Positions 1 through 64,000 of a stretch of 64,000 nucleotides of DNA are shown one piece after another. The translations under genes and the position numbers were made by a program. The notes beneath the pieces were generated by a model. The model had not been told where the DNA came from, made no database searches, and worked only from the letters and a program-made list of their open reading frames with translations. This DNA is from Escherichia coli. GTDB lineage: Bacteria > Pseudomonadota > Gammaproteobacteria > Enterobacterales > Enterobacteriaceae. The DNA is taken from NCBI RefSeq assembly GCF_009931435.1, contig NZ_CP043414.1; one strand, given 5' to 3'. Position 1 is the first letter of the stretch, and each line of letters begins with the position of its first letter.

Positions 1-1
1 T

Positions 2-1171
2 TTGCGCCAGTTACCGCTGACCGATGAACAAAAGAAACGCATTCCGGAAGATGCCAGCACTTTGCACCGATTGCTGGGTGCGCAGCCGGGTAGCCAGCGT
101 TTACGTCATCATGCCGGTAACCCGCTGCATCTTGATGTGCTGGTGGTAGATGAAGCGTCAATGATCGATCTGCCTATGATGTCGAGACTGATCGACGCCT
201 TGCCCGATCATGCGCGAGTGATCTTTCTCGGCGATCGTGATCAACTGGCCTCGGTTGAGGCTGGGGCTGTGCTGGGCGATATCTGCGCTTATGCCAACGC
301 GGGCTTTACCGCCGAGCGTGCCGGGCAGTTGAGCCGCCTGACGGGAACTCACGTTCCGTCAGGAACTGGCACAGAAGCGGCATCTTTGCGCGACAGTCTC
401 TGCCTGCTGCAAAAAAGCTATCGTTTCGGCAGCGATTCTGGCATTGGTCAGTTAGCTGCGGCGATCAACCGTGGTGATAAAACGGCAGTGAAAACCGTTT
501 TTCAGCAGGATTTTACTGATATCGAAAAACGGCTTTTACAGAGCGGCGAAGACTATATTGCGATGCTTGAGGAGGCTCTTGCGGGTTACGGGCGTTATCT
601 GGATCTGCTGCAAGCGCGTGCCGAGCCGGATTTAATCATTCAGGCGTTCAATGAATACCAGCTTTTGTGCGCCCTGCGGGAAGGGCCGTTTGGCGTGGCT
701 GGATTGAATGAGCGAATTGAGCAGTTTATGCAACAGAAGCGCAAAATTCATCGTCATCCGCACTCACGCTGGTACGAAGGCCGGCCGGTAATGATTGCCC
801 GCAATGACAGCGCGCTTGGGTTGTTTAATGGTGATATCGGCATTGCGCTGGATCGTGGGCAGGGGACGCGCGTCTGGTTTGCGATGCCGGATGGCAATAT
901 TAAGTCTGTGCAACCGAGCCGCCTGCCAGAACACGAAACCACGTGGGCGATGACGGTACATAAATCGCAGGGATCGGAGTTTGACCATGCTGCGTTGATT
1001 TTACCGAGCCAACGCACGCCAGTTGTAACGCGAGAGCTGGTTTACACTGCGGTGACCCGCGCGCGTCGCCGTCTGTCGTTGTATGCCGATGAGCGCATAT
1101 TAAGTGCGGCAATCGCCACTCGTACTGAGCGGCGCAGTGGTCTGGCGGCGTTGTTTAGTTCGCGGGAATAA
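2..1171 (+). CDS. recD: RecD, exodeoxyribonuclease V alpha subunit (C-terminal 389 aa; 5' end lies left of window)
   Basis: ORF open from window edge; helicase motifs ([16 protein letters not shown]); position next to argA as in E. coli. Confidence 0.9.
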
Positions 1172-1175
1172 ACGT

Positions 1176-1441
<266 letters not shown>

Positions 1442-2754
1442 ACGCTGGTAGTTGTACAACTGCTTTTTGCTCTCGGGCAGTAAATCAATATCCACCGGGG
1501 TAAATCCACGTTCCTGGAACCAGTGAATACTGCGCGTGGTCAGTACAAACAATTTGCTTAATCCGCTTTGCTTCGCCTGAGCGGCAATGCGCTCCAGCAA
1601 AACCTCGCCCCTTGATGAGCTGCGGTAATCCGGGTGAACGGCCACACAGGCCATTTCCCCAATCTTCTCTTCCGGGAACGGATAGAGTGCTGCGCAGGCA
1701 ATAGTCGTGTTATCGCGCTGAATAATAGTGAATTTGTCGATTTCCATCTCCAGTTGCTCGCGAGAACGGCGTACCAGAATACCTTGCTGCTCCAGTGGGC
1801 GAATCAACTCCAGAATGCCGCCAATATCGTTGATGGTTGCGCGACGAATTTGCTCGGCGCTTTCCATCACAATCTGCGTACCGATACCGTCACGTGAGAA
1901 CAACTCTTGCAACAGCGCGCCATCTTCCTGGTAACTAATTAAATGACAGCGACGTACGCCGCTGCGGCAGGCTTTCACCGCACCACGCAAAAAGCGCACC
2001 GTACCGGAGTTGTAATCGCCTTTCTCTTCCTGAGCTTCTACCCGCGCTTGTGCTTCGTTAGGGAAAAGCTCGGAGACAATATCGCCGTCGTCATTAGTGA
2101 CGCCCTGTGAAGAGCAAAAACCAATCATCTTTTCAGCTTTCAGTTTGATGGCCAGTTGAGTGGCGATCTCTTCCGAGGTCAGATTAAAGCTCTCGCCAGT
2201 GACTGAAACCGCGACCGGCCCCAGCAGCACTATCGCACCGCTGTCCAGTTGACGATGAATCGCATCTTCGTCAATCCGCCGGATACGCCCGCTATGGCAG
2301 TAATCCACACCGTCATCCACGCCCAGCGGCTGGGCAATAATAAAATTGCCACTGACGACGTTGATATGCGCGCCCTGCAGCGGCGTGTTATTGAGACTCA
2401 TCGACAGGCGAGCAGTAATGTCCAGTTGCAATGTTCCCGCAGCCTGCTTCACCAGTTCTAGTGTTTTGGCGTCGGTCACGCGTATATTTTTGTGATATAG
2501 CGGTTCGTGGTGATGCGCTGCCAGATTCGCATCGATCTGCGGGCGCGCTCCATAGACCACGACCAGACGGATGCCGAGGCTGTGCAGCAACCCGATATCA
2601 TTAACGATACTGGAGAAATTCTCATGCTCAATGGCTTCACCGCCGAGCATGATGACAAACGTTTTTCCCCGGTGGGTATTGATATAAGGAACCGAATGGC
2701 GGAATCCCTCGACCAACTCGGTTTTACGTTCCTTCATCACGGCACACCTCTTTG

Positions 2755-2792
2755 CATGATTATTCGTAATTATTGTATTTTTATTCTGTTTT
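2755..2792. promoter_or_regulatory. Putative ArgR operator (ARG boxes) in argA promoter
   Basis: AT-rich TGTATTTTTATTCTGT-type motif immediately upstream of argA start; from memory of ARG box consensus. Confidence 0.35.
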
Positions 2793-2970
2793 TTCACTGG
2801 GTGCAAGTGCAAATTTTACGCATGAGCAACTTTTTTATCAGTAATGCCGTGAATATAAAAAGAATGTTTACCGTTTATTAGATGACAGATTATGCGTCTT
2901 TCGCTAAAGTTTCCGGTCAAATTAGTCGTTTATTTGTTACACAGCTTAGATTTTTTTGCTCGGGAGATGC

Positions 2971-4224
2971 ATGTCGGGATCCAACACAGCAATCAGCCGT
3001 CGTCGTTTACTGCAAGGCGCGGGTGCCATGTGGCTATTGAGCGTAAGTCAGGTCAGTCTGGCTGCGGTCAGCCAGGTCGTGGCGGTGCGCGTCTGGCCTG
3101 CGTCCAGCTACACCCGTGTGACGGTAGAATCTAATCGTCAGCTGAAATATAAGCAGTTCGCGTTGAGTAACCCTGAACGCGTGGTGGTGGATATCGAAGA
3201 TGTAAACCTGAACTCAGTGCTCAAGGGGATGGCGGCACAAATTCGTGCTGATGACCCGTTCATCAAGTCGGCGCGCGTCGGGCAGTTTGACCCGCAAACC
3301 GTGCGGATGGTTTTTGAGTTAAAGCAAAACGTAAAACCGCAGCTGTTTGCCCTTGCTCCGGTCGCCGGGTTTAAAGAGCGTCTGGTGATGGATCTCTATC
3401 CTGCCAATGCTCAGGACATGCAGGACCCGCTGCTGGCGCTGCTGGAGGATTACAATAAAGGCGATCTCGAAAAGCAGGTGCCGCCTGCGCAGAGTGGCCC
3501 GCAGCCAGGCAAAGCAGGGCGCGATCGTCCGATTGTCATTATGCTTGACCCTGGCCATGGCGGCGAAGACTCCGGTGCGGTGGGGAAATACAAAACGCGT
3601 GAAAAAGACGTGGTATTGCAAATTGCCCGCCGTTTGCGCTCTCTGATTGAGAAAGAGGGCAATATGAAAGTTTACATGACCCGTAATGAAGACATCTTCA
3701 TTCCGTTGCAAGTGCGCGTAGCAAAAGCACAGAAACAGCGTGCTGACTTGTTTGTCTCTATTCATGCCGATGCCTTTACCAGTCGCCAGCCGAGCGGTTC
3801 ATCTGTGTTTGCGCTCTCTACCAAAGGTGCAACCAGTACCGCGGCAAAATATCTGGCGCAAACTCAGAACGCCTCGGACTTGATTGGTGGCGTGAGTAAG
3901 AGCGGCGACCGTTATGTCGACCATACTATGTTCGATATGGTGCAGTCGCTGACCATTGCCGACAGTCTGAAGTTTGGTAAAGCTGTGTTGAATAAGCTCG
4001 GTAAAATCAACAAGCTGCATAAAAATCAGGTTGAACAAGCCGGGTTTGCCGTGCTGAAAGCGCCTGATATACCCTCCATTTTGGTCGAAACGGCGTTTAT
4101 CAGTAACGTTGAGGAAGAACGTAAACTGAAAACGGCAACCTTCCAGCAGGAAGTTGCGGAATCAATCCTCGCAGGAATAAAAGCGTATTTTGCCGATGGG
4201 GCGACGCTGGCGAGAAGGGGATAA
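2971..4224 (+). CDS. amiC: N-acetylmuramoyl-L-alanine amidase AmiC (Tat signal SRRRLLQG)
   Basis: Tat motif, amidase_3 domain, 417 aa from Met at 2971; synteny with argA. Confidence 0.9.
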
Positions 4225-4394
4225 TGTTTTTATTTATTCAATGAATTTATATTTCGTTGAATAGATAATATTTACCTGAATATTAGACGTTGGTTTTGTG
4301 ACTGATGTCGAATATTTGAATGTCGGCTTGAAAAATAAGCCGACCATCTCTTTAATTAAGCACAATTCCGTGTAATGTATATGCATTAGTTAAT

Positions 4395-4470
4395 CATCTT
4401 GTAACTGTTAAATCAGGCAAGGCAATGTTTGAAGTAATTATTACTTCTGACGTGCCTTGCCTTTTTTTTT
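4395..4470 (+). promoter_or_regulatory. RAT-like element overlapping a rho-independent terminator (stem AGGCAAGGCA/TGCCTTGCCT 4415-4462, then T9) in leader of antiterminator-PTS operon
   Basis: Perfect 10-bp inverted repeat followed by 9 T; upstream GTAACTG..CAGGCAA resembles bgl RAT; sits directly 5' of a BglG-family gene. Confidence 0.5.
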
Positions 4471-4481
4471 GGAGCTATGGA

Positions 4482-5306
4482 ATGATCATCGAAAAAGTCA
4501 TGAACAATAATTGTGTACAGGCATCGATGAATGGACAGGAGGTTATCATTTCTGGGCCTGGCGTCGGTTACAACAAAAAATATGGAATGTCGGTCCCTGA
4601 GCATCCGGCTAACCGGATTTTTTATGTCAGAAATGAACAAAAAAATAAACTCTACAAATTGATTGAACATGTGGATATTGAGTATGTTTTTGTTGCCGAA
4701 AAAATAGTGCAATATGCAGAGAACAATCTCGAAAAAAATCTCAATCCATCGCTACTATTGATTCTTGCTGATCACATTTCGAATGCAATATCCCGAGTCG
4801 CTTCAGGCATACAAATTAATAATGTTTTCCTTGATGAAATCAAAGCGTTGTACAAAGCAGAGTATGCGATAAGTCGCGATGCATTAACTATCATTAATGA
4901 GCAATTTAGCGTTCAACTTCCTGATGATGAGATTGGTTTTATAGCATTGCATATTTTAAATAATTATGAAAATTCAGTTGATTATGAATCAGTACGGATT
5001 ATTGAGTTGTCGCAAATAATCACGGGGCTTATTGAAGTTGTTTATAACAGAAAGGTGGACAGAAGTTCATTTAATTATTCCAGGTTCATGATACACCTTA
5101 AATATTTTTCAAGTCGCGTATTATGCAATGAAAAAATAAAACAGAAAGATATTGGTGATCTCTATGAACAGTTTCTTGAGAAAGACATTCTGTTACAGCG
5201 CGCAATTCATGAAATTGAAAGGTATTTGTACGCCACTTTTAAATATGAATTGATTTTGGAAGAAAAACTATATCTCTCTATTCGCACCAAAGTATTAATG
5301 GACTAA
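4482..5306 (+). CDS. BglG/LicT-family transcription antiterminator (CAT RNA-binding domain + 2 PRDs)
   Basis: N-terminal MIIEKVMNNNCVQA.. CAT-like, PRD-like IALHI motif; start moved to ATG 4482 with GGAG RBS because ORF-track start 4425 lies inside the terminator loop. Confidence 0.75.
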   Translation: MIIEKVMNNNCVQASMNGQEVIISGPGVGYNKKYGMSVPEHPANRIFYVRNEQKNKLYKLIEHVDIEYVFVAEKIVQYAENNLEKNLNPSLLLILADHISNAISRVASGIQINNVFLDEIKALYKAEYAISRDALTIINEQFSVQLPDDEIGFIALHILNNYENSVDYESVRIIELSQIITGLIEVVYNRKVDRSSFNYSRFMIHLKYFSSRVLCNEKIKQKDIGDLYEQFLEKDILLQRAIHEIERYLYATFKYELILEEKLYLSIRTKVLMD

Positions 5307-5337
5307 TTATATATAACATTTATATGAGATAACCCGC

Positions 5338-6918
5338 ATGAAACAAAAGAAAGCCTGGAGTTTTTTTCAGAGCCTGGGAAAGGCATTTATGTATCCCATC
5401 GCTCTGCTAAGTGTATGTGGCATGATGTTAGGGCTAGGAAGTGGTTTAGCCAGCGATGATATGGCAAAATTAATTCCACTACTGGCTATTCCCGTAATTA
5501 AAACCATTCTTGATTTTATTGTTAGCCTTGGTTTGTTTGCCTTTGTCAATTTACCTGTATTGTTTGCGATAGCTATACCTCTGGGGTTATTAAAAGAGAA
5601 AGAGGATAAAGCCTATGGCGCTTTTTCTGGCTTAATTGGTTTCATGGCGATGCATCTGGGAACGAACTTTTATCTTAAACAACATGACTTATTGGTCGCT
5701 GCTGATCAAATGTCGACACATGGGCAAACCATTATTCTGGGAATCCAGTCCTACAATACCAGTGTGTTGGGTGGGATTATAGCAGGATTATTAGTCGCCA
5801 GTATGTATAAAAAGATCGTTAACTTACGTATTCCTGAATCATTAGGATTTTATAGTGGCCCACGCCTGGTGCCTATTATTACACTGATTGTGATGAGTGG
5901 ATTTGGTCTGATCATCCCTTTTATCTGGCCGCCATTTTTCAATCTTTTCATGCTCATTGGCCACTGGATTTCAACTTCCGGTCCTGTTGGCTATTTTTTC
6001 TATGCAGTCGCCGAACGCGTGACGATACCTTTTGGTTTAAATCACCTGGTGACGTCAGTTTTCCGCTTTACCCCCATCGGCGGATCGGCAGTGATCGGCG
6101 GCGAAGAGTATTATGGCACCCTGAACATGTTTATGGCGTACGTCAAAGAGAATGCGGTCATTCCGCTGGATTTGGCGGGGAAAATGGAACAGGGCAAACT
6201 GATGATTCAGTATGGTCTGGCTGGTGCCGCGCTGGCGATGTATCGCACTGCTCATGCTCAAAACAGAAAAGCTATCAAAGCATTGCTTATTTCCGGGGTG
6301 CTTACAGTCATTATTGGCGGCGTCAGCGAACCGATTGAGTTTCTGTTCTTATTTGTCAGTCCACTGCTGTTTGTCTTCCATGCCTTTATGAATGGATTCG
6401 CCAACATGGTCTTGCCATATATGGGCGTGAAGATGGGATTTACTGGCGATCTGATTCAATTTATTAGCTTTGGCGTATTGCGTGGCACAAGAACAGGTTG
6501 GCCAATAGCGGTGTGTGTCGAAGTGGCCTATTTCTTTATTTATTACTTTGTGTTCCGTTGGACTATTCTCAAATTTAACCTGATGACGGTAGGCCGTGAA
6601 GAGTCCAGTCCTGTCACGCTGAACGCTCATGAGGATACGGCTATAGCGGATATCCCAACGCTTGATAAATCAGAGCTGCAAGCAGCGGAGCAGATGGTTA
6701 AGGCACTTGGTGGTAAAGAGAATATTAAATCCCTGGATAATTGCGTAACTCGTTTACGTTTAACAATCGCAGATATGGGATTGATTGACGAGGCAGCAAT
6801 AAAAAGAGCTGGCGGAATTGCGGTTGTTAAACTTGATCAAAATACCCTACAAGTCATTATCGGTACTAAAGTCATCGCCTTGCGTCGGGATATGGATAAC
6901 TACATGGGGATATGCTGA
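5338..6918 (+). CDS. PTS EIICB component, glucose/maltose (MalX/PtsG) family; no EIIA domain
   Basis: Multi-TM EIIC region plus C-terminal EIIB with NCVTRLRL phosphorylation-site motif. Confidence 0.85.
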   Translation: MKQKKAWSFFQSLGKAFMYPIALLSVCGMMLGLGSGLASDDMAKLIPLLAIPVIKTILDFIVSLGLFAFVNLPVLFAIAIPLGLLKEKEDKAYGAFSGLIGFMAMHLGTNFYLKQHDLLVAADQMSTHGQTIILGIQSYNTSVLGGIIAGLLVASMYKKIVNLRIPESLGFYSGPRLVPIITLIVMSGFGLIIPFIWPPFFNLFMLIGHWISTSGPVGYFFYAVAERVTIPFGLNHLVTSVFRFTPIGGSAVIGGEEYYGTLNMFMAYVKENAVIPLDLAGKMEQGKLMIQYGLAGAALAMYRTAHAQNRKAIKALLISGVLTVIIGGVSEPIEFLFLFVSPLLFVFHAFMNGFANMVLPYMGVKMGFTGDLIQFISFGVLRGTRTGWPIAVCVEVAYFFIYYFVFRWTILKFNLMTVGREESSPVTLNAHEDTAIADIPTLDKSELQAAEQMVKALGGKENIKSLDNCVTRLRLTIADMGLIDEAAIKRAGGIAVVKLDQNTLQVIIGTKVIALRRDMDNYMGIC

Positions 6919-8093
6919 TGGATGTTTTTAATACTCCTATTTCCCGCAAAGGAACATATTGTACCCAATGGGACTTTTGCGAGGACAGATTTGGTGTAAA
7001 AGATGTATTACCATTCTCTATTTCAGATATGGATCTTCCGATACCGGAAGCTATCATCAGGGCATTAAAAAAACGTCTGGAACACCCGATTTTAGGGTAC
7101 AGCCGTTGGCAGCATGATGACTATCTGAATGCGATAGTCAATTGGTATCATCAACAATATAAAACTGAAATCAAACCAGAATGGATCACCTATAGCCCAA
7201 GCGTGATGTACTCCATTGCTAAAGCAATAGAGTTATTGACATCGCATGGTGATAATATTCTCGTTTTTACACCTGTCTATAATGCATTTTTTGATATAAT
7301 TAAACATAGCGAGAGAAATATTCTGACAGCCTCTTTGATTATAAAAAATGAGGGGGGCTACGCTATCAATTGGCAAGATTTTGATCTTAAGATTCAAAGC
7401 GCAAAGATGGTGTTATTATGTAATCCTCATAACCCGACAGGAACCGTCTGGTCGGAAGAAGATCTGCATAAAATCGCTGCAAGCTGTGCAAGACATAATG
7501 TCTGGTTATGTTCAGATGAAATTCACAGTGATTTTGTTTTTAATCGTAGCTTTACATCTGCGCTTAAAATAAAAAAAGAAAAAGTAGTGGTGTTTAATTC
7601 GATATCGAAGACATTTAATGTTCCTGCGCTAACAGGATCGTATATGATTTCAACTGACGATAATTTTAATCATGAGTTCAGAACGATATCAAGATATCGC
7701 GATTTTGTAAACTCCCCATCCGTACTGAATATAATTGCAACTATTATTGCCTATAACGAATGTGAGGGATGGTTAACGTCATTAAAGGCACATATTGCCT
7801 CTAACATTCAATTCACCCAGCAGTATCTGAACGAAAATACTCCAGAATTGATCGTAAGGCCTGCTGATGGTTGCTATTTTTCGTGGATAGATTGCTCTGC
7901 TATTGGTTATCCCTTTGATGAATTCTACAGTCGATTAATTCATGAAGGCAAAGTGGGCATTATGGCGGGGAATGTCTATGGAACGGAGGGGGAGGGCTAC
8001 CTTCGTCTGAACCTGGCCTGCGGTCGAGAAAAATTATATATGGGGCTTACGCGTCTTGCGAGTGTAATTAAAAATATTAATCAAGGAAAATAA
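6912..8093 (+). CDS. PLP-dependent C-S lyase / aminotransferase, MalY/PatB-like
   Basis: GTYCTQWDF..PFSISDMD..GYSRW and SISKTFN (PLP-Lys) motifs similar to E. coli MalY from memory; alternative start ATG 6918 overlaps PTS stop (TGATG). Confidence 0.8.
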   Translation: MLMDVFNTPISRKGTYCTQWDFCEDRFGVKDVLPFSISDMDLPIPEAIIRALKKRLEHPILGYSRWQHDDYLNAIVNWYHQQYKTEIKPEWITYSPSVMYSIAKAIELLTSHGDNILVFTPVYNAFFDIIKHSERNILTASLIIKNEGGYAINWQDFDLKIQSAKMVLLCNPHNPTGTVWSEEDLHKIAASCARHNVWLCSDEIHSDFVFNRSFTSALKIKKEKVVVFNSISKTFNVPALTGSYMISTDDNFNHEFRTISRYRDFVNSPSVLNIIATIIAYNECEGWLTSLKAHIASNIQFTQQYLNENTPELIVRPADGCYFSWIDCSAIGYPFDEFYSRLIHEGKVGIMAGNVYGTEGEGYLRLNLACGREKLYMGLTRLASVIKNINQGK

Positions 8094-8095
8094 AA

Positions 8096-8692
8096 ATGAA
8101 CAGCACGGATCTTATCCATCTCATTAAACATTTTATGCGTAACGAACATAAAGCAGTTGAAGAAGTTATTGATTCCCCCCTTTCGGAGGTCGCAAATTTA
8201 ATTAAAGTATTACAGTCTTGTCAGGGGAAAGTTGTTTTTATTGGTGTCGGTAAGTCCGGTATTATTGCCCGAAAACTCGCCGCAACATTTGCCAGCACTG
8301 GAACTCCCTCGTTTTTTGTTCACGGTACTGAAGCCGTACACGGCGATCTTGGGATGGTGGCGAAAGATGATGTTGTTATTCTTATTTCAAACAGTGGTGA
8401 GACGACAGAAATCCTGGCAACACTACCTAGTCTGAAAAAAATGGGTAATTATTTGATCTCCTTTACCCGCAGTCATCGCTCATCGCTTGCGATAAGTTGT
8501 GATTTATCCGTTGAAATTCCCGTAAAAAGTGAGGCGGATAATTTAGGTTTAGCGCCGTCATGCTCATCAACAGTCGTTCTGGTTGTTGGTGATGCGGTGG
8601 CGCTTGCGCTCTCCGAATTGAAAAAGTTTACTCGTGCTGATTTCGGCTTATATCATCCAGGAGGTGCGCTCGGTATTAAAGCAAACTCATAA
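8096..8692 (+). CDS. SIS-domain sugar-phosphate isomerase, KdsD/GutQ-like arabinose-5-phosphate isomerase lacking CBS domains
   Basis: GVGKSGIIARKLAATFASTGTPSFFVHGTEAVHGDLGM..HPGGALG closely resembles KdsD SIS domain; protein ends right after SIS domain (198 aa). Confidence 0.8.
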   Translation: MNSTDLIHLIKHFMRNEHKAVEEVIDSPLSEVANLIKVLQSCQGKVVFIGVGKSGIIARKLAATFASTGTPSFFVHGTEAVHGDLGMVAKDDVVILISNSGETTEILATLPSLKKMGNYLISFTRSHRSSLAISCDLSVEIPVKSEADNLGLAPSCSSTVVLVVGDAVALALSELKKFTRADFGLYHPGGALGIKANS

Positions 8693-8753
8693 TTTTAGAA
8701 TATAAAACAGTAACCGGTCACGCCATCTTTTGGGGTGGCGTTCATTGATGTGA

Positions 8754-9710
8754 GTGTCAGCTATGAAAAACGTTCTGGTCACCGTTCCCAGCTTTTCAGC
8801 GCGTTGTGTTTCTGCCAGCAAGCTGCTAAGAGAAAATCATTTTAACCTTATTATCAAGAATAATGTGGAGCATCTGGTTAAATCAGAATCCACAGTATTA
8901 CGAGAATCTATTTGCGCAGTCATTGCCGGAAAAGATTGTTATCAAGCGGATACGTTATCGCGACTACCAGGAGTGAAAATAATATCGAGATTCGGGACAG
9001 GGATTGATAATATTGATCTTCATACGGCTCGACAATCAGGTATTGTGGTCAATAATGCTGTTGGGATTAATTCAAATGCAGTCGCGGAATTTATCATTGG
9101 TCTTATTTTTGCGAGCATGAGAAATATCCCCGGTAGCTATCATGCGATGCAAAATGGTTATTGGGGCGAGTCGCATGGCTGCGAGTTACAAGGTAAACGT
9201 ATTGGCCTGCTTGGCTACGGCAATATTGGCAAAACACTGGCGAAAAGGTTATCTGGTTTTGATGTTGAGCTTTTAGCTTTTGACAAACAACCCGATTTCC
9301 AGGCCGCAGGCAAAGATGGAGTTCAGTTCGTATCAATTGAAGATATCTTTATGCAGTCTCATGTCATCATCGTTCTTTTGCCATTTTCTCCGGAGCTGGA
9401 GAACTTCATTAGTCATAAATATTTGTCGATGATGCGCAATGGTGCTCTTATCATCAACGCCGCAAGGGGAAAGTTGCTGGATGAGGGTGCTTTACTTCAG
9501 GTAATTGAAGAACGAAATGTTTTTGCAGCGCTGGATGTGTTTAGCTCTGAACCGCTAGCGCAATTTAGCCCATTGCTACATGCCAGGAATATCATTACAA
9601 CGCCGCATATTGCGGCCGCCACCGTTGAGTCATACCAGCAAACCGGGATATACGTTGCCAGGTCGATAATAGATTTCTTTGCAGGAAGGGAGATAAAAAA
9701 CGTGCTGTGA
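8754..9710 (+). CDS. D-isomer-specific 2-hydroxyacid dehydrogenase family protein (NAD-binding)
   Basis: GLLGYGNIGKTLAKRL Rossmann motif and overall family layout. Confidence 0.8.
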   Translation: MSAMKNVLVTVPSFSARCVSASKLLRENHFNLIIKNNVEHLVKSESTVLRESICAVIAGKDCYQADTLSRLPGVKIISRFGTGIDNIDLHTARQSGIVVNNAVGINSNAVAEFIIGLIFASMRNIPGSYHAMQNGYWGESHGCELQGKRIGLLGYGNIGKTLAKRLSGFDVELLAFDKQPDFQAAGKDGVQFVSIEDIFMQSHVIIVLLPFSPELENFISHKYLSMMRNGALIINAARGKLLDEGALLQVIEERNVFAALDVFSSEPLAQFSPLLHARNIITTPHIAAATVESYQQTGIYVARSIIDFFAGREIKNVL

Positions 9711-9736
9711 GTTCAGCTAAGGAAGATTTCAGGTAC

Positions 9737-9771
9737 AAAAAAACCGCAATTTGTGAAACACATTGCGGTTT
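9737..9771 (-). terminator. Rho-independent terminator of tRNA-fMet operon (possibly bidirectional)
   Basis: AACCGCAAT/ATTGCGGTT stem, followed by T-run on minus strand, directly 3' of last tRNA. Confidence 0.5.
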
Positions 9772-9788
9772 ATCAGCATCATAAGTGT

Positions 9789-9865
<77 letters not shown>

Positions 9866-9898
9866 TCACCGTACTGCTTTACTTCATCAAATTTTGAT

Positions 9899-9975
<77 letters not shown>

Positions 9976-10008
9976 TCACCGTACTGCTTTACTTCATCAA
10001 ATTTTAAT

Positions 10009-10085
<77 letters not shown>

Positions 10086-10293
10086 TCCGTGGATGCGCAC
10101 TATACTCCGCTCGCGTTTTCATGCAACCTTTTTTTTACCCAGATCACGGATTTGGTATGATTTTGAGCAAAAACAAATCACTAAAGCCTGTTTTTTGTGC
10201 AAAATTTGCGTCAGGGAGAGGCTGCTCATTTCATTAAACGCAGCGGTTTGTTATCTTCATTGCGCCTTATTTTTTAAACTGAAGAAGAGAACA

Positions 10294-11391
10294 ATGAAAG
10301 GACGTTGGGTAAAGTACCTTCTTATGGGCACGGTTGTGGCAATGCTTGCCGCCTGCTCTTCCAAACCAACCGATCGCGGACAGCAATATAAAGACGGGAA
10401 ATTTACCCAGCCTTTCTCTCTGGTAAACCAGCCAGATGCCGTTGGCGCGCCAATTAACGCCGGTGATTTTGCCGAGCAAATTAACCATATCCGTACTTCG
10501 TCACCGCGTCTGTATGGCAACCAGAGTAATGTTTATAATGCGGTGCAGGAGTGGCTACGCGCAGGCGGTGATACCCGCAATATGCGTCAGTTCGGCATTG
10601 ACGCCTGGCAGATGGAAGGTGCCGACAACTATGGCAACGTGCAGTTTACGGGCTATTACACGCCTGTCATTCAGGCGCGCCATACCCGTCAGGGCGAGTT
10701 CCAGTATCCTATTTACCGTATGCCGCCAAAACGTGGTCGTCTGCCGTCTCGTGCGGAGATCTACGCGGGAGCATTGAGCGATAAATACATCCTCGCTTAC
10801 AGCAACTCTCTGATGGATAACTTCATTATGGATGTGCAGGGTAGCGGGTATATCGATTTTGGTGATGGCAGTCCGCTTAACTTCTTCAGCTATGCCGGAA
10901 AGAATGGTCATGCCTATCGCAGTATTGGTAAGGTGCTGATTGACCGTGGCGAAGTGAAAAAAGAAGATATGTCGATGCAGGCGATTCGTCACTGGGGTGA
11001 AACACACAGTGAAGCCGAGGTTCGCGAGCTGCTGGAACAGAACCCGTCTTTCGTCTTCTTTAAACCGCAATCTTTTGCTCCGGTGAAAGGGGCAAGTGCG
11101 GTGCCGCTGGTTGGTCGCGCTTCAGTTGCGTCCGATCGTTCCATTATCCCGCCTGGTACAACCTTACTGGCAGAAGTGCCGCTGCTGGATAATAACGGCA
11201 AATTTAACGGTCAGTACGAACTGCGGCTGATGGTGGCGCTGGATGTCGGTGGTGCAATCAAAGGCCAACACTTCGATATTTATCAAGGTATCGGGCCGGA
11301 AGCCGGACACCGCGCAGGTTGGTACAACCACTATGGACGTGTTTGGGTGCTGAAAACCGCCCCGGGCGCAGGTAACGTCTTTAGCGGCTGA
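10294..11391 (+). CDS. mltA: Membrane-bound lytic murein transglycosylase A (lipoprotein)
   Basis: MKGRWVKYLLMGTVVAMLAACSS lipobox; 365 aa; ORF-track N-terminal extension overlaps tRNA genes and is rejected. Confidence 0.9.
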   Translation: MKGRWVKYLLMGTVVAMLAACSSKPTDRGQQYKDGKFTQPFSLVNQPDAVGAPINAGDFAEQINHIRTSSPRLYGNQSNVYNAVQEWLRAGGDTRNMRQFGIDAWQMEGADNYGNVQFTGYYTPVIQARHTRQGEFQYPIYRMPPKRGRLPSRAEIYAGALSDKYILAYSNSLMDNFIMDVQGSGYIDFGDGSPLNFFSYAGKNGHAYRSIGKVLIDRGEVKKEDMSMQAIRHWGETHSEAEVRELLEQNPSFVFFKPQSFAPVKGASAVPLVGRASVASDRSIIPPGTTLLAEVPLLDNNGKFNGQYELRLMVALDVGGAIKGQHFDIYQGIGPEAGHRAGWYNHYGRVWVLKTAPGAGNVFSG

Positions 11392-11467
11392 TGTGTTATT
11401 CTGTATACCGTTTTGACGGATACGACAGGGTGAGGGATAACCTCGCCCTTTTTAATTCTGAGGTGCT

Positions 11468-12274
11468 ATGTCTGTGGTAATTAGTGATGCATGGCGTCAG
11501 CGTTTTGGTGGCACTGCGCGTCTGTATGGTGAAAAAGCGTTGCAACTGTTTGCTGATGCGCATATTTGTGTGGTCGGTATCGGTGGCGTTGGTTCCTGGG
11601 CGGCGGAAGCGCTGGCGCGCACGGGTATTGGCGCAATCACACTTATCGATATGGATGATGTGTGCGTCACTAATACCAATCGGCAAATTCACGCGCTGCG
11701 AGATAACGTCGGGCTGGCCAAAGCGGAAGTCATGGCCGAACGTATTCGCCAGATTAACCCGGAGTGCCGTGTAACGGTGGTGGATGACTTCGTGACGCCG
11801 GATAACGTAGCGCAATATATGAGTGCCGGTTATTCGTACGTGATTGATGCCATTGATAGTGTGCGACCCAAAGCGGCGCTGATTGCTTATTGTCGGCGCA
11901 ACAAAATCCCTCTGGTCACGACTGGTGGTGCTGGTGGGCAGATTGATCCGACGCAGATTCAGGTTACCGATCTGGCGAAAACGATTCAGGACCCGCTGGC
12001 GGCGAAGTTGCGCGAGCGCCTGAAAAGCGATTTTGGCGTAGTGAAAAACAGCAAAGGTAAGCTCGGCGTGGATTGCGTGTTCTCTACCGAAGCGCTGGTG
12101 TACCCGCAGTCAGACGGTACGGTGTGCGCGATGAAAGCCACGGCAGAAGGGCCGAAGCGGATGGATTGTGCATCTGGATTTGGTGCGGCGACGATGGTGA
12201 CCGCCACCTTTGGTTTTGTTGCGGTTTCTCATGCGTTGAAGAAGATGATGGCGAAAGCGGCGCGTCAGGGGTAA
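11468..12274 (+). CDS. tcdA: tRNA threonylcarbamoyladenosine dehydratase (ThiF/MoeB-like)
   Basis: VVGIGGVGSWAAEALARTGIG Rossmann motif; 268 aa; synteny with csdAE. Confidence 0.85.
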   Translation: MSVVISDAWRQRFGGTARLYGEKALQLFADAHICVVGIGGVGSWAAEALARTGIGAITLIDMDDVCVTNTNRQIHALRDNVGLAKAEVMAERIRQINPECRVTVVDDFVTPDNVAQYMSAGYSYVIDAIDSVRPKAALIAYCRRNKIPLVTTGGAGGQIDPTQIQVTDLAKTIQDPLAAKLRERLKSDFGVVKNSKGKLGVDCVFSTEALVYPQSDGTVCAMKATAEGPKRMDCASGFGAATMVTATFGFVAVSHALKKMMAKAARQG

Positions 12275-12280
12275 ACAATC

Positions 12281-12316
12281 AGGTCGGATGCGACGCGAAC
12301 GTCTTATCCGACCTGG
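12281..12316. repeat. REP-like palindrome between convergent tcdA and csdE
   Basis: AGGTCGGAT...ATCCGACCT inverted repeat. Confidence 0.4.
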
Positions 12317-12324
12317 TTTTGTGC

Positions 12325-12768
12325 TTAACCCTGCTTTGCCGCCGCGATAATCGCCTCGCTTAACGCATTCAACCCCTGACTGCGAGAGGCGCTAAGTTGC
12401 GCACGCAATCCCAGCTCATCAAACAATGCCAGCGGCGACTGTGCTTGCAATTCGGCGGCGGTTTTCCCCTCAACGGCAGTCAACAACACCGCCAGCAGGC
12501 CGCGCACAATGCGTCCTTCGCTGTCGCCAAAGAAATGCATCGTGCCGTTTTCAGCCACGGTATATCCCAGCCAGACGCGGTTTTCGCATCCGGCGATCTC
12601 TTTAGCCTGCGCTTTTAACTCGTCTGGCAAAGCTGGAAGCTGTTTCCCCAACATAATTAGCTGACGATATTTGTCTTCCCATTGAGTCAACGGCGCGAAA
12701 GTTTCGTGTAACGTCTTTACGGTAACGGTTGTGCCGAACGGATGTCCGGCGTATTGCGGGTTCGTCAT
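12325..12768 (-). CDS. csdE: Sulfur acceptor protein CsdE (SufE-like)
   Basis: 147 aa SufE-family ORF immediately downstream of csdA. Confidence 0.85.
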
Positions 12769-13973
12769 TAATCCACCAATAATTCCAGCGCACGGTCAAC
12801 GGCATTCACCAGCGCATCTACATCACTCTTTGTATTATATGGCGCAAAAGAGGCGCGCAGTGTGCCGGTTACGCCTAATTCTGCCAGTAGCGGCTGAGCG
12901 CAATGCTGCCCGGCCCGCAGGGCAATGCCGTACTCTGCCAACAGCGTCACCATATCGCTGTGATGAACGCCAGCAAAATCAAAGGCCAGCAGGCTGGAAT
13001 CCTGGCAGCGGAATGAACGAAAGCCTGGACGTTTCGCCAGCGCTTCTTCTGCCAGCGTTGCTAAGCTACGGCTCCAGCTTTCGGCCTGGTTGATATCATA
13101 ATCTGCCAGCCATTCCAGCGCCGCGCTTAATCCTATGACACCAGCGACATTTGGCGTTCCAGCTTCCAGTTTCCACGGCGCAGATTGAGTCGTGAAGCCG
13201 TCAAAACTCACTTCGTGAACCATTTTGCCGCCGCCCAGCCAGGGCGACATCGCTTCCAGCAGTTCTGATTTGCCATACAGCACGCCGATACCTGTCGGGC
13301 CATACAGTTTGTGACCTGAAAAAGCATAGAAATCAATATCCAGTTGCTGAACATCCGCGGGGAAATGCACCGCCCCCTGAGCACCATCAACCATCACCAC
13401 CATCCCGGCTGAATGAGCAAAGGTAATCGCTCGCGCCAGATCCGGGCAACCGCCAGTAACGTTCGACATCTGACCCAACGCCAGAATCCGACTATGGGGA
13501 GTAATCAGTTCAGGCAACAAATCGATATCTGGCAACCGCTGCGCATTAAGCGGCAATTTCAGCACTTTGGCTCCGGTTTGTTGGGCGACCATCAGCCAGG
13601 GGACGAGGTTGGCGTGATGCTCTGCCACACTGACAATAATTTCATCGCCCGGTTGCAGACGCGGACGCGCATAGCATTGCGCCACCATGTTGATGGATTC
13701 AGTGGTGCCACGCGTCCAGACGATAGTTTTGTCATCTGGTGCATTCAGTAATTGCGCCACTTTTTCCCGTGCAGCTTCGTAACGCGCGGTCAGGCGTTGG
13801 GCCTCGGCAAACTGGCTACGATGGACGTTTCCGGCGCTCAGGCTGTAAAACTGTCGGGTTGCTTCAACCACGGCTTCAGGTTTAAGCGCGGTCGCGGCAC
13901 TGTCGAGATAGACGCCCGCATCCTGTAGCGCGGGAAACTGGGCGCGAAATTGCGCGGGATTAAAAACGTTCAT
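12768..13973 (-). CDS. csdA: Cysteine desulfurase / sulfinate desulfinase CsdA
   Basis: Class V aminotransferase; 401 aa from [16 protein letters not shown]; PLP-Lys motif SGHK. Confidence 0.9.
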
Positions 13974-14161
13974 GGTACTCCTCGGCTTGATGCACCGATC
14001 GTGACGCAAAATTCACTTTGATACAAGGAGAGTGCTAACCATCAGAATTATCTGGATATCCTGGCGAAGCCGCGTAAGTAACATATGCTAAATAGTGTTA
14101 GGCGTTAATTTTAGCCTGTTAATCAATACTATTAAGATTTATTAATCGCTTTAAGGAGAAG

Positions 14162-14392
14162 ATGATGAAAAAGACTGCCGCAATTATTTCTGCCTGTATG
14201 CTGACTTTTGCCCTGAGCGCCTGTTCCGGTTCGAACTATGTGATGCACACCAATGACGGACGTACCATCGTCTCTGACGGCAAACCACAGACTGATAACG
14301 ATACCGGTATGATTTCGTATAAAGACGCTAATGGCAACAAACAGCAGATCAACCGTACCGACGTGAAAGAGATGGTCGAACTGGATCAGTAA
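14162..14392 (+). CDS. ygdI: DUF903 family small lipoprotein YgdI
   Basis: Signal peptide + lipobox LSAC; 75-76 aa. Confidence 0.8.
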
Positions 14393-14408
14393 TTCGCGAT
14401 CGCAAGGT

Positions 14409-14614
14409 AAAAAAAAGCACCGCAATTAGGCGGTGCTACATTAATCACTATGGACAGACAGGGTAAATGTACAGGAAGTGAAAAAAGGTAGCTTTGCTAC
14501 CATGGTCTGAATCGCAGACCAATTGCAAACACAACAACACAACATCACAACCGTAAGCCAAAAGTTCACCAGAACACGCATTCCGATAAAACTTTTCGTT
14601 CCGGCTCAGGAAGT
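14409..14614 (-). ncRNA. gcvB: GcvB small regulatory RNA
   Basis: Reverse complement matches GcvB from memory (ACTTCCTGAGCCGGAACGAAAAGTTTTATCGG ... GT-rich region ... GCGGTGCTTTTTTTT terminator); divergent from gcvA. Confidence 0.85.
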
Positions 14615-14742
14615 GCCGCCACTATAGGTATTTGCTGGTAGAAGCTCAACGGACAATTTATAATGGCTCAGATTAAAAAAACTAATAGGTTACACAGAGT
14701 GATCTAATTGTTAAATTCATTTAACATCAAAGTTTAAAAGCC

Positions 14743-15660
14743 ATGTCTAAACGATTACCACCGCTAAATGCCTTACGAGTTTTTGATGCCGCAGCACGCC
14801 ATTTAAGTTTCACTCGCGCAGCAGAAGAGCTTTTTGTGACTCAGGCCGCAGTAAGTCATCAAATCAAGTCTCTTGAGGATTTTCTGGGGCTAAAACTGTT
14901 CCGCCGCCGTAATCGTTCACTCCTGCTGACCGAGGAAGGGCAAAGCTATTTCCTCGATATCAAAGAGATATTTTCGCAATTAACCGAAGCGACACGTAAA
15001 CTCCAGGCCCGTAGCGCCAAGGGGGCGTTGACGGTCAGTTTACTCCCCAGTTTCGCCATTCATTGGTTGGTTCCACGACTTTCCAGCTTTAATTCAGCTT
15101 ATCCGGGAATTGACGTTCGAATCCAGGCGGTTGATCGTCAGGAAGATAAGCTGGCGGATGATGTTGATGTGGCGATATTTTATGGTCGGGGCAACTGGCC
15201 GGGGCTACGGGTGGAAAAACTGTACGCCGAATATTTATTGCCGGTGTGTTCGCCGCTACTGCTGACTGGCGAAAAACCCTTGAAGACCCCGGAAGATCTG
15301 GCTAAACATACGTTATTACATGATGCGTCTCGCCGTGACTGGCAGACATATACTCGCCAATTGGGGTTAAATCATATCAACGTTCAGCAAGGACCAATAT
15401 TTAGTCATAGCGCCATGGTGCTGCAAGCGGCTATCCACGGGCAGGGAGTGGCGCTGGCAAATAACGTGATGGCGCAATCTGAAATCGAGGCCGGACGTCT
15501 TGTTTGCCCGTTTAATGATGTTCTGGTCAGTAAAAATGCTTTTTATCTGGTTTGTCATGACAGTCAGGCAGAACTGGGTAAAATAGCCGCCTTTCGTCAA
15601 TGGATCCTGGCGAAAGCCGCTGCTGAACAAGAAAAATTCCGCTTTCGTTATGAACAATAA
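14743..15660 (+). CDS. gcvA: LysR-family glycine cleavage system regulator GcvA
   Basis: MSKRLPPLNALRVFDAAARHLSFTRAAEELFVTQAAVSHQIK; 305 aa. Confidence 0.9.
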   Translation: MSKRLPPLNALRVFDAAARHLSFTRAAEELFVTQAAVSHQIKSLEDFLGLKLFRRRNRSLLLTEEGQSYFLDIKEIFSQLTEATRKLQARSAKGALTVSLLPSFAIHWLVPRLSSFNSAYPGIDVRIQAVDRQEDKLADDVDVAIFYGRGNWPGLRVEKLYAEYLLPVCSPLLLTGEKPLKTPEDLAKHTLLHDASRRDWQTYTRQLGLNHINVQQGPIFSHSAMVLQAAIHGQGVALANNVMAQSEIEAGRLVCPFNDVLVSKNAFYLVCHDSQAELGKIAAFRQWILAKAAAEQEKFRFRYEQ

Positions 15661-15678
15661 TTTACGTAGGGTACGACC

Positions 15679-16074
15679 ATGACCAGCCGTTTTATGCTGA
15701 TTTTTGCCGCCATTAGCGGCTTCATTTTTGTGGCTCTGGGCGCTTTTGGCGCGCATGTGTTAAGTAAAACCATGGGTGCCGTTGAGATGGGCTGGATCCA
15801 GACCGGCCTCGAATACCAGGCGTTCCATACGCTGGCGATCTTAGGTCTGGCGGTGGCAATGCAGCGTCGCATCAGTATCTGGTTTTACTGGAGTAGCGTT
15901 TTCCTTGCGTTAGGCACGGTGCTGTTCAGCGGCAGCCTTTATTGCCTGGCGCTGTCCCATCTGCGTTTGTGGGCATTTGTCACACCGGTTGGCGGCGTGA
16001 GCTTCCTCGCGGGCTGGGCGTTAATGTTAGTTGGTGCTATCCGTTTAAAGCGCAAGGGCGTAAGTCATGAATAA
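15679..16074 (+). CDS. ygdD: DUF423 inner membrane protein YgdD
   Basis: 131 aa, 4 TM segments; synteny. Confidence 0.85.
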
Positions 16075-17167
16075 GGTTGTATTGCTGTGCCGTCCGGGCT
16101 TTGAAAAAGAGTGCGCCGCAGAAATTACCGATAAAGCCGGCCAGCGGGAAATTTTCGGTTTTGCCCGCGTGAAAGAGAATGCGGGTTATGTCATTTATGA
16201 ATGTTATCAACCTGATGATGGCGATAAGTTAATCCGTGAGCTGCCGTTCAGTTCATTAATTTTTGCCCGCCAGTGGTTTGTGGTCGGGGAACTCCTGCAG
16301 CATTTGCCGCCAGAAGATCGTATTACCCCCATTGTCGGCATGTTACAGGGCGTAGTAGAGAAGGGCGGTGAACTGCGTGTTGAAGTTGCCGATACCAACG
16401 AAAGCAAAGAGTTGCTGAAATTCTGCCGTAAATTCACCGTGCCGCTACGCGCTGCCTTGCGCGATGCCGGGGTGCTGGCGAACTATGAAACGCCGAAGCG
16501 TCCGGTTGTGCATGTATTCTTTATTGCACCAGGTTGCTGCTATACCGGTTACTCATACAGCAACAATAATTCGCCGTTCTATATGGGCATTCCGCGCCTG
16601 AAATTTCCGGCAGATGCGCCGAGTCGTTCCACGCTCAAACTGGAAGAGGCATTTCATGTGTTTATTCCGGCGGATGAGTGGGATGAACGTCTGGCGAACG
16701 GGATGTGGGCGGTGGATTTAGGCGCTTGCCCAGGCGGCTGGACCTACCAACTGGTGAAGCGCAACATGTGGGTTTATTCCGTCGACAACGGCCCGATGGC
16801 GCAAAGTCTGATGGATACCGGACAGGTGACGTGGCTGCGGGAAGACGGTTTCAAATTCCGTCCGACACGCAGCAATATCTCCTGGATGGTATGCGATATG
16901 GTTGAAAAACCGGCGAAAGTTGCGGCATTGATGGCGCAGTGGCTGGTTAATGGCTGGTGCCGTGAAACAATCTTCAACCTCAAACTGCCGATGAAAAAAC
17001 GCTACGAAGAAGTGTCACATAATCTGGCGTATATTCAGGCACAGCTTGATGAACATGGCATAAATGCTCAGATTCAGGCGCGACAGTTGTATCACGATCG
17101 TGAAGAAGTGACGGTGCACGTCCGCCGTATCTGGGCTGCGGTGGGTGGTCGTCGCGACGAGCGATAA
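16067..17167 (+). CDS. rlmM: 23S rRNA 2'-O-ribose C2498 methyltransferase RlmM
   Basis: 366 aa; overlaps ygdD stop; synteny. Confidence 0.85.
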
Positions 17168-17210
17168 CAGGCAAGGCCGGGGCGTCGTCTCCGGCCTGCT
17201 ACCCTTTCCG

Positions 17211-17942
17211 TCAGGCTGTTACCAAAGAAGCCGCAACCTGGCGCTCATCAGAAATAATGTGCGTGACCTCATCCAGATGCCCGATGCGGGCTTCCCCTGA
17301 ACGATTAAATTTACTTTTATCAATCAATAACAACGATTGCGCGGCACGTTTTAATAGCATCGATTTGTAATCAGCGTTGATGGCATTGGAGTCCCACAGT
17401 GCACCGCTGCTATCGATCCCTTCACAAGAAAAAATAAACAGATCGATTTCCAGCGATTTAAGTTGGGAAATCAGCGAGGGATTGACGTAACAGCCATATT
17501 TGCGCTCAAGTGTGCCGCCGGAACTGATCAGTTGAATGCGTTCACGTTTACCGAGTTCATGGCAAATCGGATGGCTATTGGTGAAGACCTGAATGTCGAT
17601 GTCAGGCAACTGGCGTGCCAGATACCAGCAAGTTGAACTGGCGTCTAAGGCTATCACCATCCCTTCTTCAATCCACGCGAGCGCTTCGCGCGCGATATCT
17701 GCTTTATGCGCATAATGGCTTTTCAGCCGGATGTGAAAGGGATCGCCACTGTCTTGATTTTGACGGTGGATATATTTAGCGCGCCCATGATTGCGCAGAA
17801 TTTTACCCTGCGTCTGTAATTCATTGAGATCGCGACGAATGGTTTCTTTACTGACCTTTAGCTGTTCAGAGAGAGCTTCCGTGGTCAGGCTGGTATGGTT
17901 CAGCAGCAGGTCGACTATCGCTTGCTGGCGTGCCGCTTTCAT
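17211..17942 (-). CDS. fucR: DeoR-family L-fucose operon activator FucR
   Basis: MKAARQQAIVDLLLNHTSLTTEALSEQLKVSKETIRRDL; 243 aa. Confidence 0.9.
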   Translation of the reverse strand: MKAARQQAIVDLLLNHTSLTTEALSEQLKVSKETIRRDLNELQTQGKILRNHGRAKYIHRQNQDSGDPFHIRLKSHYAHKADIAREALAWIEEGMVIALDASSTCWYLARQLPDIDIQVFTNSHPICHELGKRERIQLISSGGTLERKYGCYVNPSLISQLKSLEIDLFIFSCEGIDSSGALWDSNAINADYKSMLLKRAAQSLLLIDKSKFNRSGEARIGHLDEVTHIISDERQVAASLVTA

Positions 17943-17999
17943 ATTTTTCACCCCATCATTCGATAACCGCCCGCGTCATGCGGGCGTACCGGTATGAGA

Positions 18000-18422
18000 T
18001 TACGGTGTTACCCCTTTTTTTAAAAGAATATTCCCGTACTTCGCTCGTTCGCCTGTGATAACGATCGCAAAGGCTTTTTGCGCCCGCTCATAAAACGCAA
18101 AACGATTGATGCGGATGATGTCAGGACAGGGGGCTTGTAGTGAAAGCGCATTACGATAACGTCGTTCTACTTCAGGATCGAGAGTGTCACCTTCTACCGC
18201 CGCCATCATCACCAGCGGCGGTGCATAACTGTCCAGTTCAAATAACGGGATAATCGCCTGGAGTAAGTCGCTCACCAACAGGCCATCAGCACGGATCACC
18301 TGCGGTCCCATCGAATGGGCGGGAAAGTGAGCATCGGAAAAAATAATTTCATCTCCATGTCCCATCTCTGCCAGCACTTTCAATAGTTCGGGAGAAATTA
18401 ACGGCGAAATTGTTTTCAGCAT
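18000..18422 (-). CDS. fucU: L-fucose mutarotase FucU
   Basis: 140 aa RbsD/FucU family; synteny. Confidence 0.9.
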
Positions 18423-18423
18423 T

Positions 18424-19842
18424 TCACACTTCCTCTATAAATTCAGGTTCAGTTTGTGGGTAGAAATAACGGTACTGATAATGAATCTGCGCGCGAGCTT
18501 CTTCCGGGCTGTTAAATTCCCCTACGCCATACCAACCGAACAGCGCAGCTCCTGCGACGGTCGTTTCGGCGTCGTCGAGAACTTTTACCGGAATATCAAG
18601 CATATTGGCTTTAATCTGATTCCACAATGTGTTGCGACTTCCTCCACCTACTAACAATAATTCAGAGGCTTTAAAGTGCCCGATTTTTTCCAGCATCTGT
18701 AGATTGCGCTGTAATTGCGCGGTTAACCCTTCCAGCGCCGCGCGATAGAAATGTCCGCGCGTGGTATTGAGCGTCACTCCTTGCCAGCCAGCGTTCTGAC
18801 ACGACAATAAATCACACTGCATTTTCACGCCATCCGCGCCAGGCGCGATCAGACGAGCCTCTTCAATCAACATTTGCCAGGGCGTTTCAGTAGTCCAGAA
18901 CAGTTTTCTCACCCATTCCAGCACGCCGGATGCCAGCCATTGCATACCGGGGTTATACAATCCTGCCTGGCTATCCAGTTCGCAGGTGGAACCGGCGTAC
19001 TGACTTAGCAGTGAAGTATCAACCTGCGTACTGCGGACCATTAAAATTTCCCAGGTACCGGAAGAGAGCACGGGTTCATTTTGTTCGGCACCAGCACCAA
19101 AAAGGGCGAACTGGGTATCATGACCTGCAGAAATTACCGGTATGCCAACGGGTAAGCCGAGCATTGCTGCGGCGCTGTTCTGTAGCGTACCAATCTGTTC
19201 ACCCGCTTCCACCAGACGAGGGAAGAGTCGGCGTGGAATACCGGTGGCTTGTAAAATTTGCGGACTGAAATCGCGTTGCTGGATATCCAGCATCTGGCTG
19301 GTTCCGGCCATCGTGATATCAGTAGTGAATTCGCCGGTTAAACGGTGGTTAATCAGCGACGAAATAAAGAGCCAGGCGTGCGCGCGTTCCAGCAGTTGTG
19401 GATGATTTTCTTTCAACCACACCAATTTATATAACGTATTGAAACTAAAGGCTCCGACGCCAGAAATAGCCTGCAACTGCTGTGCGGAGATCAACCGTTC
19501 AATATTGTCCATTACCGCTGCTGTTCGCGGACATTTCCAGCTAATGATCGGATAGAGCAAATCGCCTTGCTTATCTACCAGAGCGCCATCCACACCAAAG
19601 GTGGTGACGGCGATACCGCGGATGTGGCATTCAGTCAGTTCACTATTGATTTGCCGACAGCAATCAGCAAAGCGTTGCAAAATGGCGTCTAAAGACCACT
19701 GGTGCCAGGTGTTGTTTTCCATCGCGATATCGCTGGCATTAGGCGTTGAGGCGCGGGCAACAATTTTTCCCTGCCGATTAACCGCGATGGCCCTGACATT
19801 GGTTGCGCCACAGTCGAGTACCAGGATAACTTCTTGTTTCAT
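18424..19842 (-). CDS. fucK: L-fuculokinase FucK (FGGY family)
   Basis: [22 protein letters not shown]-terminus; FGGY signature. Confidence 0.9.
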
Positions 19843-19950
19843 AATCGCTCCTGCAATATAGCCGGATAACATTGTTTATCCGGCTAACCACTCTTGCTTG
19901 TTCAGGCCCGGTAGCCGGAGCGACCGGGCATCACATCAGGGAGTAATGTA

Positions 19951-21726
19951 TTAACGCTTGTACAACGGACCGTAGTTCTGGCAAGCGCGGTAATCCAGGC
20001 CTTCAATATCCATGCCGTGCGCAGCCCAGGCAGAAGGACGATACACTTTGGTCTCTTCAACGTTGTGCATACATACCGGGATACGCAGCATGGAGGCGAG
20101 AGTGATAAAGTCTGCGCCAACGTGGCCGATGGTCAGAACCCCATGGTTAGCGCCCCAGTTCGCCATTACCGAGTACACATCCGTAAACGGCCCTTTACCG
20201 GTGAGGCGCGGTGCAAACCAGGTGGTTGGCCAGGTTGAGTTGGTGCGTTTGTTGAGGATGTCATGCACATCCTTCGGTAACTCAACGCTCCAGCCTTCCG
20301 CGATTTGCAGTACCGGTCCCAGGCCTTTGATGATGTTGACACGGGTCATGGTGAACGGGACACCGCCTTCAGTAAGGAAGCGGGAAGAGTAACCACCGCC
20401 ACGGAAATATTCGTGGATAGCCGGGCACCATTCGGTCGCGGCGAGGCAAGCGTCAGCCTCTTGCTGAGAGATTTCCCAGTGCGGCTTCATCGTCGGTTTA
20501 CCTTCGCTGTCGCGTTGTTTACAGGATCCGTCCAGCGCAGCAGAACCGGAGTTGATCAAGTGGATGATGCCGTGTTCTGCCAGTCCGTCCAGTTTATGCC
20601 CCGTTACTCGCTCAATTGCTTCTGGTGACCAGTAGGTACGCACATCGGCAAATACCTGAGCGGTACCGGTGAGCTGGTGGCCCATTAGCATTGCCACGCC
20701 GTTAAGACTGTCGTTTTCGGTCGCCACGACGAAGGGTTCACGCACGCCATTCCAGTCAAATGAACTGTTAAGGATCGCTTCGGCGGTGTCGCCATTGGGA
20801 TATTGATCGGTCCAGTGACGTTGTCCCTGGAAGCCCGCAGCGATGGCGTTGTAGCCAAGTGATTCTTCCACGCGACCAATATCGGCCAGTTTGCTGTTGC
20901 CTTGCATCATGTCGCGGATACACATCGCCATCAGTAAACTTTCGCGTAGAACTGCGCGGCTTTGCTCGGCATTGCGTTGATACTGTTTGTTATTTTCATC
21001 TTCGCCATAGCGGAAGTTTTTATCAGCCCAGGCCAGCGCCATTTCCAGTTCTGCTTCGTCGTAAATCTTCTGATCAATACGGCGACGCAGTTCGGTCATA
21101 TCCACCGCCTGGACTTTCATTCCCAGCCAGGATTCAAAGAAGTTGTGGTCAACGATGGAACCGGCGATCCCCATCGAAACGCCGCCCAGCGACAGATAGC
21201 TTTTACCTTTCATACTGGCGACTGCCAAACCGGCGCGGGCAAAGCGCAGCAGTTTTTCTTCAACGTCGGCAGGAATCGATGTGTCATCGGCATCCTGAAC
21301 GTCATGACCGTAAATGGAGAATGCCGGGATGCCTTTCTGGCTGTGAGCTGCCAGAGCCGCTGCCAGGTAAACAGCGCCGGGACGTTCAGTGCCGTTAAAG
21401 CCCCAAATGGCTTTCGGGCGGGTAGGGTCCATGTCAATGGTTTCACTGCCATAGCACCAGCAAGGCGTTACCGTAATGGTGAGGCCTACATTCTGGCTGC
21501 TGAATTTTTCTTCGCAAGCAGCAGCTTCAGCCATACCCGCGATACAGGTATCGGAAATGACACACTCGACGGCAGCTCCGCAGGCATGGCGCAGTTTCTC
21601 GGTCAGCAGTGCGGCCGTAGCTTTCGCCATATTCATTGTTTGTTCTTCAAGCGACTCACGAACACCCATGCGACGACCGTCAATAACCGGGCGGATACCA
21701 ATTTTCGGTAACGTATTAATTTTCAT
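19951..21726 (-). CDS. fucI: L-fucose isomerase FucI
   Basis: 591 aa; [19 protein letters not shown]-type N-terminus. Confidence 0.9.
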
Positions 21727-21808
21727 CAGGATTCCTCATCTCGCTTTATTGGCGCTCTGCTAAGGCGGAGAAAGGAAACCACCGAAGCAGTAGTATTGGT
21801 CATTATTT

Positions 21809-21824
21809 GCTAACTCGAGTTAGC
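21809..21824. promoter_or_regulatory. 16-bp perfect palindrome GCTAACTCGAGTTAGC (copy 1), candidate operator
   Basis: Exact self-complementary 16-mer with central CG, in fucI/ABC-operon divergent intergenic region. Confidence 0.35.
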
Positions 21825-21868
21825 TTAGGTTTGTAGGCTTTTTATGCACAACTTTTTTGTTGTTGAAA

Positions 21869-21884
21869 TGTGAGGGGCTTCACG
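21869..21884. promoter_or_regulatory. CRP-like site TGTGAGGGGCTTCACG
   Basis: 9/10 match to TGTGA-N6-TCACA half-sites. Confidence 0.3.
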
Positions 21885-22047
21885 AGAAGTGGTTAAAATA
21901 CGATCTCTGTCAAATTATTATTTAGCGGGATAAAAATAAATTTTACGTATAATCAAATGGTTATTAGATTTTAATGGTTATGCATCACAGTTTTAACTCA
22001 AATGATTTGGCTAATTTGTATACCTAAAATAGCTTTAAAAGGCGATC

Positions 22048-22063
22048 GCTAACTCGAGTTAGC
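22048..22063. promoter_or_regulatory. 16-bp perfect palindrome GCTAACTCGAGTTAGC (copy 2), candidate operator
   Basis: Identical to copy 1, 239 bp away, ~130 bp upstream of ABC ATPase start. Confidence 0.35.
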
Positions 22064-22195
22064 AAAATGCGAAGAATAGATTGATACGATGAATATTTAT
22101 TCAAAGGTTATTCGTATCACAGTGGAGATGGCTTTAGTAGCGACGTTTATGCCGTACTTCACATTTTCAGTTTCTGATTATTGAGGAAAGCTGCA

Positions 22196-23695
22196 ATGTC
22201 CGAAACATTTTTGCAAATGAAGCATATCACCAAACGCTTTCCTGGAGTGTTGGCGCTTAATGACGTGCAATTTACCCTACGCCGGGGCGAGGTTCATGCA
22301 TTATTAGGTGAAAATGGTGCAGGAAAATCTACATTAATGAAAATTTTGTCGGGGGTTTATCAACCTGATGAAGGCGAAATAATTTTTGAAGATAAATTAG
22401 TCTCATTTTCTGATCCGTTAAGTGCGCAAAACGTAGGTATTACTATTATTCACCAGGAATTTAATTTATTTCCCGAGCTTACAGTAGAAGAAAATATTTT
22501 TATCGGCAGGGAGTTTTGTAAAAAAAATCGCTGGCGTCTGGATGAGAAACAGCAACGCAAGGCGACGATTGAAATTTTGCAAAAATTAAATTTGGCGATC
22601 AAACCAGATACTCTGGTTGCCGACCTTACGGTAGCTCAACAACAGATGGTAGAAATTGCCAAGGCCATTTCGGTTAACGCCAGGATTCTCATTATGGATG
22701 AACCTACTGCGGCGTTAACAGAAACTGAAATTGAAAGCTTATTTCGCGTCACCCGGTTATTGAAAGAACAGGGGACCGGCATTGTGTATATATCCCACCG
22801 TCTGGAAGAGTTGGCGCTAATTGCCGACCGCGCGACTGTAATGCGTGATGGTCAGTACATCAGCACAGTAGATTATGAGTGCGTAAAAATCAGCGATCTG
22901 ATTGCCATGATGGTTGGTCGCGATTTAGGGAATATCTATCCCCGCCGCGAGGCCATACAGCAGCGGATGCCGGTTCTGGAGGTCAACGGACTGACGCGCA
23001 AAGGCGTACTGAACGATATTAATTTTACGCTTTATCGTGGCGAGATCCTCGGCTTTGCCGGACTGATGGGGGCAGGTCGTACTGAACTTGCGCGTGCGAT
23101 TTTTGGTGCGGACTCCATTGACAGCGGAACGCTAAAGTTAAATGGTAAGGAAACCGTTATTAAAGATATTTCGGATGCTATTCAGCAGGGAATTAGTTAC
23201 CTGACGGAAGACCGAAAAAAAGAAGGGTTGGCACTGAATTTATCTGTTGAACGAAATATTATGTTAGGAAATTACCCTGAGTATTCCGATCGTTTTGGGA
23301 ATGTCGATTCGCGTCGTTGCCAACAAACCAGTGAGGAACAGGTAAAAGCGTTAAGGATTAAAACGCCAAATCTTGAACAGGCTGCATTAAATCTAAGTGG
23401 AGGAAATCAGCAGAAAATTATAATTGCACGTTGGGTGTGTAAAGATACTGATATTTTAATCTTCGATGAACCCACTCGCGGCATTGATGTTGGCGCCAAA
23501 CTGGAAATCTATGAGTTAATGAATCGCCTGGTGGCAAAAGGGAAATCAATCATCATGATCTCCTCTGAATTGCCGGAGGTGTTAGGAATGTGCGACCGTA
23601 TTTTAGTGATGCGCAGTGGTCGAATTACTGGCGAACTTAGCGCAAATGAAGCGACACAAGAAAAAATCATGCAATACGCGACGTTAGAGGATTAA
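22196..23695 (+). CDS. Sugar ABC transporter ATP-binding protein, tandem ABC domains (RbsA/MglA-like)
   Basis: Two Walker A (GENGAGKST; GLMGAGRTE) and two signature motifs (LSGGNQQK); ATG 22196 with GAGGA RBS. Confidence 0.85.
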   Translation: MSETFLQMKHITKRFPGVLALNDVQFTLRRGEVHALLGENGAGKSTLMKILSGVYQPDEGEIIFEDKLVSFSDPLSAQNVGITIIHQEFNLFPELTVEENIFIGREFCKKNRWRLDEKQQRKATIEILQKLNLAIKPDTLVADLTVAQQQMVEIAKAISVNARILIMDEPTAALTETEIESLFRVTRLLKEQGTGIVYISHRLEELALIADRATVMRDGQYISTVDYECVKISDLIAMMVGRDLGNIYPRREAIQQRMPVLEVNGLTRKGVLNDINFTLYRGEILGFAGLMGAGRTELARAIFGADSIDSGTLKLNGKETVIKDISDAIQQGISYLTEDRKKEGLALNLSVERNIMLGNYPEYSDRFGNVDSRRCQQTSEEQVKALRIKTPNLEQAALNLSGGNQQKIIIARWVCKDTDILIFDEPTRGIDVGAKLEIYELMNRLVAKGKSIIMISSELPEVLGMCDRILVMRSGRITGELSANEATQEKIMQYATLED

Positions 23696-23698
23696 ATT

Positions 23699-24682
23699 AT
23701 GACTATCTCTGTAACCTCTCCAGACAGCAATAATAAGAAAATAAAGATAAATAAAGAACTTTTGATGCGCCTTGCGCCTCTTTTTAGCTTAATTATATTA
23801 GTGCTGTTTTTTAGTTTCAGCTCTCCCTTTTTCTTTAATACCGAAAATATCATGACGATTGCTCTGCAAACGTCGGTTATCGGCATTATGGCCATTGGGG
23901 TAACTTTCGTCATTATTACCGCGGGCATCGATCTTTCATTGGGTTCCGTGGTGGCTTTTTCTGGTGTCGCCGTGGGGATTTGCGCCACACTGGGCCTGCC
24001 GCTGCCAGTGTGTATTATTGCCGGTGTTTTAGCCGGTGGAATGTGCGGCTATGTGAATGGTTTGTTGGTCACTAAAATGACTATTCCACCGTTTATCGCT
24101 ACCTTGGGCCTGATGATGTCCGTCAGAGGTATCAATATGGTGATGACCGACGGGCGCGCCATCTATTTTGCCGATTACCCGATGTTCAAAACGCTCGCTC
24201 AGGGACGCTTGTTTGATGTGCTGCCTTATCCTGTTTTCTACCTGGTCATTGTGGCGCTTGTCGGCGCTTACATCCTGAAGAAAACGGTTATTGGTCGCTA
24301 TGTCTATGCCGTAGGCAGTAATGAAGTTGCTGCTCATCTTTCTGGTATTAAAGTTCAGCGCGTGAAAATTTTCGTCTATGCCTTCTGTGGTTTATTAACC
24401 GGGATTGCGGGTGTCATTCTCGCTTCTCGTCTCAACTCCGGACAACCGACGGTGGGTGTGGGTTATGAGCTGGAAGCTATTGCTGCGGTAGTGATCGGCG
24501 GAACCAGCTTAATGGGCGGTATTGGCACTATTGGCGGCACAATCATTGGCGCTTTCATTATGAGTGTACTGAAAAATGGCCTCAATTTAATGGGGGTCTC
24601 TCAGTTCTGGCAAATGGTCGCGATGGGCGTAGTTGTGGTCGCTGCCGTTTACCTCGATACATTACGCAAAAAGATTCGTTGA
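23699..24682 (+). CDS. Sugar ABC transporter permease (RbsC/AraH family)
   Basis: ~10 TM segments, family layout. Confidence 0.85.
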   Translation: MTISVTSPDSNNKKIKINKELLMRLAPLFSLIILVLFFSFSSPFFFNTENIMTIALQTSVIGIMAIGVTFVIITAGIDLSLGSVVAFSGVAVGICATLGLPLPVCIIAGVLAGGMCGYVNGLLVTKMTIPPFIATLGLMMSVRGINMVMTDGRAIYFADYPMFKTLAQGRLFDVLPYPVFYLVIVALVGAYILKKTVIGRYVYAVGSNEVAAHLSGIKVQRVKIFVYAFCGLLTGIAGVILASRLNSGQPTVGVGYELEAIAAVVIGGTSLMGGIGTIGGTIIGAFIMSVLKNGLNLMGVSQFWQMVAMGVVVVAAVYLDTLRKKIR

Positions 24683-24755
24683 CTTAGGCTCCCTGTTTTA
24701 TCGGGAAACAACTGCCCTGACGTTAAGGGTGATTCACTCAGAACGGAGTACAACA

Positions 24756-25706
24756 ATGAAAACCAGGCATTTTATCTATGCGTTATCTCTGCTGGCTTGC
24801 GTAAGTTCCAGCGCACTGGCGAAGGATTTAAATCTTCCGGTTGTTAGTAAAGGTTTCCAACATGAATTCTGGCAAACCGTAAAAATGGGGACTGAAGCTG
24901 CGGCTAAAGAGTTGGGGGATAAAACCAGCTATGTTGGCCCGGCTGATGAAACGCAAATAGCCGAGCAAATTCAGTTAGTCGAAAATGCGATGGCGCAGAA
25001 ACCGAATGGCTTGCTTCTGGCAGCCCTCGACGCGAATGCGCTCGCCCCACTGGTAGAAACGGCAAATTCACGCGGTATCAAAGTGGTGACCTTTGATTCA
25101 GGCATCAATTCAGACATTCCGGTGAGTTTTGTCGCCACCAATAACCGTAAAGCAGGTGCTCAGGCAGCTGATGCCTTAGCTGCGCAGGTAAATAATAAAG
25201 GGAAAGTTGGGATTATCGCGCACGTTGCAGGAACATCTTCCGCTATTGAACGCTCGGAAGGCTTCATGGAGCGTATGAAAGAAAAATATCCTGACATTAA
25301 AGTCTTACCCGTTCAGTACAGCGATGGTGACCCGCAAAAAGCGATGGATAAAACTATCGATATGATTCAGGCCAATCCCGATCTTGCTGGGATCTATGGC
25401 ACCAATGAAGGTTCAACGCTCGGGGTGGCGAATGCCATTGATAGCCAGAATCTGAAAGGTAAGGTGAAGGTCATTGGTTTTGATAGTACGGAAGCGATTA
25501 TTAACTTCCTGAAGAACGGGGTCATTCAGGGCTTTGTTGTTCAGGATGCATACCAGATTGGCTATCAAGGGATCAAAACGTTGAACGCGGCCCTTTCGGG
25601 GCAAGCCGTTGAAAAAGAGATCGATATTCCCGTGAAATTTGTTAATGCCGAGAATATTAACACGCCAGAAATCGACAAACTCCTGCACCCATTCGGTAAG
25701 AAATAA
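24756..25706 (+). CDS. Periplasmic sugar-binding protein (RbsB-like, type I PBP) with signal peptide
   Basis: MKTRHFIYALSLLACVSSSALA signal peptide; GGAG RBS; ORF-track upstream extension overlaps permease and is rejected. Confidence 0.85.
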   Translation: MKTRHFIYALSLLACVSSSALAKDLNLPVVSKGFQHEFWQTVKMGTEAAAKELGDKTSYVGPADETQIAEQIQLVENAMAQKPNGLLLAALDANALAPLVETANSRGIKVVTFDSGINSDIPVSFVATNNRKAGAQAADALAAQVNNKGKVGIIAHVAGTSSAIERSEGFMERMKEKYPDIKVLPVQYSDGDPQKAMDKTIDMIQANPDLAGIYGTNEGSTLGVANAIDSQNLKGKVKVIGFDSTEAIINFLKNGVIQGFVVQDAYQIGYQGIKTLNAALSGQAVEKEIDIPVKFVNAENINTPEIDKLLHPFGKK

Positions 25707-25759
25707 AAAAATTGGGGATGAATTCTCATCCCCGTTATCTCCAGCGTCAGGGAGGCTTT

Positions 25760-27340
25760 ATGCACAACGGTTATTTTCTCGGTGTCGATGTCGGATCGGC
25801 CAGTGTCAGGGCAGGCGTTTACAGTGCCAGTGGCCACAGGCTGGCATTCGCTACTGCGCCCGTCTCCCAGTTTCGCCCTGGCGGCGAGCGTGTCGAACAG
25901 TCTTCGGCAGAGATCTGGCAACAAGTTTGTAAAACGGTGAAAGAGGCGACAGCTTTGGCAGGCATCCCCATTTCCGCAATTCGCTCACTGGGTTTTGACG
26001 CTACCTGCTCGCTGGTTGTTCTTGATGAACAAGGCCAGGGTTTAGCGGTTTCGTCCGGTGGATCTGCGAATCACGACATTATTATGTGGATGGATCATCG
26101 TGCAACTGTCGAGACGGCGCAGATTAACGCAACGAAGGATCCCGTATTGCGCTACGTTGGCGGCGAAGTGAGCGTCGAGATGGAGTTACCAAAGTTACGT
26201 TGGTTGAAGACGCATCTACCGCAAACCTGGCAGGCCGCTCATCGCTTTTTCGATCTGGCGGATTTTCTGGTCTGGAAAGCAACAGGGCGAGACGTCGCGG
26301 GATTGTGCACGCTAACGTGTAAATGGAATTATCTGGCTCATGAACAACGCTTTAGCCATAGCTTACTGGAATCGGTAGACCTGACCGACATGCTCGAAAG
26401 AATTCCCGCCGAAATTCTTCCGCCTGGTGCTGCCGTGGGAACTTTAACTGCCACAGCTGCTGAAGAATTAGGATTAACGACCAATGTTATCGTGGCCAGT
26501 GGTTTGATTGATGCCCATGCCGGTGGCATGGCGCTGGCTGGCGCGCAGCCATCAGGAACGCTGGCATTGATAAGCGGAACGTCGAATTGCCACATGTTGT
26601 GCAGTGAAAAAGAAATATTCACCCCTGGCGTCTGGGGGCCATACTGGTCGGCCATGTTGCCAAATTACTGGCTAACTGAAGGCGGGCAAAGCGCCGCAGG
26701 GGCGCTGGTGGAGTGGACGCTTCAGGAGTCCGGGGCAAGCGCAAATCTTTTTAACAAGGCGCAGCAACGCGGGTGTCATCCGATTCAACTGATTAATGAA
26801 TGGGTAGCCGCCCTGGAAGCTAACGAGTCAGAACCCACACGAAATTTACATGTGCTTGCCGATCATCACGGCAACCGTTCGCCACGAGCGCGGCCCGATG
26901 CCAGAGGCAGTGTTTATGGCTTAACACTGGAGCGTGGTGAAAATCAGCTCGCGCGGCTTTATCTTGCGACTTTACAGGCAATAGCCTTTGGCACCAGACA
27001 TATTATTGAAACTCTGCGGGAAAATGGGCATACCATTACCCGATTAACATTATGTGGTGGTGCAACGCACAACCCTTTATGGCTACGCGAATATGCAGAC
27101 GTGACAGGTTGCGATATCCACCTGATGCAAGAAGAAGATGCCGTTACGTTGGGCGCAGCAATTAGCGGCGCTGTTGCCAGCGGAGCATGGGGGGATTTTA
27201 CATCTGCGTGTAAAGCAATGGTTGAAGCCGGAGAGGTTATTCAGGTAAATCCACAACGCCGTGAATTTTTAGAGCGTAAATACCGGGTTTACCTGACGCT
27301 TTGGGAGCAACAACAGGCGGTTAACCAACTGATGCAATAA
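25760..27340 (+). CDS. FGGY-family carbohydrate (pentulose-type) kinase
   Basis: GVDVGSASVRAGV N-terminal FGGY motif; ~526 aa; GGAGG RBS. Confidence 0.8.
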   Translation: MHNGYFLGVDVGSASVRAGVYSASGHRLAFATAPVSQFRPGGERVEQSSAEIWQQVCKTVKEATALAGIPISAIRSLGFDATCSLVVLDEQGQGLAVSSGGSANHDIIMWMDHRATVETAQINATKDPVLRYVGGEVSVEMELPKLRWLKTHLPQTWQAAHRFFDLADFLVWKATGRDVAGLCTLTCKWNYLAHEQRFSHSLLESVDLTDMLERIPAEILPPGAAVGTLTATAAEELGLTTNVIVASGLIDAHAGGMALAGAQPSGTLALISGTSNCHMLCSEKEIFTPGVWGPYWSAMLPNYWLTEGGQSAAGALVEWTLQESGASANLFNKAQQRGCHPIQLINEWVAALEANESEPTRNLHVLADHHGNRSPRARPDARGSVYGLTLERGENQLARLYLATLQAIAFGTRHIIETLRENGHTITRLTLCGGATHNPLWLREYADVTGCDIHLMQEEDAVTLGAAISGAVASGAWGDFTSACKAMVEAGEVIQVNPQRREFLERKYRVYLTLWEQQQAVNQLMQ

Positions 27341-27404
27341 GACAAAAGTTGAAAATACTTTTATGATTGTGATTTGACGTCTGGATGTTAACTGGGAAAT
27401 ACCT

Positions 27405-28403
27405 ATGGCTAAAACAGTAGAGCAGATAGCCAGCGACCTGAATTTATCGGTTACGACCGTGCGACTGGTGCTAAATGGAAAAGCGGAACAATATCGAATC
27501 AGCGTCAAAACCCAAACGCGTATCAATGAATATGTTGAACGCTATGGTTATATCATTAATCATTCCGCTCGCAGCCTTAAGCTTAACAAAACTGATACAT
27601 TAGGGTTGATTGTTCCCAACATATCCAACGTCTTTTTTGCTACGCTGGCAGAAAAACTCGAACAACGCTGTCGACGTTCCGGATATCAACTTACAATCAG
27701 TTGCACTTATGATGATGTTGACTATGAAAATAAATTGACGAAAGCATTTATCGCACGAAATGTAGATGGTCTTTTTATTGTTCCTTCGACGCTGGAAAAT
27801 CAGCAGCATCATTTACGCAAAATTCGTAAGCCAATGGTTTTACTCGATCGTGATTTTAAATATACCGATAACGCATTGGTAGAGAGTAATAATATTTCTG
27901 GCGGAGAAAAGCTGACGCAAAATATTCTTGAGGCCGGGCAGGCTCCAGTATGGTTTTTGCTGGGAGATGCCGGTTTGCCGAGTATCAGCGATCGTCTGAC
28001 AGGTTATTTGAATGCGTTGGCAAAAAAAGGGATTACCCATCGCGATTGGGTGCGGGAAGGTCCGGTAAATACTCCGGAAGGCGGCTATGTCATTATGGAA
28101 AAACTCATTGAAGAGCAGGGATGTCCGCAGGCATTTATCGCCTCGTCTTTACCTGTGCTTGAAGGCGCTGTCCGCGCGATTCGCGACCGTCTTGGCGCTG
28201 TACCGCCAGAAATCAATATTGGCACTTTCGATGAACATCCTATGCTGGGATTTCTCGCCAACAATGTCTGGTCAATGCAGCAGGATGAAAATGCCTGGGC
28301 AGAAAAAGCGTTCGAAATGATGTTAAGCGCGATCGAAGAAAGACCAGTAAAAAAAACAGTTAAAGTAGAAATGAAATTAATTAAGCGCATAAGAAAAAAA
28401 TAA
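27405..28403 (+). CDS. LacI-family transcriptional regulator
   Basis: N-terminal HTH (TVEQIASDLNLSVTTVRLVLNG) plus periplasmic-binding-like effector domain. Confidence 0.85.
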   Translation: MAKTVEQIASDLNLSVTTVRLVLNGKAEQYRISVKTQTRINEYVERYGYIINHSARSLKLNKTDTLGLIVPNISNVFFATLAEKLEQRCRRSGYQLTISCTYDDVDYENKLTKAFIARNVDGLFIVPSTLENQQHHLRKIRKPMVLLDRDFKYTDNALVESNNISGGEKLTQNILEAGQAPVWFLLGDAGLPSISDRLTGYLNALAKKGITHRDWVREGPVNTPEGGYVIMEKLIEEQGCPQAFIASSLPVLEGAVRAIRDRLGAVPPEINIGTFDEHPMLGFLANNVWSMQQDENAWAEKAFEMMLSAIEERPVKKTVKVEMKLIKRIRKK

Positions 28404-28535
28404 TAATCGCCAAAAGATATCAGGCTACTGAACAATGATATTCAGTGGCCTCCCCTTACTAAAAATAACCCCGTCTTCATTTGCGGTGCTGTTTTACGCA
28501 ACAAGGCGAGCTGAAACTGTATCTGGAGAATAGAA

Positions 28536-29183
28536 ATGGAAAGAACACGTTTATCCCGTGAAATAATTGAAACCTGTCTGGAAATGACGCGCCTTGGGTT
28601 AAATCAGGGGACAGCGGGGAATGTCAGCACACGTTTTGAAAACGGCATGTTGATTACTCCCAGCGGTATTCCTTATGAAAGAATGACGGAGAATATGATT
28701 GTCTATGTTGATGGCAACGGCAAATACGAAGAAGGTAAGATTCCTTCCAGCGAATGGCGTTTCCATATGGCGGCCTATCAAAGCAGACCGGATGCCAACG
28801 CGGTTGTTCACAATCATGCCGTTCATTGCACGGCAGTTTCCATTCTTAACCGACCGATCCCTGCTATTCACTACATGATTGCGGCGGCTGGCGGTAATTC
28901 TATTCCTTGCGCGCCTTATGCGACCTTTGGAACTCGGGAACTTTCTGAACATGTTGCGCTGGCTCTCAAAAATCGTAAGGCAACTTTGTTACAACATCAT
29001 GGGCTTATCGCTTGTGAGGTGAATCTGGAGAAAGCGTTATGGCTGGCGCATGAAGTTGAAGTGCTGGCGCAACTTTACCTGACGACCCTGGCGATTACGG
29101 ACCCGGTGCCAGTGCTGAGCGATGAAGAGATTGCCGTAGTGCTGGAGAAATTCAAAACCTACGGGTTACGGATTGAAGAGTAA
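28536..29183 (+). CDS. fucA: L-fuculose-1-phosphate aldolase
   Basis: Near-complete match to FucA from memory (..GTAGNVS..HNHAVHCTAVSILNR..); 215 aa. Confidence 0.9.
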   Translation: MERTRLSREIIETCLEMTRLGLNQGTAGNVSTRFENGMLITPSGIPYERMTENMIVYVDGNGKYEEGKIPSSEWRFHMAAYQSRPDANAVVHNHAVHCTAVSILNRPIPAIHYMIAAAGGNSIPCAPYATFGTRELSEHVALALKNRKATLLQHHGLIACEVNLEKALWLAHEVEVLAQLYLTTLAITDPVPVLSDEEIAVVLEKFKTYGLRIEE

Positions 29184-29207
29184 TTTCGTAAAGCAACAAG
29201 GAGAAGG

Positions 29208-30359
29208 ATGATGGCTAACAGAATGATTCTGAACGAAACGGCATGGTTTGGTCGGGGGGCTGTTGGAGCTTTAACCGATGAGGTGAAACGCCGTGGTTAT
29301 CAGAAGGCACTGATCGTCACCGATAAAACGCTGGTGCAATGCGGCGTGGTGGCGAAAGTGACCGATAAGATGGATGCTGCAGGGCTGGCATGGGCGATTT
29401 ACGATGGTGTAGTGCCCAACCCGACAATTACTGTCGTCAAAGAAGGGCTTGGTGTATTCCAGAGTAGCGGTGCGGATTACCTGATCGCTATTGGTGGTGG
29501 TTCTCCACAGGACACGTGTAAAGCGATTGGCATCATCAGCAACAACCCGGAATTCGCCGATGTGCGCAGTCTGGAAGGGCTTTCCCCGACCAATAAACCC
29601 AGTGTACCGATTCTGGCAATCCCCACCACAGCAGGCACTGCGGCAGAAGTGACCATTAACTATGTGATCACTGACGAAGAAAAACGACGCAAGTTCGTTT
29701 GTGTTGATCCGCATGATATCCCGCAGGTGGCATTTATTGACGCTGACATGATGGATGGTATGCCGCCTGCGCTGAAAGCCGCGACGGGTGTCGATGCGCT
29801 CACTCATGCTATTGAGGGGTATATTACCCGTGGCGCGTGGGCGCTAACCGATGCACTGCACATTAAAGCGATTGAAATCATTGCTGGGGCGCTGCGAGGA
29901 TCGGTTGCTGGTGATAAGGATGCCGGAGAAGAAATGGCGCTCGGGCAGTATGTTGCGGGTATGGGCTTCTCGAATGTTGGGTTAGGGTTGGTGCATGGTA
30001 TGGCGCATCCACTGGGCGCGTTTTATAACACGCCACACGGTGTTGCGAACGCCATCCTGTTACCGCATGTCATGCGCTATAACGCTGACTTTACCGGTGA
30101 GAAGTACCGCGATATCGCGCGCGTTATGGGCGTGAAAGTGGAAGGTATGAGCCTGGAAGAGGCGCGTAATGCCGCTGTTGAAGCGGTATTTGCTCTCAAC
30201 CGTGATGTCGGTATTCCGCCACATTTGCGTGATGTTGGTGTACGCAAGGAAGACATTCCGGCACTGGCGCAGGCGGCTCTGGACGATGTTTGTACCGGTG
30301 GCAACCCGCGTGAAGCAACGCTTGAGGATATTGTAGCGCTTTACCATACCGCCTGGTAA
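29208..30359 (+). CDS. fucO: L-1,2-propanediol oxidoreductase (lactaldehyde reductase)
   Basis: Fe-ADH family; MANRMILNETAWFGRGAVGAL N-terminus. Confidence 0.9.
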   Translation: MMANRMILNETAWFGRGAVGALTDEVKRRGYQKALIVTDKTLVQCGVVAKVTDKMDAAGLAWAIYDGVVPNPTITVVKEGLGVFQSSGADYLIAIGGGSPQDTCKAIGIISNNPEFADVRSLEGLSPTNKPSVPILAIPTTAGTAAEVTINYVITDEEKRRKFVCVDPHDIPQVAFIDADMMDGMPPALKAATGVDALTHAIEGYITRGAWALTDALHIKAIEIIAGALRGSVAGDKDAGEEMALGQYVAGMGFSNVGLGLVHGMAHPLGAFYNTPHGVANAILLPHVMRYNADFTGEKYRDIARVMGVKVEGMSLEEARNAAVEAVFALNRDVGIPPHLRDVGVRKEDIPALAQAALDDVCTGGNPREATLEDIVALYHTAW

Positions 30360-30413
30360 TTGCGCTGATGTGACGATGCCGGATGCGACGTTTGCGCCGT
30401 ATCCGGCACGCCG

Positions 30414-31280
<867 letters not shown>

Positions 31281-32648
31281 TTAATCGCAGGCAACGATCT
31301 TCATCGCCAGGCCACCACGAGAGGTTTCGCGGTACTTGGCATTCATATCTTTACCTGTTTCGTACATGGTTTCGATAACTTTATCGAGGCAGACACGTGG
31401 TTCGCTGGTACGGCGTAGCGCCATACGTGCAGCGTTCACCGCTTTTACTGCCGCAATGGCGTTACGCTCAATGCACGGTACCTGAACTTGTCCAGCAACC
31501 GGGTCACAAGTCAGACCGAGGTTGTGTTCCATGGCGATTTCCGCCGCGATGCACACCTGCGCCGGGCTTGCGCCTAACAGTTCTGCCAGACCAGCTGCCG
31601 CCATAGAGCACGCCACGCCAACTTCACCCTGGCAACCCACTTCAGCACCAGAAATCGAGGCGTTCATTTTATAAAGAGAGCCAATGGCGCTGGCAACCAG
31701 CAGGTAACGAGCCAGTGAGTTAGCGTTCACTTCGCGGATAAACTTGTCGTAGTACGCCAGCACTGCCGGGATAATCCCGCACGCACCGTTAGTCGGCGCA
31801 GTCACCACGCGACCGCCCGCAGCGTTCTCTTCGTTCACTGCCAGTGCGAACATGTTGATCCAATCAACAACCGCCATCGGGTCAGTGGTGGTTTTATCCT
31901 GGCTGACCAGCATCCGGCGCAGTGCCGCAGCGCGGCGTGGAACGCGCAGTTTGCCTGGCAACACGCCTTCGGTGGCAATACCGCGCTCAATACCGCCACG
32001 CATTACTTCCCAGACGTTCGCCAGGTGCTGTTCCAGTTCTTCTTTGCTGTGCAGCGCCAGCTCGTTTTTCATCATCAGACCAGAGAGTGACAGCCCGGTC
32101 TCCTGACAATGTTTTTGAAGATCGGCAGCGGAACTGTACGGATAAGGAACTTCAACCGGTGCGCTATCCTGCTGGCCAAAATGTTCTTCATCAACAATAA
32201 AGCCACCGCCGATAGAGTAGTAAGTCTGGCTGTAAACGACTTTATCGCCCGCCAGCGCGGTAATGCGCATGCCGTTTTCATGCAGAGAAAGGTTATCGGC
32301 ATGGAAGTTCATGCACTGATCAACCGGGAACTCCACTTCGTGCTGACCGTTTGCCAACATCAGGCGACCATGAGTATTCACATCCTGAATAAAACCAGGG
32401 ATGGAATCGATATCCACGGTATCCGGCAGGTTACCCGCCAGACCCATAATTATGGCGATATCTGTGTGGTGGCCTTTACCGGTCAGAGAGAGCGAGCCGT
32501 ACACGTCAACCACCACGCGGGTCACGTCTTTAAGCAGGTTACGGGCAATCAGATCGTCGGTAAATTGCTTACCCGCTTTCATTGGTCCAACGGTATGAGA
32601 ACTGGAAGGGCCAATGCCGATTTTGAAAATATCGAATACGCTAATCAT
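31281..32648 (-). CDS. sdaB: L-serine dehydratase 2
   Basis: 455 aa; MISVFDIFKIGIGPSSSHTVGPM N-terminus; downstream of sdaC. Confidence 0.9.
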   Translation of the reverse strand: MISVFDIFKIGIGPSSSHTVGPMKAGKQFTDDLIARNLLKDVTRVVVDVYGSLSLTGKGHHTDIAIIMGLAGNLPDTVDIDSIPGFIQDVNTHGRLMLANGQHEVEFPVDQCMNFHADNLSLHENGMRITALAGDKVVYSQTYYSIGGGFIVDEEHFGQQDSAPVEVPYPYSSAADLQKHCQETGLSLSGLMMKNELALHSKEELEQHLANVWEVMRGGIERGIATEGVLPGKLRVPRRAAALRRMLVSQDKTTTDPMAVVDWINMFALAVNEENAAGGRVVTAPTNGACGIIPAVLAYYDKFIREVNANSLARYLLVASAIGSLYKMNASISGAEVGCQGEVGVACSMAAAGLAELLGASPAQVCIAAEIAMEHNLGLTCDPVAGQVQVPCIERNAIAAVKAVNAARMALRRTSEPRVCLDKVIETMYETGKDMNAKYRETSRGGLAMKIVACD

Positions 32649-32705
32649 AGGAAATACATCGCGTTAAAACGGAGGAAGCGCCGCCCGAAAGCGGCGCGAA
32701 AGGAC

Positions 32706-33995
32706 TTAGCTGAACAGAGAGTAGAAGATTGCGGAGATTGCAATCAGACCCATCACGACAACGAATACGTTGCTGATGTGACCGCTGTATTTACGCATTG
32801 CCGGTACTTTCTGAATTGCGTACATCGGCATCAGGAACAGGATCATCGCGATGATTGGGCCGCCCAGGGTTTCAATCATACCCAGGATGCTCGGGTTCAG
32901 GGTGGCAACAATCCAGGTCGTTACCAGCATGAACAGCGCAGTGATACGGTTCAGCTTGTTGATTTCGATAGACTTACCTTTACCACGCAGAGATTTAATC
33001 ACCATACCGTTGAAGCCTTCACGTGCACCCAGGTAGTGGCCGAGGAAGGATTTGGTGATAGCGATAATCGCGATAATCGGAGCCATCCACGCGATAACCG
33101 GTGCGTTAAAGTGGTTAGCCAAGTAAGACAGAATCGAGATGTTCTGCTCTTTAGCCGCAGCCAGGTCTGCCGGAGTCAGGCTCAGTACGCAGCTGAATAC
33201 GAAGAACATTACGGTCAGCACCATCATGATGTGTGCGAATGCCAGGATCTTCGAGCATTTCTGTTCTGCCATATCGCCGTACTCTTCACGCTTCGCAACG
33301 GCGAAAGAAGAGATGATTGGAGAGTGGTTGAACGAGAACACCATGACCGGAATCGCCAGCCACAGGGTCATCCACAGACCGTTGCCGGTTGCCGATGCAG
33401 TGTCCAGAGACAGCGTTTCCAGTGCTGCGCCGTTCCACTGCGGGATCAGGTACAGAGCCAGCAGCATCAGTACACCAACAAACGGGAATACCAGAATACT
33501 CATCGCCTTCACGATCATCTGCTCACCGAAGCGAACAATGGTCATCATACCCACGATCAGGATCAGAGACAGAATCGCACGCGGCGGCGGCGTCATACCC
33601 AGCTGGTGAGACATGAAGCTTTCAACCGTGTTGGTGATTGCCACACTGTAAACCAGCAGGATCGGGTAGATAGCAAAGAAGTAGAGCAGGGTAATCAGTT
33701 TACCTGCACCAATACCAAAGTGTTCTTCTACAACCTCGGTGATGTCTTCGCCCGGGTTTTTACCAGACAGTACGAAGCGAGTCAGGCCGCGGTGAGCAAA
33801 AAACGTCATCGGGAACGCAAGGATAGCCATGATGATCAGCGGGATCATACCGCCAACACCGGCGTTGATTGGCAGGAACAGCACGCCCGCGCCGATTGCC
33901 GTGCCGTAAAGGCCCAGCATCCACATGGTGTCTGTCTTGCGCCATGCACTACGTGAGTCTTTCGACACAATCGTGCTGGTTTGAGTCGTTTCCAT
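32706..33995 (-). CDS. sdaC: Serine:H+ symporter SdaC
   Basis: 429 aa HAAAP-family transporter; [21 protein letters not shown]-terminus. Confidence 0.9.
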
Positions 33996-34551
33996 CAATT
34001 TCTCCTGGAGGAATGCAAATAATTCAGCTTTTAGCCAGTTCAGCCCGGGAAGGTGCCTGACCGTAAAAATGAAATCTGTCTATCGGCGATGGCTTAATCA
34101 TTTTCCGCCGTAATAATTTGAGGGCGGAAAGATACACACAAGTTATGTATCTATCAGTGATCTTGATCTCAAATACAATAATCTACTTGGAAGATAGATA
34201 ATCTCAACGCTTTACTCTGTAAATCAAAAGTAAAAGAGAATTTAAGGGCAATATTTGCCCATTAAACGACATCTGACCTCTTCCGGGGCGCGCAATATAT
34301 GTAGGTTGAGCTGAAAAAATCAATACTTTTAGTGAATAATGGGGATAATTTATTTTTCATAGCGATAAAATGTGGTTTGTGAAAACAGGGAAACGTTTGC
34401 GTTGCAATATAAATTGTATGACATATTAACTGTGATGATATTTATCGCGTGAGGATGGTAAGAAACATTTATATAACAAATGAAATGAATTGATGAGTAA
34501 GTAACCAAAAACGAGAAAACCCGGCAACAAACGTCACCGGGGAAGGGGAGA

Positions 34552-35916
34552 TTACGTGCAGATTTCGTAGCAAGGGATGTAGGCTGAGCCTGGCAACTTC
34601 ATACGATGCTGGGCAACAAAACCCTGTAGCAGGTCGTCCATACGACGCATAATCTCTTTATCGCCGTTGATTTTGTAAGGACCAAACTCTTCAATGGCGC
34701 GAATACCGACTTCTTTTACGTTACCCGCCACAATACCGGAGAACGCACGACGCAGATCAGCGGCCAAAACTTCTACTGGCTGATCCGGATACAGTTTCAG
34801 ATTAGCCATGTTCTCGTGAGACGGCTCAAACGGCATTTGCAGATCGGGCGCAATGCGCATTGACCAGTTAAAGCTGTAGGCATCGCCCGTATCGCGACGG
34901 TTTTCTTTCACCAGCGGCATCGATTTTTTCATCTGACGAGCGACTTCAGCGGCGTCATCAATGATGATGCGATAATGGCGTCGCGCGTTTTCTCCCAGCG
35001 TATGCACGACAAACTCGTCCAGTACGCGGAAGTAGTCTGCGCTCTCTTTCGGGCCGGTGAGGATCAATGGTAAAACCTGATCTTTGTTGGCCGGGTTCAT
35101 TAAAATTCCCAGCAAATACAGCAACTCTTCTGCCGTACCCACACCGCCAGGGAAGATAATGATACCGTGAGCGATACGGACAAACGCTTCCAGACGTTTT
35201 TCGATATCTGGCATGATGATCAATTCGTTGACCAGCGGGTTAGGCGGTTCAGCGGCGATAATCGACGGCTCTGTCATACCAATAAAACGACTGTCTTTGT
35301 AACGCTGCTGTGCGTGTCCGACCGCAGCACCTTTCATCGGCGCTTCCATCGCTCCCGGACCACAGCCGGTGCAGATATTCAGCTCACGCAGGCCCAGCTG
35401 ATTCCCGACGCGACGGGCATACAAATACTCGTTTTCGTTAATTGAGTGCCCGCCCCAGCAGACCACCATATTTGGCGCTTCACCGACATGCAGTGCGCGA
35501 GCGTTACGCAAGATGGAAAAGACCAGGTTAGTGATGTGGACGGAGTTGTCGAGATTCAGGTTGGGAAAACGAACGGTGTTATGGATTTGCCCGTAAACGA
35601 AGAGAATGTCACGCAGAACCGCGAACAAGTTGGCCTGCAAAGCGCGGATAATACGCCCATCGACAAAAGCTTCTTCCGGGGGATTAATCAGTTCCAGCTT
35701 TACGCCGCGTTCACGGCGCAGGACGTTAATATCGAAATTTTCAAAACGAGACAGCAATTCTTTGCTGTTATCGGTCAAACTACCGGAGTTCAGTACGGCA
35801 AGTGAACAGTTGCGAAACAGTTGATAGAGGTCGCTGCTGGCGGTGCGTTTAAGCATATCCACTTCCAGCTGCGACAACATATCCATGGAGCCAAGCGGGC
35901 TAATATGTGTAATCAA
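34552..35916 (-). CDS. ppnN: Nucleotide 5'-monophosphate nucleosidase PpnN (LOG family)
   Basis: 454 aa; synteny between sdaC and queF. Confidence 0.85.
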
Positions 35917-36027
35917 GAAAAACTCCTTATGGGACGAATATCGTCATTCCCTTTGATTACAATAGCCCTGCCTGATGACCTTTCACAACCTTCTGCGTGA
36001 ATCCAGCACGCAAAATTGAGAAAAAAT

Positions 36028-36876
36028 TTATTGCCGAACCAGTCTTGTGGTCGATGGGACAAAATCGCTATTACTGCGCCACGGGTTAATGTCCAGACCG
36101 CCACGACGGGTATAACGTGCGTAAACGCTCAATTTCTCTGGCTGGCAGAAGCGTAACAGGTCATTAAAGATGCGTTCCACGCACTGTTCGTGGAACTCGT
36201 TGTGATGACGGAATGAGACCAGGTAACGCAGCAGTTTTTCTCTGTCAATTTGGCGTCCACGATACTGAATTTGGATCGAACCCCAATCTGGTTGATGGGT
36301 GATCAGGCAGTTTGATTTCAGCAGGTGGCTGACGAGCGTCTCTTCTACTACTTTTTCACCACTGGTGGCATTCTCAAGATAGTCAGTAGTGAATTCATAG
36401 TTATCGATAGTGATATCCTGGTCATCAATGCAGGTGCCATTGAAATGACCTATCGGCTGGCCTTCCAGTTCATCAAGACGATATAACGCCACGCTAACCT
36501 TACCCTGAGCGCAAGTGCTTAAGTCGCGCTCCAGCGTCTGGCGCACCTCATCCCAGTTATTAAAACGCGTCTGGTTAAAACTGTTGAGATAAAGCTTAAA
36601 ACTCTTCGACTCAATCAGATTTACGCTGGTGTAATCAAGTTCAACATGACCGACAGCGACCTGCGGCAAACCTTTCGCATTCAGCCAGGAAAGTTCATAC
36701 AGCGTCCAGATATCCGTACCGTGAAAAGGCAGGTTATCCGCTTTCAGACCCAGCGGGTCGCGATTCAGGCTGCGTGGAACGCCTTGCAGTAGGCTAGCGT
36801 CATAGGTATCCCGGTAATCGGTTGATTTTCCAAGAGTCAGGCCCGCAAGTGCCTGATGGTTTGCATAAGAAGACAT
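36028..36876 (-). CDS. queF: NADPH-dependent 7-cyano-7-deazaguanine reductase
   Basis: 282 aa two-domain QueF; synteny with syd. Confidence 0.85.
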
Positions 36877-36943
36877 GTTTCACCGTCATAAACCAGATAA
36901 ACTAAACGACAAGTGTATCTGGTTTAAGTGAAGAGAGAAATTA

Positions 36944-37489
36944 GTGGACGATTTGACCGCACAAGCCCTGAAAGATTTTACTGCACGCTACTGCGATGCG
37001 TGGCATGAAGAGCATAAAAGCTGGCCGTTAAGTGAGGAACTGTACGGCGTTCCTTCACCGTGCATTATTTCAACCACCGAAGACGCTGTATACTGGCAAC
37101 CCCAGCCGTTTACCGGTGAACAAAATGTAAACGCGGTTGAACGTGCTTTTGATATTGTGATACAACCCACGGTTCATACTTTTTACACGACCCAGTTTGC
37201 CGGGGATATGCACGCGCAGTTTGGCGATATCAAACTGACATTGCTGCAAACCTGGAGTGAAGACGACTTCCGTCGGGTGCAGGAAAATCTGATTGGTCAT
37301 CTGGTGACTCAGAAAAGGCTAAAACTGCCGCCCACGCTATTTATCGCAACGCTGGAAGAAGAGTTAGAGGTCATCTCGGTGTGTAATCTCTCCGGTGAAG
37401 TGTGCAAAGAGACGCTGGGAACACGCAAACGGACGCATTTAGCCTCAAATCTTGCGGAATTCCTTAATCAACTTAAGCCTCTTCTGTAA
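36944..37489 (+). CDS. syd: SecY-interacting protein Syd
   Basis: 181 aa; synteny adjacent to csrB. Confidence 0.85.
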
Positions 37490-37508
37490 TCCAAATACCC
37501 CATCTTGT

Positions 37509-37526
37509 TGTGAGAGATCTCTTACA
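37509..37526. promoter_or_regulatory. UvrY-type binding palindrome TGTGAGAGATCTCTTACA upstream of csrB
   Basis: 16/18 self-complementary; ~190 bp upstream of csrB 5' end; matches known BarA/UvrY-dependent csrB activation site from memory. Confidence 0.5.
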
Positions 37527-37708
37527 GACTCTGTAGGAGATCGCCAGGAAATAAGCGAATACTTAAAAAGATAAGAATCGTTATTTTCATTTAAAATCAA
37601 TATATTGCTTGTTAATTCTTAACTTTCATATGAAATTTTCCTTAAGGCATTGTCTGTAAGCGCCTTGTAAGACTTCGCGAAAAAGACGATTCTATCTTCG
37701 TCGACAGG

Positions 37709-38067
37709 GAGTCAGACAACGAAGTGAACATCAGGATGATGACACTTCTGAAGGACACACCAGGAGGGTGTTTCAGGGAAAGGCTTCTGGATGAAGCGAA
37801 GAGGATGACGCAGGACGCGTTAAAGGACACCTCCAGGATGGAGAATGAGAACCGGTCAGGATGATTCGGTGGGTCAGGAAGGCCAAGGACACTTCAGGAT
37901 GAAGTATCATATCGGGGTGGTGTGAGCAGGAAGCAATAGTTCAGGATGAACGATTGGCCGCAAGGCCAGAGGAAAAGTTGTCAAGGATGAGCAGGGAGCA
38001 ACAAAAGTAGCTGGAATGCTGCGAAACGAACCGGGAGCACTGTGAATACAGTGCTCCCTTTTTTTAT
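37709..38067 (+). ncRNA. csrB: CsrB, CsrA-sequestering sRNA (~360 nt, many CAGGA(U/A)G repeats, terminal hairpin + U-run)
   Basis: Starts GAGTCAGACAACGAAGTGAACATCAGGATGATG; dense repeated AGGA/GGA motifs throughout; terminator GGGAGCACTGTGAATACAGTGCTCCC + T8. Confidence 0.9.
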
Positions 38068-38110
38068 TCCTGCTATCCTTCGCGGCAGTTTTTCTTATTG
38101 AGGTTGCTTT

Positions 38111-38440
38111 ATGACCACTCATGACCGCGTTCGTCTCCAGTTGCAGGCGCTTGAAGCGTTACTGCGTGAACATCAGCACTGGCGAAACGATGAACCCCAG
38201 CCGCATCAATTTAACAGTACCCAACCGTTCTTTATGGACACCATGGAACCACTGGAGTGGTTGCAGTGGGGGCTGATCCCGCGAATGCACGATTTGTTAG
38301 ATAATAACCAGCCATTACCGGGCGCTTTTGCTGTTGCACCCTATTATGAAATGGCGCTGGCGACGGACCATCCGCAACGCGCGCTTATTCTGGCTGAGCT
38401 GGAAAAACTGGATGCTCTTTTTGCGGATGATGCGAGCTGA
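38111..38440 (+). CDS. yqcC: DUF446 protein YqcC
   Basis: 109 aa; stop overlaps truC start (ATGA). Confidence 0.8.
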   Translation: MTTHDRVRLQLQALEALLREHQHWRNDEPQPHQFNSTQPFFMDTMEPLEWLQWGLIPRMHDLLDNNQPLPGAFAVAPYYEMALATDHPQRALILAELEKLDALFADDAS

Positions 38441-39222
38441 TGCTGGAAATAATCTACCAGGATGAATGGCTGGTTGCGGTAAATAAACCCTCCGGCTGGC
38501 TGGTTCACCGCAGCTGGCTGGATCGCGACGAGAAAGTAGTGGTCATGCAAACCGTGCGTGACCAGATTGGTCAGCATGTATTTACCGCGCATCGGCTGGA
38601 TCGACCGACGTCCGGCGTATTGCTGATGGGACTATCCAGCGAGGCCGGACGGCTGTTGGCACAACAGTTTGAACAGCACCAAATCCAGAAACGTTACCAT
38701 GCGATTGTGCGCGGCTGGCTGATGGAAGAGGCTGTGCTGGATTATCCGCTGGTGGAAGAACTGGACAAAATCGCTGATAAATTCGTCCGCGAAGATAAAG
38801 GTCCACAGCCAGCGGTGACACATTATCGCGGTCTGGCGACCGTAGAAATGCCTGTAGCGACCGGACGTTACCCGACTACGCGCTACGGTCTGGTGGAACT
38901 GGAGCCGAAAACAGGACGCAAGCATCAGCTCCGTCGCCATCTTGCCCACTTGCGCCATCCGATTATTGGCGACAGCAAACATGGTGATTTACGTCAAAAT
39001 CGTAGCGGTGCTGAACATTTTGGCCTTCAGCGGTTAATGCTGCATGCCAGTCAGTTGTCATTGACACATCCTTTTACTGGCGAGCCGTTGACTATTCACG
39101 CGGGCCTGGACGGCACCTGGATGCAGGCGTTATCACAATTTGGCTGGCGGGGTCTGCTTCCTGAAAATGAAAGGGTTGAGTTCAGTGCGCCATCGGGTCA
39201 GGATGGAGAGATAAGTTCCTAA
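38440..39222 (+). CDS. truC: tRNA pseudouridine65 synthase TruC
   Basis: RluA-family motifs ([12 protein letters not shown]); 260 aa. Confidence 0.9.
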
Positions 39223-39239
39223 TCCAGGGAGAAAACGGT

Positions 39240-39689
39240 ATGGCGGAAATTGGTATTTTTGTGGGCACAATGTACGGAAATTCGCTGTTAGTGGCGGAAG
39301 AAGCGGAAGCAATTCTGACCGCGCAGGGCCACAAAGCAACGGTATTTGAAGATCCTGAATTAAGCGACTGGCTGCCCTATCAGGATAAGTATGTTCTGGT
39401 GGTTACGTCCACGACCGGGCAGGGCGACCTTCCTGATAGCATTGTGCCGCTCTTTCAGGGAATTAAAGATACCCTGGGCTTCCAGCCGAATCTGCGTTAT
39501 GGCGTGATTGCGCTCGGCGACAGTAGTTATGTGAATTTCTGCAATGGCGGCAAACAGTTCGATGCCTTGTTGCAGGAACAGAGTGCGCAGCGGATAGGGG
39601 AAATGCTGCTGATTGACGCCAGTGATAACCCGGAACCGGAAACGGAATCAAATCCGTGGGTCGAACAGTGGGGCACGCTGTTGTCCTGA
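39240..39689 (+). CDS. yqcA: Flavodoxin-like protein YqcA
   Basis: 149 aa, flavodoxin fold ([11 protein letters not shown]). Confidence 0.85.
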
Positions 39690-39727
39690 AAAATTGCCGT
39701 TTTAAGCAAACTGAATCGAATCTTTTC

Positions 39728-39782
39728 AGGCAAATGCCAGTAAAAACTGCTTCATAGCGCGGATTTTTACTGGCGTTTGCCT
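39728..39782 (+). other. Long imperfect hairpin (19-bp arms AGGCAAATGCCAGTAAAAA / TTTTTACTGGCGTTTGCCT, 17-nt loop) downstream of yqcA
   Basis: Inverted repeat read directly; one G-U/mismatch; no clean U-run after it. Confidence 0.4.
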
Positions 39783-40108
39783 GGAGTCAAGCGATCCATT
39801 TCATACTCTTCTTTATTTCTTCGTTTTAATCCTTCCTTTCTTGTTCTTGTTTTCATTTCCGTGAAGTGGATTCCACCGTCCAGGGCTAATGCCAAAATCG
39901 GGCCTCATTGAACGCATTAATGTTGTGTTGTTGCACGGTGAGCCGCTATGGCGCGCTTTTTATACTGCTATTGCCAGATATAAACACGCGCCGTATTCGG
40001 CGAACGACCTATAAAAACGGCAAAAAACACCCTACGTCACCTCTGATTTCCTGGCGATGTCGCAGTCCAGAGTGAGCGTGGCTAACGCGAATTTTCAGGA
40101 GTGCAACA

Positions 40109-41461
40109 ATGAGTTCTTTAAGTCAGGCTGCGAGCAGTGTGGAAAAACGCACGAATGCTCGTTACTGGATAGTGGTGATGTTGTTTATCGTCACATCCTT
40201 CAACTACGGCGACCGCGCTACGCTCTCTATCGCCGGTTCGGAAATGGCCAAAGATATCGGCCTTGATCCTGTGGGAATGGGCTATGTGTTCTCTGCTTTC
40301 TCATGGGCTTATGTTATCGGGCAGATCCCTGGTGGCTGGTTGCTGGACCGTTTTGGTTCAAAACGCGTCTACTTCTGGTCGATCTTTATCTGGTCGATGT
40401 TTACCTTGCTGCAAGGCTTCGTCGATATCTTTAGTGGATTCGGCATTATCGTTGCCCTGTTTACGCTGCGCTTCCTGGTCGGGCTTGCTGAAGCGCCATC
40501 TTTCCCCGGTAACAGTCGCATTGTAGCGGCCTGGTTTCCGGCGCAGGAAAGGGGAACTGCAGTGTCTATTTTTAACTCCGCCCAATACTTCGCAACGGTG
40601 ATCTTCGCGCCGATTATGGGCTGGCTGACTCATGAAGTGGGTTGGTCACATGTCTTCTTCTTCATGGGCGGTCTGGGCATTGTCATCAGCTTTATCTGGT
40701 TGAAAGTCATCCATGAGCCAAATCAACATCCGGGCGTAAATCAGAAAGAGCTGGAGTACATCGCCGCGGGTGGTGCGCTGATCAATATGGATCAGCAAAA
40801 TACCAAAGTTAAAGTGTCGTTCAGCGTGAAGTGGGGGCAGATCAAACAGCTGCTCGGGTCACGGATGATGATCGGCGTTTATATCGGTCAGTACTGTATC
40901 AACGCCCTGACTTACTTCTTCATTACCTGGTTTCCGGTTTATCTGGTGCAGGCACGCGGGATGTCGATTCTGAAAGCGGGCTTTGTGGCTTCCGTACCGG
41001 CGGTTTGCGGTTTTATCGGCGGCGTGTTGGGGGGGATTATTTCAGACTGGCTGATGCGCCGCACAGGTTCGCTGAACATTGCGCGTAAAACACCGATCGT
41101 GATGGGCATGTTGCTATCAATGGTGATGGTGTTCTGTAACTACGTCAACGTTGAGTGGATGATCATCGGCTTTATGGCGCTGGCCTTCTTCGGTAAGGGC
41201 ATTGGGGCGCTGGGTTGGGCAGTAATGGCAGATACCGCGCCAAAAGAGATCAGCGGTCTTTCCGGTGGCCTGTTCAATATGTTTGGTAACATTTCCGGTA
41301 TCGTCACGCCAATCGCAATTGGTTATATCGTTGGCACGACTGGCTCCTTTAATGGGGCGCTGATTTATGTTGGTGTTCATGCCCTAATCGCGGTACTGAG
41401 CTACCTGGTGCTGGTGGGCGATATCAAGCGTATCGAGCTGAAACCTGTCGCGGGGCAATAA
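40109..41461 (+). CDS. gudP: MFS D-glucarate/galactarate transporter
   Basis: 450 aa MFS anion:cation symporter layout; first gene of gud operon. Confidence 0.9.
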
Positions 41462-41462
41462 G

Positions 41463-42803
41463 ATGACGACACAATCCAGTCCTGTTATTACTGATATGAA
41501 GGTTATTCCGGTCGCCGGGCACGACAGCATGTTGCTTAATATTGGTGGTGCACATAACGCATATTTCACCCGCAATATTGTGGTACTCACCGATAACGCC
41601 GGGCATACCGGTATTGGTGAAGCGCCCGGCGGAGAGGTGATTTATCAAACACTGGTCGATGCTATTCCGATGGTGCTGGGCCAGGAGATCGCACGACTGA
41701 ATAAAGTGGTTCAGCAGGTGCATAAAGGTAATCAGGCAGCCGATTTTGATACCTTCGGCAAAGGTGCCTGGACTTTTGAATTGCGCGTTAATGCCGTGGC
41801 GGCGCTGGAAGCTGCCTTGCTTGACCTGCTAGGTAAGGCGCTGAATGTTCCGGTCTGCGAACTGTTAGGGCCAGGCAAGCAACGCGATGCTATTACTGTC
41901 CTTGGTTATCTGTTTTATATCGGTGATCGGACCAAAACCGATCTTCCTTATCTGGAAAATACGCCGGGCAACCATGAGTGGTATCAATTGCGGCATCAGA
42001 AAGCGATGAACAGCGAAGCCGTTGTGCGTCTGGCGGAAGCTTCACAGGATCGCTATGGCTTTAAAGATTTCAAACTTAAGGGCGGAGTGTTACCTGGCGA
42101 GCAAGAAATCGACACTGTTCGTGCATTGAAGAAACGCTTCCCGGATGCGCGAATTACCGTTGATCCCAACGGTGCATGGCTGCTTGATGAAGCCATTTCT
42201 CTGTGCAAAGGGCTGAATGATGTTCTCACCTATGCCGAAGACCCGTGCGGCGCTGAGCAGGGTTTCTCCGGACGTGAAGTGATGGCGGAGTTTCGACGGG
42301 CGACCGGCTTGCCCGTCGCGACTAACATGATCGCCACCAACTGGCGCGAAATGGGCCATGCGGTGATGCTCAATGCGGTAGATATTCCACTTGCCGATCC
42401 GCATTTCTGGACGCTTTCCGGTGCAGTCCGCGTGGCGCAACTTTGCGACGACTGGGGGCTGACCTGGGGCTGCCATTCTAATAACCACTTTGATATCTCT
42501 CTGGCGATGTTTACCCATGTGGGCGCGGCGGCACCGGGTAATCCTACCGCTATCGATACCCACTGGATTTGGCAGGAGGGCGATTGTCGTCTGACCAAAA
42601 ATCCGCTGGAGATTAAAAACGGAAAAATTGCCGTTCCTGATGCGCCCGGTCTGGGCGTGGAACTGGACTGGGAACAGGTACAAAAGGCACATGAGGCCTA
42701 TAAACGTCTGCCTGGCGGTGCGCGTAACGACGCAGGCCCGATGCAATACCTGATCCCCGGCTGGACCTTTGACCGTAAACGTCCCGTTTTCGGCCGTCAT
42801 TGA
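41463..42803 (+). CDS. gudX: Glucarate dehydratase-related protein (enolase superfamily)
   Basis: 446 aa paralog of downstream GudD ([11 protein letters not shown].. shared motifs). Confidence 0.9.
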
Positions 42804-42823
42804 TTTTGAAAAAGGACATAGAT

Positions 42824-44164
42824 ATGAGTTTTCAATTTACGACGCCTGTTGTTACTGAAATGCAGGTCATCCCGGTGGCGGGCCATGACAGTATGCTGAT
42901 GAATCTGAGTGGTGCACACGCACCGTTCTTCACGCGTAATATTTTGATTATCAAAGATAATTCTGGTCACACTGGCGTAGGGGAAATTCCCGGCGGCGAG
43001 AAAATCCGTAAAACGCTGGAAGATGCAATTCCGCTGGTGGTGGGTAAAACGCTGGGTGAATACAAAAACGTTCTGACGCTGGTGCGTAATACATTTGCCG
43101 ATCGTGATGCCGGCGGGCGCGGTTTGCAGACATTTGATTTGCGGACCACTATTCATGTGGTTACTGGGATAGAAGCGGCAATGCTGGATCTGCTGGGGCA
43201 GCATCTGGGGGTTAACGTGGCATCGCTGCTGGGCGATGGTCAACAGCGTAGCGAAGTCGAAATGCTCGGTTATCTGTTCTTCGTCGGTAATCGCAAAGCC
43301 ACACCGCTGCCGTATCAAAGCCAGCCGGATGACTCATGCGACTGGTATCGCCTGCGTCACGAAGAAGCGATGACGCCGGATGCGGTGGTGCGCCTGGCGG
43401 AAGCGGCATATGAAAAATATGGCTTCAACGATTTCAAACTGAAGGGCGGTGTACTGGCCGGAGAAGAAGAAGCCGAATCTATTGTGGCACTGGCGCAACG
43501 CTTCCCGCAGGCGCGTATTACCCTCGATCCTAACGGTGCCTGGTCGCTGAACGAAGCGATTAAAATCGGTAAATACCTGAAAGGTTCGCTGGCTTATGCA
43601 GAAGATCCGTGTGGTGCGGAGCAAGGTTTCTCCGGGCGTGAAGTGATGGCAGAGTTCCGTCGCGCGACTGGCCTGCCGACCGCAACCAATATGATCGCCA
43701 CCGACTGGCGGCAGATGGGCCATACGCTCTCGTTACAATCCGTTGATATCCCGCTGGCGGATCCGCATTTCTGGACGATGCAAGGTTCGGTACGTGTGGC
43801 GCAAATGTGCCATGAATTTGGCCTGACCTGGGGGTCACACTCTAACAACCACTTCGATATTTCCCTGGCGATGTTTACCCATGTAGCCGCTGCTGCACCG
43901 GGTAAAATTACTGCTATTGATACGCACTGGATCTGGCAGGAAGGCAATCAGCGTCTGACCAAAGAACCGTTTGAGATCAAAGGCGGGCTGGTACAGGTGC
44001 CGCAAAAACCAGGATTGGGCGTAGAAATCGATATGGATCAGGTGATGAAAGCCCACGAGCTGTATCAGAAACACGGGCTTGGCGCGCGTGACGATGCAAT
44101 GGGAATGCAGTATCTGATTCCTGGCTGGACGTTCGATAACAAGCGTCCGTGCATGGTGCGTTAA
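42824..44164 (+). CDS. gudD: D-glucarate dehydratase
   Basis: [33 protein letters not shown]-terminus; start set to ATG 42824. Confidence 0.9.
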
Positions 44165-44285
44165 GACAGAAAACCAAAACCGGCTCTGTCAGGAGCCGGG
44201 TTGAGTCTGATGCCAAACGCAAAATTGCTTGTTGCGCTACGTATCAGGCCTACATTATTTTTTTAATTCATTGAATTTAATTGGT

Positions 44286-44327
44286 GTTTATGCCGGATAA
44301 GGCGTTAACGCCGCATCCGGCATAAAC
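44286..44327. repeat. REP element (GCCGGATAAGGCGTTAACGCCGCATCCGGC palindrome) between gudD and barA
   Basis: Canonical REP-type palindrome read in sequence. Confidence 0.5.
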
Positions 44328-44395
44328 ACAGGCACCTTGTCACCAGTCTGAAACCAGCGTTATAAAAAGCCGATTGCTACTCGACAAGACGTCCA

Positions 44396-64000: not shown

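What the first reader, a model, noticed from the sequence alone, without database searches (positions are those of the whole stretch)
4225..9736. Accessory cassette between amiC and tRNA-fMet (metV): antiterminator, PTS EIICB, MalY-like C-S lyase, SIS-only API, 2-hydroxyacid dehydrogenase
These five co-directional genes are absent from the K-12 amiC-metV junction as I recall it and look AT-rich relative to the flanks. I believe the content matches the metV island of uropathogenic E. coli CFT073, where the SIS protein was shown to be an arabinose-5-phosphate isomerase. The transported substrate and overall pathway remain unknown to my knowledge. The enzyme mix (PTS uptake, C-S/C-N cleavage, pentose-phosphate isomerisation, keto-acid reduction) suggests catabolism of a sugar conjugate.
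Basis: partly seen in the sequence, partly recalled or inferred. Interest (0 to 1): 0.6.

Follow-up and report, generated by a model that had tools for sequence, protein, structure and literature searches.

The report
Known PTS–lyase sugar operon beside metV
This is an intact, slightly divergent copy of an already described five-gene sugar-uptake operon (c3405–c3410 of uropathogenic E. coli CFT073) between amiC and the initiator-tRNA genes; the compound it consumes is still unknown.

Summary
Five co-directional, tightly packed genes lie between amiC and the tRNA-fMet triplet: a BglG/LicT-type antiterminator, a MalX-like PTS EIICB, a MalY/PatB C-S lyase, a SIS-only KpsF/GutQ-type isomerase and a PGDH-like 2-hydroxyacid dehydrogenase. 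GC is 33-49% against 51-58% in the flanks. K-12 has only 73 bp at this junction.

The cassette is 94% identical in DNA to the amiC-proximal end of PAI-metV in CFT073. The CFT073 SIS protein is identical to PDB 5UQI, and the window protein is 97% identical to it. So this is a known element.

My analysis adds four points:
- A conserved RAT-plus-terminator switch lies in the leader.
- The cassette lies outside the repeat-bounded T6SS island. It diverges about as much as its core flanks and is under purifying selection. It occurs in 31% of complete E. coli genomes, not only ExPEC.
- It belongs to a widespread malX-malY-type pairing of a PTS permease with a beta-lyase. Relatives lacking the Glc-family EIICB sit beside other PTS families, several with aminopeptidases.
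- The SIS partner recurs in Gram-positives, which argues against a role in Kdo synthesis.

The likeliest function is inducible catabolism of a sugar–amino-acid conjugate. The substrate remains unidentified.

The parts
4322..4344 (+). Hairpin followed by a T-rich tail; probable amiC terminator (context, not part of the operon)
   Evidence: Found by the terminator scan. It is not conserved in the Citrobacter copy of the cassette, which sits at another chromosomal site.
4399..4421 (+). RAT-like antiterminator target: TTGTAACTG-N6-CAGGCAAG
   Evidence: The pattern occurs once in the 64 kb window and 0 times in 100 shuffles. It is present in every homologous locus examined. The upper stem is 100% paired, with a G-C to A-U compensatory change in 3 of 9 sequences. 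Its resemblance to the LicT/SacY RAT consensus is from my memory.
4415..4470 (+). Leader intrinsic terminator: hairpin 4415-4462 plus a T9 run 4462-4470. Its 5' arm overlaps the 3' half of the RAT.
   Evidence: Fold energy is -28.8 kcal/mol, z = -4.6, and 0 of 200 shuffles fold as well. It appears as inverted repeat I2. The stem covaries between E. coli, Citrobacter and Enterobacter.
4482..5306 (+). BglG/LicT-family transcription antiterminator (CAT RNA-binding domain plus PRD1 and PRD2)
   Evidence: NCBIfam LicT E = 2e-67, 227 bits, below the equivalog cutoff of 300. The homologues carry Pfam CAT_RBD plus PRD. Three of LicT's four regulatory His are invariant; the fourth is Arg in E. coli and Citrobacter.
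5338..6918 (+). Glucose-family PTS permease EIICB, MalX-like, with no EIIA domain
   Evidence: TIGR02004 PTS-IIBC-malX scores 537 bits (cutoff 632), and the EIIB_glc domain scores above its cutoff. The GVSEP and NCVTRLR motifs are visible in the translation.
6918..8093 (+). MalY/PatB-family PLP-dependent beta C-S lyase. Its start overlaps the EIICB stop.
   Evidence: TIGR04350 scores 366 bits, above the cutoff of 340. The best solved relatives are E. coli MalY (1D2F) and entry 4DGT (that 4DGT is from C. difficile is my recollection). The PLP lysine (K233 in the SISKTFN motif) is invariant in 14 relatives.
8096..8692 (+). SIS-only arabinose-5-phosphate isomerase; allele of CFT073 c3406
   Evidence: It is 97% identical to PDB 5UQI/5VHU, and that chain is identical to the CFT073 protein. 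It matches KdsD profile positions 36-201 of 328, so the CBS pair is absent. The window residues aligned with KdsD K59, H88, E111, E152 and H193 are invariant in all cassette homologues.
8763..9710 (+). D-isomer-specific 2-hydroxyacid dehydrogenase, PGDH-like, without an ACT domain
   Evidence: TIGR01327 PGDH scores 210 bits against a cutoff of 454, so it is not a SerA equivalog. The best PDB match is the short PGDH 1WWK. The family is rare: 51 proteins at E <= 1e-40.
9741..9771 (.). Hairpin between the dehydrogenase gene and metV. It is flanked by an A7 run on the + strand, which reads as a U run for the minus-strand tRNA operon. Probable terminator for the tRNA operon and, more weakly, for the cassette.
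   Evidence: Fold z = -3.1. It appears as inverted repeat I5.
9789..10085 (-). Three tRNA-fMet genes (metV, metW, metZ equivalents). The 3' end of the first one abuts the cassette.
   Evidence: ARAGORN, Rfam tRNA at 61.4 bits each, and the K-12 annotation.

Best explanation
The region is the chromosomal operon known from uropathogenic E. coli CFT073 as c3405-c3410, the amiC-proximal end of 'PAI-metV'. Here it is a ~6% divergent allele and lacks the adjacent T6SS island.

Proposed mechanism:
1. Transcription starts in the amiC-proximal leader and stops at an intrinsic terminator (4415-4470), unless the operon's own BglG/LicT-type antiterminator binds the overlapping RAT hairpin (4399-4421). This step is shown by sequence and conservation.
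2. By analogy with BglG/LicT, the antiterminator is kept inactive through PRD phosphorylation by the idle EIICB and is released when substrate is transported. This step is inferred.
3. The MalX-like EIICB imports and phosphorylates a glycoside-like substrate. It probably draws on the general proteins EI and HPr and on EIIA-Glc (Crr), because no EIIA is encoded. This step is inferred.
4. The translationally coupled MalY/PatB-type PLP lyase removes an amino-acid moiety by beta-elimination. The products would be a sugar phosphate plus a 2-oxo acid (pyruvate) and ammonia. This step is inferred from comparative genomics.
5. The SIS-only isomerase converts the released aldose phosphate to the ketose phosphate that enters the pentose-phosphate pathway. 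Its in vitro reaction is arabinose-5-P to ribulose-5-P.
6. The dehydrogenase, present only in the E. coli/Citrobacter version, reduces or oxidises a 2-oxo/2-hydroxy acid by-product. This is the weakest step.

The substrate class I favour is a sugar linked through O or S to the beta-carbon of an amino acid, that is a glyco-amino acid or trimmed glycopeptide. The actual compound is unknown.
For: Identity with the known element:
- 94.06% nt identity to CFT073 across 5,556 bp, with the same order and neighbours.
- The CFT073 SIS protein is identical to PDB 5UQI.
- PMC2831201 describes c3405-c3410 within PAI-CFT073-metV.

The genes are functional:
- dN/dS is 0.03-0.12 for all five genes against UTI89.
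- Catalytic residues are conserved.
- Gene junctions overlap or are tight.

Regulation:
- The RAT is unique in the window.
- It overlaps a strong terminator.
- It is conserved with compensatory changes in E. coli, Citrobacter, Enterobacter, a Bacilli contig and C. difficile.

Coupling of permease and lyase:
- 68 of the 80 best lyase-homologue loci from GTDB species genomes have a Glc-family EIICB immediately upstream. These include the canonical malI-malX-malY arrangement.
- 10 of the 12 others sit beside Lac- or Fru-family PTS components. Six of those 12 include M42 and M24 aminopeptidases (one of them, a short contig, shows the peptidases but no PTS gene), and two include a PepT-like peptidase.
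- The L. sakei malY cluster is described the same way in PMC5845896.

The isomerase is part of the module and not a Kdo enzyme:
- The SIS-only protein follows the lyase in C. difficile (CD3027-CD3031) and in a Bacilli contig. By textbook knowledge these organisms make no Kdo.
- All KdsD catalytic residues are kept in them.
- The C. difficile genes are co-regulated (PMC4026244).
Against: - No substrate has been identified. The literature held here still calls the region uncharacterised.
- An arabinose-5-P intermediate does not follow naturally from a hexoside taken up by a glucose-family permease.
- The role of the dehydrogenase is a guess. Its nearest non-cassette relatives sit in TRAP-transporter/DHDPS-like/kinase sugar-acid clusters, which points to sugar-acid rather than pyruvate chemistry.
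- Characterised MalY/PatB enzymes show generic cystathionase, cysteine desulfhydrase or racemase activities. E. coli MalY also acts as a regulator of MalT.
- From memory of Mosberg et al. 2011, deleting c3406 alone did not reproduce the mouse colonisation defect of the c3405-10 deletion.
- The fourth regulatory His of the antiterminator is Arg in E. coli and Citrobacter, so control may differ from LicT.
Confidence: 0.6

Rival explanations
1. Regulatory accessory model. The EIICB is simply a secondary glucose/maltose-type permease. The lyase and the isomerase act as regulators, not catabolic enzymes: the lyase as E. coli MalY does on MalT, and the isomerase by making arabinose-5-P as a signal, as proposed for GutQ in the glucitol PTS operon.
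For: The EIICB is closest to MalX (41% identity according to PMC12928451). MalY is a known MalT antagonist whose 'endogenous ligand remains unclear' (PMC5845896). GutQ is described as linked to regulation of the gut operon (PMC10448790), which is a precedent for an API gene inside a PTS operon.
Against: The PLP lysine and the API catalytic residues are invariant across phyla. The permease-lyase pairing persists in taxa with quite different regulators: MalI, BglG-type, Mga/PRD-type and FrvR-type. According to PMC5845896, at least L. sakei has no MalT homologue. Peptidase genes in the related clusters make metabolic sense, not regulatory sense.
Confidence: 0.15
2. Amino-sugar-acid route. The PTS substrate is a 2-amino-2-deoxy sugar acid or a similar compound. 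The PLP enzyme acts as an aminotransferase or ammonia-lyase to give a 2-oxo sugar-acid phosphate. The PGDH-like enzyme reduces this, and the isomerase handles a pentose phosphate formed after decarboxylation or cleavage.
For: The dehydrogenase family acts on 2-oxo/2-hydroxy acids, including phosphorylated ones, with PGDH, PdxB and GhrB among the hits. Its nearest outside relatives lie in sugar-acid-type clusters containing a TRAP transporter, a DHDPS-family enzyme, a PfkB kinase and a FucI-like isomerase. The lyase also hits many aminotransferase models.
Against: The dehydrogenase is missing from most versions of the module: C. difficile, Enterobacter, the Bacilli contig and all malXY loci. 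It therefore cannot be a core step. The lyase passes the PatB C-S lyase cutoff and fails every aminotransferase cutoff. Glucose-family EIICBs are not known to carry sugar acids apart from MurNAc (textbook knowledge).
Confidence: 0.1
3. Biosynthetic model. The isomerase is an extra source of arabinose-5-P for Kdo, LPS or capsule in extraintestinal strains, and the rest of the cassette is incidental.
For: The protein is 48% identical to KdsD across the aligned sequence and keeps all of its catalytic residues. From memory, API paralogues such as KpsF serve capsule synthesis in ExPEC, and c3406 complements API deficiency.
Against: The same SIS-only gene sits in the same permease-lyase context in C. 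difficile and in a Bacilli contig. The gene is embedded in a substrate-inducible PTS operon. From memory, the c3406 single mutant kept virulence.
Confidence: 0.05
4. Decaying remnant of an old island with no current function.
For: The dehydrogenase is frameshifted in strain R32_14_1F. Truncated dehydrogenase clusters and lyase-SIS fusion proteins exist in databases. The cassette is absent from about two thirds of E. coli genomes.
Against: All five ORFs are intact here. dN/dS is 0.03-0.12, with dS of 0.16-0.43. The regulatory RNA is conserved. From memory of Lloyd et al. 2009, deletion in CFT073 reduced fitness in mice.
Confidence: 0.03

Closest known systems
E. coli CFT073 c3405-c3410, the amiC-proximal end of PAI-CFT073-metV (= GR19 of APEC BEN2908)
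   Same: Same chromosomal junction, same five genes in the same order, 94% nt identity and 93-98% protein identity. The SIS protein is the crystallised c3406 (PDB 5UQI) at 97% identity. The leader RNA is identical in the RAT sequence itself and differs at one loop position of the terminator.
   Different: The window has no T6SS island between the cassette and metV and no 14-nt tRNA remnant. The allele belongs to a deep-branching lineage.
E. coli K-12 malI-malX-malY
   Same: A Glc-family EIICB gene is followed directly by a MalY/PatB lyase gene, and no EIIA is encoded. The cassette proteins are the closest paralogues: 41% identity to MalX and 36% to MalY according to PMC12928451, with MalY as the best PDB hit. 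The physiological substrate is also unknown.
   Different: malXY is controlled by the LacI-type repressor MalI, not by RAT antitermination. It has no SIS isomerase and no dehydrogenase. The cassette proteins score below the MalX model cutoffs.
Clostridioides difficile CD3027-CD3031 (antiterminator, 'malX', 'malY', phosphosugar isomerase, EIIA). From memory, also the Clostridium tetani API locus described by Cech et al. 2017.
   Same: The order antiterminator, EIICB, lyase, SIS-only isomerase is the same, with RAT elements. The lyase is 48% identical and the isomerase 49% identical, with all catalytic residues kept.
   Different: It has an EIIA-Glc gene in place of the dehydrogenase. Four tandem RAT-terminator units lie between the antiterminator and EIICB genes, not one unit upstream of the antiterminator. 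The fourth PRD His is retained.
BglG/LicT/SacY RAT-dependent antitermination systems (bgl, lic, sac operons)
   Same: CAT domain plus two PRDs, and a RAT hairpin overlapping a terminator 5' arm. The regulator gene itself lies downstream of the switch, as bglG does.
   Different: The controlled permease belongs to the MalX branch, not the beta-glucoside or sucrose branch. The regulator scores below the LicT, GlcT and BglG equivalog cutoffs. One regulatory His is replaced by Arg.
KdsD/GutQ/KpsF arabinose-5-phosphate isomerases
   Same: SIS fold and the catalytic Lys, His and Glu residues. API activity was reported for c3406 (memory; PDB names).
   Different: It lacks the C-terminal CBS pair. Its genomic context is catabolic and PTS-linked, not LPS or capsule.

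Membership tests
PAI-metV c3405-c3410 cassette of CFT073 | Located at the amiC / metZWV junction | tested here: met
   The window has amiC at 2971-4224, the cassette, then the tRNAs at 9789-10085. CFT073 has the cassette next to amiC.
PAI-metV c3405-c3410 cassette of CFT073 | Same five genes in the same order with high identity | tested here: met
   94.06% nt identity over 5,556 bp with one gap; proteins 92.7-98.5% identical.
PAI-metV (whole 32-kb island) | T6SS gene cluster between metV and the cassette | tested here: not met
   The window has 78 bp between the dehydrogenase stop and the tRNA. CFT073 and UTI89 carry the T6SS there. Of the 1,688 genomes with the cassette, 567 have the window-like arrangement.
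BglG/LicT antiterminators | N-terminal CAT RNA-binding domain plus PRD1 and PRD2 | tested here: met
   The LicT model aligns across positions 1-269 of 273. Homologues carry Pfam CAT_RBD plus PRD.
BglG/LicT antiterminators | Four conserved regulatory histidines (LicT H100, H159, H207, H269) | tested here: inconclusive
   Three are invariant. The position equivalent to H269 is Arg in E. coli and Citrobacter but His in Enterobacter, the Bacilli contig and C. difficile.
BglG/LicT antiterminators | RAT target overlapping an intrinsic terminator | tested here: met
   No binding or read-through experiment is possible with these tools.
Glucose-family PTS EIICB (MalX branch) | EIIC domain plus an EIIB domain with the phosphorylatable Cys; score above the family cutoff | tested here: inconclusive
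   The EIIB_glc domain is above its cutoff (62 against 45.75). The NCVTRLR and GVSEP motifs are present. The MalX models score 537 and 526 bits, below their cutoffs of 632 and 665, so this is a related branch and not a MalX orthologue.
MalY/PatB C-S lyases | TIGR04350 above its cutoff and the PLP-binding lysine present | tested here: met
   366 bits against a cutoff of 340. K233 is invariant.
MalY/PatB C-S lyases | Beta C-S (or C-O) lyase activity | not testable with these tools
   Only relatives have been assayed: E. coli MalY, C. difficile MalY and L. sakei MalY.
Arabinose-5-phosphate isomerases (KdsD/GutQ/KpsF) | SIS domain with the catalytic Lys, His and Glu residues | tested here: met
   The residues aligned with KdsD K59, H88, E111, E152 and H193 are invariant. 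The list of catalytic residues is from my memory.
Arabinose-5-phosphate isomerases (KdsD/GutQ/KpsF) | Tandem CBS domains C-terminal to the SIS domain | tested here: not met
   The protein ends at 198 aa and matches KdsD profile positions 36-201 of 328. It belongs to the SIS-only subclass exemplified by c3406 / 5UQI.
Arabinose-5-phosphate isomerases (KdsD/GutQ/KpsF) | Measured A5P to Ru5P activity | not testable with these tools
   Activity was reported for the 97% identical c3406. The primary paper is not held. The PDB entry is named phosphosugar isomerase.
D-3-phosphoglycerate dehydrogenase (SerA) | Score above the equivalog cutoff | tested here: not met
   TIGR01327 scores 210 against 454 and PRK11790 scores 150 against 404. 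It should be filed only as a D-2-hydroxyacid dehydrogenase of unknown substrate.

The most novel reading that the evidence does not exclude
The MalX/MalY-type pairing of a PTS permease with a PLP beta-lyase, of which this cassette is the isomerase-bearing branch, may be an unrecognised general pathway for eating O- or S-glycosylated amino acids and trimmed glycopeptides. In this pathway the sugar is phosphorylated on entry and then released by enzymatic beta-elimination, not by a glycosidase. The API-containing branch would be specialised for a conjugate that releases arabinose-5-phosphate or a close analogue. If true, this would also explain the 35-year-old puzzle of malXY and the PTS-aminopeptidase operons frv, ypd and sgc.
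Probability: 0.2. Interest if true: 0.7.

Novelty: already known. Interest (0 to 1): 0.3.

Why it matters
By my recollection of Lloyd et al. 2009, the cassette was tied to urinary-tract fitness of CFT073. It is carried by about a third of sequenced E. coli, including the major ExPEC lineages. Its isomerase has been crystallised, yet nobody knows what it feeds on. Identifying the substrate would name a host- or diet-derived nutrient that separates these lineages from K-12-like strains. Because the permease-lyase pair is shared with malXY and with C. difficile CD3027-31, it would probably assign function to a large, cross-phylum set of 'maltose/glucose-like' PTS operons. The finding itself adds no new element. 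It is a correct recognition of a known one.

Tried and rejected
- Rfam, with permissive thresholds over 4100-10200, found only the three tRNAs. No curated family covers the leader.
- I looked for signs that the cassette is itself a tRNA-integrated mobile unit. The window has no copy of the 14-nt tRNA 3' end apart from the three tRNAs. There are no flanking direct repeats and no integrase or transposase ORF. I rejected that idea. The att-like repeat in CFT073 and UTI89 bounds the T6SS island only.
- The generic promoter scan gave no more hits than shuffled sequence, so I assign no promoter.
- Primary papers could not be retrieved: Mosberg 2011, Lloyd 2009, Cech 2017 and Dubois 2016. Statements from them are marked as memory.
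- Searches for locus tags c3405-c3410, CD3027-31, frvX/ypdE/sgcX and for PTS-lyase-glycopeptide terms found no paper defining a substrate.
- I looked for a third universally conserved enzyme next to permease-lyase pairs by clustering all neighbouring ORFs in 89 loci. Beyond regulators and lineage-specific synteny there was none.
- I considered that the SIS protein might be a MurQ-like etherase. I rejected this because the MurQ models hit only at E ~1e-7, against 4e-58 for KdsD.


Full report
OBSERVATION. The stretch 4225-9736 holds five co-directional + strand ORFs. RefSeq annotates the same genes at identical coordinates in a ~99% identical genome, strain 2013C-4282:
- PRD-domain protein, 4482-5306
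- PTS EIIC(B), 5338-6918
- MalY/PatB protein, 6918-8093
- KpsF/GutQ-family isomerase, 8096-8692
- 'phosphoglycerate dehydrogenase', 8763-9710

Upstream lies amiC (2971-4224). Downstream lie three tRNA-Met(CAU) genes on the minus strand (9789-10085) and then mltA. GC is 0.33-0.49 in the cassette and 0.51-0.58 in the flanks. This is the lowest-GC part of the 64-kb window. In K-12 MG1655, amiC and metV are 73 bp apart. The only coordinate correction is that the antiterminator starts at 4482, not at the first ATG of the long ORF (4425), because 4399-4470 is a regulatory RNA.

IDENTITY WITH THE KNOWN ELEMENT. CFT073 carries, in order, mltA, metZWV, a ~27-kb T6SS cluster, the same five genes, then amiC. 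The window is 94.06% identical to the CFT073 cassette over 5,556 bp with a single gap. Protein identities are 97.8% (antiterminator), 98.5% (EIICB), 95.4% (lyase), 97.0% (isomerase) and 92.7% (dehydrogenase).

The CFT073 isomerase is residue-for-residue identical to PDB 5UQI/5VHU, 'phosphosugar isomerase'. The table that lists 5UQI among fold matches in PMC13326640 also lists UniProt Q8FD73, named arabinose 5-phosphate isomerase, as a match for another phage protein; that Q8FD73 is c3406 is my assumption. PMC2831201 describes c3405-c3410 as a colinear set inside PAI-CFT073-metV, labels it a maltose/glucose-type PTS system, and finds it in four UPEC, E2348/69 and SMS-3-5. PMC3573123 and PMC2907695 give PAI-metV as 32 kb and T6SS-bearing.

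The primary enzymology and virulence papers were not held. These are Mosberg et al. 2011 (J Bacteriol 193:2981) and Lloyd et al. 2009 (J Bacteriol 191:3469). From memory, they reported three things: the c3405-10 deletion lowered fitness in mouse UTI, c3406 has API activity, and a c3406 single mutant was not attenuated. A 2026 genome paper on APEC BEN2908 still lists the five ORFs ('GR19') as uncharacterised (PMC12928451).

DISTRIBUTION AND HISTORY. The cassette is present once per genome, on the chromosome (one of 1,690 matched places lies on a plasmid), in 1,688 of 5,426 complete E. coli genomes. Identity to the window falls in discrete classes: 94 genomes at >=99%, 51 at 95-99% and 1,543 at 90-95%. 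Carriers include strain SE15, an O127:H6 strain, ST131, and isolates from goat, cattle, frog and water. It is lineage-linked, not ExPEC-specific. In 567 genomes it abuts the tRNAs directly, as it does here.

In CFT073 and UTI89 the cassette is followed by a 14-nt copy of the tRNA-fMet 3' end (TGGTTGCGGGGGCC) and then by the T6SS island, which ends at the intact metV. The T6SS island is therefore the repeat-bounded insertion, and the cassette lies outside it. The window has no such remnant, no flanking repeats and no mobility gene.

Between the window and UTI89, synonymous divergence of the cassette genes (dS 0.16-0.43) is about the same as that of the adjacent core genes amiC (0.36) and argA (0.24). 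dN/dS is 0.03-0.12. The window's lineage is deep-branching. Its recD-argA-amiC stretch is 93.9-96.8% identical to both K-12 and UTI89, which are 98.1% identical to each other. A distant core segment is about 97% identical to virtually all 5,426 genomes.

My inference is that the cassette is an old resident of this junction, kept under purifying selection in some lineages and missing from K-12-like ones. It is not cargo of the mobile T6SS island. Citrobacter freundii and relatives have all five genes at a different chromosomal site, with 68-85% protein identity.

THE PROTEINS.
- The regulator aligns end to end with LicT. It keeps three of the four regulatory histidines. The fourth is Arg in E. 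coli and Citrobacter and His elsewhere.
- The permease is a Glc-family EIICB closest to MalX but below that family's cutoffs. The EIIB cysteine motif is present and there is no EIIA.
- The lyase passes the PatB C-S lyase cutoff. Its best solved relatives are E. coli MalY (1D2F) and entry 4DGT, which I recall as C. difficile MalY. The PLP lysine is invariant.
- The isomerase is a KdsD-like SIS domain without CBS domains. The residues aligned with KdsD K59, H88, E111, E152 and H193 are invariant in all cassette homologues.
- The dehydrogenase is a D-2-hydroxyacid dehydrogenase well below the SerA cutoffs. Its family is small, with 51 proteins at E <= 1e-40. Its nearest relatives outside the cassette (41-43% identity) lie in clusters of LacI, a DHDPS-like enzyme, a TRAP transporter, a kinase and a FucI-like isomerase, which look like sugar-acid catabolism.

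REGULATION. The leader contains TTGTAACTG-N6-CAGGCAAG at 4399-4421. This matches the RAT consensus of LicT/SacY-type systems as I remember it. It occurs once in the window and never in 100 shuffles. Its 3' half overlaps the 5' arm of a long hairpin (4415-4462) followed by nine T's. That hairpin folds at -28.8 kcal/mol with z = -4.6. A GGAG Shine-Dalgarno sequence and the ATG at 4482 follow.

The same RAT-terminator pair precedes the antiterminator gene in UTI89, Citrobacter and two Enterobacter loci. It occurs twice in a Bacilli contig and four times in tandem in C. difficile. The RAT upper stem shows a G-C to A-U compensatory change, and the terminator stems covary. The operon, including its own regulator, is therefore almost certainly controlled by substrate-dependent antitermination. 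Phosphorylation control by the EIICB and HPr is inferred by analogy.

FAMILY CONTEXT. Sixty-eight of them have a Glc-family EIICB gene immediately upstream of the lyase. They come from Enterobacterales, Vibrionaceae, Aeromonas, Bacilli, Fusobacterium, Brachyspira and Streptomyces. The lower-scoring enterobacterial ones are canonical malI-malX-malY.

The isomerase accompanies only the subclade closest to the cassette: E. coli, Citrobacter, Enterobacter spp., C. difficile CD3027-31 and a Bacilli contig. The dehydrogenase accompanies only E. coli/Citrobacter and one metagenomic contig.

Of the 12 loci without a Glc-family EIICB, 10 lie beside other PTS families:
- four (L017 type) have a Lac-family EIIC with M42 and YpdF-like M24 aminopeptidases, and a fifth, a short contig, shows the same two peptidases without a detected PTS gene;
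- one has Fru-type IIA/IIB/IIC genes with the same two peptidases;
- four (L041 type) have a Frv-like Fru-family IIA/IIBC with an FrvR-like regulator, two of them also with a PepT-like peptidase;
- one has a PRD regulator with Fru-like IIA/IIB/IIC genes and no peptidase.

PMC5845896 describes the L. sakei malY cluster in the same way. No other enzyme is universally conserved next to the pair.

MECHANISM AND RIVALS. A beta-lyase needs a free alpha-amino group and a leaving group on the beta-carbon. Its persistent coupling to sugar permeases, sometimes with aminopeptidases, is most simply explained if the substrates are sugars O- or S-linked to Ser, Thr or Cys. In that case, phosphorylation on entry followed by beta-elimination would yield a sugar phosphate plus pyruvate and ammonia with no glycosidase. 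The isomerase would then handle the released aldose phosphate.

The isomerase keeps its place in Gram-positive versions. This argues against a Kdo or capsule role and for arabinose-5-P, or an analogue, as a genuine intermediate or signal. What does not fit is that an A5P product is not expected from a hexoside, and the place of the dehydrogenase is unclear.

The rivals are: (i) lyase and isomerase as regulators, by analogy with MalY-MalT and GutQ; (ii) an amino-sugar-acid route using the PLP enzyme as a transaminase or ammonia-lyase and the dehydrogenase on a 2-oxo acid phosphate; (iii) an extra A5P supply for Kdo; (iv) a decaying remnant. The evidence for and against each is given in the structured fields.

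VERDICT. Nothing here is a new kind of system, and the window copy is an allele of a published cassette with a solved enzyme structure. The unresolved point, the substrate, is real and of moderate interest. This analysis narrows it to a testable class and provides a ready-made biosensor (the RAT leader), but it does not solve it.

Noticed in passing
window 22181-28403: Between fucI and fucO the window carries five + strand genes: an Rbs-like ABC transporter (ATPase, permease, binding protein), an FGGY pentulose kinase and a LacI/FruR-like regulator. The closest complete genome (2013C-4282) and CFT073 have fucP at the fucI-proximal end of this interval. No fucP-sized ORF remains at this position. 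From memory this resembles the D-arabinose/D-ribulokinase variant of the fuc cluster in E. coli B.
   Followed up: partly
L007 5999-6332 (C. difficile, between the antiterminator gene and the EIICB gene): There are four tandem copies, about 104 nt apart, of a complete RAT-plus-terminator unit. This is an unusual serial arrangement of antitermination switches in front of one permease gene.
   Followed up: partly
window 1-4224, 10086-14000 and 40000-48000: The window comes from a deep-branching Escherichia lineage. Core DNA is only ~94-97% identical to K-12 and UTI89, while those two are 98% identical to each other. Over segment 40000-48000, only one of 5,426 complete genomes reaches 99%. amiC shows dS of 0.36 against UTI89 with an identical protein sequence.
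   Followed up: partly
L098/L099 (CFT073 3222091-3254819) and L002 11556-11569 (UTI89): The T6SS part of PAI-metV is bounded by metV and a 14-nt direct repeat of the tRNA 3' end. The metabolic cassette lies outside this unit. 'PAI-metV' as usually drawn is therefore a composite of two elements with different histories.
   Followed up: yes
L001 10539-11485 (strain R32_14_1F) and proteins P0002-P0010: The dehydrogenase gene is frameshifted in one near-identical strain. Some E. coli and Shigella records carry 550-592-aa lyase-SIS fusion proteins. This suggests occasional decay or fusion at the 2-nt lyase/isomerase junction.
   Followed up: no
L093 5010-15914 and L095 5009-13559 (Oceanobacillus-type clusters): The nearest non-cassette relatives of the dehydrogenase sit in clusters of LacI, a DHDPS-family enzyme, a TRAP transporter, the dehydrogenase, a PfkB kinase (in one of the two clusters), a FucI-like isomerase and an FGGY kinase. 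The content would suit catabolism of a 2-keto-3-deoxy sugar acid yielding a pentose. A Kdo-like acid is my speculation.
   Followed up: no

Follow-up and report, generated by a model that had tools for sequence, protein, structure and literature searches.

The leader of the five-gene islet operon lying between amiC and the metV tRNA genes in this Escherichia coli genome is very likely a protein-dependent attenuator of the BglG/SacY type, controlled by a sugar and positively autoregulated from a single site. Within the window, meaning the whole 64,000-nucleotide (64-kb) stretch of DNA that was analysed, a ribonucleic antiterminator (RAT) adjoins an intrinsic terminator on its upstream side and overlaps the 5' arm of that terminator, directly in front of a gene for a BglG-family protein. 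The element is an uncharacterised, ordinary member of the BglG/SacY RAT-terminator class, whose mechanism is textbook, and it has one notable feature, a RAT without the lower loop and stem that is paired with a CAT domain bearing Pro26, Asn31 and Tyr30. The features of the leader and of the gene behind it are the following.

4373–4385, + strand: candidate promoter with a −10 box TAATGT (4373–4378) and a start near A4385, proposed from conservation only and with low confidence
4397–4422, + strand: RAT hairpin, with an invariant core at 4398–4421 (CTTGTAACTGTTAAATCAGGCAAG) inside a 29-nt canonical frame at 4396–4424
4415–4462, + strand: terminator hairpin, with outer stem 4415–4424/4453–4462, middle stem 4426–4429/4449–4452 and top stem 4431–4437/4441–4447
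4462–4470, + strand: T9, the U-tract of the intrinsic terminator, its first T being the last base of the stem
4471–4484, + strand: Shine–Dalgarno sequence GGAG (4471–4474) and start codon ATG (4482–4484), at 7-nt spacing
4482–5306, + strand: BglG/SacY-family antiterminator of 274 aa, with a CAT RNA-binding domain, PRD1 and PRD2 (Pfam)

The hairpin had been noticed in an earlier note made from the sequence alone, which described a perfect 10-bp stem, a perfect palindrome nested in its loop and a T9 tract immediately upstream of the ribosome-binding site of a BglG-family gene. Direct reading and an inverted-repeat search agree that the outer arms, AGGCAAGGCA (4415–4424) and TGCCTTGCCT (4453–4462), are complementary at 10/10 positions with 28 nt between them, and the inner arms, GAAGTAAT (4431–4438) and ATTACTTC (4440–4447), at 8/8. 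The palindrome is thus perfect in its arms, but these do not abut; the single base T4439 lies between them, and the RNA form is consequently a 7-bp stem closed by a 3-nt loop. There is structure within the 28-nt "loop" too, and the whole hairpin comprises 21 pairs in three tiers (10 + 4 + 7). In sequence order the region reads TCATCTTGTAACTGTTAAATC-AGGCAAGGCA-A-TGTT-T-GAAGTAAT-T-ATTACTTC-T-GACG-TGCCTTGCCT, followed by the T-run to 4470, GGAG, CTATGGA and the ATG at 4482, which places T9 directly before the ribosome-binding site as described. An A-tract at 4410–4412, upstream of the stem, is complementary to T9. The terminator hairpin alone folds to −28.1 kcal/mol, and the RNA folding check proposed in the earlier note, run over 4385–4485, gave −32.4 kcal/mol (z = −5.24), a value that 0/200 shuffles equalled. 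The 64-kb window has just two sites with a perfect 10-bp inverted repeat, a loop of ≤40 nt and a T-run, against 0.01 expected per Markov-simulated window. The hairpin and its T9 are therefore confirmed as observed.

The resemblance of the upstream half to the bgl RAT also proved correct. The core follows the pattern TTGTTACTG-N6-CAGGCAA with the bgl spacing, and the frame at 4396–4424, which reads ATCTTGTAACTGTTAAATCAGGCAAGGCA, comprises TTGT-A-ACTG, six apical bases and CAGGCAA in the same register as bgl. Read from the K-12 leaders, the bgl t1 RAT is GGATTGTTACTGCATTCGCAGGCAAAACC and the t2 RAT GGATTGTTACCGCACTAAGCGGGCAAAACC; the core at 4398–4421 shares 15/16 core bases with t1 as well as the 6-nt apical spacing. 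The pattern TTGTNACTG-N3-9-CAGGCAA is present once in 64 kb and gave 0 matches in 100 shuffles. A covariance model was built on five canonical RATs, of which bgl supplied two and a bgl-type operon of Clostridium tertium, met among the distant relatives, the other three. With both strands of the 64 kb scanned, its top match is 4399–4420 (15.6 bits, E about 0.008), a local match to model positions 4–26 only. Folded alone, the RAT reaches −6.3 kcal/mol with the upper internal loop present. Neither the pattern scan nor the covariance model found a second RAT in the 64 kb, and no further RATs occur elsewhere in the orthologous loci. Rfam scans of 3500–10500 and of the leader alone returned nothing meaningful in the leader; the bglG-cis-reg family (RF03530) matched weakly over 4379–4486, with 13.4 bits and an E value of 5.4, where the gathering score is 80. 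As a control, the genuine bgl leaders t1 and t2 of E. coli scored 22.4 and 24.3 bits, also below 80, so that failure to match RF03530 is uninformative for enterobacterial leaders.

Judged from its bases, the RAT is canonical at positions 4–26 only. The frame is A1 U2 C3 ... G26 G27 C28 A29. It lacks both the G1G2/C28C29 pairs of the canonical bottom stem and the asymmetric lower internal loop that would set position 3 opposite positions 26–27. The predicted helix continues below with C3–G26 (C4398–G4421) and U2–G27 (U4397–G4422), the latter pair not being kept in locus L011, where U2 is A. In LicT, one CAT monomer binds the RAT's lower internal loop. Given the absent lower loop and stem and the local covariance match, the binding mode may differ here or be weaker. 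In Bacillus subtilis the lower region of the RAT decides which antiterminator binds which RAT (PMC1635312), for which reason the difference in the lower half is best read as a specificity variant. This argues for a distinct subtype rather than for counter-evidence to the mechanism, and a lower RAT of this kind may keep the element insulated from BglG.

The 3' strand of the RAT (4414–4422) and the 5' arm of the terminator (4415–4424) have 8 nt in common (4415–4422), which makes the two folds mutually exclusive. The best RAT-enforced structure has −16.0 kcal/mol as against −28.1 to −29.6 kcal/mol for the terminator. When the growing transcript is folded, the RAT is the minimum-energy structure until about 4452 and is displaced as 4453–4462 emerges. 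With folds arranged in this manner, a protein clamped on the RAT would determine which of them prevails.

Upstream of the RAT, 12 leaders from three genera all share GTGTAnnGT and the CAT at 4384–4386, whereas the bases next to these differ. A consensus promoter scan found no match on the + strand between amiC and the RAT, and no sigma-70 consensus is recognisable there, which leaves the promoter assignment a conservation-based guess. Downstream of the terminator, GGAG and ATG 4482 are invariant in all orthologues, and the RefSeq coding sequence starts at the position equal to 4482. This codon is in frame with the start at 4425 given in the mechanical list of open reading frames, and ATG 4425 sits just inside the hairpin.

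Orthologous loci were drawn from other E. coli lineages, E. whittamii, two Citrobacter species, Atlantibacter hermannii and several metagenome contigs. The RAT frame is 27–29/29 identical to the window in E. coli, E. whittamii, the two Citrobacter species and A. hermannii; in the same lineages the antiterminator coding sequence is 74–76% identical, and its third codon positions 52–56%. The RAT core (CTTGTnACTGTTAAATCAGGCAAG) is invariant in the 12-leader alignment except at 4403, an A that is C in Atlantibacter. This base corresponds to RAT position 8, which is flipped out of the helix in the LicT–RAT complex (PMC3105407). The RAT helix shows no covariation in the 12-leader alignment because it never varies, and support for the RAT fold accordingly comes entirely from conservation and analogy. 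Such invariance would be expected of a site that is bound sequence-specifically. In the terminator alignment 95.2% of cells are paired, and three pairs carry changes on both sides: G4422–C4455 becomes A–U in five sequences, G4431–C4447 becomes A–U, and 4426/4452 is the third compensatory pair. Its covariation score was reached by 0/500 shuffles, and its G–U wobbles make sense on + strand RNA only. All orthologous leaders fold to −25 to −30 kcal/mol and continue into T8–T9, the Atlantibacter terminator being an uninterrupted 21-bp stem. Across the three genera, RAT and terminator are conserved as a protein-binding site and a structural terminator would be.

The RAT motif is found exactly once per orthologous locus, always in the same place, and the five-gene order is kept in all fetched orthologous loci. 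These lie between amiC and metV in Escherichia and Atlantibacter. In Citrobacter-like contigs they are flanked by the genes for an LTXXQ-domain protein and for RNase T, and L011 has IS1/integrase genes next to it, so the element accompanies the operon into three genomic contexts. A search of public metagenomes with the 24-nt RAT core returned seven contigs, and 7/7 carry the same leader before the same gene. The antiterminator thus appears to have a single target. The genes surrounding and forming the islet in the window are, from upstream to downstream, as listed below.

Upstream of amiC, − strand: argA
Ending at 4224, + strand: amiC, directly upstream of the islet
5338–6918, + strand: PTS EIICB, MalX-like and without an EIIA domain (Pfam PTS_EIIC and PTS_EIIB), the presumed sensor and transporter
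6918–8093, + strand: C-S lyase of the PatB/MalY family
8096–8692, + strand: SIS-domain isomerase, KpsF/GutQ-like
8754–9710 (open reading frame), + strand: dehydrogenase of the 2-hydroxyacid/phosphoglycerate type, whose start may be 8763
9792–10085, − strand: metV/W/Z, three initiator tRNA-Met genes, downstream of the islet
Beyond metV/W/Z: mltA

The assignment of the first gene to the BglG family in the earlier note is borne out by Pfam (CAT_RBD 1.4e-14, PRD 3e-26) and by the PTS EIICB gene, which follows after a gap of 31 nt. The EIICB protein scores 536.6 bits with the NCBIfam model PTS-IIBC-malX, below its cut-off of 632. MalX uses EIIA-Glc (Crr), and the islet permease, having no EIIA domain, presumably does likewise. 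An intragenic, terminator-like hairpin at 4603–4618 was considered as a second attenuator and rejected, since other E. coli lineages already lack it.

The islet operon, flanked by amiC and the metZWV tRNA genes, corresponds to c3405–c3410 of CFT073 and is present in 1689/5426 complete E. coli genomes (about 31%). Within PAI-CFT073-metV it has the entry "PTS system, maltose/glucose specific", and a 2010 comparison of 20 Escherichia/Shigella genomes placed it in all four UPEC, E2348 and SMS-3-5 and in no others (PMC2831201). The empty site in K-12 is a 73-bp amiC–metV spacer with its own terminator, whose place the islet takes. K-12 was used for the empty site after HS-02 had been dropped for its degenerate, C-depleted sequence with no detectable tRNAs. 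The searchable literature yielded no regulatory study of c3405–c3410 or of the metV island and no data on expression, transcription start, termination or binding at the locus; the RAT list of Gordon et al. 2015, who reportedly searched a UPEC genome for RATs, may include this site.

Structure matches of the antiterminator include the LicT PRDs (1e-31), the LicT CAT domain (7e-4), a BglG-family CAT-PRD1 structure and GlcT, and its identity to K-12 BglG is 30%. His98, His157 and His205 are conserved and align with His100, His159 and His207 of LicT, and every orthologue has Arg268 in place of the fourth regulatory histidine (LicT His269). In the CAT domain of LicT, RNA is contacted by residues 5–10, Gly26, Arg27, Phe31 and Gln32 (PMC3105407). 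Their counterparts here are Lys5, Asn8–Asn10, Gly25, Pro26, Tyr30 and Asn31; the contacts Lys5, Asn8–Asn10, Gly25 and the aromatic residue at 30 are retained, and every orthologue has Pro26/Asn31 at the specificity positions. All NCBIfam equivalog scores are below their cut-offs (LicT 228/300, GlcT 178.6/320, BglG 105/322), and the protein is an unnamed branch of the BglG/SacY family. Its close relatives, a narrow set, are 77–93% identical, and the next are about 35% identical and come from Clostridia and Thermoanaerobacterium. The clostridial proteins (about 35%) head ordinary beta-glucoside operons with EIIBCA and GH1, and their RATs, being canonical or of a different GGAUAGUGAUUG type, were of no help in defining a subtype.

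The analysis itself shows the mutually exclusive folds with their energies, the likeness to bgl, the pattern of conservation and the gene content. Taking protein binding, phosphorylation logic, inducer and promoter from what is known of the family, we infer the following course of events. Transcription would begin a few bases upstream of 4396, and probably close to 4385, or arrive as read-through from amiC, and amiC read-through transcripts would meet the same switch. In the nascent RNA the weak RAT hairpin (4397–4422) would form first, and the emergence of 4453–4462 would allow the more stable terminator (4415–4462) to displace it. Release would then follow in the U-tract at 4462–4470, one base ahead of the Shine–Dalgarno sequence, leaving the operon off and a leader RNA of about 85 nt as the default product. 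Without inducer, the phosphorylated EIIB of the MalX-like permease would phosphorylate PRD1, and the antiterminator would stay monomeric. During transport of the substrate, phosphate would drain to the sugar and EIIB would cease to phosphorylate PRD1 (His98/His157). The dephosphorylated antiterminator would dimerise and its CAT domains would clamp the RAT, withholding 8/10 nt of the 5' arm from the terminator and permitting read-through into the operon. The antiterminator gene being the first behind its own attenuator, positive feedback would result. As no further terminator precedes the PTS gene, this positive autoregulation would be exerted from one site. The computable elements of the earlier note all hold, and its interpretation is supported; that antitermination is substrate-dependent and autoregulatory is a prediction from what is known of the family.

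The position of the hairpin behind amiC suggests a simpler function. With amiC co-directional and ending at 4224, the hairpin could be a plain amiC terminator or an insulator at the islet border, its likeness to a RAT being fortuitous and no antitermination taking place; the K-12 amiC terminator sits in the 73-bp spacer that the islet replaces, and the hairpin is the first strong terminator after amiC in the window, the other candidate (4322–4344) having a poor T-run. We regard this as unlikely because the element moves with the operon and not with amiC, RAT and hairpin being kept without an amiC neighbour in Citrobacter loci L009, L016 and L017 and beside IS1/integrase genes in L011. Conservation of the RAT is moreover far above neutral, and about 0 matches to the RAT pattern are expected by chance. 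The hairpin may also stop read-through from amiC, a role compatible with that of attenuator. The palindrome GAAGTAAT-T-ATTACTTC, at 17 bp perfect in E. coli and downstream of the likely start site, could alternatively be a DNA operator on which a dimeric repressor forms a roadblock downstream of the promoter. That is highly improbable, since in Atlantibacter the DNA symmetry decays to AAAGTCTC-T-ATTGCTTT while the RNA pairing persists through a compensatory A–U change and a U–G wobble, the latter possible in + strand RNA only; the apical bases of the palindrome also vary freely (AAT, AGT, GAT, CTC, CGT). The proposal with the least to recommend it is ribosome-mediated attenuation, in which translation from ATG 4425 would control termination or add 19 residues to the protein. 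ATG 4425 does open the longest open reading frame in the mechanical list, but it is not conserved, being ACG in Citrobacter MGH106, Atlantibacter and L009 and AGG in L011, and no Shine–Dalgarno sequence precedes it. With the invariant GGAG 7 nt before ATG 4482 and the RefSeq start at 4482, ATG 4425 was rejected both as a start codon and as the opening of a leader peptide; the earlier note was right to place it inside the hairpin.

A further question is which protein the RAT serves. The upper two-thirds of the RAT are nearly identical to the bgl RATs, and cross-talk within the BglG family is documented in B. subtilis (PMC1635312, PMC3105407), which could mean that the main protein acting on the RAT is chromosomal BglG, or some other paralogue, and that the islet is tied to beta-glucoside signalling. 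However, the lower loop and stem, which set specificity in B. subtilis (PMC1635312), are completely unlike bgl, the cognate protein has Pro26/Asn31 at two known specificity positions, and E. coli normally keeps bgl silent (PMC2646131). RAT and gene are also inherited together across the fetched genera and contexts. The divergent lower RAT and this strict co-inheritance make service by BglG improbable, and we retain the reading in which the islet antiterminator acts on its own leader.

The leader might represent a "one-loop" RAT subtype with a canonical upper loop, an invariant apical loop and a Watson–Crick lower stem, limited to Escherichia, Citrobacter and Atlantibacter and read by the Pro26/Asn31/Tyr30 CAT domain, the pair being orthogonal to BglG. 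We put this forward tentatively and hold it to be possible though doubtful. If it were true, the CAT dimer would recognise an asymmetric target in a manner unlike that of the LicT–RAT complex. It is also a possibility that the terminated leader of about 85 nt (stem plus U-tail) acts in trans. The attenuator offers a handle on a widespread, uncharacterised E. coli accessory operon. It predicts that loss of the EIICB gene or of the terminator renders the operon constitutive, and a fusion of the leader to a reporter could be used for finding the inducing sugar. The variant lower RAT provides a natural case for CAT–RAT insulation in a Gram-negative cell that also carries bgl.

Among known systems, the curated family for bglG/licT leaders, Rfam RF03530, does not cover enterobacterial members. 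The best solved-structure matches are LicT, SacT and SacY (LicT CAT–RAT, PDB 1L1C; RATs of licS/bglPH, sacPA and sacB). The islet antiterminator retains the RNA-contact residues of LicT, and its specificity positions combine the Pro26 of SacT with the Asn31 of SacY (PMC3105407). It differs from these proteins in sharing at most about 35% identity with them and in having Tyr30 in place of the strictly conserved Phe31, and its RAT differs from theirs in the missing lower loop and in position 8, which is A (C in Atlantibacter) rather than U.

As in the GlcT/ptsG system of B. subtilis, the antiterminator would control a permease of the glucose-family EIICB type and the lower part of the RAT is non-canonical. 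Unlike GlcT, the islet protein is below the GlcT equivalog cut-off (178.6 vs 320) and scores lower there than for LicT, and glcT does not lie behind its own RAT in the same way. In GlcT/ptsG the lower loop's structure decides specificity and prevents cross-talk, the ptsG RAT having in this loop another "triple base pair", symmetric with its upper counterpart (PMC1635312).

Several differences set the islet leader and operon apart from bglGFB of E. coli. There is one attenuator here, whereas bgl has a second (t2) before bglF, and the bottom stem G1G2/C28C29 and lower internal loop of the bgl RATs are absent. The sensor is a MalX-like, glucose-family EIICB without EIIA rather than the beta-glucoside EIIBCA of bgl, the islet operon is without a glycosidase, and its antiterminator shares only 30% identity with BglG. 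The two systems nevertheless have in common the RAT core spacing TTGT(T/A)ACTG-N6-CAGGCAA, a long, tiered intrinsic terminator whose 5' arm the RAT overlaps, and a CAT-PRD1-PRD2 protein from which the fourth regulatory histidine is missing (Asn in BglG, Arg268 here). As with bgl t1, the attenuator precedes the antiterminator gene itself, giving an autoregulatory circuit.

The five-gene islet operon occupies the spacer between amiC and metV in the window (4225-9790), a spacer that is 73 bp in K-12, and it was found in 1689 of 5426 complete E. coli genomes. On Citrobacter-type contigs (L009, L010, L016, and L017), the same operon is flanked by a gene encoding an LTXXQ-domain protein and the gene for RNase T, and at L011, another of the compared loci, it adjoins IS1 transposase and integrase genes. 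Because its genomic neighbors differ between these locations, we conclude that the operon has moved horizontally. Its last gene encodes a 2-hydroxyacid dehydrogenase. The window has an intact copy, whereas the annotation of E. coli R32_14_1F (L001, 6064-7010) marks the gene as frameshifted, and in two Atlantibacter contigs (L007; L008, 7237-8184) it is split or uncalled. This dehydrogenase gene may be dispensable.

One comparison record is anomalous. Downstream of amiC in E. coli HS-02 (L006, NZ_CP172818.1), positions 1500-1960 hold a degenerate, C-poor and T-rich sequence resembling a corrupted copy of both the islet leader and the K-12 spacer, and ARAGORN found no tRNA genes in the L006 sequence downstream of amiC. 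The 1500-1960 stretch is probably an assembly or base-calling artifact.

Upstream of the leader, the pentamer TGTGA (4297-4301 in the window) lies ~185 nt 5' of the start codon in seven of the nine leaders checked, in spite of differing upstream neighbors. The two exceptions are Citrobacter FP75, which has TGTGG, and MGH106, which has TGTGAGG displaced by two positions. The window sequence at 4297-4312 reads TGTGA-N6-TCGAA, and the pentamer may be a CRP half-site located ~80 nt upstream of the inferred transcription start, which, if true, would add catabolite control. The amiC-antiterminator spacer also holds two more inverted repeats, listed below.

Inverted repeats in the amiC-antiterminator spacer
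4230-4268, AT-rich inverted repeat with 16-nt arms
4322-4344, inverted repeat GTCGGCTT/AAGCCGAC

The 4322-4344 hairpin is retained across Escherichia lineages with altered stem bases, is not kept in the leaders compared from other genera, and has a poor T-run.

At the 3' end of the leader, a two-codon mini-ORF, ATG GAA TGA (4477-4485), overlaps the true start codon (A-ATG-A), and in the aligned leaders of other genera it is conserved as ATG AAA TGA. Since the GGAG lies only 2 nt from this mini-ORF, it is probably untranslated. Within the antiterminator coding region, a terminator-like hairpin followed by T5 is present at 4603-4618. Comparison of orthologues revealed that neither other E. coli lineages nor any other genus has kept its stem, and we therefore regard this hairpin as a chance feature. 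Elsewhere in the window, the only other perfect 10-bp stem with a T-run is found at 38033-38058 on the plus strand (GGGAGCACTG...), presumably an ordinary intrinsic terminator.

Periodic weak matches of the RAT covariance model, run over the whole window, gave the first sign of a CRISPR array at 60396-61218, subsequently confirmed by a repeat search. The array comprises 14 regularly spaced repeats of 29 nt each (GAGTTCCCCGCGCCAGCGGGGATAAACCG) with a period of 61 nt, and degenerate copies of the repeat occur at 61672-61815. The repeat resembles the type I-E repeat of E. coli.

Follow-up and report, generated by a model that had tools for sequence, protein, structure and literature searches.

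A RAT/terminator leader precedes a malXY-like PTS and C-S lyase operon in the accessory genome of Escherichia coli

The malI-malXY system of E. coli K-12 pairs a PTS EIICB of the glucose family (MalX) with a PatB/MalY-type lyase (MalY) in a single operon. MalX lacks an EIIA domain, and the operon is regulated by the divergently transcribed LacI-type repressor MalI; it has no RAT/terminator leader and no SIS or dehydrogenase gene. A general C-S lyase role is usually assumed for both E. coli MalY and C. difficile MalY. MalY additionally carries a MalT-binding patch, and its residues at the MalT interface are A84, C181, D182, E185, S218, N219, A221, and R222 (PMC10427625). Changes to A84, C181, E185, S218, N219, and A221 were functionally important in mutagenesis screens, and the MalY of Vibrio furnissii, which differs at the interface by just D182C and S218V, is unable to repress (PMC10427625).

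Antitermination systems of the bglG-bglF-bglB, glcT-ptsG, and licT type instead encode a CAT-PRD1-PRD2 protein, a RAT that overlaps a leader terminator, and a cognate EII in the operon. Such a system is combined with a malXY-like pair in Firmicutes. The C. difficile operon (CD3030-CD3027 and an antiterminator, with malY as CD3029) and its Clostridium relatives have the order antiterminator-EIICB-lyase-SIS, an EIICB/lyase overlap, and RAT-terminator leaders. C. difficile MalY has been reported to be a cysteine desulfhydrase in vitro (PMC6143707) and to be encoded by an essential gene (PMC6143707, PMC5767170), and the homologous operon has been reported to be highly induced in biofilm. In pathogenic E. 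coli, genes c3405-c3410 of strain CFT073, located in PAI-CFT073-metV, were described as a maltose/glucose-type PTS cluster (PMC2831201), and "GR19" of the APEC strain BEN2908 is the same cluster, with homologies to SerA, KdsD, MalY, MalX, and BglG (PMC12928451).

The window analyzed here is a stretch of 64,000 nucleotides from E. coli (assembly GCF_009931435.1, contig NZ_CP043414.1). A first-pass annotation of it singled out an EIICB gene (5338-6918) and a MalY-type lyase gene (6912-8093), and both open reading frames are present on the plus strand, the second beginning at 6912 or 6918. The pair belongs to a five-gene, 5.5-kb operon for an antiterminator, the EIICB, the lyase, a SIS protein, and a 2-hydroxyacid dehydrogenase, with the following features:

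4225-4396, plus strand: putative promoter region of the operon, from an alignment of seven enterobacterial leaders and a terminator scan
4397-4422, plus strand: RAT-like antiterminator target CTTGTAACTGTTAAATCAGGCAAG, its 3' half overlapping the 5' arm of the terminator
4416-4470, plus strand: leader intrinsic terminator, with arms GGCAAGGCA (4416-4424) and TGCCTTGCC (4453-4461) and T9 (4462-4470)
4482-5306, plus strand: BglG/LicT-family transcription antiterminator, 274 aa, with CAT RNA-binding domain, PRD1, and PRD2 (Pfam)
5338-6918, plus strand: PTS EIICB of the glucose family, 526 aa (Pfam PTS_EIIC and PTS_EIIB)
6918-8093, plus strand: PatB/MalY-family PLP-dependent C-S lyase, 391 aa (TIGR04350)
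8096-8692, plus strand: KpsF/GutQ-type sugar-phosphate isomerase, a single SIS domain without CBS domains, 198 aa (Pfam SIS)
8763-9710, plus strand: D-isomer-specific 2-hydroxyacid dehydrogenase, phosphoglycerate-dehydrogenase-like, 315 aa from the ATG at 8763 (Pfam 2-Hacid_dh_C and 2-Hacid_dh)
9744-9771, no strand assigned: hairpin CCGCAAT..ATTGCGG set between an A7 and a TTT tract, identified by inspection of the sequence and comparison with the amiC-metV spacer of K-12
9789-10085, minus strand: metZWV tRNA genes, convergent to the operon

The operon is the cluster already described in the literature as CFT073 c3405-c3410 and BEN2908 GR19. The CFT073 cluster has the same five genes in the same order and the same position beside amiC, with 91.8-98.5% amino acid identity, and its leader differs from that of the window at 6 positions over 257 nt. 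In CFT073 the operon is separated from the metV tRNA genes by a type VI secretion cluster, whereas in the window it abuts the tRNA genes directly. The two alleles show 3-10% nucleotide difference, in line with the flanking core genes.

Compared with K-12, the operon insert replaces the 73-bp amiC-metV spacer. Its GC content is 32-47%, against 52-57% in the flanks. The 9744-9771 hairpin, at the insert's right border, is likely a terminator that acts in both directions, on the operon and on the convergent metZWV genes. Integrase, transposase, and flanking direct repeats were looked for at the borders of the insert and none was seen; a mobile-element origin was rejected on these grounds, as the insert simply takes the place of the spacer. 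Of 5426 complete E. coli genomes, 1688 carry the operon and 5423 carry malXY itself. The K-12 pair is thus core and the operon accessory, and the lyase is indeed a second MalY-like protein, as the first-pass annotation supposed. The locus is probably a horizontally acquired accessory operon of E. coli that serves PTS-dependent uptake of a carbohydrate and the first step of its metabolism.

The EIICB contains a PTS_EIIC domain (residues 14-353) followed by a PTS_EIIB domain (residues 452-484) and, like MalX, has no EIIA domain. Its EIIB motif DNCVTRLRL, with Cys470, aligns with the MalX motif DNCITRLRL. The MalX models TIGR02004 and PRK10110 are its best-scoring NCBIfam models, yet both scores fall below the cutoffs (536.6 against 632.2 and 525.9 against 665). 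Within E. coli, the paralogues nearest to the pair are MalX and MalY of K-12 (42% and 36% identity), while EIICBs from identically ordered operons in Firmicutes and Enterobacter share 64-76% identity with the EIICB of the window. By these sequence comparisons, the EIICB is related to MalX but sits in a distinct clade. The proposed echo of malX-malY therefore stands as homology; the parallel in gene overlap does not, since malX and malY of K-12 are actually 9 nt apart.

The EIICB and lyase genes of the window do overlap, and the TGATG at 6916-6920 is exact. Within 6910-6924, which reads atATGCTGATGGATG, the EIICB stop TGA occupies 6916-6918 and an in-frame ATG occupies 6918-6920. The upstream ATG at 6912 was rejected as the lyase start and is probably wrong: it is unconserved (ATA in CFT073, ACG in E69), and the RefSeq start lies at the position equivalent to 6918. 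T(G/A)ATG is conserved, and so is a GGGGA/GGAG Shine-Dalgarno sequence 7 nt upstream. An overlap of 1 or 4 nt is by itself common in operons. The EIICB/lyase stop/start overlap recurs, however, in related operons of Citrobacter, Atlantibacter, C. difficile, and Clostridium, so the pairing is conserved and is no chance adjacency.

The lyase matches TIGR04350 with 366.2 bits (cutoff 340) over residues 6-386, and its best PDB match is MalY (1d2f/8bob). The positions that align with MalY K233, the Schiff-base (PLP) lysine, and with Y121, N173, D201, H204, S230, S232, and R365 are invariant across 12 aligned sequences. Judged by these residues, the lyase is predicted to be a catalytically intact PatB/MalY-type PLP enzyme. 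No other protein of the module is as weakly conserved as the lyase (43-51%, compared with 64-76% for the EIICB), in keeping with a looser functional tie to the substrate of the transporter. The C. difficile structures 4dq6/4dgt were rejected as structures of the operon lyase: they score like MalY (287 bits), unlike the 48%-identical operon homolog, and probably represent another paralogue. Lyase-SIS fusion proteins of 550-592 aa were likewise rejected as Rosetta-stone evidence. They form single-member clusters, and the intact E69 allele (L004) encodes lyase and SIS protein in different frames; the fusions are probably frameshift or assembly variants.

The SIS protein strongly matches just the SIS portion of the KdsD and KpsF models (TIGR00393 191.8, cutoff 203.7). 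It matches PDB 5uqi/5vhu, a 198-aa "phosphosugar isomerase", with E = 9e-121, and it is 97% identical to its ortholog c3406 of CFT073, which the title of Mosberg et al. 2011 names as a CBS-less arabinose-5-phosphate isomerase. The window protein likewise has no CBS domains, and arabinose-5-phosphate isomerase activity is predicted for it. The dehydrogenase, 92% identical to the CFT073 protein, is confined to the operon versions of Escherichia, Citrobacter, and Atlantibacter.

The antiterminator scores above the Pfam cutoffs for CAT_RBD (54 bits) and PRD (92 bits) and aligns over PRD1 and PRD2 of the LicT structures 1tlv, 6twr, and 1h99. LicT and GlcT are its top NCBIfam models, but it falls below the equivalog cutoffs of LicT (227.7, cutoff 300), GlcT (178.6, cutoff 320), and BglG (104.5, cutoff 322); on these scores, it is a subfamily separate from all three. 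Three of the four PRD histidines are conserved (His98, His157, His205), and the fourth position is Arg268; K-12 BglG has Asn there. Details of phosphorylation control may differ, because the scores are below the equivalog cutoffs and the fourth PRD histidine is missing. A start at 4425, taken from the ORF list, was rejected because it lies inside the terminator hairpin; the RefSeq start is 4482.

The region 5' of the RAT contains a terminator-like hairpin of amiC (4322-4344), a conserved TGTGA (4296-4300) that is possibly a CRP half-site, and a block GTGTAAtGTATA at 4370-4381, about 20 nt 5' of the RAT, that is conserved in the seven-leader alignment. An Rfam scan of 4150-10150 at E <= 1 returned three tRNAs only. 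Since no curated family matched the leader, the bgl leaders of K-12 served for a direct comparison, in which the RAT resembles the bgl RATs GGATTGTTACTGCATTCGCAGGCAAAACC. The pattern TTGTWACTGN6CAGGCAAG matches once in the window, at the RAT itself, where 0 matches are expected. The RAT is invariant in the aligned leaders of E. coli and Citrobacter, and in two relatives (L017, L018) its upper stem ACTG..CAGG becomes ACTA..TAGG, a compensatory change. The consensus fold of seven orthologous leaders contains two compensatory pairs in the terminator stem, GC to AU.

The leader terminator was missed by the consensus terminator scan because its hairpin is long, and it was detected by folding. The RNA of 4370-4485 folds with -35.3 kcal/mol (z = -4.75), and 0 of 200 shuffled sequences were as stable. 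The antiterminator Shine-Dalgarno sequence GGAG (4471-4474) is immediately 3' of the T9 tract. BglG-type control by this leader is well supported as a prediction, because the RAT and terminator are conserved with compensatory changes. An antiterminator in place of MalI, as the first-pass annotation proposed, thus agrees with the CAT_RBD and PRD domains and the leader, and no LacI-type gene was found near the EIICB-lyase pair.

The leader is placed differently from those of related systems. As in bgl, the RAT/terminator precedes the antiterminator gene, but here it is single, and the 31-nt spacer between the antiterminator and EIICB genes contains no second one, in contrast to the bgl, glcT, and licT systems. 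The cognate EII is a MalX-like EIICB and not a beta-glucoside EIIBCA. In C. difficile and Clostridium, RAT-terminators lie between the antiterminator and EIICB genes, as a fourfold tandem in C. difficile, while that of the window lies only upstream of the antiterminator gene. The proteins of the C. difficile locus (L015, equated with the CD30xx tags by gene order and content and not by direct look-up) share 68% (EIICB), 48% (lyase), and 52% (SIS) identity with those of the window. The C. difficile and Clostridium versions include an EIIA-Glc gene and lack the dehydrogenase; across the Firmicute versions, the EIIA-Glc gene lies in or beside the operon. The same gene order is found in two Clostridium contigs, another Firmicute, and an Enterobacter-like contig.

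By analogy with the BglG/LicT/GlcT paradigm, transcription would start upstream of 4397 and, without inducer, stop at the leader terminator (4416-4470). Transport of the substrate would drain phosphate from EIIB at Cys470, leaving PRD1 of the antiterminator no longer phosphorylated. The antiterminator would then dimerize, bind the RAT at 4397-4422, and block the terminator. Read-through would cover the antiterminator gene and the four genes downstream, which amounts to positive autoregulation; since the terminator lies ahead of even the antiterminator gene, induction would depend on basal read-through. Lacking an EIIA, the EIICB presumably takes its phosphate from Crr (EIIA-Glc). Translation of the lyase would be coupled to that of the EIICB, the SIS protein would act as a CBS-less arabinose-5-phosphate isomerase, the dehydrogenase may be a lineage-specific addition, and the lyase would not be expected to bind MalT.

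The lyase was proposed to engage in regulatory cross-talk with the mal regulon. In its strongest form, this idea casts the lyase as another "trigger enzyme" of the MalY type, one that would bind MalT and repress the maltose regulon whenever the operon is induced. Homology to MalY, the same genomic pairing with a MalX-like EIICB, and the status of MalT and malXY as core E. coli functions speak for it. At the eight MalT-interface positions, however, the lyase has E, E, E, H, L, K, K, and K. None of the eight is identical to MalY, only D182E and R222K are conservative, and three of the replacements are lysines where MalT R143 and R147 dock; two interface changes accompany the loss of repression by V. 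furnissii MalY (PMC10427625). The patch is also unconserved in every clade member and in the Neobacillus MalX-clade partner, which suggests that MalT binding arose late, as a trait peculiar to enterobacterial MalY. Cross-talk of the lyase with the mal regulon is thus unlikely on present alignments, and its action as a MalT-binding repressor is highly improbable. An operon that has fallen silent in E. coli like bgl, cryptic or in decay and without current function, would account for the AT-rich foreign DNA, its absence from 69% of complete genomes, the frameshifted dehydrogenase of the closest genome, and the IS elements inside the cluster in two of the genomes listed. All five genes are nevertheless intact in the window and under strong purifying selection (dN/dS 0.03-0.12 across the five, about 0.1 for the lyase), and the regulatory RNA is conserved, which makes such decay quite improbable. 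Loss of c3405-c3410 reportedly made CFT073 less fit in the urinary tract of mice (Lloyd et al. 2009; Mosberg et al. 2011), which also counts against a silent operon.

An operon for PTS uptake and first-step carbohydrate metabolism still has to accommodate its lyase. The lyase may be a general cysteine or cysteine-S-conjugate lyase, such as a cysteine desulfhydrase or a cystathionase, merely co-expressed with a glucose/maltose-like PTS, so that the operon would be a redundant glucoside transporter with housekeeping-like enzymes. Its score above the PatB-family cutoff, its faster evolution than that of the EIICB, and the reported desulfhydrase activity and essentiality of CD3029 in the matching C. 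difficile operon (PMC6143707, PMC5767170) are consistent with this account. Harder to explain without a functional link is that the EIICB-lyase linkage and its coupling are kept across Proteobacteria and Firmicutes under three regulator types: MalI in K-12, BglG-type in the window, and RpiR-type in Neobacillus. A related lyase also occurs in a different PTS cluster of Granulicatella, beside an M20 peptidase. A general lyase is for these reasons a possible but somewhat doubtful explanation. The EIICB-lyase(-SIS) module, shared by C. difficile and uropathogenic E. coli and echoed in malXY, could alternatively form an undescribed catabolic route, in which the PTS imports and phosphorylates a sugar with an amino-acid moiety, the lyase removes the moiety by PLP-dependent beta-elimination, and the SIS isomerase feeds the sugar phosphate into central metabolism. 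The conserved linkage and coupling under three regulator types and the Granulicatella lyase beside a PTS and an M20 peptidase support such a route indirectly, and it is put forward tentatively, as an unlikely but specific proposal. No published pathway that connects PatB/MalY lyases with PTS cargo turned up in a literature search. S- or O-glycosyl cysteine or serine and an amino-sugar acid are examples of substrates that would suit the chemistry of this route.

This accessory operon is already catalogued in extraintestinal pathogenic E. coli, and the analysis removes the idea of MalT cross-talk from it. The regulatory RNA is also delimited closely enough to be used in a reporter-based screen for the inducer. 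Why a C-S lyase travels with a glucose-family PTS is the same question that malXY has posed since 1991. The E. coli and Firmicute versions of the operon are one family, and results in one organism should therefore transfer to the other. If the module does form a catabolic route for sugars with an amino-acid moiety, the native function of MalX and MalY would be revealed as well.

The window has the gene order argA - amiC - insert - three tRNA-fMet genes - mltA - tcdA. The insert is a 5.5-kb block that extends from the amiC stop codon to about position 9740, at a site where the K-12 amiC-metV interval consists only of a 73-bp spacer. It has a GC content of 32-47%, compared with 52-57% in the flanks, and neither an integrase nor flanking direct repeats were found at it. 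Its five genes were assigned by domain and family model matches.

Features of the insert and its flanks
1409-2740, argA
2971-4224, amiC (stop codon 4222-4224)
4482-5306, + strand, CAT+PRD antiterminator
5338-6918, + strand, PTS EIICB
6918-8093, + strand, PatB/MalY-family PLP lyase
8096-8692, + strand, single-SIS-domain KpsF/GutQ-like isomerase
8763-9710, + strand, D-2-hydroxyacid (phosphoglycerate-like) dehydrogenase
9789-10085, - strand, three tRNA-fMet genes
10294-11391, mltA

The block is best read as an inducible PTS operon that takes up a carbohydrate, is controlled by its antiterminator and came from a low-GC donor by horizontal transfer. The dN/dS values of 0.03-0.12 for all five genes indicate that the operon is maintained by purifying selection. 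In the flanks, a mechanically called 459-aa ORF at 10012-11391 is an artefact, as its first ~90 codons cross the tRNA-fMet gene at 10009-10085 and the spacer before the real mltA start at 10294. The core genes amiC, argA, and mltA diverge by 4-7% in nucleotide sequence from both K-12 and CFT073, which are only about 2% apart from each other; amiC shows 93% DNA and 100% protein identity, with 86 differences from CFT073, all synonymous. Probably either the window belongs to a divergent lineage of E. coli or recombination has affected the region.

Among 5426 complete E. coli genomes, 1688 carry the block, and the locus has already been described in the literature. The same five genes stand beside amiC in CFT073, where their proteins are 91.8-98.5% identical to those of the window and the leader is nearly the same. 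In that strain the cluster, c3405-c3410, is listed as part of PAI-CFT073-metV under the name "PTS system, maltose/glucose specific" (PMC2831201), and its SIS gene, c3406, was studied by Mosberg et al. GR19 of APEC strain BEN2908 shows the same five homologies: SerA 32%, KdsD 52%, MalY 36%, MalX 41%, and BglG 30% (PMC12928451). The SIS protein matches PDB 5uqi/5vhu at E = 9e-121. Lloyd et al. 2009 and Mosberg et al. reportedly found that CFT073 lacking c3405-c3410 is less fit in the mouse urinary tract, that the c3406 product is an active arabinose-5-phosphate isomerase, and that loss of c3406 by itself makes no difference. In CFT073 the operon and the metV tRNA genes are separated by a complete type VI secretion cluster (L003, the CFT073 region, 1-24290). 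Window 9711-9788 has no such cluster, and the tRNA genes come right after the operon; PTS operon and secretion cluster are thus separable modules of "PAI-metV".

Some genomes show signs of occasional decay of the operon. The dehydrogenase is annotated as frameshifted (7539-8485 in L001, the region of the genome closest to the window, 99.7% identity), and ISVsa5-family and ISCro1-family elements disrupt the cluster in two poultry isolates. A few E. coli/Shigella database entries of 550-592 aa (P0002-P0005, P0009, P0010) combine the aminotransferase-fold lyase and SIS domains in one protein, apparently a lyase-SIS fusion of an 87%-identity allele; these single-member clusters may be frameshift or assembly variants.

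The leader contains a ribonucleic antiterminator target (RAT)-like element, CTTGTAACTGTTAAATCAGGCAAG, at 4397-4422, the sole RAT-type pattern match in the 64-kb window (0 expected by chance) and similar to the genuine K-12 bgl RATs GGATTGTTACTGCATTCGCAGGCAAAACC retrieved for comparison. The 3' half of the element runs into the 5' arm of a long hairpin, GGCAAGGCA...TGCCTTGCC (4416-4461), which is followed by T9 at 4462-4470 and directly by the antiterminator ribosome-binding site. The RNA fold of 4370-4485 has an energy of -35.3 kcal/mol (z = -4.75). Across seven aligned enterobacterial leaders the RAT is almost invariant and the terminator stem has two compensatory GC to AU changes, while in two more distant loci (L017 and L018) the RAT upper stem changes from ACTG..CAGG to ACTA..TAGG, also compensatory; together, these patterns support both structures. 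An ORF-list antiterminator start at 4425 was rejected because it lies inside the leader terminator, and the start is 4482. A CRP-like half-site, TGTGACTGATGTCGAA, lies at 4296-4311, about 80 nt upstream of the presumed transcription start, and may indicate catabolite control; its TGTGA half is kept in Escherichia, Citrobacter, and Atlantibacter leaders except one (Citrobacter FP75: TGTGT).

The antiterminator aligns to LicT across CAT, PRD1, and PRD2 and keeps the equivalents of LicT His100, His159, and His207; the fourth is Arg268, where K-12 BglG has Asn. Only 31 nt separate it from the EIICB gene, which points to control from a single site ahead of the antiterminator gene and implies positive autoregulation. 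Firmicute versions have a second RAT-terminator before the EIICB gene, whereas the window operon has none. The C. difficile locus (L015, GCA_945909635.1) contains four tandem RAT-plus-terminator units between these genes (5974-6392; period 104 nt, 92% matches), an unusual set of serial antitermination checkpoints. By analogy with the BglG/LicT/GlcT paradigm, EIIB would phosphorylate PRD1 and thereby inactivate the antiterminator, and Crr would serve as EIIA for the EIICB. Firmicute operons carry an EIIA-Glc gene within or beside them, consistent with the use of Crr.

The first-pass annotation had proposed a malXY-like pair under BglG-type control with possible cross-talk to the mal regulon, which proved half right: the pairing and the mode of control hold, the latter through the CAT-PRD antiterminator and conserved leader, but MalT cross-talk is unlikely. 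The positions given for the pair and for the TGATG overlap (6916-6920) hold exactly, with one correction: the lyase starts at the ATG at 6918, not 6912. The 6912 ATG is missing in CFT073 and other alleles, RefSeq annotates the 6918 equivalent, and the T(G/A)ATG overlap and a GGGGA/GGAG Shine-Dalgarno 7 nt upstream are conserved. The overlap is kept in Citrobacter, Atlantibacter, and C. difficile (TGATG or TAATG) and in Clostridium (ATGA), whereas K-12 malX and malY are separated by 9 nt.

The pair is homologous to malXY. Full-length alignment of the EIICB with K-12 MalX gives 42% identity, and the protein's best NCBIfam matches are MalX models, yet it falls under their cutoffs; the lyase is 36% identical to MalY, its best PDB match, and passes the PatB-family model. 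As 5423 of 5426 E. coli genomes have malXY as well, the window pair is a true extra copy. Its nearest relatives, however, are not malXY. Citrobacter and Atlantibacter relatives share 68% (lyase) and 84-86% (EIICB) identity; outside these genera and Escherichia, the closest lyases (43-51%) occur in Clostridioides difficile, Terrisporobacter, Clostridium, and other Firmicutes. The order antiterminator - EIICB - lyase - SIS recurs in five of seven inspected contexts, with identities of 64-76% for EIICB, 48-65% for SIS, and 33-42% for the antiterminator, and members of this clade are usually under BglG-type control. The C. difficile locus, assigned by gene order and content, has the order described for CD3027-CD3030 (malY = CD3029), reported as a "putative glucose-maltose PTS" operon. 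In contrast, a Neobacillus locus combines a true MalX-clade EIICB (60% to MalX) and a lyase with an RpiR-type regulator, and in Granulicatella the lyase lies next to a fructose-type PTS, an Mga-like regulator, and an M20 peptidase. This variety of regulators indicates that the EIICB-lyase link is old and outlasts regulator exchanges.

In the MalT-MalY cryo-EM structure, MalY contacts MalT through A84, C181, D182, E185, S218, N219, A221, and R222; mutagenesis screens found A84, C181, E185, S218, N219, and A221 functionally important, D182A/E185A/S218A MalY no longer blocks MalT oligomerisation, and V. furnissii MalY (D182C, S218V) does not repress despite high homology (PMC10427625). The window lyase has E, E, E, H, L, K, K, and K at these positions (0/8 identical), placing lysines at N219, A221, and R222, where MalT R143 and R147 dock, and the patch is conserved in no aligned member of its clade. 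The PLP lysine and seven further active-site-region positions are invariant in the alignment. Together with a lyase dN/dS of about 0.1, these residue patterns suggest that the protein most likely works as an enzyme and does not bind MalT, which makes MalT cross-talk unlikely. Unspecific cross-talk via shared Crr is possible, as the EIICB, when transporting, could inhibit the maltose transporter by inducer exclusion and reduce cAMP.

What the lyase does for the operon can be read in two ways. It may act on the imported compound, and its persistent linkage and coupling to the EIICB gene argue for a functional tie. A looser model, in which the lyase is merely co-expressed with the PTS, is favoured by two points: the lyase evolves faster, and its C. 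difficile counterpart is reported to be a generic cysteine desulfhydrase (PMC6143707). What the PTS imports, and why its operon includes a C-S lyase, are questions that this locus shares with malXY; the mapped RAT/terminator leader makes them approachable by a reporter-based inducer screen.

Follow-up and report, generated by a model that had tools for sequence, protein, structure and literature searches.

Genomic setting and layout of the operon

Within the window, the 64,000-nucleotide stretch of Escherichia coli DNA analysed here, a 5.5-kb insert of five tightly packed co-directional genes lies between amiC and a cluster of tRNA genes, and its fourth gene encodes a stand-alone SIS domain. 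The insert is flanked on the left by recD, argA and amiC, and on the right by three tRNA-Met genes, mltA, tcdA, csdEA, gcvA and rlmM. GC content is 35–43% over positions 4000-9500, compared with ~53% in the flanks. The features of the insert and its border are as follows.

4397-4470, plus strand: operon leader, comprising a RAT-like sequence and an intrinsic terminator (from the sequence and the RNA fold)
4482-5306, plus strand: BglG/LicT-family antiterminator, 274 aa (Pfam CAT_RBD and PRD; NCBIfam LicT, E 2e-67)
5338-6918, plus strand: PTS EIICB of the MalX-like glucose/maltose family, 526 aa (Pfam PTS_EIIC and PTS_EIIB)
6918-8093, plus strand: PatB/MalY-family PLP-dependent C-S lyase (TIGR04350 C_S_lyase_PatB, 366 bits against a cut-off of 340)
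8096-8692, plus strand: stand-alone SIS gene, 198 aa, an intact ORF running from ATG at 8096 to TAA at 8690-8692
8763-9710, plus strand: D-isomer-specific 2-hydroxyacid dehydrogenase, the last gene of the operon (Pfam 2-Hacid_dh and 2-Hacid_dh_C)
9789-10085, minus strand: three tRNA-Met (CAU) genes (ARAGORN, Rfam), the right border of the low-GC insert

The antiterminator gene, which has 825 nt in RefSeq for both CFT073 and strain 2017-02-2CC, is 96.6% identical to that of CFT073 at the nucleotide level, and its CFT073 ortholog is the PRD protein known as PafR. A start at 4425, given by the mechanical ORF list, was rejected: it falls within the hairpin of the leader, the match to the LicT profile begins only at residue 20 of that longer ORF, and the start annotated in RefSeq corresponds to 4482. 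The EIICB matches the NCBIfam model PTS-IIBC-malX with an E-value of 6e-161, under the cut-off of that model, and Pfam and NCBIfam detected no EIIA domain on the 526-aa permease. The C-S lyase has the aminotransferase class I/II fold (Pfam Aminotran_1_2) and the RefSeq name 'MalY/PatB family protein'. The dehydrogenase, whose start at 8763 is the one annotated in relatives, is PGDH-like, with catalytic and NAD domains only, and scores under the cut-offs of all NCBIfam equivalogs. The TGA stop of the EIICB gene overlaps the ATG of the C-S lyase gene by 1 nt, and a gap of 2 nt separates the stop of the lyase gene from the start of the SIS gene; by this spacing, the operon genes are translationally coupled. 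An AAGGAA Shine-Dalgarno sequence is located 7 nt upstream of the SIS start.

Gene order and flanks are as in CFT073, in which the operon lies near metV, between amiC and mltA. There, c3405-c3410 represent a maltose/glucose-type PTS gene set in PAI-CFT073-metV, common to UPEC strains (Bryant et al. 2010). The two loci differ to the right of the operon: CFT073 has a type VI secretion cluster (locus coordinates 7916-12597) between the dehydrogenase gene and the tRNAs, whereas in the window the tRNAs follow the operon directly (9711-9788), which indicates that the five-gene operon can occur apart from the rest of PAI-metV. The three tRNA-Met genes are named metZWV in K-12.

Other features of the window

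For the argA-amiC flank (1409-4224), identity is ~94–95% with 5241 of 5425 complete E. coli genomes and reaches 99% or more with only 18, and amiC differs from that of CFT073 at 86 positions, all of them synonymous. This identity profile and the divergence of amiC indicate an uncommon and divergent Escherichia lineage as the source of the window, with strains R32_14_1F (goat) and 2017-02-2CC as the nearest records.

Between fucI and fucA, a 6.8-kb cassette (21739-28556) takes the place of the fucP permease gene and encodes a sugar ABC transporter (ATPase, permease and binding protein), an FGGY-family pentulose kinase and a LacI-family regulator; among 5426 complete E. coli genomes, 383 have this cassette. 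A toxin-antitoxin pair located after relA (50870-51453) is absent from the closely related strain 2017-02-2CC, and is, judging from its protein sequences, probably mazE-mazF. Two small RNAs were identified by Rfam with high scores, each in its usual neighbourhood.

14409-14614, minus strand: GcvB small RNA
37709-38068, plus strand: CsrB small RNA

Leader and predicted control of the operon

The RAT-like sequence TCTTGTAACTGTTAAATCAGGCAAGGCA at 4397-4424 overlaps the 5' arm of the leader terminator. This arm includes GGCAAGGCA at 4416-4424, which base-pairs with an arm containing GCCTTGCC at ~4452-4461; a T9 run (4462-4470) comes next. The hairpin folds at -30.3 kcal/mol (z = -5.05), and none of 200 shuffled sequences was as stable. 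The RAT-like call was made by eye against the BglG/LicT consensus; the TTGT-ACTG...CAGGCAA core of the leader presumably resembles BglG/LicT RAT sites. A promoter/terminator consensus scan of the operon gave no sites above shuffled sequence and missed the leader terminator. Together, the leader and the CAT-PRD protein predict substrate-dependent antitermination via the operon's own EIICB, with the PRD antiterminator, acting on the leader RAT/terminator, probably gating the operon in response to the substrate of its own PTS permease. We assume that pafR and pafP of CFT073 are the antiterminator and PTS genes of this operon. According to a review that summarises Baum et al. (2014), pafR, a regulator in the CFT073 metV island, and pafP matter in mouse urinary-tract infection.

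A single SIS domain without a CBS pair

A Pfam search of the 198-aa product returned one SIS domain (residues 41-170, E 1e-25) and no CBS domain. The original prediction, made by eye from the letters and the translation, described a SIS-only relative of KdsD/GutQ that stops right after the HPGGALG segment, where KdsD continues into a CBS pair, and both parts of this description hold. The pairwise alignment with KdsD that it had proposed was run by BLASTP against the E. coli protein (a query sequence 100% identical to an annotated kdsD gene by tblastn), and gave 91 identities over 154 ungapped residues (59%, E 1e-57), pairing query residues 42-195 with KdsD residues 48-201. Beyond the aligned region there are 127 more residues in KdsD and three in the SIS protein, which ends 5 aa past HPGGALG.

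The profile models gave the same picture. Residues 30-195 of the SIS protein correspond to positions 36-201 of the 328-position KdsD model (NCBIfam NF008141, E 4e-58), positions 1-152 of the 268-position KpsF/GutQ model (TIGR00393) were matched with an E-value of 2e-56, the N-terminal half only, and the GutQ model (NF008581) was likewise matched in its N-terminal half (E 7e-48). The scores are under the curated cut-offs for full-length proteins (197 against 505 bits for KdsD, 191.8 against 203.7 for KpsF/GutQ, and 163 against 481 for GutQ) because only the N-terminal half of each model is matched. The spacer between the SIS gene and the dehydrogenase gene measures 61-70 nt, and Pfam detected no CBS domain in the dehydrogenase, so no CBS pair could be encoded downstream. 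The HxlB model (TIGR03127) scored 50.8 bits against a cut-off of 160, and assignments to HxlB, GmhA, MurQ and GlmS-type proteins were rejected, with scores far under the cut-offs and much weaker fold matches.

Orthology with c3406 of CFT073

The SIS gene is the ortholog of E. coli CFT073 c3406, of which the protein, architecture, activity and structure have already been published. The SIS protein and the CFT073 protein (WP_001066223.1) are identical end to end at 192 of 198 residues (97%), the six substitutions being N3S, H15R, L18H, F32V, A104T and H128R, and the sequence of WP_001066223.1 is that of PDB 5UQI/5VHU. Accordingly, a PDB sequence search matched the 198-residue chain 5uqi/5vhu over its full length (E 9e-121); entry 5UQI, released on 2018-02-21, is titled "E. 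coli CFT073 c3406 in complex with A5P". The AF2 model of the SIS protein is compact, with a pLDDT of 95.2, and 5uqi was its best match by Foldseek (rmsd 0.8 A, TM 0.94/0.98). The protein is the subject of Mosberg et al. (2011, J Bacteriol 193:2981), which a citing paper summarises as dealing with the UPEC enzyme that converts Ru5P to A5P.

At the nucleotide level, the SIS gene differs from that of CFT073 at 45 positions, a divergence of 7.5%, close to the 6.9% of the flanking amiC, where all differences are synonymous. The differences fall in 44 codons, 38 of them synonymous and six non-synonymous, a substitution pattern that points strongly to purifying selection on the SIS gene.

In the original work on c3406, the recombinant protein was reportedly purified and assayed, and API activity was present; unlike the other E. 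coli APIs, it is said to have no CBS domains. The operon is said to have been proposed to serve the uptake and use of a carbohydrate, and in mice deletion of c3406 reportedly caused no attenuation while deletion of c3405-c3410 did. The minimal, SIS-only API of the original prediction thus agrees with a published ortholog of 97% identity that has been crystallised with A5P (5UQI). A CBS-less API was correctly predicted by eye, although the fact that this protein had already been characterised was missed.

Active site and predicted catalytic activity

The active-site residues of KdsD, which we take from the study of structure 2xhz to be K59, H88, E111, E152 and H193, align with K53, H82, E105, E146 and H187 of the SIS protein. 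Across 26 aligned family members, H82, E105, E146 and H187 never vary, and K53 is retained in at least 90%. In the 2xhz chain, the Lys59 of wild-type KdsD is replaced by Ala, consistent with a test of this residue for a catalytic role. The columns of the 26-sequence alignment that are invariant or nearly so contain none of the six differences from c3406; T104 adjoins E105, in a column that is variable. The substrate-contacting motifs, namely GKSG, ATFASTGTPSFFVH, HGDLGM, ISNSGE, LGLAP(S/T) and HPGGALG, are nearly unchanged relative to KdsD. By analogy with KdsD, the sugar phosphate would bind where subunits meet, and proton transfer via an enediol intermediate would involve the Lys, His and Glu residues together with the His of the C-terminal HPGG motif.

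We consider it highly probable (roughly 90%) that the SIS gene, as the c3406 ortholog, encodes a single-domain D-arabinose-5-phosphate/D-ribulose-5-phosphate aldose-ketose isomerase (EC 5.3.1.13). The basis for this assignment here is orthology, architecture, conserved residues, fold, operon structure and purifying selection; activity and A5P binding come from the literature and the PDB for the 97%-identical protein, and the physiological direction and the operon substrate are inferred.

Distribution and mobility of the operon

The SIS gene was detected in 1687 of 5426 complete E. coli genomes (31%), and most of the operon is present in 1686. Among the 1687 carriers, 1541 have the CFT073/UTI89/APEC O1/ST131-type allele, which is 90–95% identical to that of the window, and 95 match the window at 99% identity or more. 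Outside this species, Atlantibacter hermannii has the same operon at the same recD-argA-amiC...mltA locus. The operon lies at a different locus in Citrobacter, and also on a metagenomic contig, and in one Enterobacter it adjoins a fructose-PTS-type (fruBKA-like) gene set and is without the dehydrogenase. The antiterminator-EIICB-lyase-SIS core is therefore found together at no fewer than three different chromosomal sites in Escherichia/Atlantibacter, Citrobacter and Enterobacter. The varied loci and the absence of the dehydrogenase in that Enterobacter indicate a mobile cassette with a four-gene core, and the operon is horizontally acquired.

In A. hermannii GCA_009907385.1, no gene is called at locus 7606-9383, where the dehydrogenase and tRNAs are expected, and on a second A. 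hermannii contig the dehydrogenase is present; the gap could reflect gene decay or an annotation gap.

In Firmicutes, stand-alone SIS homologues with 52–58% identity lie beside a DHDPS/NAL-family lyase and/or a PfkB kinase, together with a transporter of the TRAP, GAT-type PTS or MFS kind. These neighbourhoods are located as follows.

Fusibacter: 3241-9517
Lactiplantibacillus and Companilactobacillus: ~3000-7600
Mammaliicoccus lentus: 5354-9854

From their gene content, these neighbourhoods may serve to break down a KDO-like 3-deoxy acid or D-arabinose by way of A5P and then Ru5P, and such a route, if true, might explain the presence of API in Gram-positive bacteria.

Alternative explanations

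It is improbable, in our estimation, that the physiological substrate is another phosphosugar supplied by the PTS permease and C-S lyase, with A5P/Ru5P isomerisation being an in vitro side activity. The idea draws on the composition of the operon: the MalX-like EIICB, the PatB lyase and the 2-hydroxyacid dehydrogenase give no evident route to A5P, and none of the five operon genes encodes an obvious enzyme for making A5P from a hexose phosphate, which leaves room for another phosphosugar as the in vivo substrate. Conservation of the four-gene core at three or more enterobacterial loci likewise implies a dedicated pathway. Moreover, the Listeria relative 3fxa, a stand-alone SIS protein too, reportedly isomerises glucose-6-phosphate and has no API activity, which would mean that architecture alone does not fix specificity. 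However, the SIS protein is 59% identical to KdsD with the substrate motifs nearly unchanged, and it is exactly in these motifs that the Listeria protein differs; the ortholog, furthermore, was crystallised with A5P.

The original prediction had itself raised the possibility that the ORF is a truncated form of a longer, CBS-containing gene in relatives, that is, a pseudogene left when a full-length gene of the kdsD/gutQ/kpsF type lost its CBS domains. The scores under the NCBIfam full-length cut-offs, with half of each model unmatched, would be compatible with such an origin. Nonetheless, the relatives proved to be SIS-only proteins of ~200 aa. The best 120 matches among 5.8 billion proteins are all SIS-only and 110-218 aa long (190-218 aa when full-length, the shorter ones being fragments), with identities of 85% in Atlantibacter, 83% in Citrobacter, 60–65% in Enterobacter and 50–60% in many Firmicutes. 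None of the 26 aligned family members has a CBS match, and the length of 198 aa is shared by the window, CFT073 and Citrobacter. The excess of synonymous (38) over non-synonymous (6) codon changes, a good Shine-Dalgarno sequence with translational coupling, the compact and confident AF2 model and the crystallised ortholog are also at odds with decay. Homologue lengths, domain content and the synonymous/non-synonymous pattern together refute truncation, to which we give almost no weight.

A non-catalytic sugar-phosphate sensor, in the manner of a free RpiR/MurR/NanR-like SIS domain modulating the antiterminator or PTS, is scarcely credible, since the SIS domains of regulators (MurR, NanR, RccR) are found among the weaker Foldseek matches at 16–24% identity and rmsd 3–4 A, against 47–97% and 0.8–1.4 A for isomerases, and since all catalytic residues are kept in the SIS protein. 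Isomerase turnover, which would count against a mere sensor, is reported for the ortholog.

Proposed role of the isomerase and its operon

As an A5P/Ru5P isomerase, the SIS protein would most likely convert A5P to Ru5P and in this way connect a product of the operon's PTS sugar with the pentose-phosphate pathway, and it could also supply A5P for KDO synthesis. The original prediction already suggested that a sugar phosphate delivered by a PTS may be the source of A5P, and the gene content of the operon fits this idea.

What biological value remains is in the operon. It is reported to contribute to the urinary-tract fitness of CFT073, 31% of complete E. coli genomes have it, and other enterobacterial genera contain the same cassette. 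Because its four-gene core is intact at three chromosomal sites or more, it may encode an undescribed catabolic route. We tentatively propose, as a possibility that we regard as doubtful, that the PLP lyase cleaves a sugar conjugate, possibly of host origin, imported by the PTS, which is then channelled via A5P into the pentose-phosphate pathway, and that a second route exists in Firmicutes, leading from a KDO-like 3-deoxy acid to pyruvate and D-arabinose, and from the latter through A5P to Ru5P.

Comparison with known systems

HxlB (TIGR03127) shares with the window protein a single SIS domain and a similar size, and the structural relatives 1vim, 1jeo and 1m3s are 21–24% identical to it by Foldseek, with an rmsd of ~3 A. 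Closer in structure is Lmof2365_0531 of Listeria monocytogenes (PDB 3fxa), also a stand-alone SIS protein of ~200 aa (TM 0.92, rmsd 1.4 A), which is 35% identical in the alignment (30–31% by Foldseek). It has Thr in place of the KdsD K59 equivalent and the motifs GTSG, HGTLG, ISKGGN and MLATA, whereas the window protein has the KdsD-type GKSG and HGDLG instead of GTSG and HGTLG.

The single-domain API of Bacteroides fragilis (PDB 3etn), which was reportedly shown to be an API, is likewise a stand-alone SIS domain of ~200 aa. It is 36% identical to the window protein and keeps the Lys, His, Glu, Glu and His residues, but its C-terminal motif is HHGG where the window protein has HPGG, and its depositors linked it to capsule formation.

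The KdsD/GutQ/KpsF enzymes have in common with the window protein the catalytic SIS domain and the five active-site residues, and the fold of the latter superimposes on KdsD 2xhz with an rmsd of 1.3 A. They differ in having the tandem CBS pair (~125 aa) that the window protein is without, and in context, with their genes associated with LPS, capsule or glucitol and the window SIS gene belonging to a PTS operon of catabolic type. The window protein would work like the KdsD/GutQ/KpsF enzymes, minus their canonical two-module architecture. Its nearest known counterpart is c3406 of CFT073, which has the same length of 198 aa, the same SIS-only architecture, the same operon and the same amiC/metZWV locus.

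Follow-up and report, generated by a model that had tools for sequence, protein, structure and literature searches.

What is encoded by the DNA between ygdI and gcvA in this E. coli genome? The region lies within the 64,000-nt stretch that we analysed as a whole and refer to as the window. An initial annotation had placed the small RNA (sRNA) gene gcvB at positions 14409-14614, 206 nt on the minus strand, and the coordinates that we obtained with Rfam agree with this placement to the base. We conclude, with a probability of roughly 98%, that the region is E. coli gcvB, encoding GcvB, a 206-nt Hfq-dependent trans-acting sRNA. The identity of the gene, its boundaries, its structure with covariation, its promoter-like and terminator signals, and its synteny are established here, and the match of these observations to GcvB is far above chance. 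We found no evidence in this analysis that runs contrary to the gcvB identification. The gene is the canonical E. coli gcvB, which is already known, and the finding contains no new biology. Its importance is for annotation only: protein-centred automatic annotation omits gcvB, and recognising the gene keeps the spurious small open reading frames (ORFs) that overlap it from being taken for genes.

The initial annotation had named an Rfam scan for GcvB and an alignment to the K-12 gene as checks, and both bear it out. A scan of the entire window with Rfam 15, using gathering thresholds, gave five hits in total. Positions 14614..14409 on the minus strand matched GcvB (RF00022) along the entire model (1-204 of 204) with 199 bits and an E value of 1.1e-46, 157 bits above the 42-bit gathering score of this family. 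When the region was aligned to gcvB of K-12 MG1655 (b4443; NC_000913 2942696-2942901), 206 of 206 bases were identical. Moreover, a gcvB match is present in 5425 of 5426 complete E. coli genomes, covering at least 80% of the length in 5422 of them and reaching at least 99% identity in 5389. A single genome of the 5426 lacks any match. In NZ_AP042483.1 (E. coli OkiPb01677), gcvB matches two separate places, the best of which covers only nt 1-125, and the gene may be interrupted in this genome, for example by an insertion.

The perfect identity to K-12 can be set against the surrounding sequence. Across 6.9 kb of flank there are 177 mismatches to K-12, a divergence of 2.6% (97.4% identity). At this rate ~5.3 substitutions would be expected in gcvB and there are none (P ~0.005). 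This is a sign of constraint, but a rough one, because the flank consists largely of coding sequence, in which synonymous sites are free to change.

The window copy carries all of the structural elements of GcvB (Table 1). The GU-rich linker R1 has the sequence GGUUGUGAUGUUGUGUUGUUGUGUUUGCAAUU and is mostly unpaired in the centroid fold. Within it lies the GT-rich 27-mer that had been pointed out on the plus strand at 14526-14552 (CAAACACAACAACACAACATCACAACC), which, read on the minus strand, is GcvB nt 63-89. The R2 motif CACUUCCUGUACAUUU and R3, which is contained in SL4, are both present, and both are conserved in Enterobacterales; the SL4/R3 element CCCUGUCUGUCCAUAGUGA is kept throughout this order. 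Miyakoshi et al. (PMC9299463) mutated R3 at G156, G160, and C162, and the window copy has the same bases at these positions, so our numbering is consistent with that of the literature. The RNA has two intrinsic terminators, and a terminator scan flagged both of them (SL3 with T6 and SL5 with T8) independently of the Rfam structure. The internal terminator, t1, has a 6-bp stem at 14501..14487 followed by TTTTTT. The second, t2, is the intrinsic terminator that the initial annotation had described, an 8-bp stem with six G-C pairs at 14437..14416 followed by T8, with the U tail ending at 14409. By analogy with published work, the U tail of SL5 would form an Hfq-type 3' end at which Hfq probably binds. 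The predicted fold of GcvB has a free energy of -62.1 kcal/mol, compared with a mean of -47.1 kcal/mol for shuffled sequences (z = -3.6), and none of 200 shuffles was as stable.

Table 1. Features of the gcvB locus in window coordinates; GcvB nucleotide n lies at window position 14615-n.
Feature	Window position	Strand	GcvB nt	Basis or remark
gcvB gene, 206-nt GcvB sRNA	14409..14614	-		Full-length Rfam RF00022 match and identity to K-12 b4443
gcvB transcript ends	start 14614, 3' end 14409	-		
gcvB sigma-70-type promoter (putative)	14621..14649	-		-35 TTGAGC at 14649-14644, 17-nt spacer, -10 TATAGT at 14626-14621
SL1, long 5' stem-loop	14556..14606	-	9-59	Rfam consensus structure; one of two expected SroC pairing sites
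R1, GU-rich linker, main target seed	14522..14555	-	60-93	Unpaired in Rfam consensus
SL2	14503..14521	-	94-112	Rfam structure
SL3 and U6, internal Rho-independent terminator t1	14481..14501	-	SL3 114-128, U6 129-134	Terminator scan
R2 conserved region, UCACUUCCUGUACAUUU	14465..14481	-	134-150	Located by sequence
SL4, with R3 seed (~nt 152-166, window 14449-14463)	14438..14470	-	145-177	Rfam structure
SL5, terminator t2, stem AGCACCGC / GCGGUGCU at 14437-14416	14409..14437	-	SL5 178-199	Terminator scan, Rfam structure
gcvA-gcvB divergent control region, 128 bp	14615..14742			Both promoters; predicted GcvA binding region
gcvA, LysR-type regulator, expected activator of gcvB	14743..15660	+		305-aa ORF; K-12 b2808 position; divergent
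46-aa ORF	14441..14581	-	34-174	ORF list
37-aa ORF	14448..14561	-		ORF list
34-aa ORF	14523..14627	+		ORF list
97-aa ORF, antisense to ygdI, tail overlaps gcvB	14132..14425	-		ORF list

Is this structure maintained in other bacteria? We scanned one genome per species for the pattern TTGTGTTTGCA-N30-60-CACTTCCTGT, and at least 120 stretches matched. Of 40 loci passed to Rfam, 37 were full-length GcvB with scores of 85-198 bits, and all 37 came from Enterobacterales or Pasteurellaceae. The other three were chance pattern matches in out-groups (Borreliella, Paenibacillus, and a Flavobacteriales MAG), in which Rfam found no GcvB. The 37 homologues and the window copy were aligned with MAFFT (38 sequences), and the alignment was not fitted to the structure. 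When the Rfam structure was laid on this alignment, 82.7% of cells were paired, compared with 35-49% when partners were slid by 1-3 columns, a comparison in which the unslid register is favoured by the projection of the structure from the window row. In addition, 27 of 47 pairs had changed on both sides, against a mean of 15.8 in shuffled alignments, and none of 500 shuffles reached 27.

The compensatory changes are distributed over several stems. In the upper helix of SL1, 12 of 14 pairs have changes on both sides among the 38 sequences. Six of the eight pairs of SL2 are compensatory, with C-G replaced by U-A, U-A by C-G, and G-C by A-U, for example, in five sequences each. SL3 has a G-C to A-U change in nine sequences, and 88% of SL5 cells are paired across the 38 sequences. 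Thus, the stem-loops of GcvB are backed by compensatory base changes across genera. Sequence conservation has to be read more carefully, as 21 bases belonging to the search pattern are invariant in the alignment by construction. The invariance of the R1 core UUGUGUUUGCA is due to the pattern used to fetch the homologues; the GU-rich columns flanking this core are also conserved. Likewise, the R2 columns are invariant or nearly so in the 38 sequences, with ten R2 bases being fixed by the search pattern.

The DNA upstream of gcvB contains a putative sigma-70-type promoter, called from its resemblance to the consensus and suitably spaced from the annotated 5' end. It agrees with the consensus at 9 of 12 positions, its -10 element ends 7 nt upstream of +1, and the stretch is the same as in K-12. 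Three SNPs relative to K-12 are found in the intergenic region 14615-14742, on the side nearer gcvA, and none of them falls in the gcvB promoter hexamers. Two of these SNPs lie between copies of the motif CTAAT, and the third precedes the gcvA start codon by 3 nt. CTAAT, the putative core of a GcvA site, occurs in the gcvA-gcvB intergenic region at 14682-14686 and 14704-14708. The window contains 64 copies of this 5-mer, below the 109 expected by chance, and we treat the two intergenic copies as a lead only, too weak to be evidence of GcvA binding. In published work, the GcvA binding region has been located within -90 to +1 of gcvB (PMC1557403).

The gene neighbourhood is that of gcvB. The order of genes is the same as in K-12, namely tcdA, csdE, csdA, ygdI, gcvB, gcvA (facing away), ygdD, and rlmM. 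The position upstream of gcvA that the initial annotation had given is correct, with the start of gcvA at 14743 (+) and the 5' end of gcvB at 14614 (-), 129 nt apart. The arrangement extends to other genera: a divergent gcvA adjoins gcvB at a distance of 51-249 nt in 31 of 31 other-genus loci with enough upstream DNA to be informative (more than ~150 nt), and in the six loci in which gcvA was not seen, the sequence stops no more than 151 nt beyond the 5' end of gcvB.

Might the region encode a protein, instead of or besides its role as an RNA? The ORF list contains four ORFs that overlap gcvB, and the initial annotation had called such small ORFs spurious. The one that merits attention is the 46-aa ORF in the sense orientation, which would make GcvB a dual-function sRNA; if its 46 codons were translated under some condition in the Escherichia-type clade, GcvB would resemble SgrS/SgrT. 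This ORF is present in the window and is intact at 43-46 codons in Escherichia-, Citrobacter-, Kluyvera-, and Enterobacter-type relatives, but it survives in these close relatives because the RNA sequence is nearly identical there. In Yersinia, Serratia, Morganella, Hafnia, Photorhabdus, Xenorhabdus, Providencia, Plesiomonas, and Pasteurellaceae, GcvB itself is retained whereas the ORF has lost its start or its frame. Moreover, the AUG occupies nt 34-36, and the Rfam structure places its first two bases in pairs at the tip of SL1 (nt 34 with nt 41, nt 35 with nt 40); no Shine-Dalgarno sequence is found at the proper distance upstream. E. coli GcvB is also reported not to be translated in vivo (PMC1557403, citing Urbanowski et al.). 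We therefore consider translation of the 46-aa ORF very improbable. We followed the two sense ORFs (46 and 37 aa) and the antisense ORFs through the 38 homologues; all are retained only in RNAs of almost unchanged sequence, and on this basis we rejected a small protein within GcvB. The ORFs overlapping gcvB are spurious.

Even less credible is a reading of 14409-14614 as mere upstream DNA of gcvA or as the 3' region of ygdI, with an incidental GcvB match; the stretch can indeed be read as intergenic DNA between the stop codon of the convergent ygdI (14390-14392) and the start of gcvA, and PGAP-annotated records have no feature there, but this reading is effectively refuted by a full-length covariance match so far (157 bits) over threshold, by a promoter-like site and two terminators belonging to the minus strand itself, by compensatory stem changes across genera, and by the curated K-12 record, which lists an ncRNA gcvB.

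We found no annotated feature under the gcvB match in the 15 RefSeq records listed, and no feature between gcvA and ygdI in a PGAP-annotated O157:H7 record. Of the two feature tables that we compared, only that of the curated K-12 record has an ncRNA gcvB feature ("small regulatory RNA GcvB"). The initial annotation had remarked that gcvB is easy to miss, being absent from the ORF track, and this remark is correct because the PGAP RefSeq records that we checked carry nothing at the gcvB position.

How would GcvB act in this strain? Since the RNA is base-for-base identical to the characterised K-12 RNA, the published mechanism can be transferred to it, and control by GcvA and GcvR, dependence on Hfq, the targets, and the effect of SroC would be expected to be as in K-12. 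Regulation by GcvA and GcvR is known for K-12 gcvB (PMC1557403), and transcription of the gene is under both proteins and is induced at high intracellular glycine (PMC9299463). In the present strain, transcription would start at 14614 from the sigma-70 promoter, within the 128-bp region held in common with the divergent gcvA. According to the literature, abundant glycine would lead GcvA to activate the promoter, and GcvR would act as its repressor.

The two terminators of the window copy have counterparts in published work. The gcvB genes of E. coli and Yersinia have two Rho-independent terminators, t1 and t2, that give rise to RNAs of ~130 and 206 nt (PMC1557403). In E. coli, ~90% of gcvB transcripts are reported to stop at t1, and the 206-nt form is required for the repression of oppA and dppA (PMC1557403). 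Transcription of the window copy would likewise be expected to stop either at t1 (SL3 and its U run, ~130 nt) or at t2 (SL5 and its U run, 206 nt). Later work, as against the figure of ~90% stopping at t1, treats the ~200-nt form of GcvB as the abundant species.

The expected targets of full-length GcvB are C/A-rich sites close to the ribosome-binding sites of over 50 mRNAs, most of them for biosynthetic enzymes or for transporters of amino acids and peptides; dppA, oppA, gltI, argT, cycA, gdhA, lrp, and phoP are examples. The GcvB target genes lie outside the window. Pairing would occur through the single-stranded R1 or through R3 in SL4, and in the case of cycA also through R2, and it would be expected to block translation and promote decay of the mRNA. 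In published work, the R1 seed serves most targets and R3 in SL4 a further set that includes phoP and lrp, and R2 serves cycA only (PMC9299463). The regulon comprises more than 50 genes, the majority of which encode metabolic enzymes or transporters of amino acids and peptides, and Hfq-dependent repression of transporter mRNAs (dppA, oppA, and others) has been demonstrated experimentally in K-12 (PMC9299463). Finally, the sponge RNA SroC would be expected to counteract GcvB by pairing with SL1 and SL4, leading to cleavage by RNase E. SroC derives from the 3' UTR of gltI, and its pairing with these two stem-loops of GcvB triggers RNase E decay (PMC9299463).

The window also contains features outside the gcvB locus. 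A full-length CsrB sRNA is found at 37709-38068 (+) (RF00018; score 379.8 bits, gathering score 71). The csrB gene is likewise well known and, being non-coding, escapes an ORF track; in K-12 it occupies the same relative position, between syd and yqcC. Three tandem tRNA-Met genes (anticodon CAT) with 110 bp spacing are located at 9789-10085 (-). Their position matches that of the E. coli tRNA cluster beside mltA, and they are presumably the metZWV initiator tRNA cluster.

Two segments of the window have no K-12 counterpart. The first is a ~6.8-kb block at 21739-28565 that takes the place of fucP between fucI and fucA. Its genes encode a sugar ABC transporter (ATPase, permease, and binding protein), an FGGY-family carbohydrate kinase, and a LacI-family regulator, and the block may give the fucose locus an alternative module for sugar uptake. 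No more than 381 of the 5426 complete E. coli genomes contain 80% or more of a query spanning it (21600-28700), and the best match, in the goat isolate R32_14_1F, has 99.1% identity. The second segment, ~3.5 kb at 55709-59178 in the ygcG region, is annotated in matching genomes with a LemA-family protein and three TPM-domain proteins, and is found at 80% coverage or more in 1102 of the 5426 genomes. The best matches to the two segments are 99.1-99.9% identical, and goat isolate R32_14_1F is among them for both. In addition, 59179-64000 (queE/ygcE region) has 91-94% identity to K-12 with many gaps, compared with ~97% elsewhere in the window. Given the best matches of the non-K-12 segments and the ~97% identity to K-12, the window comes from an E. 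coli lineage at some distance from K-12.

How does this copy of GcvB compare with those already described? The GcvB of K-12 MG1655 (b4443, RF00022) has the same 206 nt, the same promoter hexamers, both terminators, the same neighbours, and the same orientation of gcvA. At the level of the locus, the gene itself is without differences, whereas the intergenic region has three SNPs and the surrounding genes are ~97.4% identical.

The GcvB RNAs of Yersinia, Serratia, and other Enterobacterales (for example, Y. pestis; PMC1557403) share with the window copy the same five stems, R2, R3, the two terminators, and a divergent gcvA. However, the R1 region of the Escherichia type is longer than that of the Yersinia/Serratia type, containing an extra ACGGUUGUGAU-like stretch that is an 8-nt insertion relative to the Rfam model. 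In our alignment, the longer R1 occupies columns 89-108 (nt ~60-78) and distinguishes an Escherichia/Citrobacter/Enterobacter-type clade from Yersinia, Serratia, Proteus, and their relatives. The extra stretch has the look of a GU-rich seed that was duplicated locally. The sequence of SL1 also differs between the two types, with compensatory changes.

The GcvB RNAs of Pasteurellaceae (for example, Pasteurella multocida; PMC5900567) have much lower Rfam scores, 85-127 bits. They keep the cores of both R1 (UGAUGUUGUGUUUGCA) and R2 (UUUCACUUCCUGUA), as well as SL2 and SL3 with compensatory changes, whereas their 5' stem-loop and SL4/R3 are not alignable to the window copy. A GcvA-like gene is divergent alongside gcvB in these bacteria as well, although the Pasteurellaceae GcvA proteins are only 46-65% identical.

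Follow-up and report, generated by a model that had tools for sequence, protein, structure and literature searches.

A pair of identical palindromes in the fuc locus of B-type Escherichia coli as probable operators of a co-encoded Cra-like repressor

Two identical 16-bp palindromes, here called O1 and O2, lie in the gap between fucI and a divergently transcribed ABC transporter operon of E. coli. They are very probably the operators of a LacI/Cra-like repressor encoded in the same locus, with one operator at each of two divergent promoters. A first-pass annotation of this DNA had put the palindromes forward as candidate operators of the adjacent LacI-family regulator, and comparative genomics now lends that proposal strong support. 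Knowledge of the locus and of its kinase dates back to 1994; the assignment of operators to the regulator is new, although the arrangement is standard for the LacI family and conceptually not new.

The locus and its host genomes

The window (the whole 64-kb stretch of DNA analyzed here) contains the L-fucose/D-arabinose cluster known from E. coli B (Elsinghorst and Mortlock 1994, as cited in PMC12307932), in which an insertion between fucA and fucI carries darK. According to the RefSeq annotation and NCBIfam, the minus-strand genes fucR-fucU-fucK-fucI are followed, after a 469-bp gap (21727-22195), by plus-strand genes for an ABC ATPase, a permease, a substrate-binding protein, an FGGY kinase and a LacI-family regulator, and then by fucA and fucO (Table 1). 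The first-pass annotation had described this gap and the LacI-family gene at 27405-28403 correctly.

Parts of this cluster have been described before. The D-ribulokinase DarK was placed within the L-fucose/D-arabinose cluster of E. coli B (PMC12307932; PMC6150544), an ABC transporter in place of fucP defines the 'variant 2' fuc operon (PMC10221146), and growth on D-arabinose distinguishes B strains, which show it, from K-12, which does not (PMC3446290; PMC6150544). These four papers, which include accounts of the kinase and of the transporter variant, mention neither the LacI-family regulator nor its operators. No description of either was found in the searchable literature, which is incomplete in coverage, and the available part of the RegPrecise-based LacI-family supplement lists neither a fucose regulog for Enterobacteriales nor a protein of matching sequence.

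Nucleotide homology to K-12 MG1655 ends at 21738 (97% identity) and returns from 28557 (95% identity). Judged from these breakpoints, a 6.8-kb cassette comprising the ABC transporter, darK and the LacI-family regulator stands in place of fucP and of the whole K-12 FucR/CRP control region between fucA and fucP. We rejected homology between the O1-O2 region and the K-12 fuc control region, the two sharing only trivial 9-mers and the alignment breaking at these same positions. The 470-bp region is chromosomal, occurs once per genome and was found in 381 of 5426 complete E. coli genomes (7%), with E. coli B, BL21, C and REL606-type strains among the carriers. Both E. coli B and BL21 are in wide use in laboratories and industry, and their fuc locus is wired unlike the textbook K-12 regulon. 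Identity of the locus among E. coli is at least 98.5%, which is too little variation to be informative.

Table 1 Genes, operators and predicted promoter elements of the locus, in window coordinates
Feature	Position	Strand	Remarks
fucI	19951-21726	-	Intergenic neighbor on the O1 side
fucI-fucK-fucU-fucR	17211..21726	-	Leftward operon, proposed to be regulated; 97% identical to K-12 up to 21738
Operator O1 (proposed), palindrome GCTAACTCGAGTTAGC	21809..21824	.	82 nt from the fucI start codon; exact match; near-invariant in 22 aligned species
Predicted fucI -10, TAAGCT (TATGCT in other genera)	21822..21827	-	Overlaps 3 nt of O1; bases -12T, -11A and -7T invariant
Predicted fucI -35, TTGTGC	21846..21851	-	18-nt spacer; plus-strand block ACAA(C/T) conserved; putative
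CRP-type box AAATGTGAGGGGCTTCACGAGA, core TGTGA-N6-TCACG	21866..21887	.	Core TGTGAGGGGCTTCACG at 21869-21884, center 21876.5; core half-sites invariant in 22/22 aligned species
Possible second, half-site CRP box	21974..21989	.	TCACA at 21985-21989; left half poor, identity uncertain
Predicted ABC-operon -35, TTGGCT	22007..22012	+	Inside the conserved palindrome CAAATGATTTG (22000-22010); mean majority frequency of 22000-22009, 0.91
Predicted ABC-operon -10, TAGCTT	22030..22035	+	17-nt spacer; conserved block ATAG-CTTTAAA, mean majority frequency 0.91
Operator O2 (proposed), identical palindrome	22048..22063	.	132 nt upstream of the ABC ATPase start codon; exact match
ABC ATPase gene	22196-23695	+	Intergenic neighbor on the O2 side
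ABC ATPase, permease, substrate-binding protein, FGGY pentulose kinase (darK)	22196..27340	+	Rightward operon, proposed to be regulated, part 1
LacI-family (Cra/ScrR-like) regulator gene	27405..28403	+	Proposed O1/O2 binder; NCBIfam, Pfam and structure matches
fucA-fucO	28536..30359	+	Probable read-through from the ABC-darK-regulator operon

The two palindromes

The sequence GCTAACTCGAGTTAGC is present as two exact copies whose starts are 239 bp apart, just as the first-pass annotation had reported. At up to three mismatches these are the only matches in the window, where 0.14 would be expected, and only 1 of 100 shuffled windows contained two such matches. Using a 20-bp weight matrix derived from the sites of other species, O1 scored 32.8 bits and O2 31.1 bits, compared with 5.2 for the next-best position in the window. 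Each copy is a perfect even palindrome, reading GCTAACTC followed by GAGTTAGC with CG at the center. With three flanking bases added, O1 and O2 form a 19-nt inverted repeat (TTT.../...AAA), and an A/T bias at the flanking positions is general across sites.

The first-pass annotation had taken an even palindrome with a central CG to be typical of LacI-family operators. That premise is sound, with even palindromes recorded for 1251 of 1303 LacI-family regulators and a central CG for 1173 of 1303 (PMC4052901), and both O1 and O2 have the even symmetry, the central CG and a length within the 16-22 bp of LacI/GalR-family operators. For most LacI-family sites the start codon follows at a distance of 30-140 bp, and autoregulation is recorded for three quarters of the local regulators (PMC4052901). 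The center of O1 precedes the fucI start codon by 90 bp and that of O2 precedes the start codon of the ABC ATPase gene by 140 bp, in keeping with the typical -140 to -30 range.

The regulator

The protein proposed to bind these sites has 332 residues. Pfam recognized a LacI helix-turn-helix at residues 6-51, weakly (E = 6.5e-4), along with three periplasmic-binding-protein models (Peripla_BP_1, Peripla_BP_3 and Peripla_BP_4), and the protein aligned over its full length to both Cra and PurR. It combines the helix-turn-helix, the hinge helix with its Leu lever and the type I periplasmic-binding-protein core that mark LacI/GalR-family transcription factors. The nearest solved structures are those of Cra (7x7h, 7doa and 8jff). 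NCBIfam scores were 235 bits against fruct_sucro_rep (TIGR02417; cut-off 390) and 217 bits against Cra (NF008452; cut-off 385), and it is thus no Cra/FruR equivalog by either cut-off or by operator consensus. By these comparisons the regulator is a LacI-family protein of the Cra/ScrR branch, for which we use the working name DarR.

Two features of the protein bear on how it would act. Among 16 aligned orthologs and paralogs (56-91% identity), neither the recognition helix TTVRLVL nor the hinge NHxARSLK varies, so the same operator specificity is expected throughout the group; we take the hinge ARSLK to be equivalent to PurR Leu54/Lys55. Because the alignment to the PurR core runs to residue 328 of 332, leaving no ~20-residue tail, DarR lacks the C-terminal tetramerization helix of LacI.

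Distribution of the motif across genomes

We scanned 63 loci encoding relatives of DarR (orthologs and paralogs, 52-97% identity; one genome per species; 1.23 Mb in total) for the 16-mer. There were 46 exact copies, 90 at up to one mismatch and 112 at up to two, compared to expected counts of 0.0003, 0.014 and 0.31, and 20 shuffles gave 0-3 matches. The central CG was invariant in all 112 sites. In 28 genomes a pair of sites 238-240 bp apart lies between fucI and the ABC operon, the genera including Escherichia, Citrobacter, Pluralibacter, Phytobacter, Lelliottia, Enterobacter, Huaxiibacter, Pseudenterobacter, Atlantibacter, Buttiauxella and Serratia, among others. O2 is kept at up to two mismatches in 26 of the 28 and is degenerate in two Atlantibacter-type genomes.

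Sites also occur where the gene order differs. Superficieibacter has them between fucI and the regulator gene, and Chimaeribacter between fucI and darK. In more distant loci, whose regulators are 52-59% identical (genera including Dickeya, Brenneria, Sodalis, Biostraticola and Klebsiella), sites precede darK-like kinase genes by 15-30 nt and the regulator gene by 55-75 nt. A further set of sites, in Lelliottia, Huaxiibacter, Superficieibacter and Chimaeribacter, precedes an operon encoding a transporter and a DUF2961 protein; DUF2961 corresponds to GH172, a glycoside hydrolase family with exo-alpha-D-arabinofuranosidases among its members (PMC10115798, PMC8605356).

When the fucI-ABC intergenic regions of 22 species were aligned, the majority base had a frequency of 0.92-0.95 at O1 and O2 versus 0.5-0.65 in neighboring DNA. 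The motif therefore both co-occurs with the regulator gene and stands out as conserved against a diverged background, the pattern looked for in LacI/GalR-family operators, and the support for O1 and O2 as the putative cognate operators of DarR is as strong as computation alone allows.

Two observations concern the paralogs. In some genomes, paralogs share the same motif (L022/L056 and L030/L059), which leaves the binder of a given site ambiguous there. The sugar-acid-type operon controlled by the 53% paralogs may at most be a candidate L-fuconate/D-arabinonate pathway, its dehydratase being closest to uncharacterized structures of the racemase and talarate dehydratase kind.

Promoter elements and a model of regulation

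The region between the two operons would consist of two divergent, probably CRP-assisted promoters. Their hexamers are weak matches, and a simple consensus scan called none. On the fucI side, the CRP-type box TGTGAGGGGCTTCACG agrees with the core at 9 of 10 bases, and its center is 60 bp from that of O1. If fucI transcription starts near 21815, as predicted, the box would lie at -61.5 and O1 would extend from about -9 to +7. On the other side, the predicted ABC-operon start near 22042 would place O2 at about +7 to +22 and the possible second CRP-like half-site, where TCACAaTTT is conserved in all aligned species, at about -60.5.

Given these conserved -35, -10 and CRP-like elements, both operators are predicted to occupy classic repressor positions, from which each would block RNA polymerase at one promoter. 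A DarR dimer on O1 would cover the -10 element and the start of the leftward fucIKUR promoter, and a dimer on O2 would bind a few base pairs past the point where the rightward ABC-darK-regulator(-fucAO) promoter begins transcription. We infer binding by DarR at both sites, and repression rather than activation as its effect.

The extent of the rightward unit determines what O2 would control. We found no terminator-like site between the regulator gene and fucA, and these two genes are only 26-28 nt apart in Enterobacter, Lelliottia and Pseudenterobacter, which makes it probable that the unit extends from the ABC ATPase gene up to and including fucO. With its gene inside this unit, DarR would repress its own synthesis. 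No further operator was found upstream of fucA at up to three mismatches, and the Cra-like sequence GCTGAAAC there was rejected as an operator, being specific to E. coli and unconserved in relatives.

Repression would be released by a sugar of the L-fucose/D-arabinose type, or by a derived ketose or ketose phosphate such as D-ribulose. The content of the regulon, namely FucI (also a D-arabinose isomerase), DarK and GH172, points to an effector of L-fucose/D-arabinose configuration or a ketose derived from it. Elsinghorst and Mortlock (1988, 1994) reportedly found that L-fucose and D-arabinose both induce the fucose enzymes and D-ribulokinase coordinately in E. coli B, an outcome that would follow from a single repressor acting at both promoters. 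The operator assignment offers a testable mechanism for this long-known natural inducibility of E. coli B by D-arabinose. It also predicts a small regulon, made up of fucI, darK, the ABC transporter and, in other genera, the GH172 D-arabinofuranosidase operons, and the compact operator/repressor pair could become an orthogonal sugar-inducible expression switch.

Operator spacing and possible looping

As a refinement of repression by DarR at each promoter, O1 and O2 may work as a pair, with a tetramer, or dimers bridged by a partner protein, looping out the 223-bp CRP-containing segment between them and so shutting off both promoters in a cooperative manner; we hold this possibility tentatively. 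Among 22 aligned genomes the O1-O2 spacing is confined to 238-240 bp (sd 0.7), whereas the distances to the start codons vary far more (sd 10.5 for O1 to fucI and 39 for O2 to the ABC gene), and the middle ~90 bp, for all its weak sequence conservation, shows almost no indels. When spacings of 224-254 bp were allowed in a metagenome scan, 27 of 27 bacterial contigs had 239 or 240 bp. Spacings in other contexts (219, 365, 373 and 375-376 bp) are near-integral at 10.4 bp per turn, the two CRP-type boxes between O1 and O2 are 105 bp apart, and a FruK-bridged loop has been proposed for Cra, the closest relative (PMC11157272).

Other observations weigh against looping. DarR is without the helix through which LacI tetramerizes, and the functional unit of Cra is a homodimer (PMC11157272). 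The phasing test is weak and only suggestive: letting the helical repeat vary gives p about 0.07, and holding it at 10.4-10.6 gives 0.01. The genome and metagenome data contain no variants at plus or minus one helical turn, and many relatives carry single sites only. The fixed spacing could also reflect two tightly packed promoters.

A still bolder reading, which we consider improbable, casts the LacI/Cra-like repressor, in place of FucR, as master switch for the fucose/D-arabinose genes, both in B-type E. coli, BL21 among them, and in many Enterobacteriaceae, acting via a fixed-geometry loop (O1-O2 239 +/- 1 bp, with two CRP boxes between them) of dimers bridged by a partner protein. The bridging partner could be the co-encoded kinase, as in the proposed Cra-FruK bridge. 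If true, this reading would account for the natural induction by D-arabinose that E. coli B shows and K-12 does not.

Separately, the metagenome scan returned two contigs with spacings of 232 and 233 bp, which look non-bacterial and unrelated.

Alternative readings of the palindromes

It is very unlikely that the palindromes are bound by a regulator other than DarR, whether the global Cra or FucR, the DeoR-type activator encoded at the end of the fucIKUR operon. Cra (FruR) is the closest characterized relative of DarR and has the helix-turn-helix region GKAxQYRxSxKT in common with it. Its operator is also a 16-bp even palindrome (GCT...CG...AGC), and the symmetrized Cra consensus GCTGAAACGTTTCAGC has 10 of 16 bases in common with O1 and O2 (PMC11157272). 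This overlap is consistent with DarR being a Cra-branch protein of altered specificity: the recognition helix is TTASYVI in Cra versus TTVRLVL in DarR, and the half-site TAACTC departs from the TGAAAC of Cra at three specificity positions. Cra is a global regulator that binds fructose-1-phosphate, whereas DarR is local and embedded in its own operon. In addition, Cra is present in all these genomes, but the motif occurs only beside the local regulator.

FucR had been named by the first-pass annotation as another possible binder, and fucR is intact in the window. However, the motif follows the local regulator gene rather than fucR. In Pluralibacter, Phytobacter, Pseudenterobacter and Atlantibacter, fucR is undetectable beside the fuc genes even though the loci have room for it, and both sites are kept; this persistence makes FucR an unlikely binder. 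O1 and O2 also do not have the features of binding sites for the DeoR-type FucR. The K-12 control region has five ATGACCG/CGGTCAT-type repeats about 30 bp apart, presumably FucR sites, which are unlike O1 and O2 and have no counterpart in B-type intergenic regions. As a separate matter, with fucR intact in this E. coli window, a second regulator may act on the same region.

The palindromes could in principle be nucleic-acid hairpins, that is, a terminator, an attenuator or an mRNA-stabilizing stem-loop, a reading whose likelihood we put close to nil. A consensus scan did flag O1 as a weak terminator-like stem of 6 pairs, and O2 lies inside the predicted 5' untranslated region, where the centroid fold contains a small hairpin. 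However, only 48 of 112 sites are perfect palindromes, and the one variable pair, 6/11, differs from the consensus in 63 of 112 sites, with pairing broken in 61 and restored by compensatory change in 2. Such non-compensatory variation argues for selection on two independently read half-sites and not on a stem. Moreover, no plus-strand gene reads into O1, Rfam gave no match, and the fold of the 5' untranslated region was no better than that of shuffled sequences (z = -1.08). We rejected hairpin, terminator and RNA element on the variation, the Rfam result and the insignificant fold.

Nor is it credible that the palindromes are remnants of a mobile or dispersed repeat, such as terminal inverted repeats around an inserted AT-rich segment: a 19-nt inverted repeat does surround an AT-rich stretch and the whole cassette does differ from K-12, but the window holds no further copies, all copies in the 1.23 Mb of related loci adjoin regulon genes, conserved promoter and CRP elements occupy the stretch between the copies, which is syntenic from genus to genus, and the only unrelated occurrences were on two non-bacterial-looking contigs. 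Across the window and these loci, the 16-mer does not behave as the common dispersed repeat that the first-pass annotation had named as a refuting outcome.

Comparison with known systems

The locus resembles the K-12 fuc regulon in its chromosomal site and in fucI, fucK, fucU, fucR, fucA and fucO, which are 95-97% identical at the nucleotide level. In K-12, divergent promoters of fucAO and fucPIKUR are controlled by the activator FucR together with CRP, and CRP input is predicted for the B-type locus too. The B-type locus differs in being without the K-12 control region, fucP and the ATGACCG-type repeats, and its LacI-type palindromes imply negative control.

The region also bears a functional likeness to the Cra-fruBKA system, whose protein is the closest and whose operator is related. 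In its predicted geometry, it resembles the lac control region, with CRP in a class I position at -61.5 as at lac P1, a weak -35 element, an operator at or just after the start and a second operator a few hundred base pairs away. Unlike in lac, O1 and O2 are identical, and each has its own divergent promoter.

Replacement of the K-12 control region

Aligned with the K-12 locus (L065 4690-6552), homology ends at window position 21738, 12 nt upstream of fucI, and restarts at 28557, 21 nt within fucA. Where K-12 carries fucP and the entire FucR/CRP control region, B-type E. coli instead has a 6.8-kb cassette. Judging from this exchange, fucIKUR and fucAO need other promoters in B-type strains, which must differ from those of K-12. 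The K-12 fucA-fucP region contains five ATGACCG/CGGTCAT-type repeats spaced by ~30 bp (L065 4879-5015), which are plausible FucR sites. Such repeats were absent from both B-type intergenic regions (window 21727-22195 and 28404-28535); despite this, fucR is intact in the window (17211-17942).

The 132 bp that lead from the regulator gene to fucA (28404-28535) contained no terminator-like site. Within them lie a stem (CGTCTT...AAGGCG) conserved in both Escherichia and Citrobacter and an E. coli-specific Cra-like half-site, GCTGAAAC, which stands 11 nt before the fucA start.

Additional elements around the operators

Several elements accompany the proposed operators O1 (21809-21824) and O2 (22048-22063) between fucI and the ABC operon, and a further operator occurs in other genera (see table). 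The centers of the two CRP-like elements are 105 bp apart. The palindrome at 22000-22010, which reads ACCAAATAATTTGGT in Citrobacter, is kept also in genomes without fucR and may be the binding site for a different factor.

Candidate regulatory elements at the fuc locus and in comparison loci (L-numbers)
Feature	Position	Observation
CRP-type box TGTGA-N6-TCACG	window 21866-21887	Invariant in 22 species; 60 bp from O1 center
Second TCACA half-site, CRP-like	window 21985-21989	Conserved
Palindrome CAAATGATTTG	window 22000-22010	Conserved; overlaps predicted ABC-operon promoter -35
Imperfect 17-nt inverted repeat TGATACGATGAATATTT / AAAGGTTATTCGTATCA	window 22082-22119	In predicted ABC-operon 5' untranslated region
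Extra operator upstream of DUF2961/GH172 operon	L018 13778, L020 14555, L028 13931, L031 13931, L034 13910, L062 13901	

In Pluralibacter and RIT691, a third box, GATAACTCGTTTCAGC, occurs mid-region (L015 6166-6181 and L017 4484-4499, corresponding to approximately window 21913-21928). It is 104 bp away from O1 and 135 bp away from O2, and its reverse complement begins with the same half-site, of Cra type, that precedes fucA in E. coli. The Enterobacter counterpart is GCTGAATCGTAATACC, and the E. coli one is degenerate. Further downstream, the 17-nt inverted repeat was found in Escherichia only, and the overall fold of the predicted 5' untranslated region was without significance.

Operators and regulators in other genomes

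Atlantibacter sp. RC6 (L022 and L056) and C. freundii M-21 (L030 and L059) each carry two paralogs of the regulator, which share about 73-75% and 53% identity with their E. coli counterpart. Because essentially one operator motif accompanies both, cross-regulation between them is a possibility. The operon predicted to be controlled by the 53% paralog encodes a transporter, an enolase-superfamily dehydratase, a short-chain dehydrogenase and a DapA-like protein.

The extra operator matches the consensus exactly in five loci, with one mismatch in the sixth (L020). It precedes genes for a GPH-family transporter and for a DUF2961/GH172 protein, a family that includes D-arabinofuranosidases, an arrangement suggesting that the regulon in other genera includes D-arabinoside use.

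The 16-mer also occurs twice in each of two metagenome contigs (L077 5839-6087 and L083 631-878), where the copies are lengthened to 20-22-bp palindromes spaced by 232-233 bp. These pairs, which are unrelated to the regulator, are surrounded by hardly any long ORFs, and the DNA is probably eukaryotic.

Follow-up and report, generated by a model that had tools for sequence, protein, structure and literature searches.

How is the L-fucose/D-arabinose locus of Escherichia coli strains of the B type controlled, and does a CRP-like motif between its two divergent operons take part in that control? In the window, the whole 64-kb stretch of E. coli DNA that was analysed, a gap of 469 bp separates the leftward operon fucI-fucK-fucU-fucR from a rightward set of genes that opens with a ribose-type ABC transporter:

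19951-21726, minus strand: fucI, first gene of the leftward operon fucI-fucK-fucU-fucR (TIGR01089, 1246 bits; E. coli B RefSeq annotation)
22196-23695, plus strand: ABC ATPase gene, first of the rightward genes
22196-28403, plus strand: rightward genes for the ABC ATPase, permease, binding protein, DarK (an FGGY pentulose kinase) and a regulator
27405-28403, plus strand: gene of the LacI-family, Cra/FruR-like regulator (332 aa)
28536-30359, downstream of the regulator gene: fucA-fucO

The locus is an E. coli B/BL21-type L-fucose/D-arabinose cluster, flanked by E. coli genes on the left (csdA, gcvA, ygdD, rlmM, fucR, fucU, fucK, fucI) and on the right (fucA, fucO, xni). It has the same fucA-darK-fucI-fucK order, with a D-ribulokinase within the fuc cluster, as the E. 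coli B locus in which DarK is described as that D-ribulokinase (PMC12307932; PMC6150544); a further study names this arrangement 'variant 2' of the fuc operon and finds BL21 fucI higher on fucose than on glucose (PMC10221146). Accessible papers on the E. coli B-type locus deal with gene content, growth and induction and describe no promoters, operators or CRP sites, so that the regulatory region of the ABC-type fuc locus appears to be undescribed. A literature search for the locus turned up neither a mapped start site nor CRP footprinting, ChIP or crp/cya expression results, and nothing specific on its regulator, its operators or its control by CRP; published start sites were also sought for BL21, whose transcriptome paper, on BL21(DE3), is based on tiling arrays.

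Sequence similarity with K-12 breaks off at 21738, 12 nt before the ATG of fucI, and returns at 28557, 22 nt into fucA. The intervening 6.8-kb segment (21739-28556), made up of the control region, the ABC transporter, darK, the regulator gene and the first 21 nt of fucA, replaces fucP and the control region of K-12; FucP is not encoded anywhere in the 64-kb window, and the 546-bp fucA-fucP intergenic region of K-12 has no sequence homology in the window's control region. FucA is just 91% identical to its K-12 counterpart, as against 99% for FucI, FucK, FucR and FucO and 100% for FucU, which marks the right-hand junction as a recombination scar within fucA. The fucI-ABC intergenic region is 99% identical to that of E. 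coli B and is found in 381 of 5426 complete E. coli genomes (~7%), always on the chromosome. In E. coli B-StaR (L001, 15809-17233), the B strain that served for comparison, an IS1 element splits fucA, which is intact in the window. The 132 bp that separate the regulator gene from fucA (28404-28535) have no homology to K-12 PfucAO and no operator copy, and they contain an 11-bp-stem hairpin (AGGCTACTGAA...TTCAGTGGCCT) without a T-tail; on these grounds, fucAO may be read through from the ABC operon.

The original prediction had placed a 9-of-10 match to the CRP consensus between two palindromes in the fucI-ABC gap, and a check of the sequence bears this out:

21869-21884, plus strand: CRP-1, TGTGAGGGGCTTCACG, core TGTGA-GGGGCT-TCACG, centre 21876.5, within the 22-mer 21866-21887 (AAATGTGAGGGGCTTCACGAGA)
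21809-21824: O1, perfect palindrome, at about -9 to +7 of the predicted fucIKUR promoter and overlapping its -10/+1
22048-22063: O2, perfect palindrome, at about +6 to +21 of the predicted ABC-operon promoter

CRP-1 agrees with TGTGA-N6-TCACA at nine of ten core positions, the sole mismatch being the final G, and its left flank (AAATGTGA) matches the consensus fully. The 16-bp palindrome GCTAACTCGAGTTAGC that flanks it occurs in two perfect copies, 21809-21824 and 22048-22063, against 0.14 expected. As a bare pattern, the CRP motif is no better than chance in this window: with up to one mismatch, the core has 2 matches against 1.83 expected, and 59 of 100 shuffles equal the window's count. Any claim for CRP-1 must therefore rest on its position and conservation. 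The other such match (18054-18069, TGTGATAACGATCGCA) lies within the fucU coding sequence and was taken as chance. Sites were scored by consensus mismatches and conservation; the spacer of CRP-1 in E. coli, GGGGCT, is G+C-rich, unlike the usual spacers of strong CRP sites, and counts against it.

Conservation was assessed by scanning species-representative genomes with the ABC binding protein, which yielded 55 loci. The layout of the window (fucU-fucK-fucI leftward; ABC-(darK)-regulator-fucA rightward) recurs in 29 species-level genomes of about 10 genera: the E. coli of the window, E. whittamii, about 16 Citrobacter, Pluralibacter, Enterobacter hormaechei, Pseudenterobacter, Huaxiibacter, Lelliottia, three Buttiauxella, three Atlantibacter, one Serratia, a strain labelled C. 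freundii and one Enterobacteriaceae strain. Citrobacter makes up many of these genomes, so that independent lineages number fewer than 29. Identity of the intergenic region to that of the window is 62-68% in Citrobacter and 38-47% in the other genera, and 71 of its 469 columns (15%) are invariant across the 29 genomes.

Within this diverged background, all ten half-site columns of CRP-1 (TGTGA, TCACG) are invariant in 29 of 29 genomes and none of its six spacer columns is, the spacer existing in 20 versions. The pattern of five invariant, six variable and five invariant columns was reproduced in 0 of 20,000 shuffles of the invariant columns, and no other 16-nt stretch of the 29-genome alignment has it. 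CRP-1 is moreover the only CRP match with at most one mismatch in each of the 29 intergenic regions and lies exactly 60 bp from O1 in every one; 380 of the 381 E. coli genomes that carry the locus keep a 101-bp core at 99% identity or more. The rest of the alignment has few footprints, all of them sharp: O1 with an adjoining TAG, ACAA at 21848-21851, CRP-1, TCACA at 21985-21989 with G 21977, CAAA and TTTG within 21999-22009, ATAg.TT at 22029-22035, and O2.

Invariant half-sites one helical turn apart around a variable spacer are the signature of a dimeric factor, and these half-sites are those of CRP; conserved half-sites with a drifting spacer lift CRP-1 above chance. That it is a functionless chance match, which the count of 2 against 1.83 expected would allow, is contradicted by the invariance of the half-sites, the drift of the spacer and the fixed position across about 10 genera, and has a negligible probability in our judgement. 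The 16-base motif is thus very probably a real CRP binding site, as judged from its conservation. The proposal that it subjects one or both divergent transcripts to catabolite control draws support from the same invariant half-sites and drifting spacer, and further support from its being the unique match in all 29 regions and from the lac P1-like spacing to promoter hexamers described below.

One column does not follow from CRP constraint alone: the final G of TCACG (21884) departs from the consensus yet is invariant in 29 of 29 genomes, which hints at an overlapping requirement. This G, and the fact that in most genera CRP-1 runs straight into a further conserved block, would suit a different dimeric regulator, for example FucR or some unknown factor, binding a repeat whose likeness to a CRP site is coincidental. 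Such a coincidence, with five plus five invariant positions, a free 6-bp spacer and a 9-of-10 match to TGTGA-N6-TCACA, would arise by chance about 3 times in 100,000. No enterobacterial factor other than CRP is known to use the TGTGA-N6-TCACA motif. The LacI-type regulator already has palindromes of its own, and the published FucR motif, centred on CGGTCA, differs (PMC11011485). Recognition of the repeat by another regulator is in our view highly improbable, and we retain CRP as the factor that binds it.

The block next to CRP-1 is a separate element:

21888-21916: GAAGTGGTTAAAATACGATCTCTGTCAAAT, adjoining CRP-1 at about -73 to -101, candidate box for FucR, a DeoR-type activator

This block is near-invariant in Escherichia, Citrobacter, Enterobacter, Pluralibacter and Lelliottia and absent from Buttiauxella, Atlantibacter and Serratia. 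The published FucR motif has a conserved CGG..CA (..AAAACGGTCATT) and is centred on CGGTCA; K-12 itself has such a box on the upstream side of the CRP site (PMC11011485). The Pluralibacter version of the block, GAGCGGTCAAA, resembles K-12 OFucR3, ttaagagCGGtCAtt (PMC11011485), whereas the E. coli version is degenerate as a FucR box (TGGTTA against CGGTCA). In a direct comparison with the motif, the window reads GAAGTGGTTAAAAT, with both of the 'most conserved' C positions changed, and Pluralibacter reads GAGCGGTCAAAA; with the block confined to part of the genera, its identity as a FucR box is possible.

For which promoter, then, is CRP-1 placed? On the fucI strand, two hexamer classes are kept across genera, TTGTnn (-35-like) and TAWGCT (-10-like), and they predict the following elements:

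21846-21851, minus strand: predicted -35, TTGTGC, starting 17 nt after the CRP-1 16-mer; its TTGT is conserved (aCAA invariant on the plus strand)
21822-21827, minus strand: predicted -10, TAAGCT, which is TATGCT in distant genera; T(-12), A(-11) and T(-7) are invariant
21815, minus strand: predicted fucIKUR start, an A, placed by the hexamer positions and by analogy with lac P1, giving an 89-nt leader

The spacer between the leftward hexamers is 18 nt in 29 of 29 genomes, and the TTG of the -35 is invariant. Read on the fucI strand, the region is CGTGAAGCCCCTCACA - 17 nt - TTGTGC - 18 nt - TAAGCT - aactcg - A, and the lac promoter, read from the K-12 genome, is TGTGAGTTAGCTCACT - 17 - TTTACA - 18 - TATGTT - 6 - A. 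The two therefore share one layout (site-17-(-35)-18-(-10)-6-start), and in both the last position of the CRP core is the only one of ten to mismatch (TGTGAGTTAGCTCACT and TGTGAGGGGCTTCACG); both also have a LacI-family operator, predicted in the case of fuc, at the start region. The lac CRP site is centred at -61.5, so that a start at 21815 would place CRP-1 at -61.5, a Class I position. The spacing to the conserved hexamers equals that of lac P1, with a start that is predicted and leftward hexamers that are weak, matching at 3/6 each against 5/6 and 4/6 in lac P1. We infer from these positions that CRP-1 is placed for the leftward fucIKUR promoter (about -61.5) and not for the ABC operon (about -165), a narrower assignment than the original prediction had made. 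CRP-1 is probably a genuine cAMP-CRP site that would act as a Class I, lac-type activator of the promoter of fucI-fucK-fucU-fucR at about -61.5.

A Class II site at -41.5 is the other arrangement that the E. coli sequence alone would permit, since an A/T-rich hexamer (CATAAA/ATAAAA, minus strand, near 21842-21847) stands roughly where the leftward -10 would have to be. The stretch 21830-21846 is conserved in no other genus, whereas the hexamers of the -61.5 arrangement are; the Class II arrangement was rejected on this lack of conservation, and its probability is very slim.

A scan for consensus promoters did not list the proposed hexamers. It reported two AT-rich candidates (plus strand, 21893-21921; minus strand, 21996-21968), a number like that in shuffled sequence (2 against 1.7 expected), which were rejected as main promoters for want of conservation of their -10 hexamers between species. 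The 89-nt leader predicted for fucI has a conserved hairpin of the form CUGCu..GGUGG-loop-CCGCC..aGCAG (21757-21795, minus strand), which 12 sequences from Escherichia and Citrobacter retain and in which some changes are compensatory (alifold -13.4; single-sequence MFE -21.7); an Rfam scan of 21600-22300 gave no match at E up to 1.

The right-hand part of the intergenic region has its own set of predicted elements:

21974-21989: CRP-2, ATGGTTATGCATCACA, centre 21981.5, a weak CRP-like site matching at 6/10 in the window
22007-22012, plus strand: predicted -35, TTGGCT, 17 nt after the CRP-2 16-mer; TTTG is invariant
22030-22035, plus strand: predicted -10, TAGCTT; TAg.TT is conserved, and the spacer is 17 nt in 29 of 29 genomes
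about 22042-22043, plus strand: predicted ABC-operon start (G at 22042, 6 nt after the -10), which would place CRP-2 at -60.5/-61.5

This right arm mirrors the left: ATGGTTATGCATCACA - 17 - TTGGCT - 17 - TAGCTT - 6 - G(22042). The 29 genomes show no change in the right half of CRP-2, TCACA, or in the critical G of its left half, at 21977, and in other genera the site matches at 7-8 of 10 positions (for example TCTGTTCAGTGTCACA). CRP-1 and CRP-2 are 105 bp apart in the window and 104-105 bp apart in all 29 genomes. We accordingly infer, from position and conservation, that this weaker site would serve the ABC operon. The hexamer TAAAAT (22025-22030) is the better rightward -10 in E. coli; it was demoted to an alternative because distant genera do not keep it and because CRP-2, then at about -55.5, would lie on the wrong face of the helix.

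The K-12 fuc region offers a parallel for such a site. Both K-12 fuc operons need CRP, and OCrp2 of PfucAO, which is essential, consists of one perfect and one degenerate half (ttagtTGAaccaggTCACAaaa) (PMC11011485); CRP-2 likewise has one degenerate half-site. The K-12 sites OCrp0-OCrp3 of fucPIK/fucAO belong to the same pathway, and CRP acts there with a pathway-specific regulator. The K-12 promoters serve fucP and fucA, whereas those predicted in the window serve fucI and the ABC operon; compared with K-12, the window adds a LacI-type regulator with two predicted operators and has no fucP.

The two palindromes have the features of LacI-family operators: a length within 14-20 bp, a central CG, a position at predicted promoters and a regulator gene in the same operon. 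O1 is conserved in 29 of 29 genomes. O2 has decayed beyond three mismatches in two of the 29 species, and wherever both palindromes are detected (27 of 29 loci) they are 238-240 bp apart, 239 bp in the window. The regulator scores 235 bits against NCBIfam TIGR02417 and 217 bits against the Cra model NF008452, both below cut-off, and its closest solved structures are those of Cra (E 4e-37). Like O1 and O2, the Cra box (GCTGAAnCGnTTCAGC) is 16 bp long and has GCT/AGC on the outside and CG at its centre; differences lie in the inner bases of the half-sites (AAC in O1/O2, GAA in Cra) and in the context, which is fructose and central carbon flux for Cra and fucose/D-arabinose genes for the regulator of the window.

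The same palindrome, identical or with one mismatch, lies between the orthologous regulator gene and darK in four Vibrio loci and upstream of the ABC operon in Sodalis and Acerihabitans. It thus travels with the regulator, which supports the palindromes as operators of that regulator; on this comparative evidence O1 and O2 are probable operators of the product of 27405-28403. These loci are arranged differently: Sodalis and Acerihabitans have fucIKUR downstream of the ABC operon, which faces fucA, and in the four Vibrio loci the regulator gene faces darK. In all three groups a -10-like hexamer abuts the palindrome and is preceded, at a distance of exactly 40 nt, by a TCACA half-site, the replica promoters being those of the ABC operon in Sodalis and Acerihabitans and of darK in Vibrio, where one locus (L036) has a CRP-like site matching at 9/10 (TCTGATTTATATCACA). 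This recurrence of the module makes the CRP-to-promoter spacing an old feature of the promoter family.

A third copy of the operator was observed in Lelliottia (L021, 13778-13793) and Huaxiibacter (L020, 14168-14183), about 95 bp upstream of a DUF2961 (PF11175) gene that is followed by an MFS_2 sugar transporter gene. DUF2961 is equivalent to glycoside hydrolase family GH172, among whose members are D-arabinofuranosidases, and this copy would fit a D-arabinose-related regulon.

The spacing of the two operators bears on a further reading, in which CRP does bind CRP-1 but has its main role elsewhere than in Class I activation of fucIKUR, acting on the distant ABC operon or bending the DNA of an O1-O2 loop. 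CRP-1 does lie between identical operators whose spacing of 238-240 bp is conserved in 27 of 29 loci, and its centre is 105 bp, or about 10 helical turns, from that of CRP-2. An IHF-like motif, aATCAAatggTTA (21951-21963), is likewise conserved between the two CRP sites, halfway from one divergent promoter to the other; it fits the IHF consensus WATCAANNNNTTR, and its T21953, A21955 and T21962 are invariant across the 29 species. The lac CRP site, moreover, sits inside the O1-O3 loop. Set against this, CRP-1 would be at about -165 of the ABC promoter, which has a CRP-like site of its own at the canonical distance; the regulator, at 332 aa, is of the size of Cra, without the C-terminal extension of LacI and with no sign of tetramers; and the exact lac-like spacing to the conserved leftward hexamers makes direct activation the simpler account. 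We regard a main role in looping or at a distance as unlikely, and direct Class I activation of the fucIKUR promoter remains the preferred reading.

Under this preferred reading, CRP bound at CRP-1 in the absence of glucose would recruit RNA polymerase to the intrinsically weak fucIKUR promoter, and the Cra-like regulator, bound to O1 across the -10/+1 region, would block that promoter until freed by a sugar inducer, probably free L-fucose or D-arabinose. The block beside CRP-1 may bring in FucR as a co-activator. The ABC-darK-regulator(-fucAO) operon would be the mirror image, with CRP-2, -35 TTGGCT, -10 TAGCTT and O2 downstream of the start, so that the region would consist of two back-to-back lac-like modules, each requiring CRP and both shut by one repressor. 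The lac operator O1 is centred at +11, whereas the fuc O1 overlaps the predicted -10/+1; the fuc region further differs from lac in having a predicted Cra-like repressor instead of LacI and in the doubling of the module in mirror image for the divergent operon.

More tentatively, all these elements may be read jointly as an undescribed, ancient cassette of 470 bp, in which two mirror-image lac-like modules (CRP site-17-(-35)-17/18-(-10)-operator) are governed by a Cra-like repressor that senses free L-fucose/D-arabinose; this repressor, and not FucR, would be the master switch of the ABC-type fuc locus, and an O1-O2 loop would enclose both CRP sites and the IHF-like site. We consider this combined reading possible but rather doubtful. 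A 1988 report on E. coli B is said to have found the pathway to be induced by the free sugars instead of fuculose-1-phosphate, and all of its enzymes to be expressed jointly in constitutive mutants. If true, the cassette reading would explain both the induction by free sugars and the joint constitutive expression.

In summary, CRP control of sugar operons is textbook knowledge, and CRP-1 in itself is for that reason unsurprising; its value lies in its context, a fucose/D-arabinose cluster that occurs in E. coli B/BL21 and in about 7% of the complete genomes of E. coli and whose ABC-type arrangement is the standard one in Citrobacter, Enterobacter and their relatives. The result is a predicted map of the control region, with two CRP sites, two operators, two promoters and one candidate repressor, which could account for the older induction genetics of E. 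coli B. Should the cassette reading be true, BL21 would have a native pair of promoters inducible by L-fucose/D-arabinose and repressed by glucose. The map could matter both for the use of fucose in the gut and as a new inducible promoter system in BL21.

Follow-up and report, generated by a model that had tools for sequence, protein, structure and literature searches.

The fuc locus carried by the window (the whole 64-kb stretch of Escherichia coli DNA analysed here) is very probably the B-type allele, the L-fucose/D-arabinose (dar) cluster known from strain B and BL21; this judgement is a joint one that also covers the sugar uptake, the DarK route, the regulation and the old-polymorphism reading proposed below. 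The arrangement is real and intact in the window. As a discovery it carries little weight, because the allele is present in BL21, among the most used strains in biology, and was already described, mapped, sequenced and surveyed. Added here are the extent and ends of the replacement, the reading as an old shared polymorphism and two conserved palindromes. Clear names (DarK, fucose/D-arabinose ABC importer) and predicted operators are useful for metabolic models and for work on gut fucose signalling.

Gene content and distribution of the B-type locus

The locus comprises fucR (17211..17942), fucU (18000..18422), fucK (18424..19842) and fucI (19951..21726) on the minus strand, and fucA (28536..29183) and fucO (29208..30359) on the plus strand. 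These bracket five intact plus-strand genes in the order CUT2-type ABC ATPase (22196..23695), permease (23699..24682), periplasmic binding protein (24756..25706), FGGY pentulose kinase (darK, 25760..27340) and LacI-family regulator (27405..28403). Three gene starts in the preliminary description were longest-ORF TTG codons; the module coordinates given here follow the RefSeq annotation of R32_14_1F, a strain 99.1% identical to the window, and the fucK start is likewise that of the RefSeq annotation. FucR, the DeoR-family L-fucose activator, is retained and intact, matches fucR in the R32_14_1F and BL21 annotations and is 98-99% identical to K-12 at the DNA level. The remaining fuc products each score above their own NCBIfam equivalog cut-off: the mutarotase FucU (NF011949, 306.6 bits, cut-off 141), the L-fuculokinase FucK (TIGR02628, 843 bits, cut-off 470.9), the L-fucose/D-arabinose isomerase FucI (TIGR01089, 1246 bits), the L-fuculose-1-phosphate aldolase FucA (TIGR01086, 426.7 bits) and the lactaldehyde reductase FucO (NF007911, 753 bits). 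A tblastn search with K-12 FucP over the whole 64-kb window found nothing (best E = 1.6), and the ORFs lie as first placed, so the initial picture of a five-gene module where fucP would be expected holds.

BL21(DE3) and the further strains of the E. coli B group carry the same segment, 98-99% identical, at this chromosomal place. As in those strains, extra kinase-bearing DNA lies between fucA and fucI in the chromosomal fuc locus, and it is 97-100% identical to BL21(DE3) when compared in 300-bp windows. Full-length copies of the 7,037-bp segment (98.4-99.1% identity) are present in 381 of 5,426 complete E. coli genomes, in every case as one chromosomal copy at this position; C3029, ATCC 11303, BL21 and T7 Express, all of the B lineage, are listed among them, the B strains at 98.6%. 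The module is thus found in about 7% of complete genomes. fucP occurs in 5,039 genomes and the module occurs in 384; together these make 5,423 of the 5,426, and the two look like alternatives.

The arrangement had been called unrecognised, which does not hold for an allele that is in print several times over. It is the fuc "variant 2" of Saif et al. 2023, with an ABC transporter in place of fucP. An ABC transporter instead of fucP was reported in 50 of 1,058 genomes and in 3 of 40 isolates, fucose being fermented by all isolates (PMC10221146). BL21 ECD_02649, located between fucA and fucI, has been assigned to D-arabinose catabolism, and BL21 grows on D-arabinose whereas K-12 does not (PMC6150544). 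E. coli B carries D-arabinose utilisation genes (PMC3446290), and DarK is treated as an insertion in the fuc locus in PMC12307932, which cites Elsinghorst & Mortlock 1994. Two observations had been named in advance as weighing against novelty: a module widespread and documented at this exact position, which was found, and an intact fucP elsewhere, which did not appear in the 64-kb window.

Extent, ends and age of the replaced segment

From the alignments the B-type locus can be described as a 7.0-kb allelic replacement (21712..28748, 7,037 bp) and not as a simple insertion; the clean five-gene module first proposed in place of fucP has to be widened, with ends inside fucI (codons 3-5, unlike K-12) and fucA (first 213 nt). 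At the left edge, near 21712, mismatches to K-12 cluster at fucI nt 8-15, the next being at nt 204. On the right, fucA nt 1-213 are of the B/ABC type and about 74% identical to K-12, 58 of the 66 fucA mismatches fall within 28542..28748, and from about 28772 on identity is 98-99%. Since the segment ends within these two genes, fucA is a chimera and nothing is left of the K-12 control region between fucA and fucP. The K-12 DNA lost amounts to 2,123 bp and runs from the 5' third of fucA through this control region and fucP itself to the spacer between fucP and fucI, as far as fucI codon 5; the net gain is 4,914 bp (7,037 - 2,123). Elsinghorst and Mortlock (1988, 1994) are said to have described an E. 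coli B L-fucose/D-arabinose cluster carrying darK, and the extra B-strain DNA at fuc was reportedly estimated at 5.2 kb in 1994. The K-12 stretch 5669-7571 of the fuc locus has no blastn match in the window, so the FucR/CRP divergent control region is not there, and the intergenic regions IG1 and IG2 have no K-12 match either. The earlier statement that fucP gave way to a module with an ABC importer, a LacI-family regulator and another FGGY kinase was borne out, and the fucP control region has been replaced as well: both hallmarks of the K-12-type fuc regulon, fucP between fucA and fucI and a fucA/fucP control region with FucR and CRP sites, are missing from the window.

The module is AT-richer than its flanks, as had been judged by eye, with a GC content of 46.8%, where fucR-fucI has 51.6% and fucA-fucO has 51.7%; in the region between fucI and the ABC genes GC drops to 35.8%. 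This composition, together with the presence in only about 7% of genomes, would suit a foreign genomic island that entered recently between fucI and fucA and removed fucP, an explanation that we consider very improbable. No integrase, transposase, tRNA or direct repeats were identified at the segment ends, which fall at codons 3-5 of fucI and nt 213 of fucA, both homologous genes, and the fixed, single-copy chromosomal position argues against it as well. Within E. coli the module varies by 1-2%, much as the flanks do. Compared with E. whittamii, the module is 88-92% identical at the DNA level and the flanks are 82-93% identical; compared with Citrobacter, both are at 72-82%, so that the module diverges in step with the flanking core genes.

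The same layout was identified in Citrobacter species, E. whittamii, Enterobacter, Lelliottia, Buttiauxella, Atlantibacter and others, and in Vibrio the ABC genes lie inside a fucIKUAO operon without any other transporter. The gene order of fucI/K/U/A and the ABC genes is kept across more than 35 species, with several rearranged forms. Because divergence tracks species distance, the B-type allele is read from these comparisons as an old polymorphism common to Citrobacter and other Escherichia and not as a recent island. The direction of the replacement, fucP by ABC module, is doubtful, because Citrobacter and E. whittamii carry the ABC-type layout as their standard form of the fuc locus.

Uptake, DarK and regulation

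All five module proteins carry generic names in public annotation, and some databases use "ribose transport system". The importer has the composition of a CUT2 system: an ATPase of 499 aa with two fused ABC domains (the type being about 500 aa), one BPD_transp_2 permease (327 aa) and a Peripla_BP_4 binding protein (316 aa); orthologues likewise show ABC_tran twice, BPD_transp_2 and Peripla_BP_4 in Pfam. The ATPase scores 550-586 bits with the RbsA, XylG and AraG models, all below the equivalog cut-offs, and against the ribose transporter RbsACB the three proteins reach 586 (cut-off 745), 304 (398) and 127 (337). It is most improbable that the five genes form a ribose or other pentose operon that merely adjoins the fuc genes. 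The best NCBIfam names (RbsA, RbsC, RbsB/AlsB and, for the regulator, Cra/FruR) and the database names would point that way, but every one of those matches is below its specific equivalog cut-off, the gene order with fucI/K/U/A is conserved in the more than 35 species, and the shared palindromes sit in the region separating fucI from the ABC genes.

The AF2 model of the binding protein (pLDDT 84) has a fold that matches sugar-binding proteins. Its best solved relatives are 4RXT, 4WUT and 5DKV, only 30-36% identical in structure-based alignment, and the sugar held by 4WUT is D-fucose, the enantiomer of L-fucose. Linkage of the gene to fucI/K/U/A extends over more than 35 species, and L-fucose and/or D-arabinose are the predicted ligands. 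In the proposed scheme, the binding protein and the importer would replace the MFS permease FucP and take up L-fucose and its structural analogue D-arabinose. FucU and FucI then turn L-fucose into L-fuculose and D-arabinose into D-ribulose, as is established for K-12 FucI. L-fuculose proceeds by the normal FucK, FucA and FucO route.

The second kinase is DarK, as PMC12307932 names it, and is assigned on its model match to the D-ribulokinase (pentulose 5-kinase) family. The 526-aa protein scores 534.7 bits with TIGR01315 "FGGY family pentulose kinase" (cut-off 408.7), residues 22-536 of the 542-aa ORF being covered, and the ribulokinase (AraB) and fuculokinase models stay below their cut-offs. 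As in BL21 (ECD_02649, PMC6150544), darK is the sole kinase gene between fucA and fucI. As a member of this family, DarK most likely passes the D-ribulose formed from D-arabinose on to the pentose-phosphate pathway, probably through D-ribulose-5-phosphate, the phosphorylation site being that expected of the family, and would bypass FucK, FucA and FucO. The extra kinase had been suggested to channel a second sugar into FucA/FucO: service to a second sugar is kept, and feeding of FucA/FucO is given up, since DarK most likely avoids both.

Another possibility, which we hold to be rather unlikely, is that the ABC system brings in D-arabinose alone (or else D-ribulose or a similar pentose) to supply DarK, with L-fucose entering by another low-affinity route and B-type strains being in effect fucose-permease-negative. 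BL21 grows poorly on fucose, and a K-12 delta-fucP mutant also grows slowly, with the growth pattern of BL21 (PMC10221146); REL606 is negative on L-fucose (PMC3446290). In Vibrio, Psychromonas and related organisms there are loci with LacI, DarK, ABC genes and a FucU-like mutarotase without fucI/K/A, and in Lelliottia and Huaxiibacter the palindrome described below also precedes a DUF2961/GH172 gene and a GPH symporter. However, fucA of BL21(DE3) is interrupted by IS1, whereas fucA of the window is intact; the insertion accounts for the poor fucose growth of B strains, which is thus silent on the transporter, and it confounds the published fucose growth comparisons. Fucose was fermented by 3 of 3 clinical isolates negative for fucP and positive for the ABC genes (PMC10221146), and the ABC genes are the sole transporter in darK-less fucIKUA(O) operons of Vibrio DW001, Vibrio 99-8-1, V. 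mimicus, Sodalis and Acerihabitans. Import of both sugars is accordingly retained as the preferred reading.

The regulator (332 aa) has the N-terminal HTH and sugar-binding core of a LacI-family repressor, with full-length matches to LacI, Cra and PurR and with Cra structures as best PDB relatives. It is nearest to Cra/FruR and not an orthologue, at 235 bits with TIGR02417 (cut-off 390) and 217.4 bits with Cra (cut-off 385). The divergent promoter region contains GCTAACTCGAGTTAGC twice (chance alone would give 0.14 matches when up to 3 mismatches are allowed), a perfect 16-bp palindrome with a central CG. O1 (21809..21824) lies 83 bp upstream of the fucI start codon and the identical O2 (22048..22063) 133 bp upstream of the ATPase start codon, 239 bp from O1. 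Both are conserved in about 30 species, and all enterobacterial loci keep them 238-240 bp apart; they probably serve the LacI-type regulator as operators. In Vibrio loci the palindrome is present with a LacI homologue and absent where the DeoR-type FucR stands alone. The assignment is not airtight, because the palindrome was also identified in Sodalis, Acerihabitans and Affinibrenneria loci without a LacI homologue within 10 kb. Between the divergent promoters lies a CRP-like site, TGTGAGGGGCTTCACG (21869..21884), with one mismatch to the consensus; it is not significant alone, and across 16 aligned species its TGTGA and TCACG halves do not vary.

The regulator would probably repress the divergent fucIKUR and ABC-darK-regulator(-fucAO) promoters, with O1 and O2 overlapping them or just downstream and the CRP site between the operators. 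FucR is retained in the window and in Citrobacter, so it presumably still acts. A tentative extension, which we think may well be wrong, makes the LacI-type regulator, and not FucR, the master switch of the B-type locus through the two operators, kept 239 bp apart across Enterobacteriaceae, its regulon in some genera including a GH172 enzyme and a glycoside symporter. The third palindrome copy of Lelliottia and Huaxiibacter would fit, the DUF2961/GH172 family including D-arabinofuranosidases, and the allele would then be an ancient D-arabinose scavenging system (e.g. for D-arabinan-containing glycans) that E. coli has long maintained as a polymorphism alongside the FucP allele. In E. coli B the inducers are reportedly free L-fucose and D-arabinose and not fuculose-1-phosphate, for which such a switch, if true, would account.

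Comparison with known systems

BL21(DE3) shares with the window the five genes, their order, orientation and site, the absence of fucP, the chimeric fucA 5' end and 97-100% DNA identity across the module. It differs in the IS1 in fucA and in a darK patch (about 26100-26700 of the window) that is just 94-97% identical. With the K-12 fuc regulon (fucPIKUR / fucAO) the window shares fucI, fucK, fucU, fucR, fucO and the 3' two-thirds of fucA at 97-99%, and the neighbours rlmM and xni; unlike K-12 it lacks fucP and the 546-bp fucA/fucP control region, has a different fucA 5' third and gains the ABC importer, DarK and the LacI-type regulator.

In Citrobacter and E. whittamii the layout is likewise fucR-U-K-I facing ABC-permease-binding protein-darK-lacI-fucA-fucO, with both palindromes present and spaced as in the window, and with protein identities to the window of 79-97% and 87-99%, respectively. 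Exceptions are C. amalonaticus, C. sedlakii and Buttiauxella, where full-length darK was not detected, and E. whittamii, Enterobacter, Atlantibacter and RIT691, where fucR was not detected within the stretch examined.

The Rbl D-ribulose locus of Citrobacter rodentium and the Aau transporter of EHEC (Cottam et al. 2025) also have a CUT2-type ABC importer, paired in Rbl with an FGGY D-ribulokinase leading to the pentose-phosphate pathway. These two are set apart by description: in that paper DarK-in-fuc forms a separate clade in a different genomic context, and Rbl contains a KpsF-like isomerase but lacks fuc genes. Finally, the ribose transporter RbsACB and Cra/FruR belong to the same protein families with the same domain layout, but with scores so far below the equivalog cut-offs the module proteins are paralogues and not orthologues.

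Gene content and limits of the B-type segment

The fuc locus comprises fucR (17211-17942), fucU, fucK and fucI (19951-21726) on the minus strand and fucA (28536-29183) and fucO (29208-30359) on the plus strand, with a module of five plus-strand genes lying between fucI and fucA. This gene list, proposed in a preliminary description made from the sequence alone, was borne out by the ORF map and by NCBIfam scans, where the fuc enzymes (FucU, FucK, FucI, FucA and FucO) all exceeded their equivalog cut-offs. The module codes for a double-domain ABC ATPase, a BPD_transp_2 permease, a periplasmic sugar-binding protein (SBP, 24756-25706), an FGGY kinase (encoded by darK) and a LacI-family regulator. 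Of these five products only the kinase exceeded a curated cut-off, with 534.7 bits vs 408.7 for TIGR01315 ('FGGY family pentulose kinase'); the transporter and regulator matches (RbsA/C/B, AlsB and Cra) were far under theirs, so that these proteins are paralogous rather than orthologous to the ribose and Cra systems. Three of the start codons first proposed were longest-ORF TTG codons and should be corrected to 22196, 24756 and 25760, the RefSeq starts in R32_14_1F, a 99.1% identical E. coli strain. The reported lack of fucP holds, K-12 FucP having no tblastn match in the whole 64-kb window, and so does the AT-richness noted by eye, with a GC content of 46.8% in the module vs 51.6% in the fuc flanks; the intergenic region between fucI and the ABC genes has 35.8%.

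The boundaries of the segment were set by base-by-base comparison with K-12, which gave a divergent stretch of 7,037 bp (21712-28748). At the left edge fucI differs from K-12 at nucleotides 8-15 of the gene (codons 3-5), the next difference being at nucleotide 204. At the right edge 58 of the 66 fucA differences are found in the first 213 nucleotides, where identity to K-12 is about 74%, and the rest of the gene shows 98-99% identity, so that fucA is a chimera. The segment takes the place of 2,123 bp of K-12 DNA, which leaves the locus 4,914 bp longer. The entire 546-bp K-12 fucA/fucP control region is gone and no leftover of K-12 control sequence was identified in the two intergenic regions; a single GGTCAT motif, similar to a repeated K-12 motif, was not accepted as evidence of such a leftover. 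No mobility genes, tRNA or flanking repeats were found at the divergent segment.

Distribution and age of the allele

The segment was identified by megablast in 384 of 5,426 complete E. coli genomes, being chromosomal, single-copy and located between fucI and fucA without exception. With the exact divergent segment as query, full-length copies (98.4-99.1% identity) were present in 381 genomes, from humans, livestock, wildlife, water and soil; among the matches listed are the B-lineage laboratory strains C3029, ATCC 11303, BL21, BL21(DE3) and T7 Express. K-12 fucP was present in 5,039 genomes. Since both counts add up to 5,423 of the 5,426, fucP and the module behave as alternative alleles, an exclusivity that is read from summed counts and not from direct cross-tabulation. 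Inside darK, a patch at about 26100-26700 is merely 94-97% identical to BL21 and to an otherwise near-identical goat strain, the adjoining module DNA being 99-100% identical, which suggests a small recombination patch within this gene.

Close homologues of the SBP exist outside E. coli. The scan of species-representative genomes comprised 79 loci, with fuc and module proteins mapped on 43 of them. The identical order (fucR-fucU-fucK-fucI divergent from ATPase-permease-SBP-darK-regulator-fucA-fucO) was identified in about a dozen Citrobacter species and also in E. whittamii, where no fucR was detected within the stretch fetched. The same order, in some cases without a detected fucR or a full-length darK, was found in Enterobacter hormaechei subsp. 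hoffmannii, Huaxiibacter, Pseudenterobacter, Lelliottia, Pluralibacter, Buttiauxella, Atlantibacter, Serratia sp. DD3, Affinibrenneria and 'Enterobacteriaceae RIT691'. In some relatives with this locus fucR appears to be missing altogether.

At the DNA level the module is 88-92% identical to E. whittamii and the flanking genes are 82-93% identical; against Citrobacter the range is 72-82% for module and flanks alike, and variation of the module within E. coli is 1-2%, like that of the flanks. These comparisons fit a long vertical residence, and the B-type allele would be an old polymorphism and not a recent import. The hypothesis of a recent island was rejected on the junction and divergence data.

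Another variable block of five genes is located at 4425-9710, between amiC and three tRNA-Met genes (about 9788-10087). Its genes code for a LicT/BglG-type antiterminator, a MalX-like PTS IIBC, a PatB/MalY C-S lyase, a 198-aa SIS-only KpsF/GutQ-like isomerase and a 2-hydroxyacid/phosphoglycerate dehydrogenase. The block is present in R32_14_1F and absent at the same site in K-12-like BL21. The dehydrogenase gene, the last of the block, is frameshifted in R32_14_1F and an intact 318-aa ORF in the window.

Predicted operators and regulation

Between fucI and the ATPase gene lies a 469-bp region with two copies of a perfect 16-bp palindrome, GCTAACTCGAGTTAGC, at 21809-21824 (O1) and 22048-22063 (O2). 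The window contains no further match with up to three mismatches (chance expectation 0.14), and no copy lies upstream of fucA. An even palindrome with a central CG is typical of LacI-family operators. The enterobacterial loci examined all have both copies, with 0-2 changes and spaced by 238-240 bp, except for two Atlantibacter-like loci (L033 and L034) whose second copy has more than three mismatches. In Vibrio and Psychromonas the palindrome is present with the LacI homologue and absent where a DeoR-type FucR is the sole regulator; in Sodalis, Acerihabitans and Affinibrenneria it is present and no LacI homologue was found within 10 kb. The LacI-type protein is predicted to repress both divergent operons via O1 and O2.

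A CRP-like site (21869-21884) is located between the two operators. Its single match to the consensus, with one mismatch and 1.8 expected by chance, is not significant alone, and the site was retained because it is conserved, both half-sites being invariant in 16 species. Judged by eye, O1 may overlap a possible -10 element of fucI, which would place the CRP-like site near -61.5, and O2 would lie at about +11 to +26 from a possible ABC operon promoter. A consensus promoter and terminator scan was not used because shuffled sequence gave counts at least as high. A short hairpin 3' of the regulator gene (28404-28535 and the equivalents in loci L005 and L006) was observed in E. coli, RIT691 and Atlantibacter, its sequence differing among the three.

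FucR is intact in the window, where its gene is 98-99% identical to K-12, and in Citrobacter. The known K-12 FucR target sequences, which belong to the fucA/fucP intergenic region, are all absent from the B-type allele.

In Lelliottia sp. WAP21 (L027, 13778-13793) and Huaxiibacter chinensis (L025, 17168-17183) the palindrome was identified a third time, about 9.7 kb away from the ABC genes. In Lelliottia about 95 bp separate this copy from a downstream DUF2961 gene, behind which a GPH sugar symporter is encoded. DUF2961 corresponds to family GH172, whose members include alpha-D-arabinofuranosidases and alpha-D-fructofuranosidases. This neighbourhood hints at a response of the regulator to D-arabinose, and the regulon may extend to the use of D-arabinofuranosides or fructofuranosides.

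Transporter substrate and comparison with known systems

FucI is known to isomerise D-arabinose to D-ribulose, and growth on D-arabinose is established for B strains. The ABC system would import both L-fucose and D-arabinose, and DarK would produce D-ribulose-5-phosphate. In Sodalis, Acerihabitans and several Vibrio the same ABC genes are found inside a fucI-K-U-A(-O) operon without any other transporter, an arrangement that is the best evidence for L-fucose import. The main rival, a transporter for D-arabinose or D-ribulose only, is considered rather unlikely. Several Vibrio, one Psychromonas and one unclassified gammaproteobacterial locus contain a LacI homologue (41-45%), a DarK homologue (49-52%) and a paralogous ABC set, with or without fuc genes. 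In Vibrio sp. 99-8-1 the two SBP paralogues share 82% identity with each other, and each is 68-69% identical to the E. coli SBP; with both equally distant from it, paralogy does not settle the substrate.

Two paralogous ABC copies were observed in some vibrios (L038 and L042 in Vibrio sp. 99-8-1, L046/L047 in Vibrio sp. UBA2441), one with a DeoR-type FucR and fucIKUAO and the other with the LacI homologue, the DarK homologue and a FucU-like mutarotase. These pairs resemble distinct systems for fucose and for D-arabinose that Enterobacteriaceae combine in a single locus. A 531-aa FGGY gene after the fuc operon of Vibrio DW001 was rejected as darK, with only 24% identity.

In structure-based alignment the SBP shows 30-36% identity to its solved relatives, among them 4WUT, with D-fucose as ligand, and 4RXT, which presumably holds D-arabinose. 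Inference of the ligand from these structures was rejected, given that identity and the D-fucose of 4WUT. BL21 cannot decide the substrate either, because an IS1 in its fucA alone explains poor growth on fucose. In BL21(DE3) this element is located at 15847-16616 of the fuc locus sequence (L004), equivalent to 28967-28975 in the window, and the flanking alignments overlap by 9 bp, which fits a target duplication. The IS1 also confounds the comparison of K-12 and BL21 in PMC10221146.

Gene content, identity with the B allele and kinase family are established here. The preliminary interpretation, of a replacement that might supply fucose uptake or channel another sugar into FucA/FucO, was right in part: the observation itself stands, and the arrangement, then taken as unrecognised, is already known from published descriptions of the B allele, 'variant 2' and DarK. 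The remaining interest lies in the transporter substrate, the predicted operators and the generic names that all five module proteins carry in public databases.

In E. coli B, darK was reportedly placed between fucA and fucI by Elsinghorst and Mortlock (1988 and 1994), with about 5.2 kb of extra DNA; the inducers are reported to be free L-fucose and D-arabinose and not phosphorylated intermediates. The Escherichia D-ribulokinase clade, 'previously defined as DarK', has been described as inserted into the L-fucose locus (Cottam et al. 2025, PMC12307932, citing Elsinghorst & Mortlock 1994 for DarK). Kim et al. (PMC6150544) assigned the BL21 kinase-gene locus ECD_02649, between fucA and fucI, to D-arabinose catabolism, with growth on D-arabinose in BL21 and not in K-12, and D-arabinose utilisation genes were listed as B-specific by Yoon et al. 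2012 (PMC3446290). The fuc operon 'variant 2', with an ABC transporter in place of fucP, was identified in 50 of 1,058 E. coli genomes, exemplified by BL21, and in 3 of 40 clinical isolates, which fermented fucose without exception (Saif et al. 2023, PMC10221146). The BL21(DE3) annotation presents the same arrangement as the window, namely fucO, fucA, the LacI-family gene, the FGGY kinase, SBP, permease and ATPase, then fucI-fucK-fucU-fucR, without fucP, and differs in that its fucA is split by IS1.
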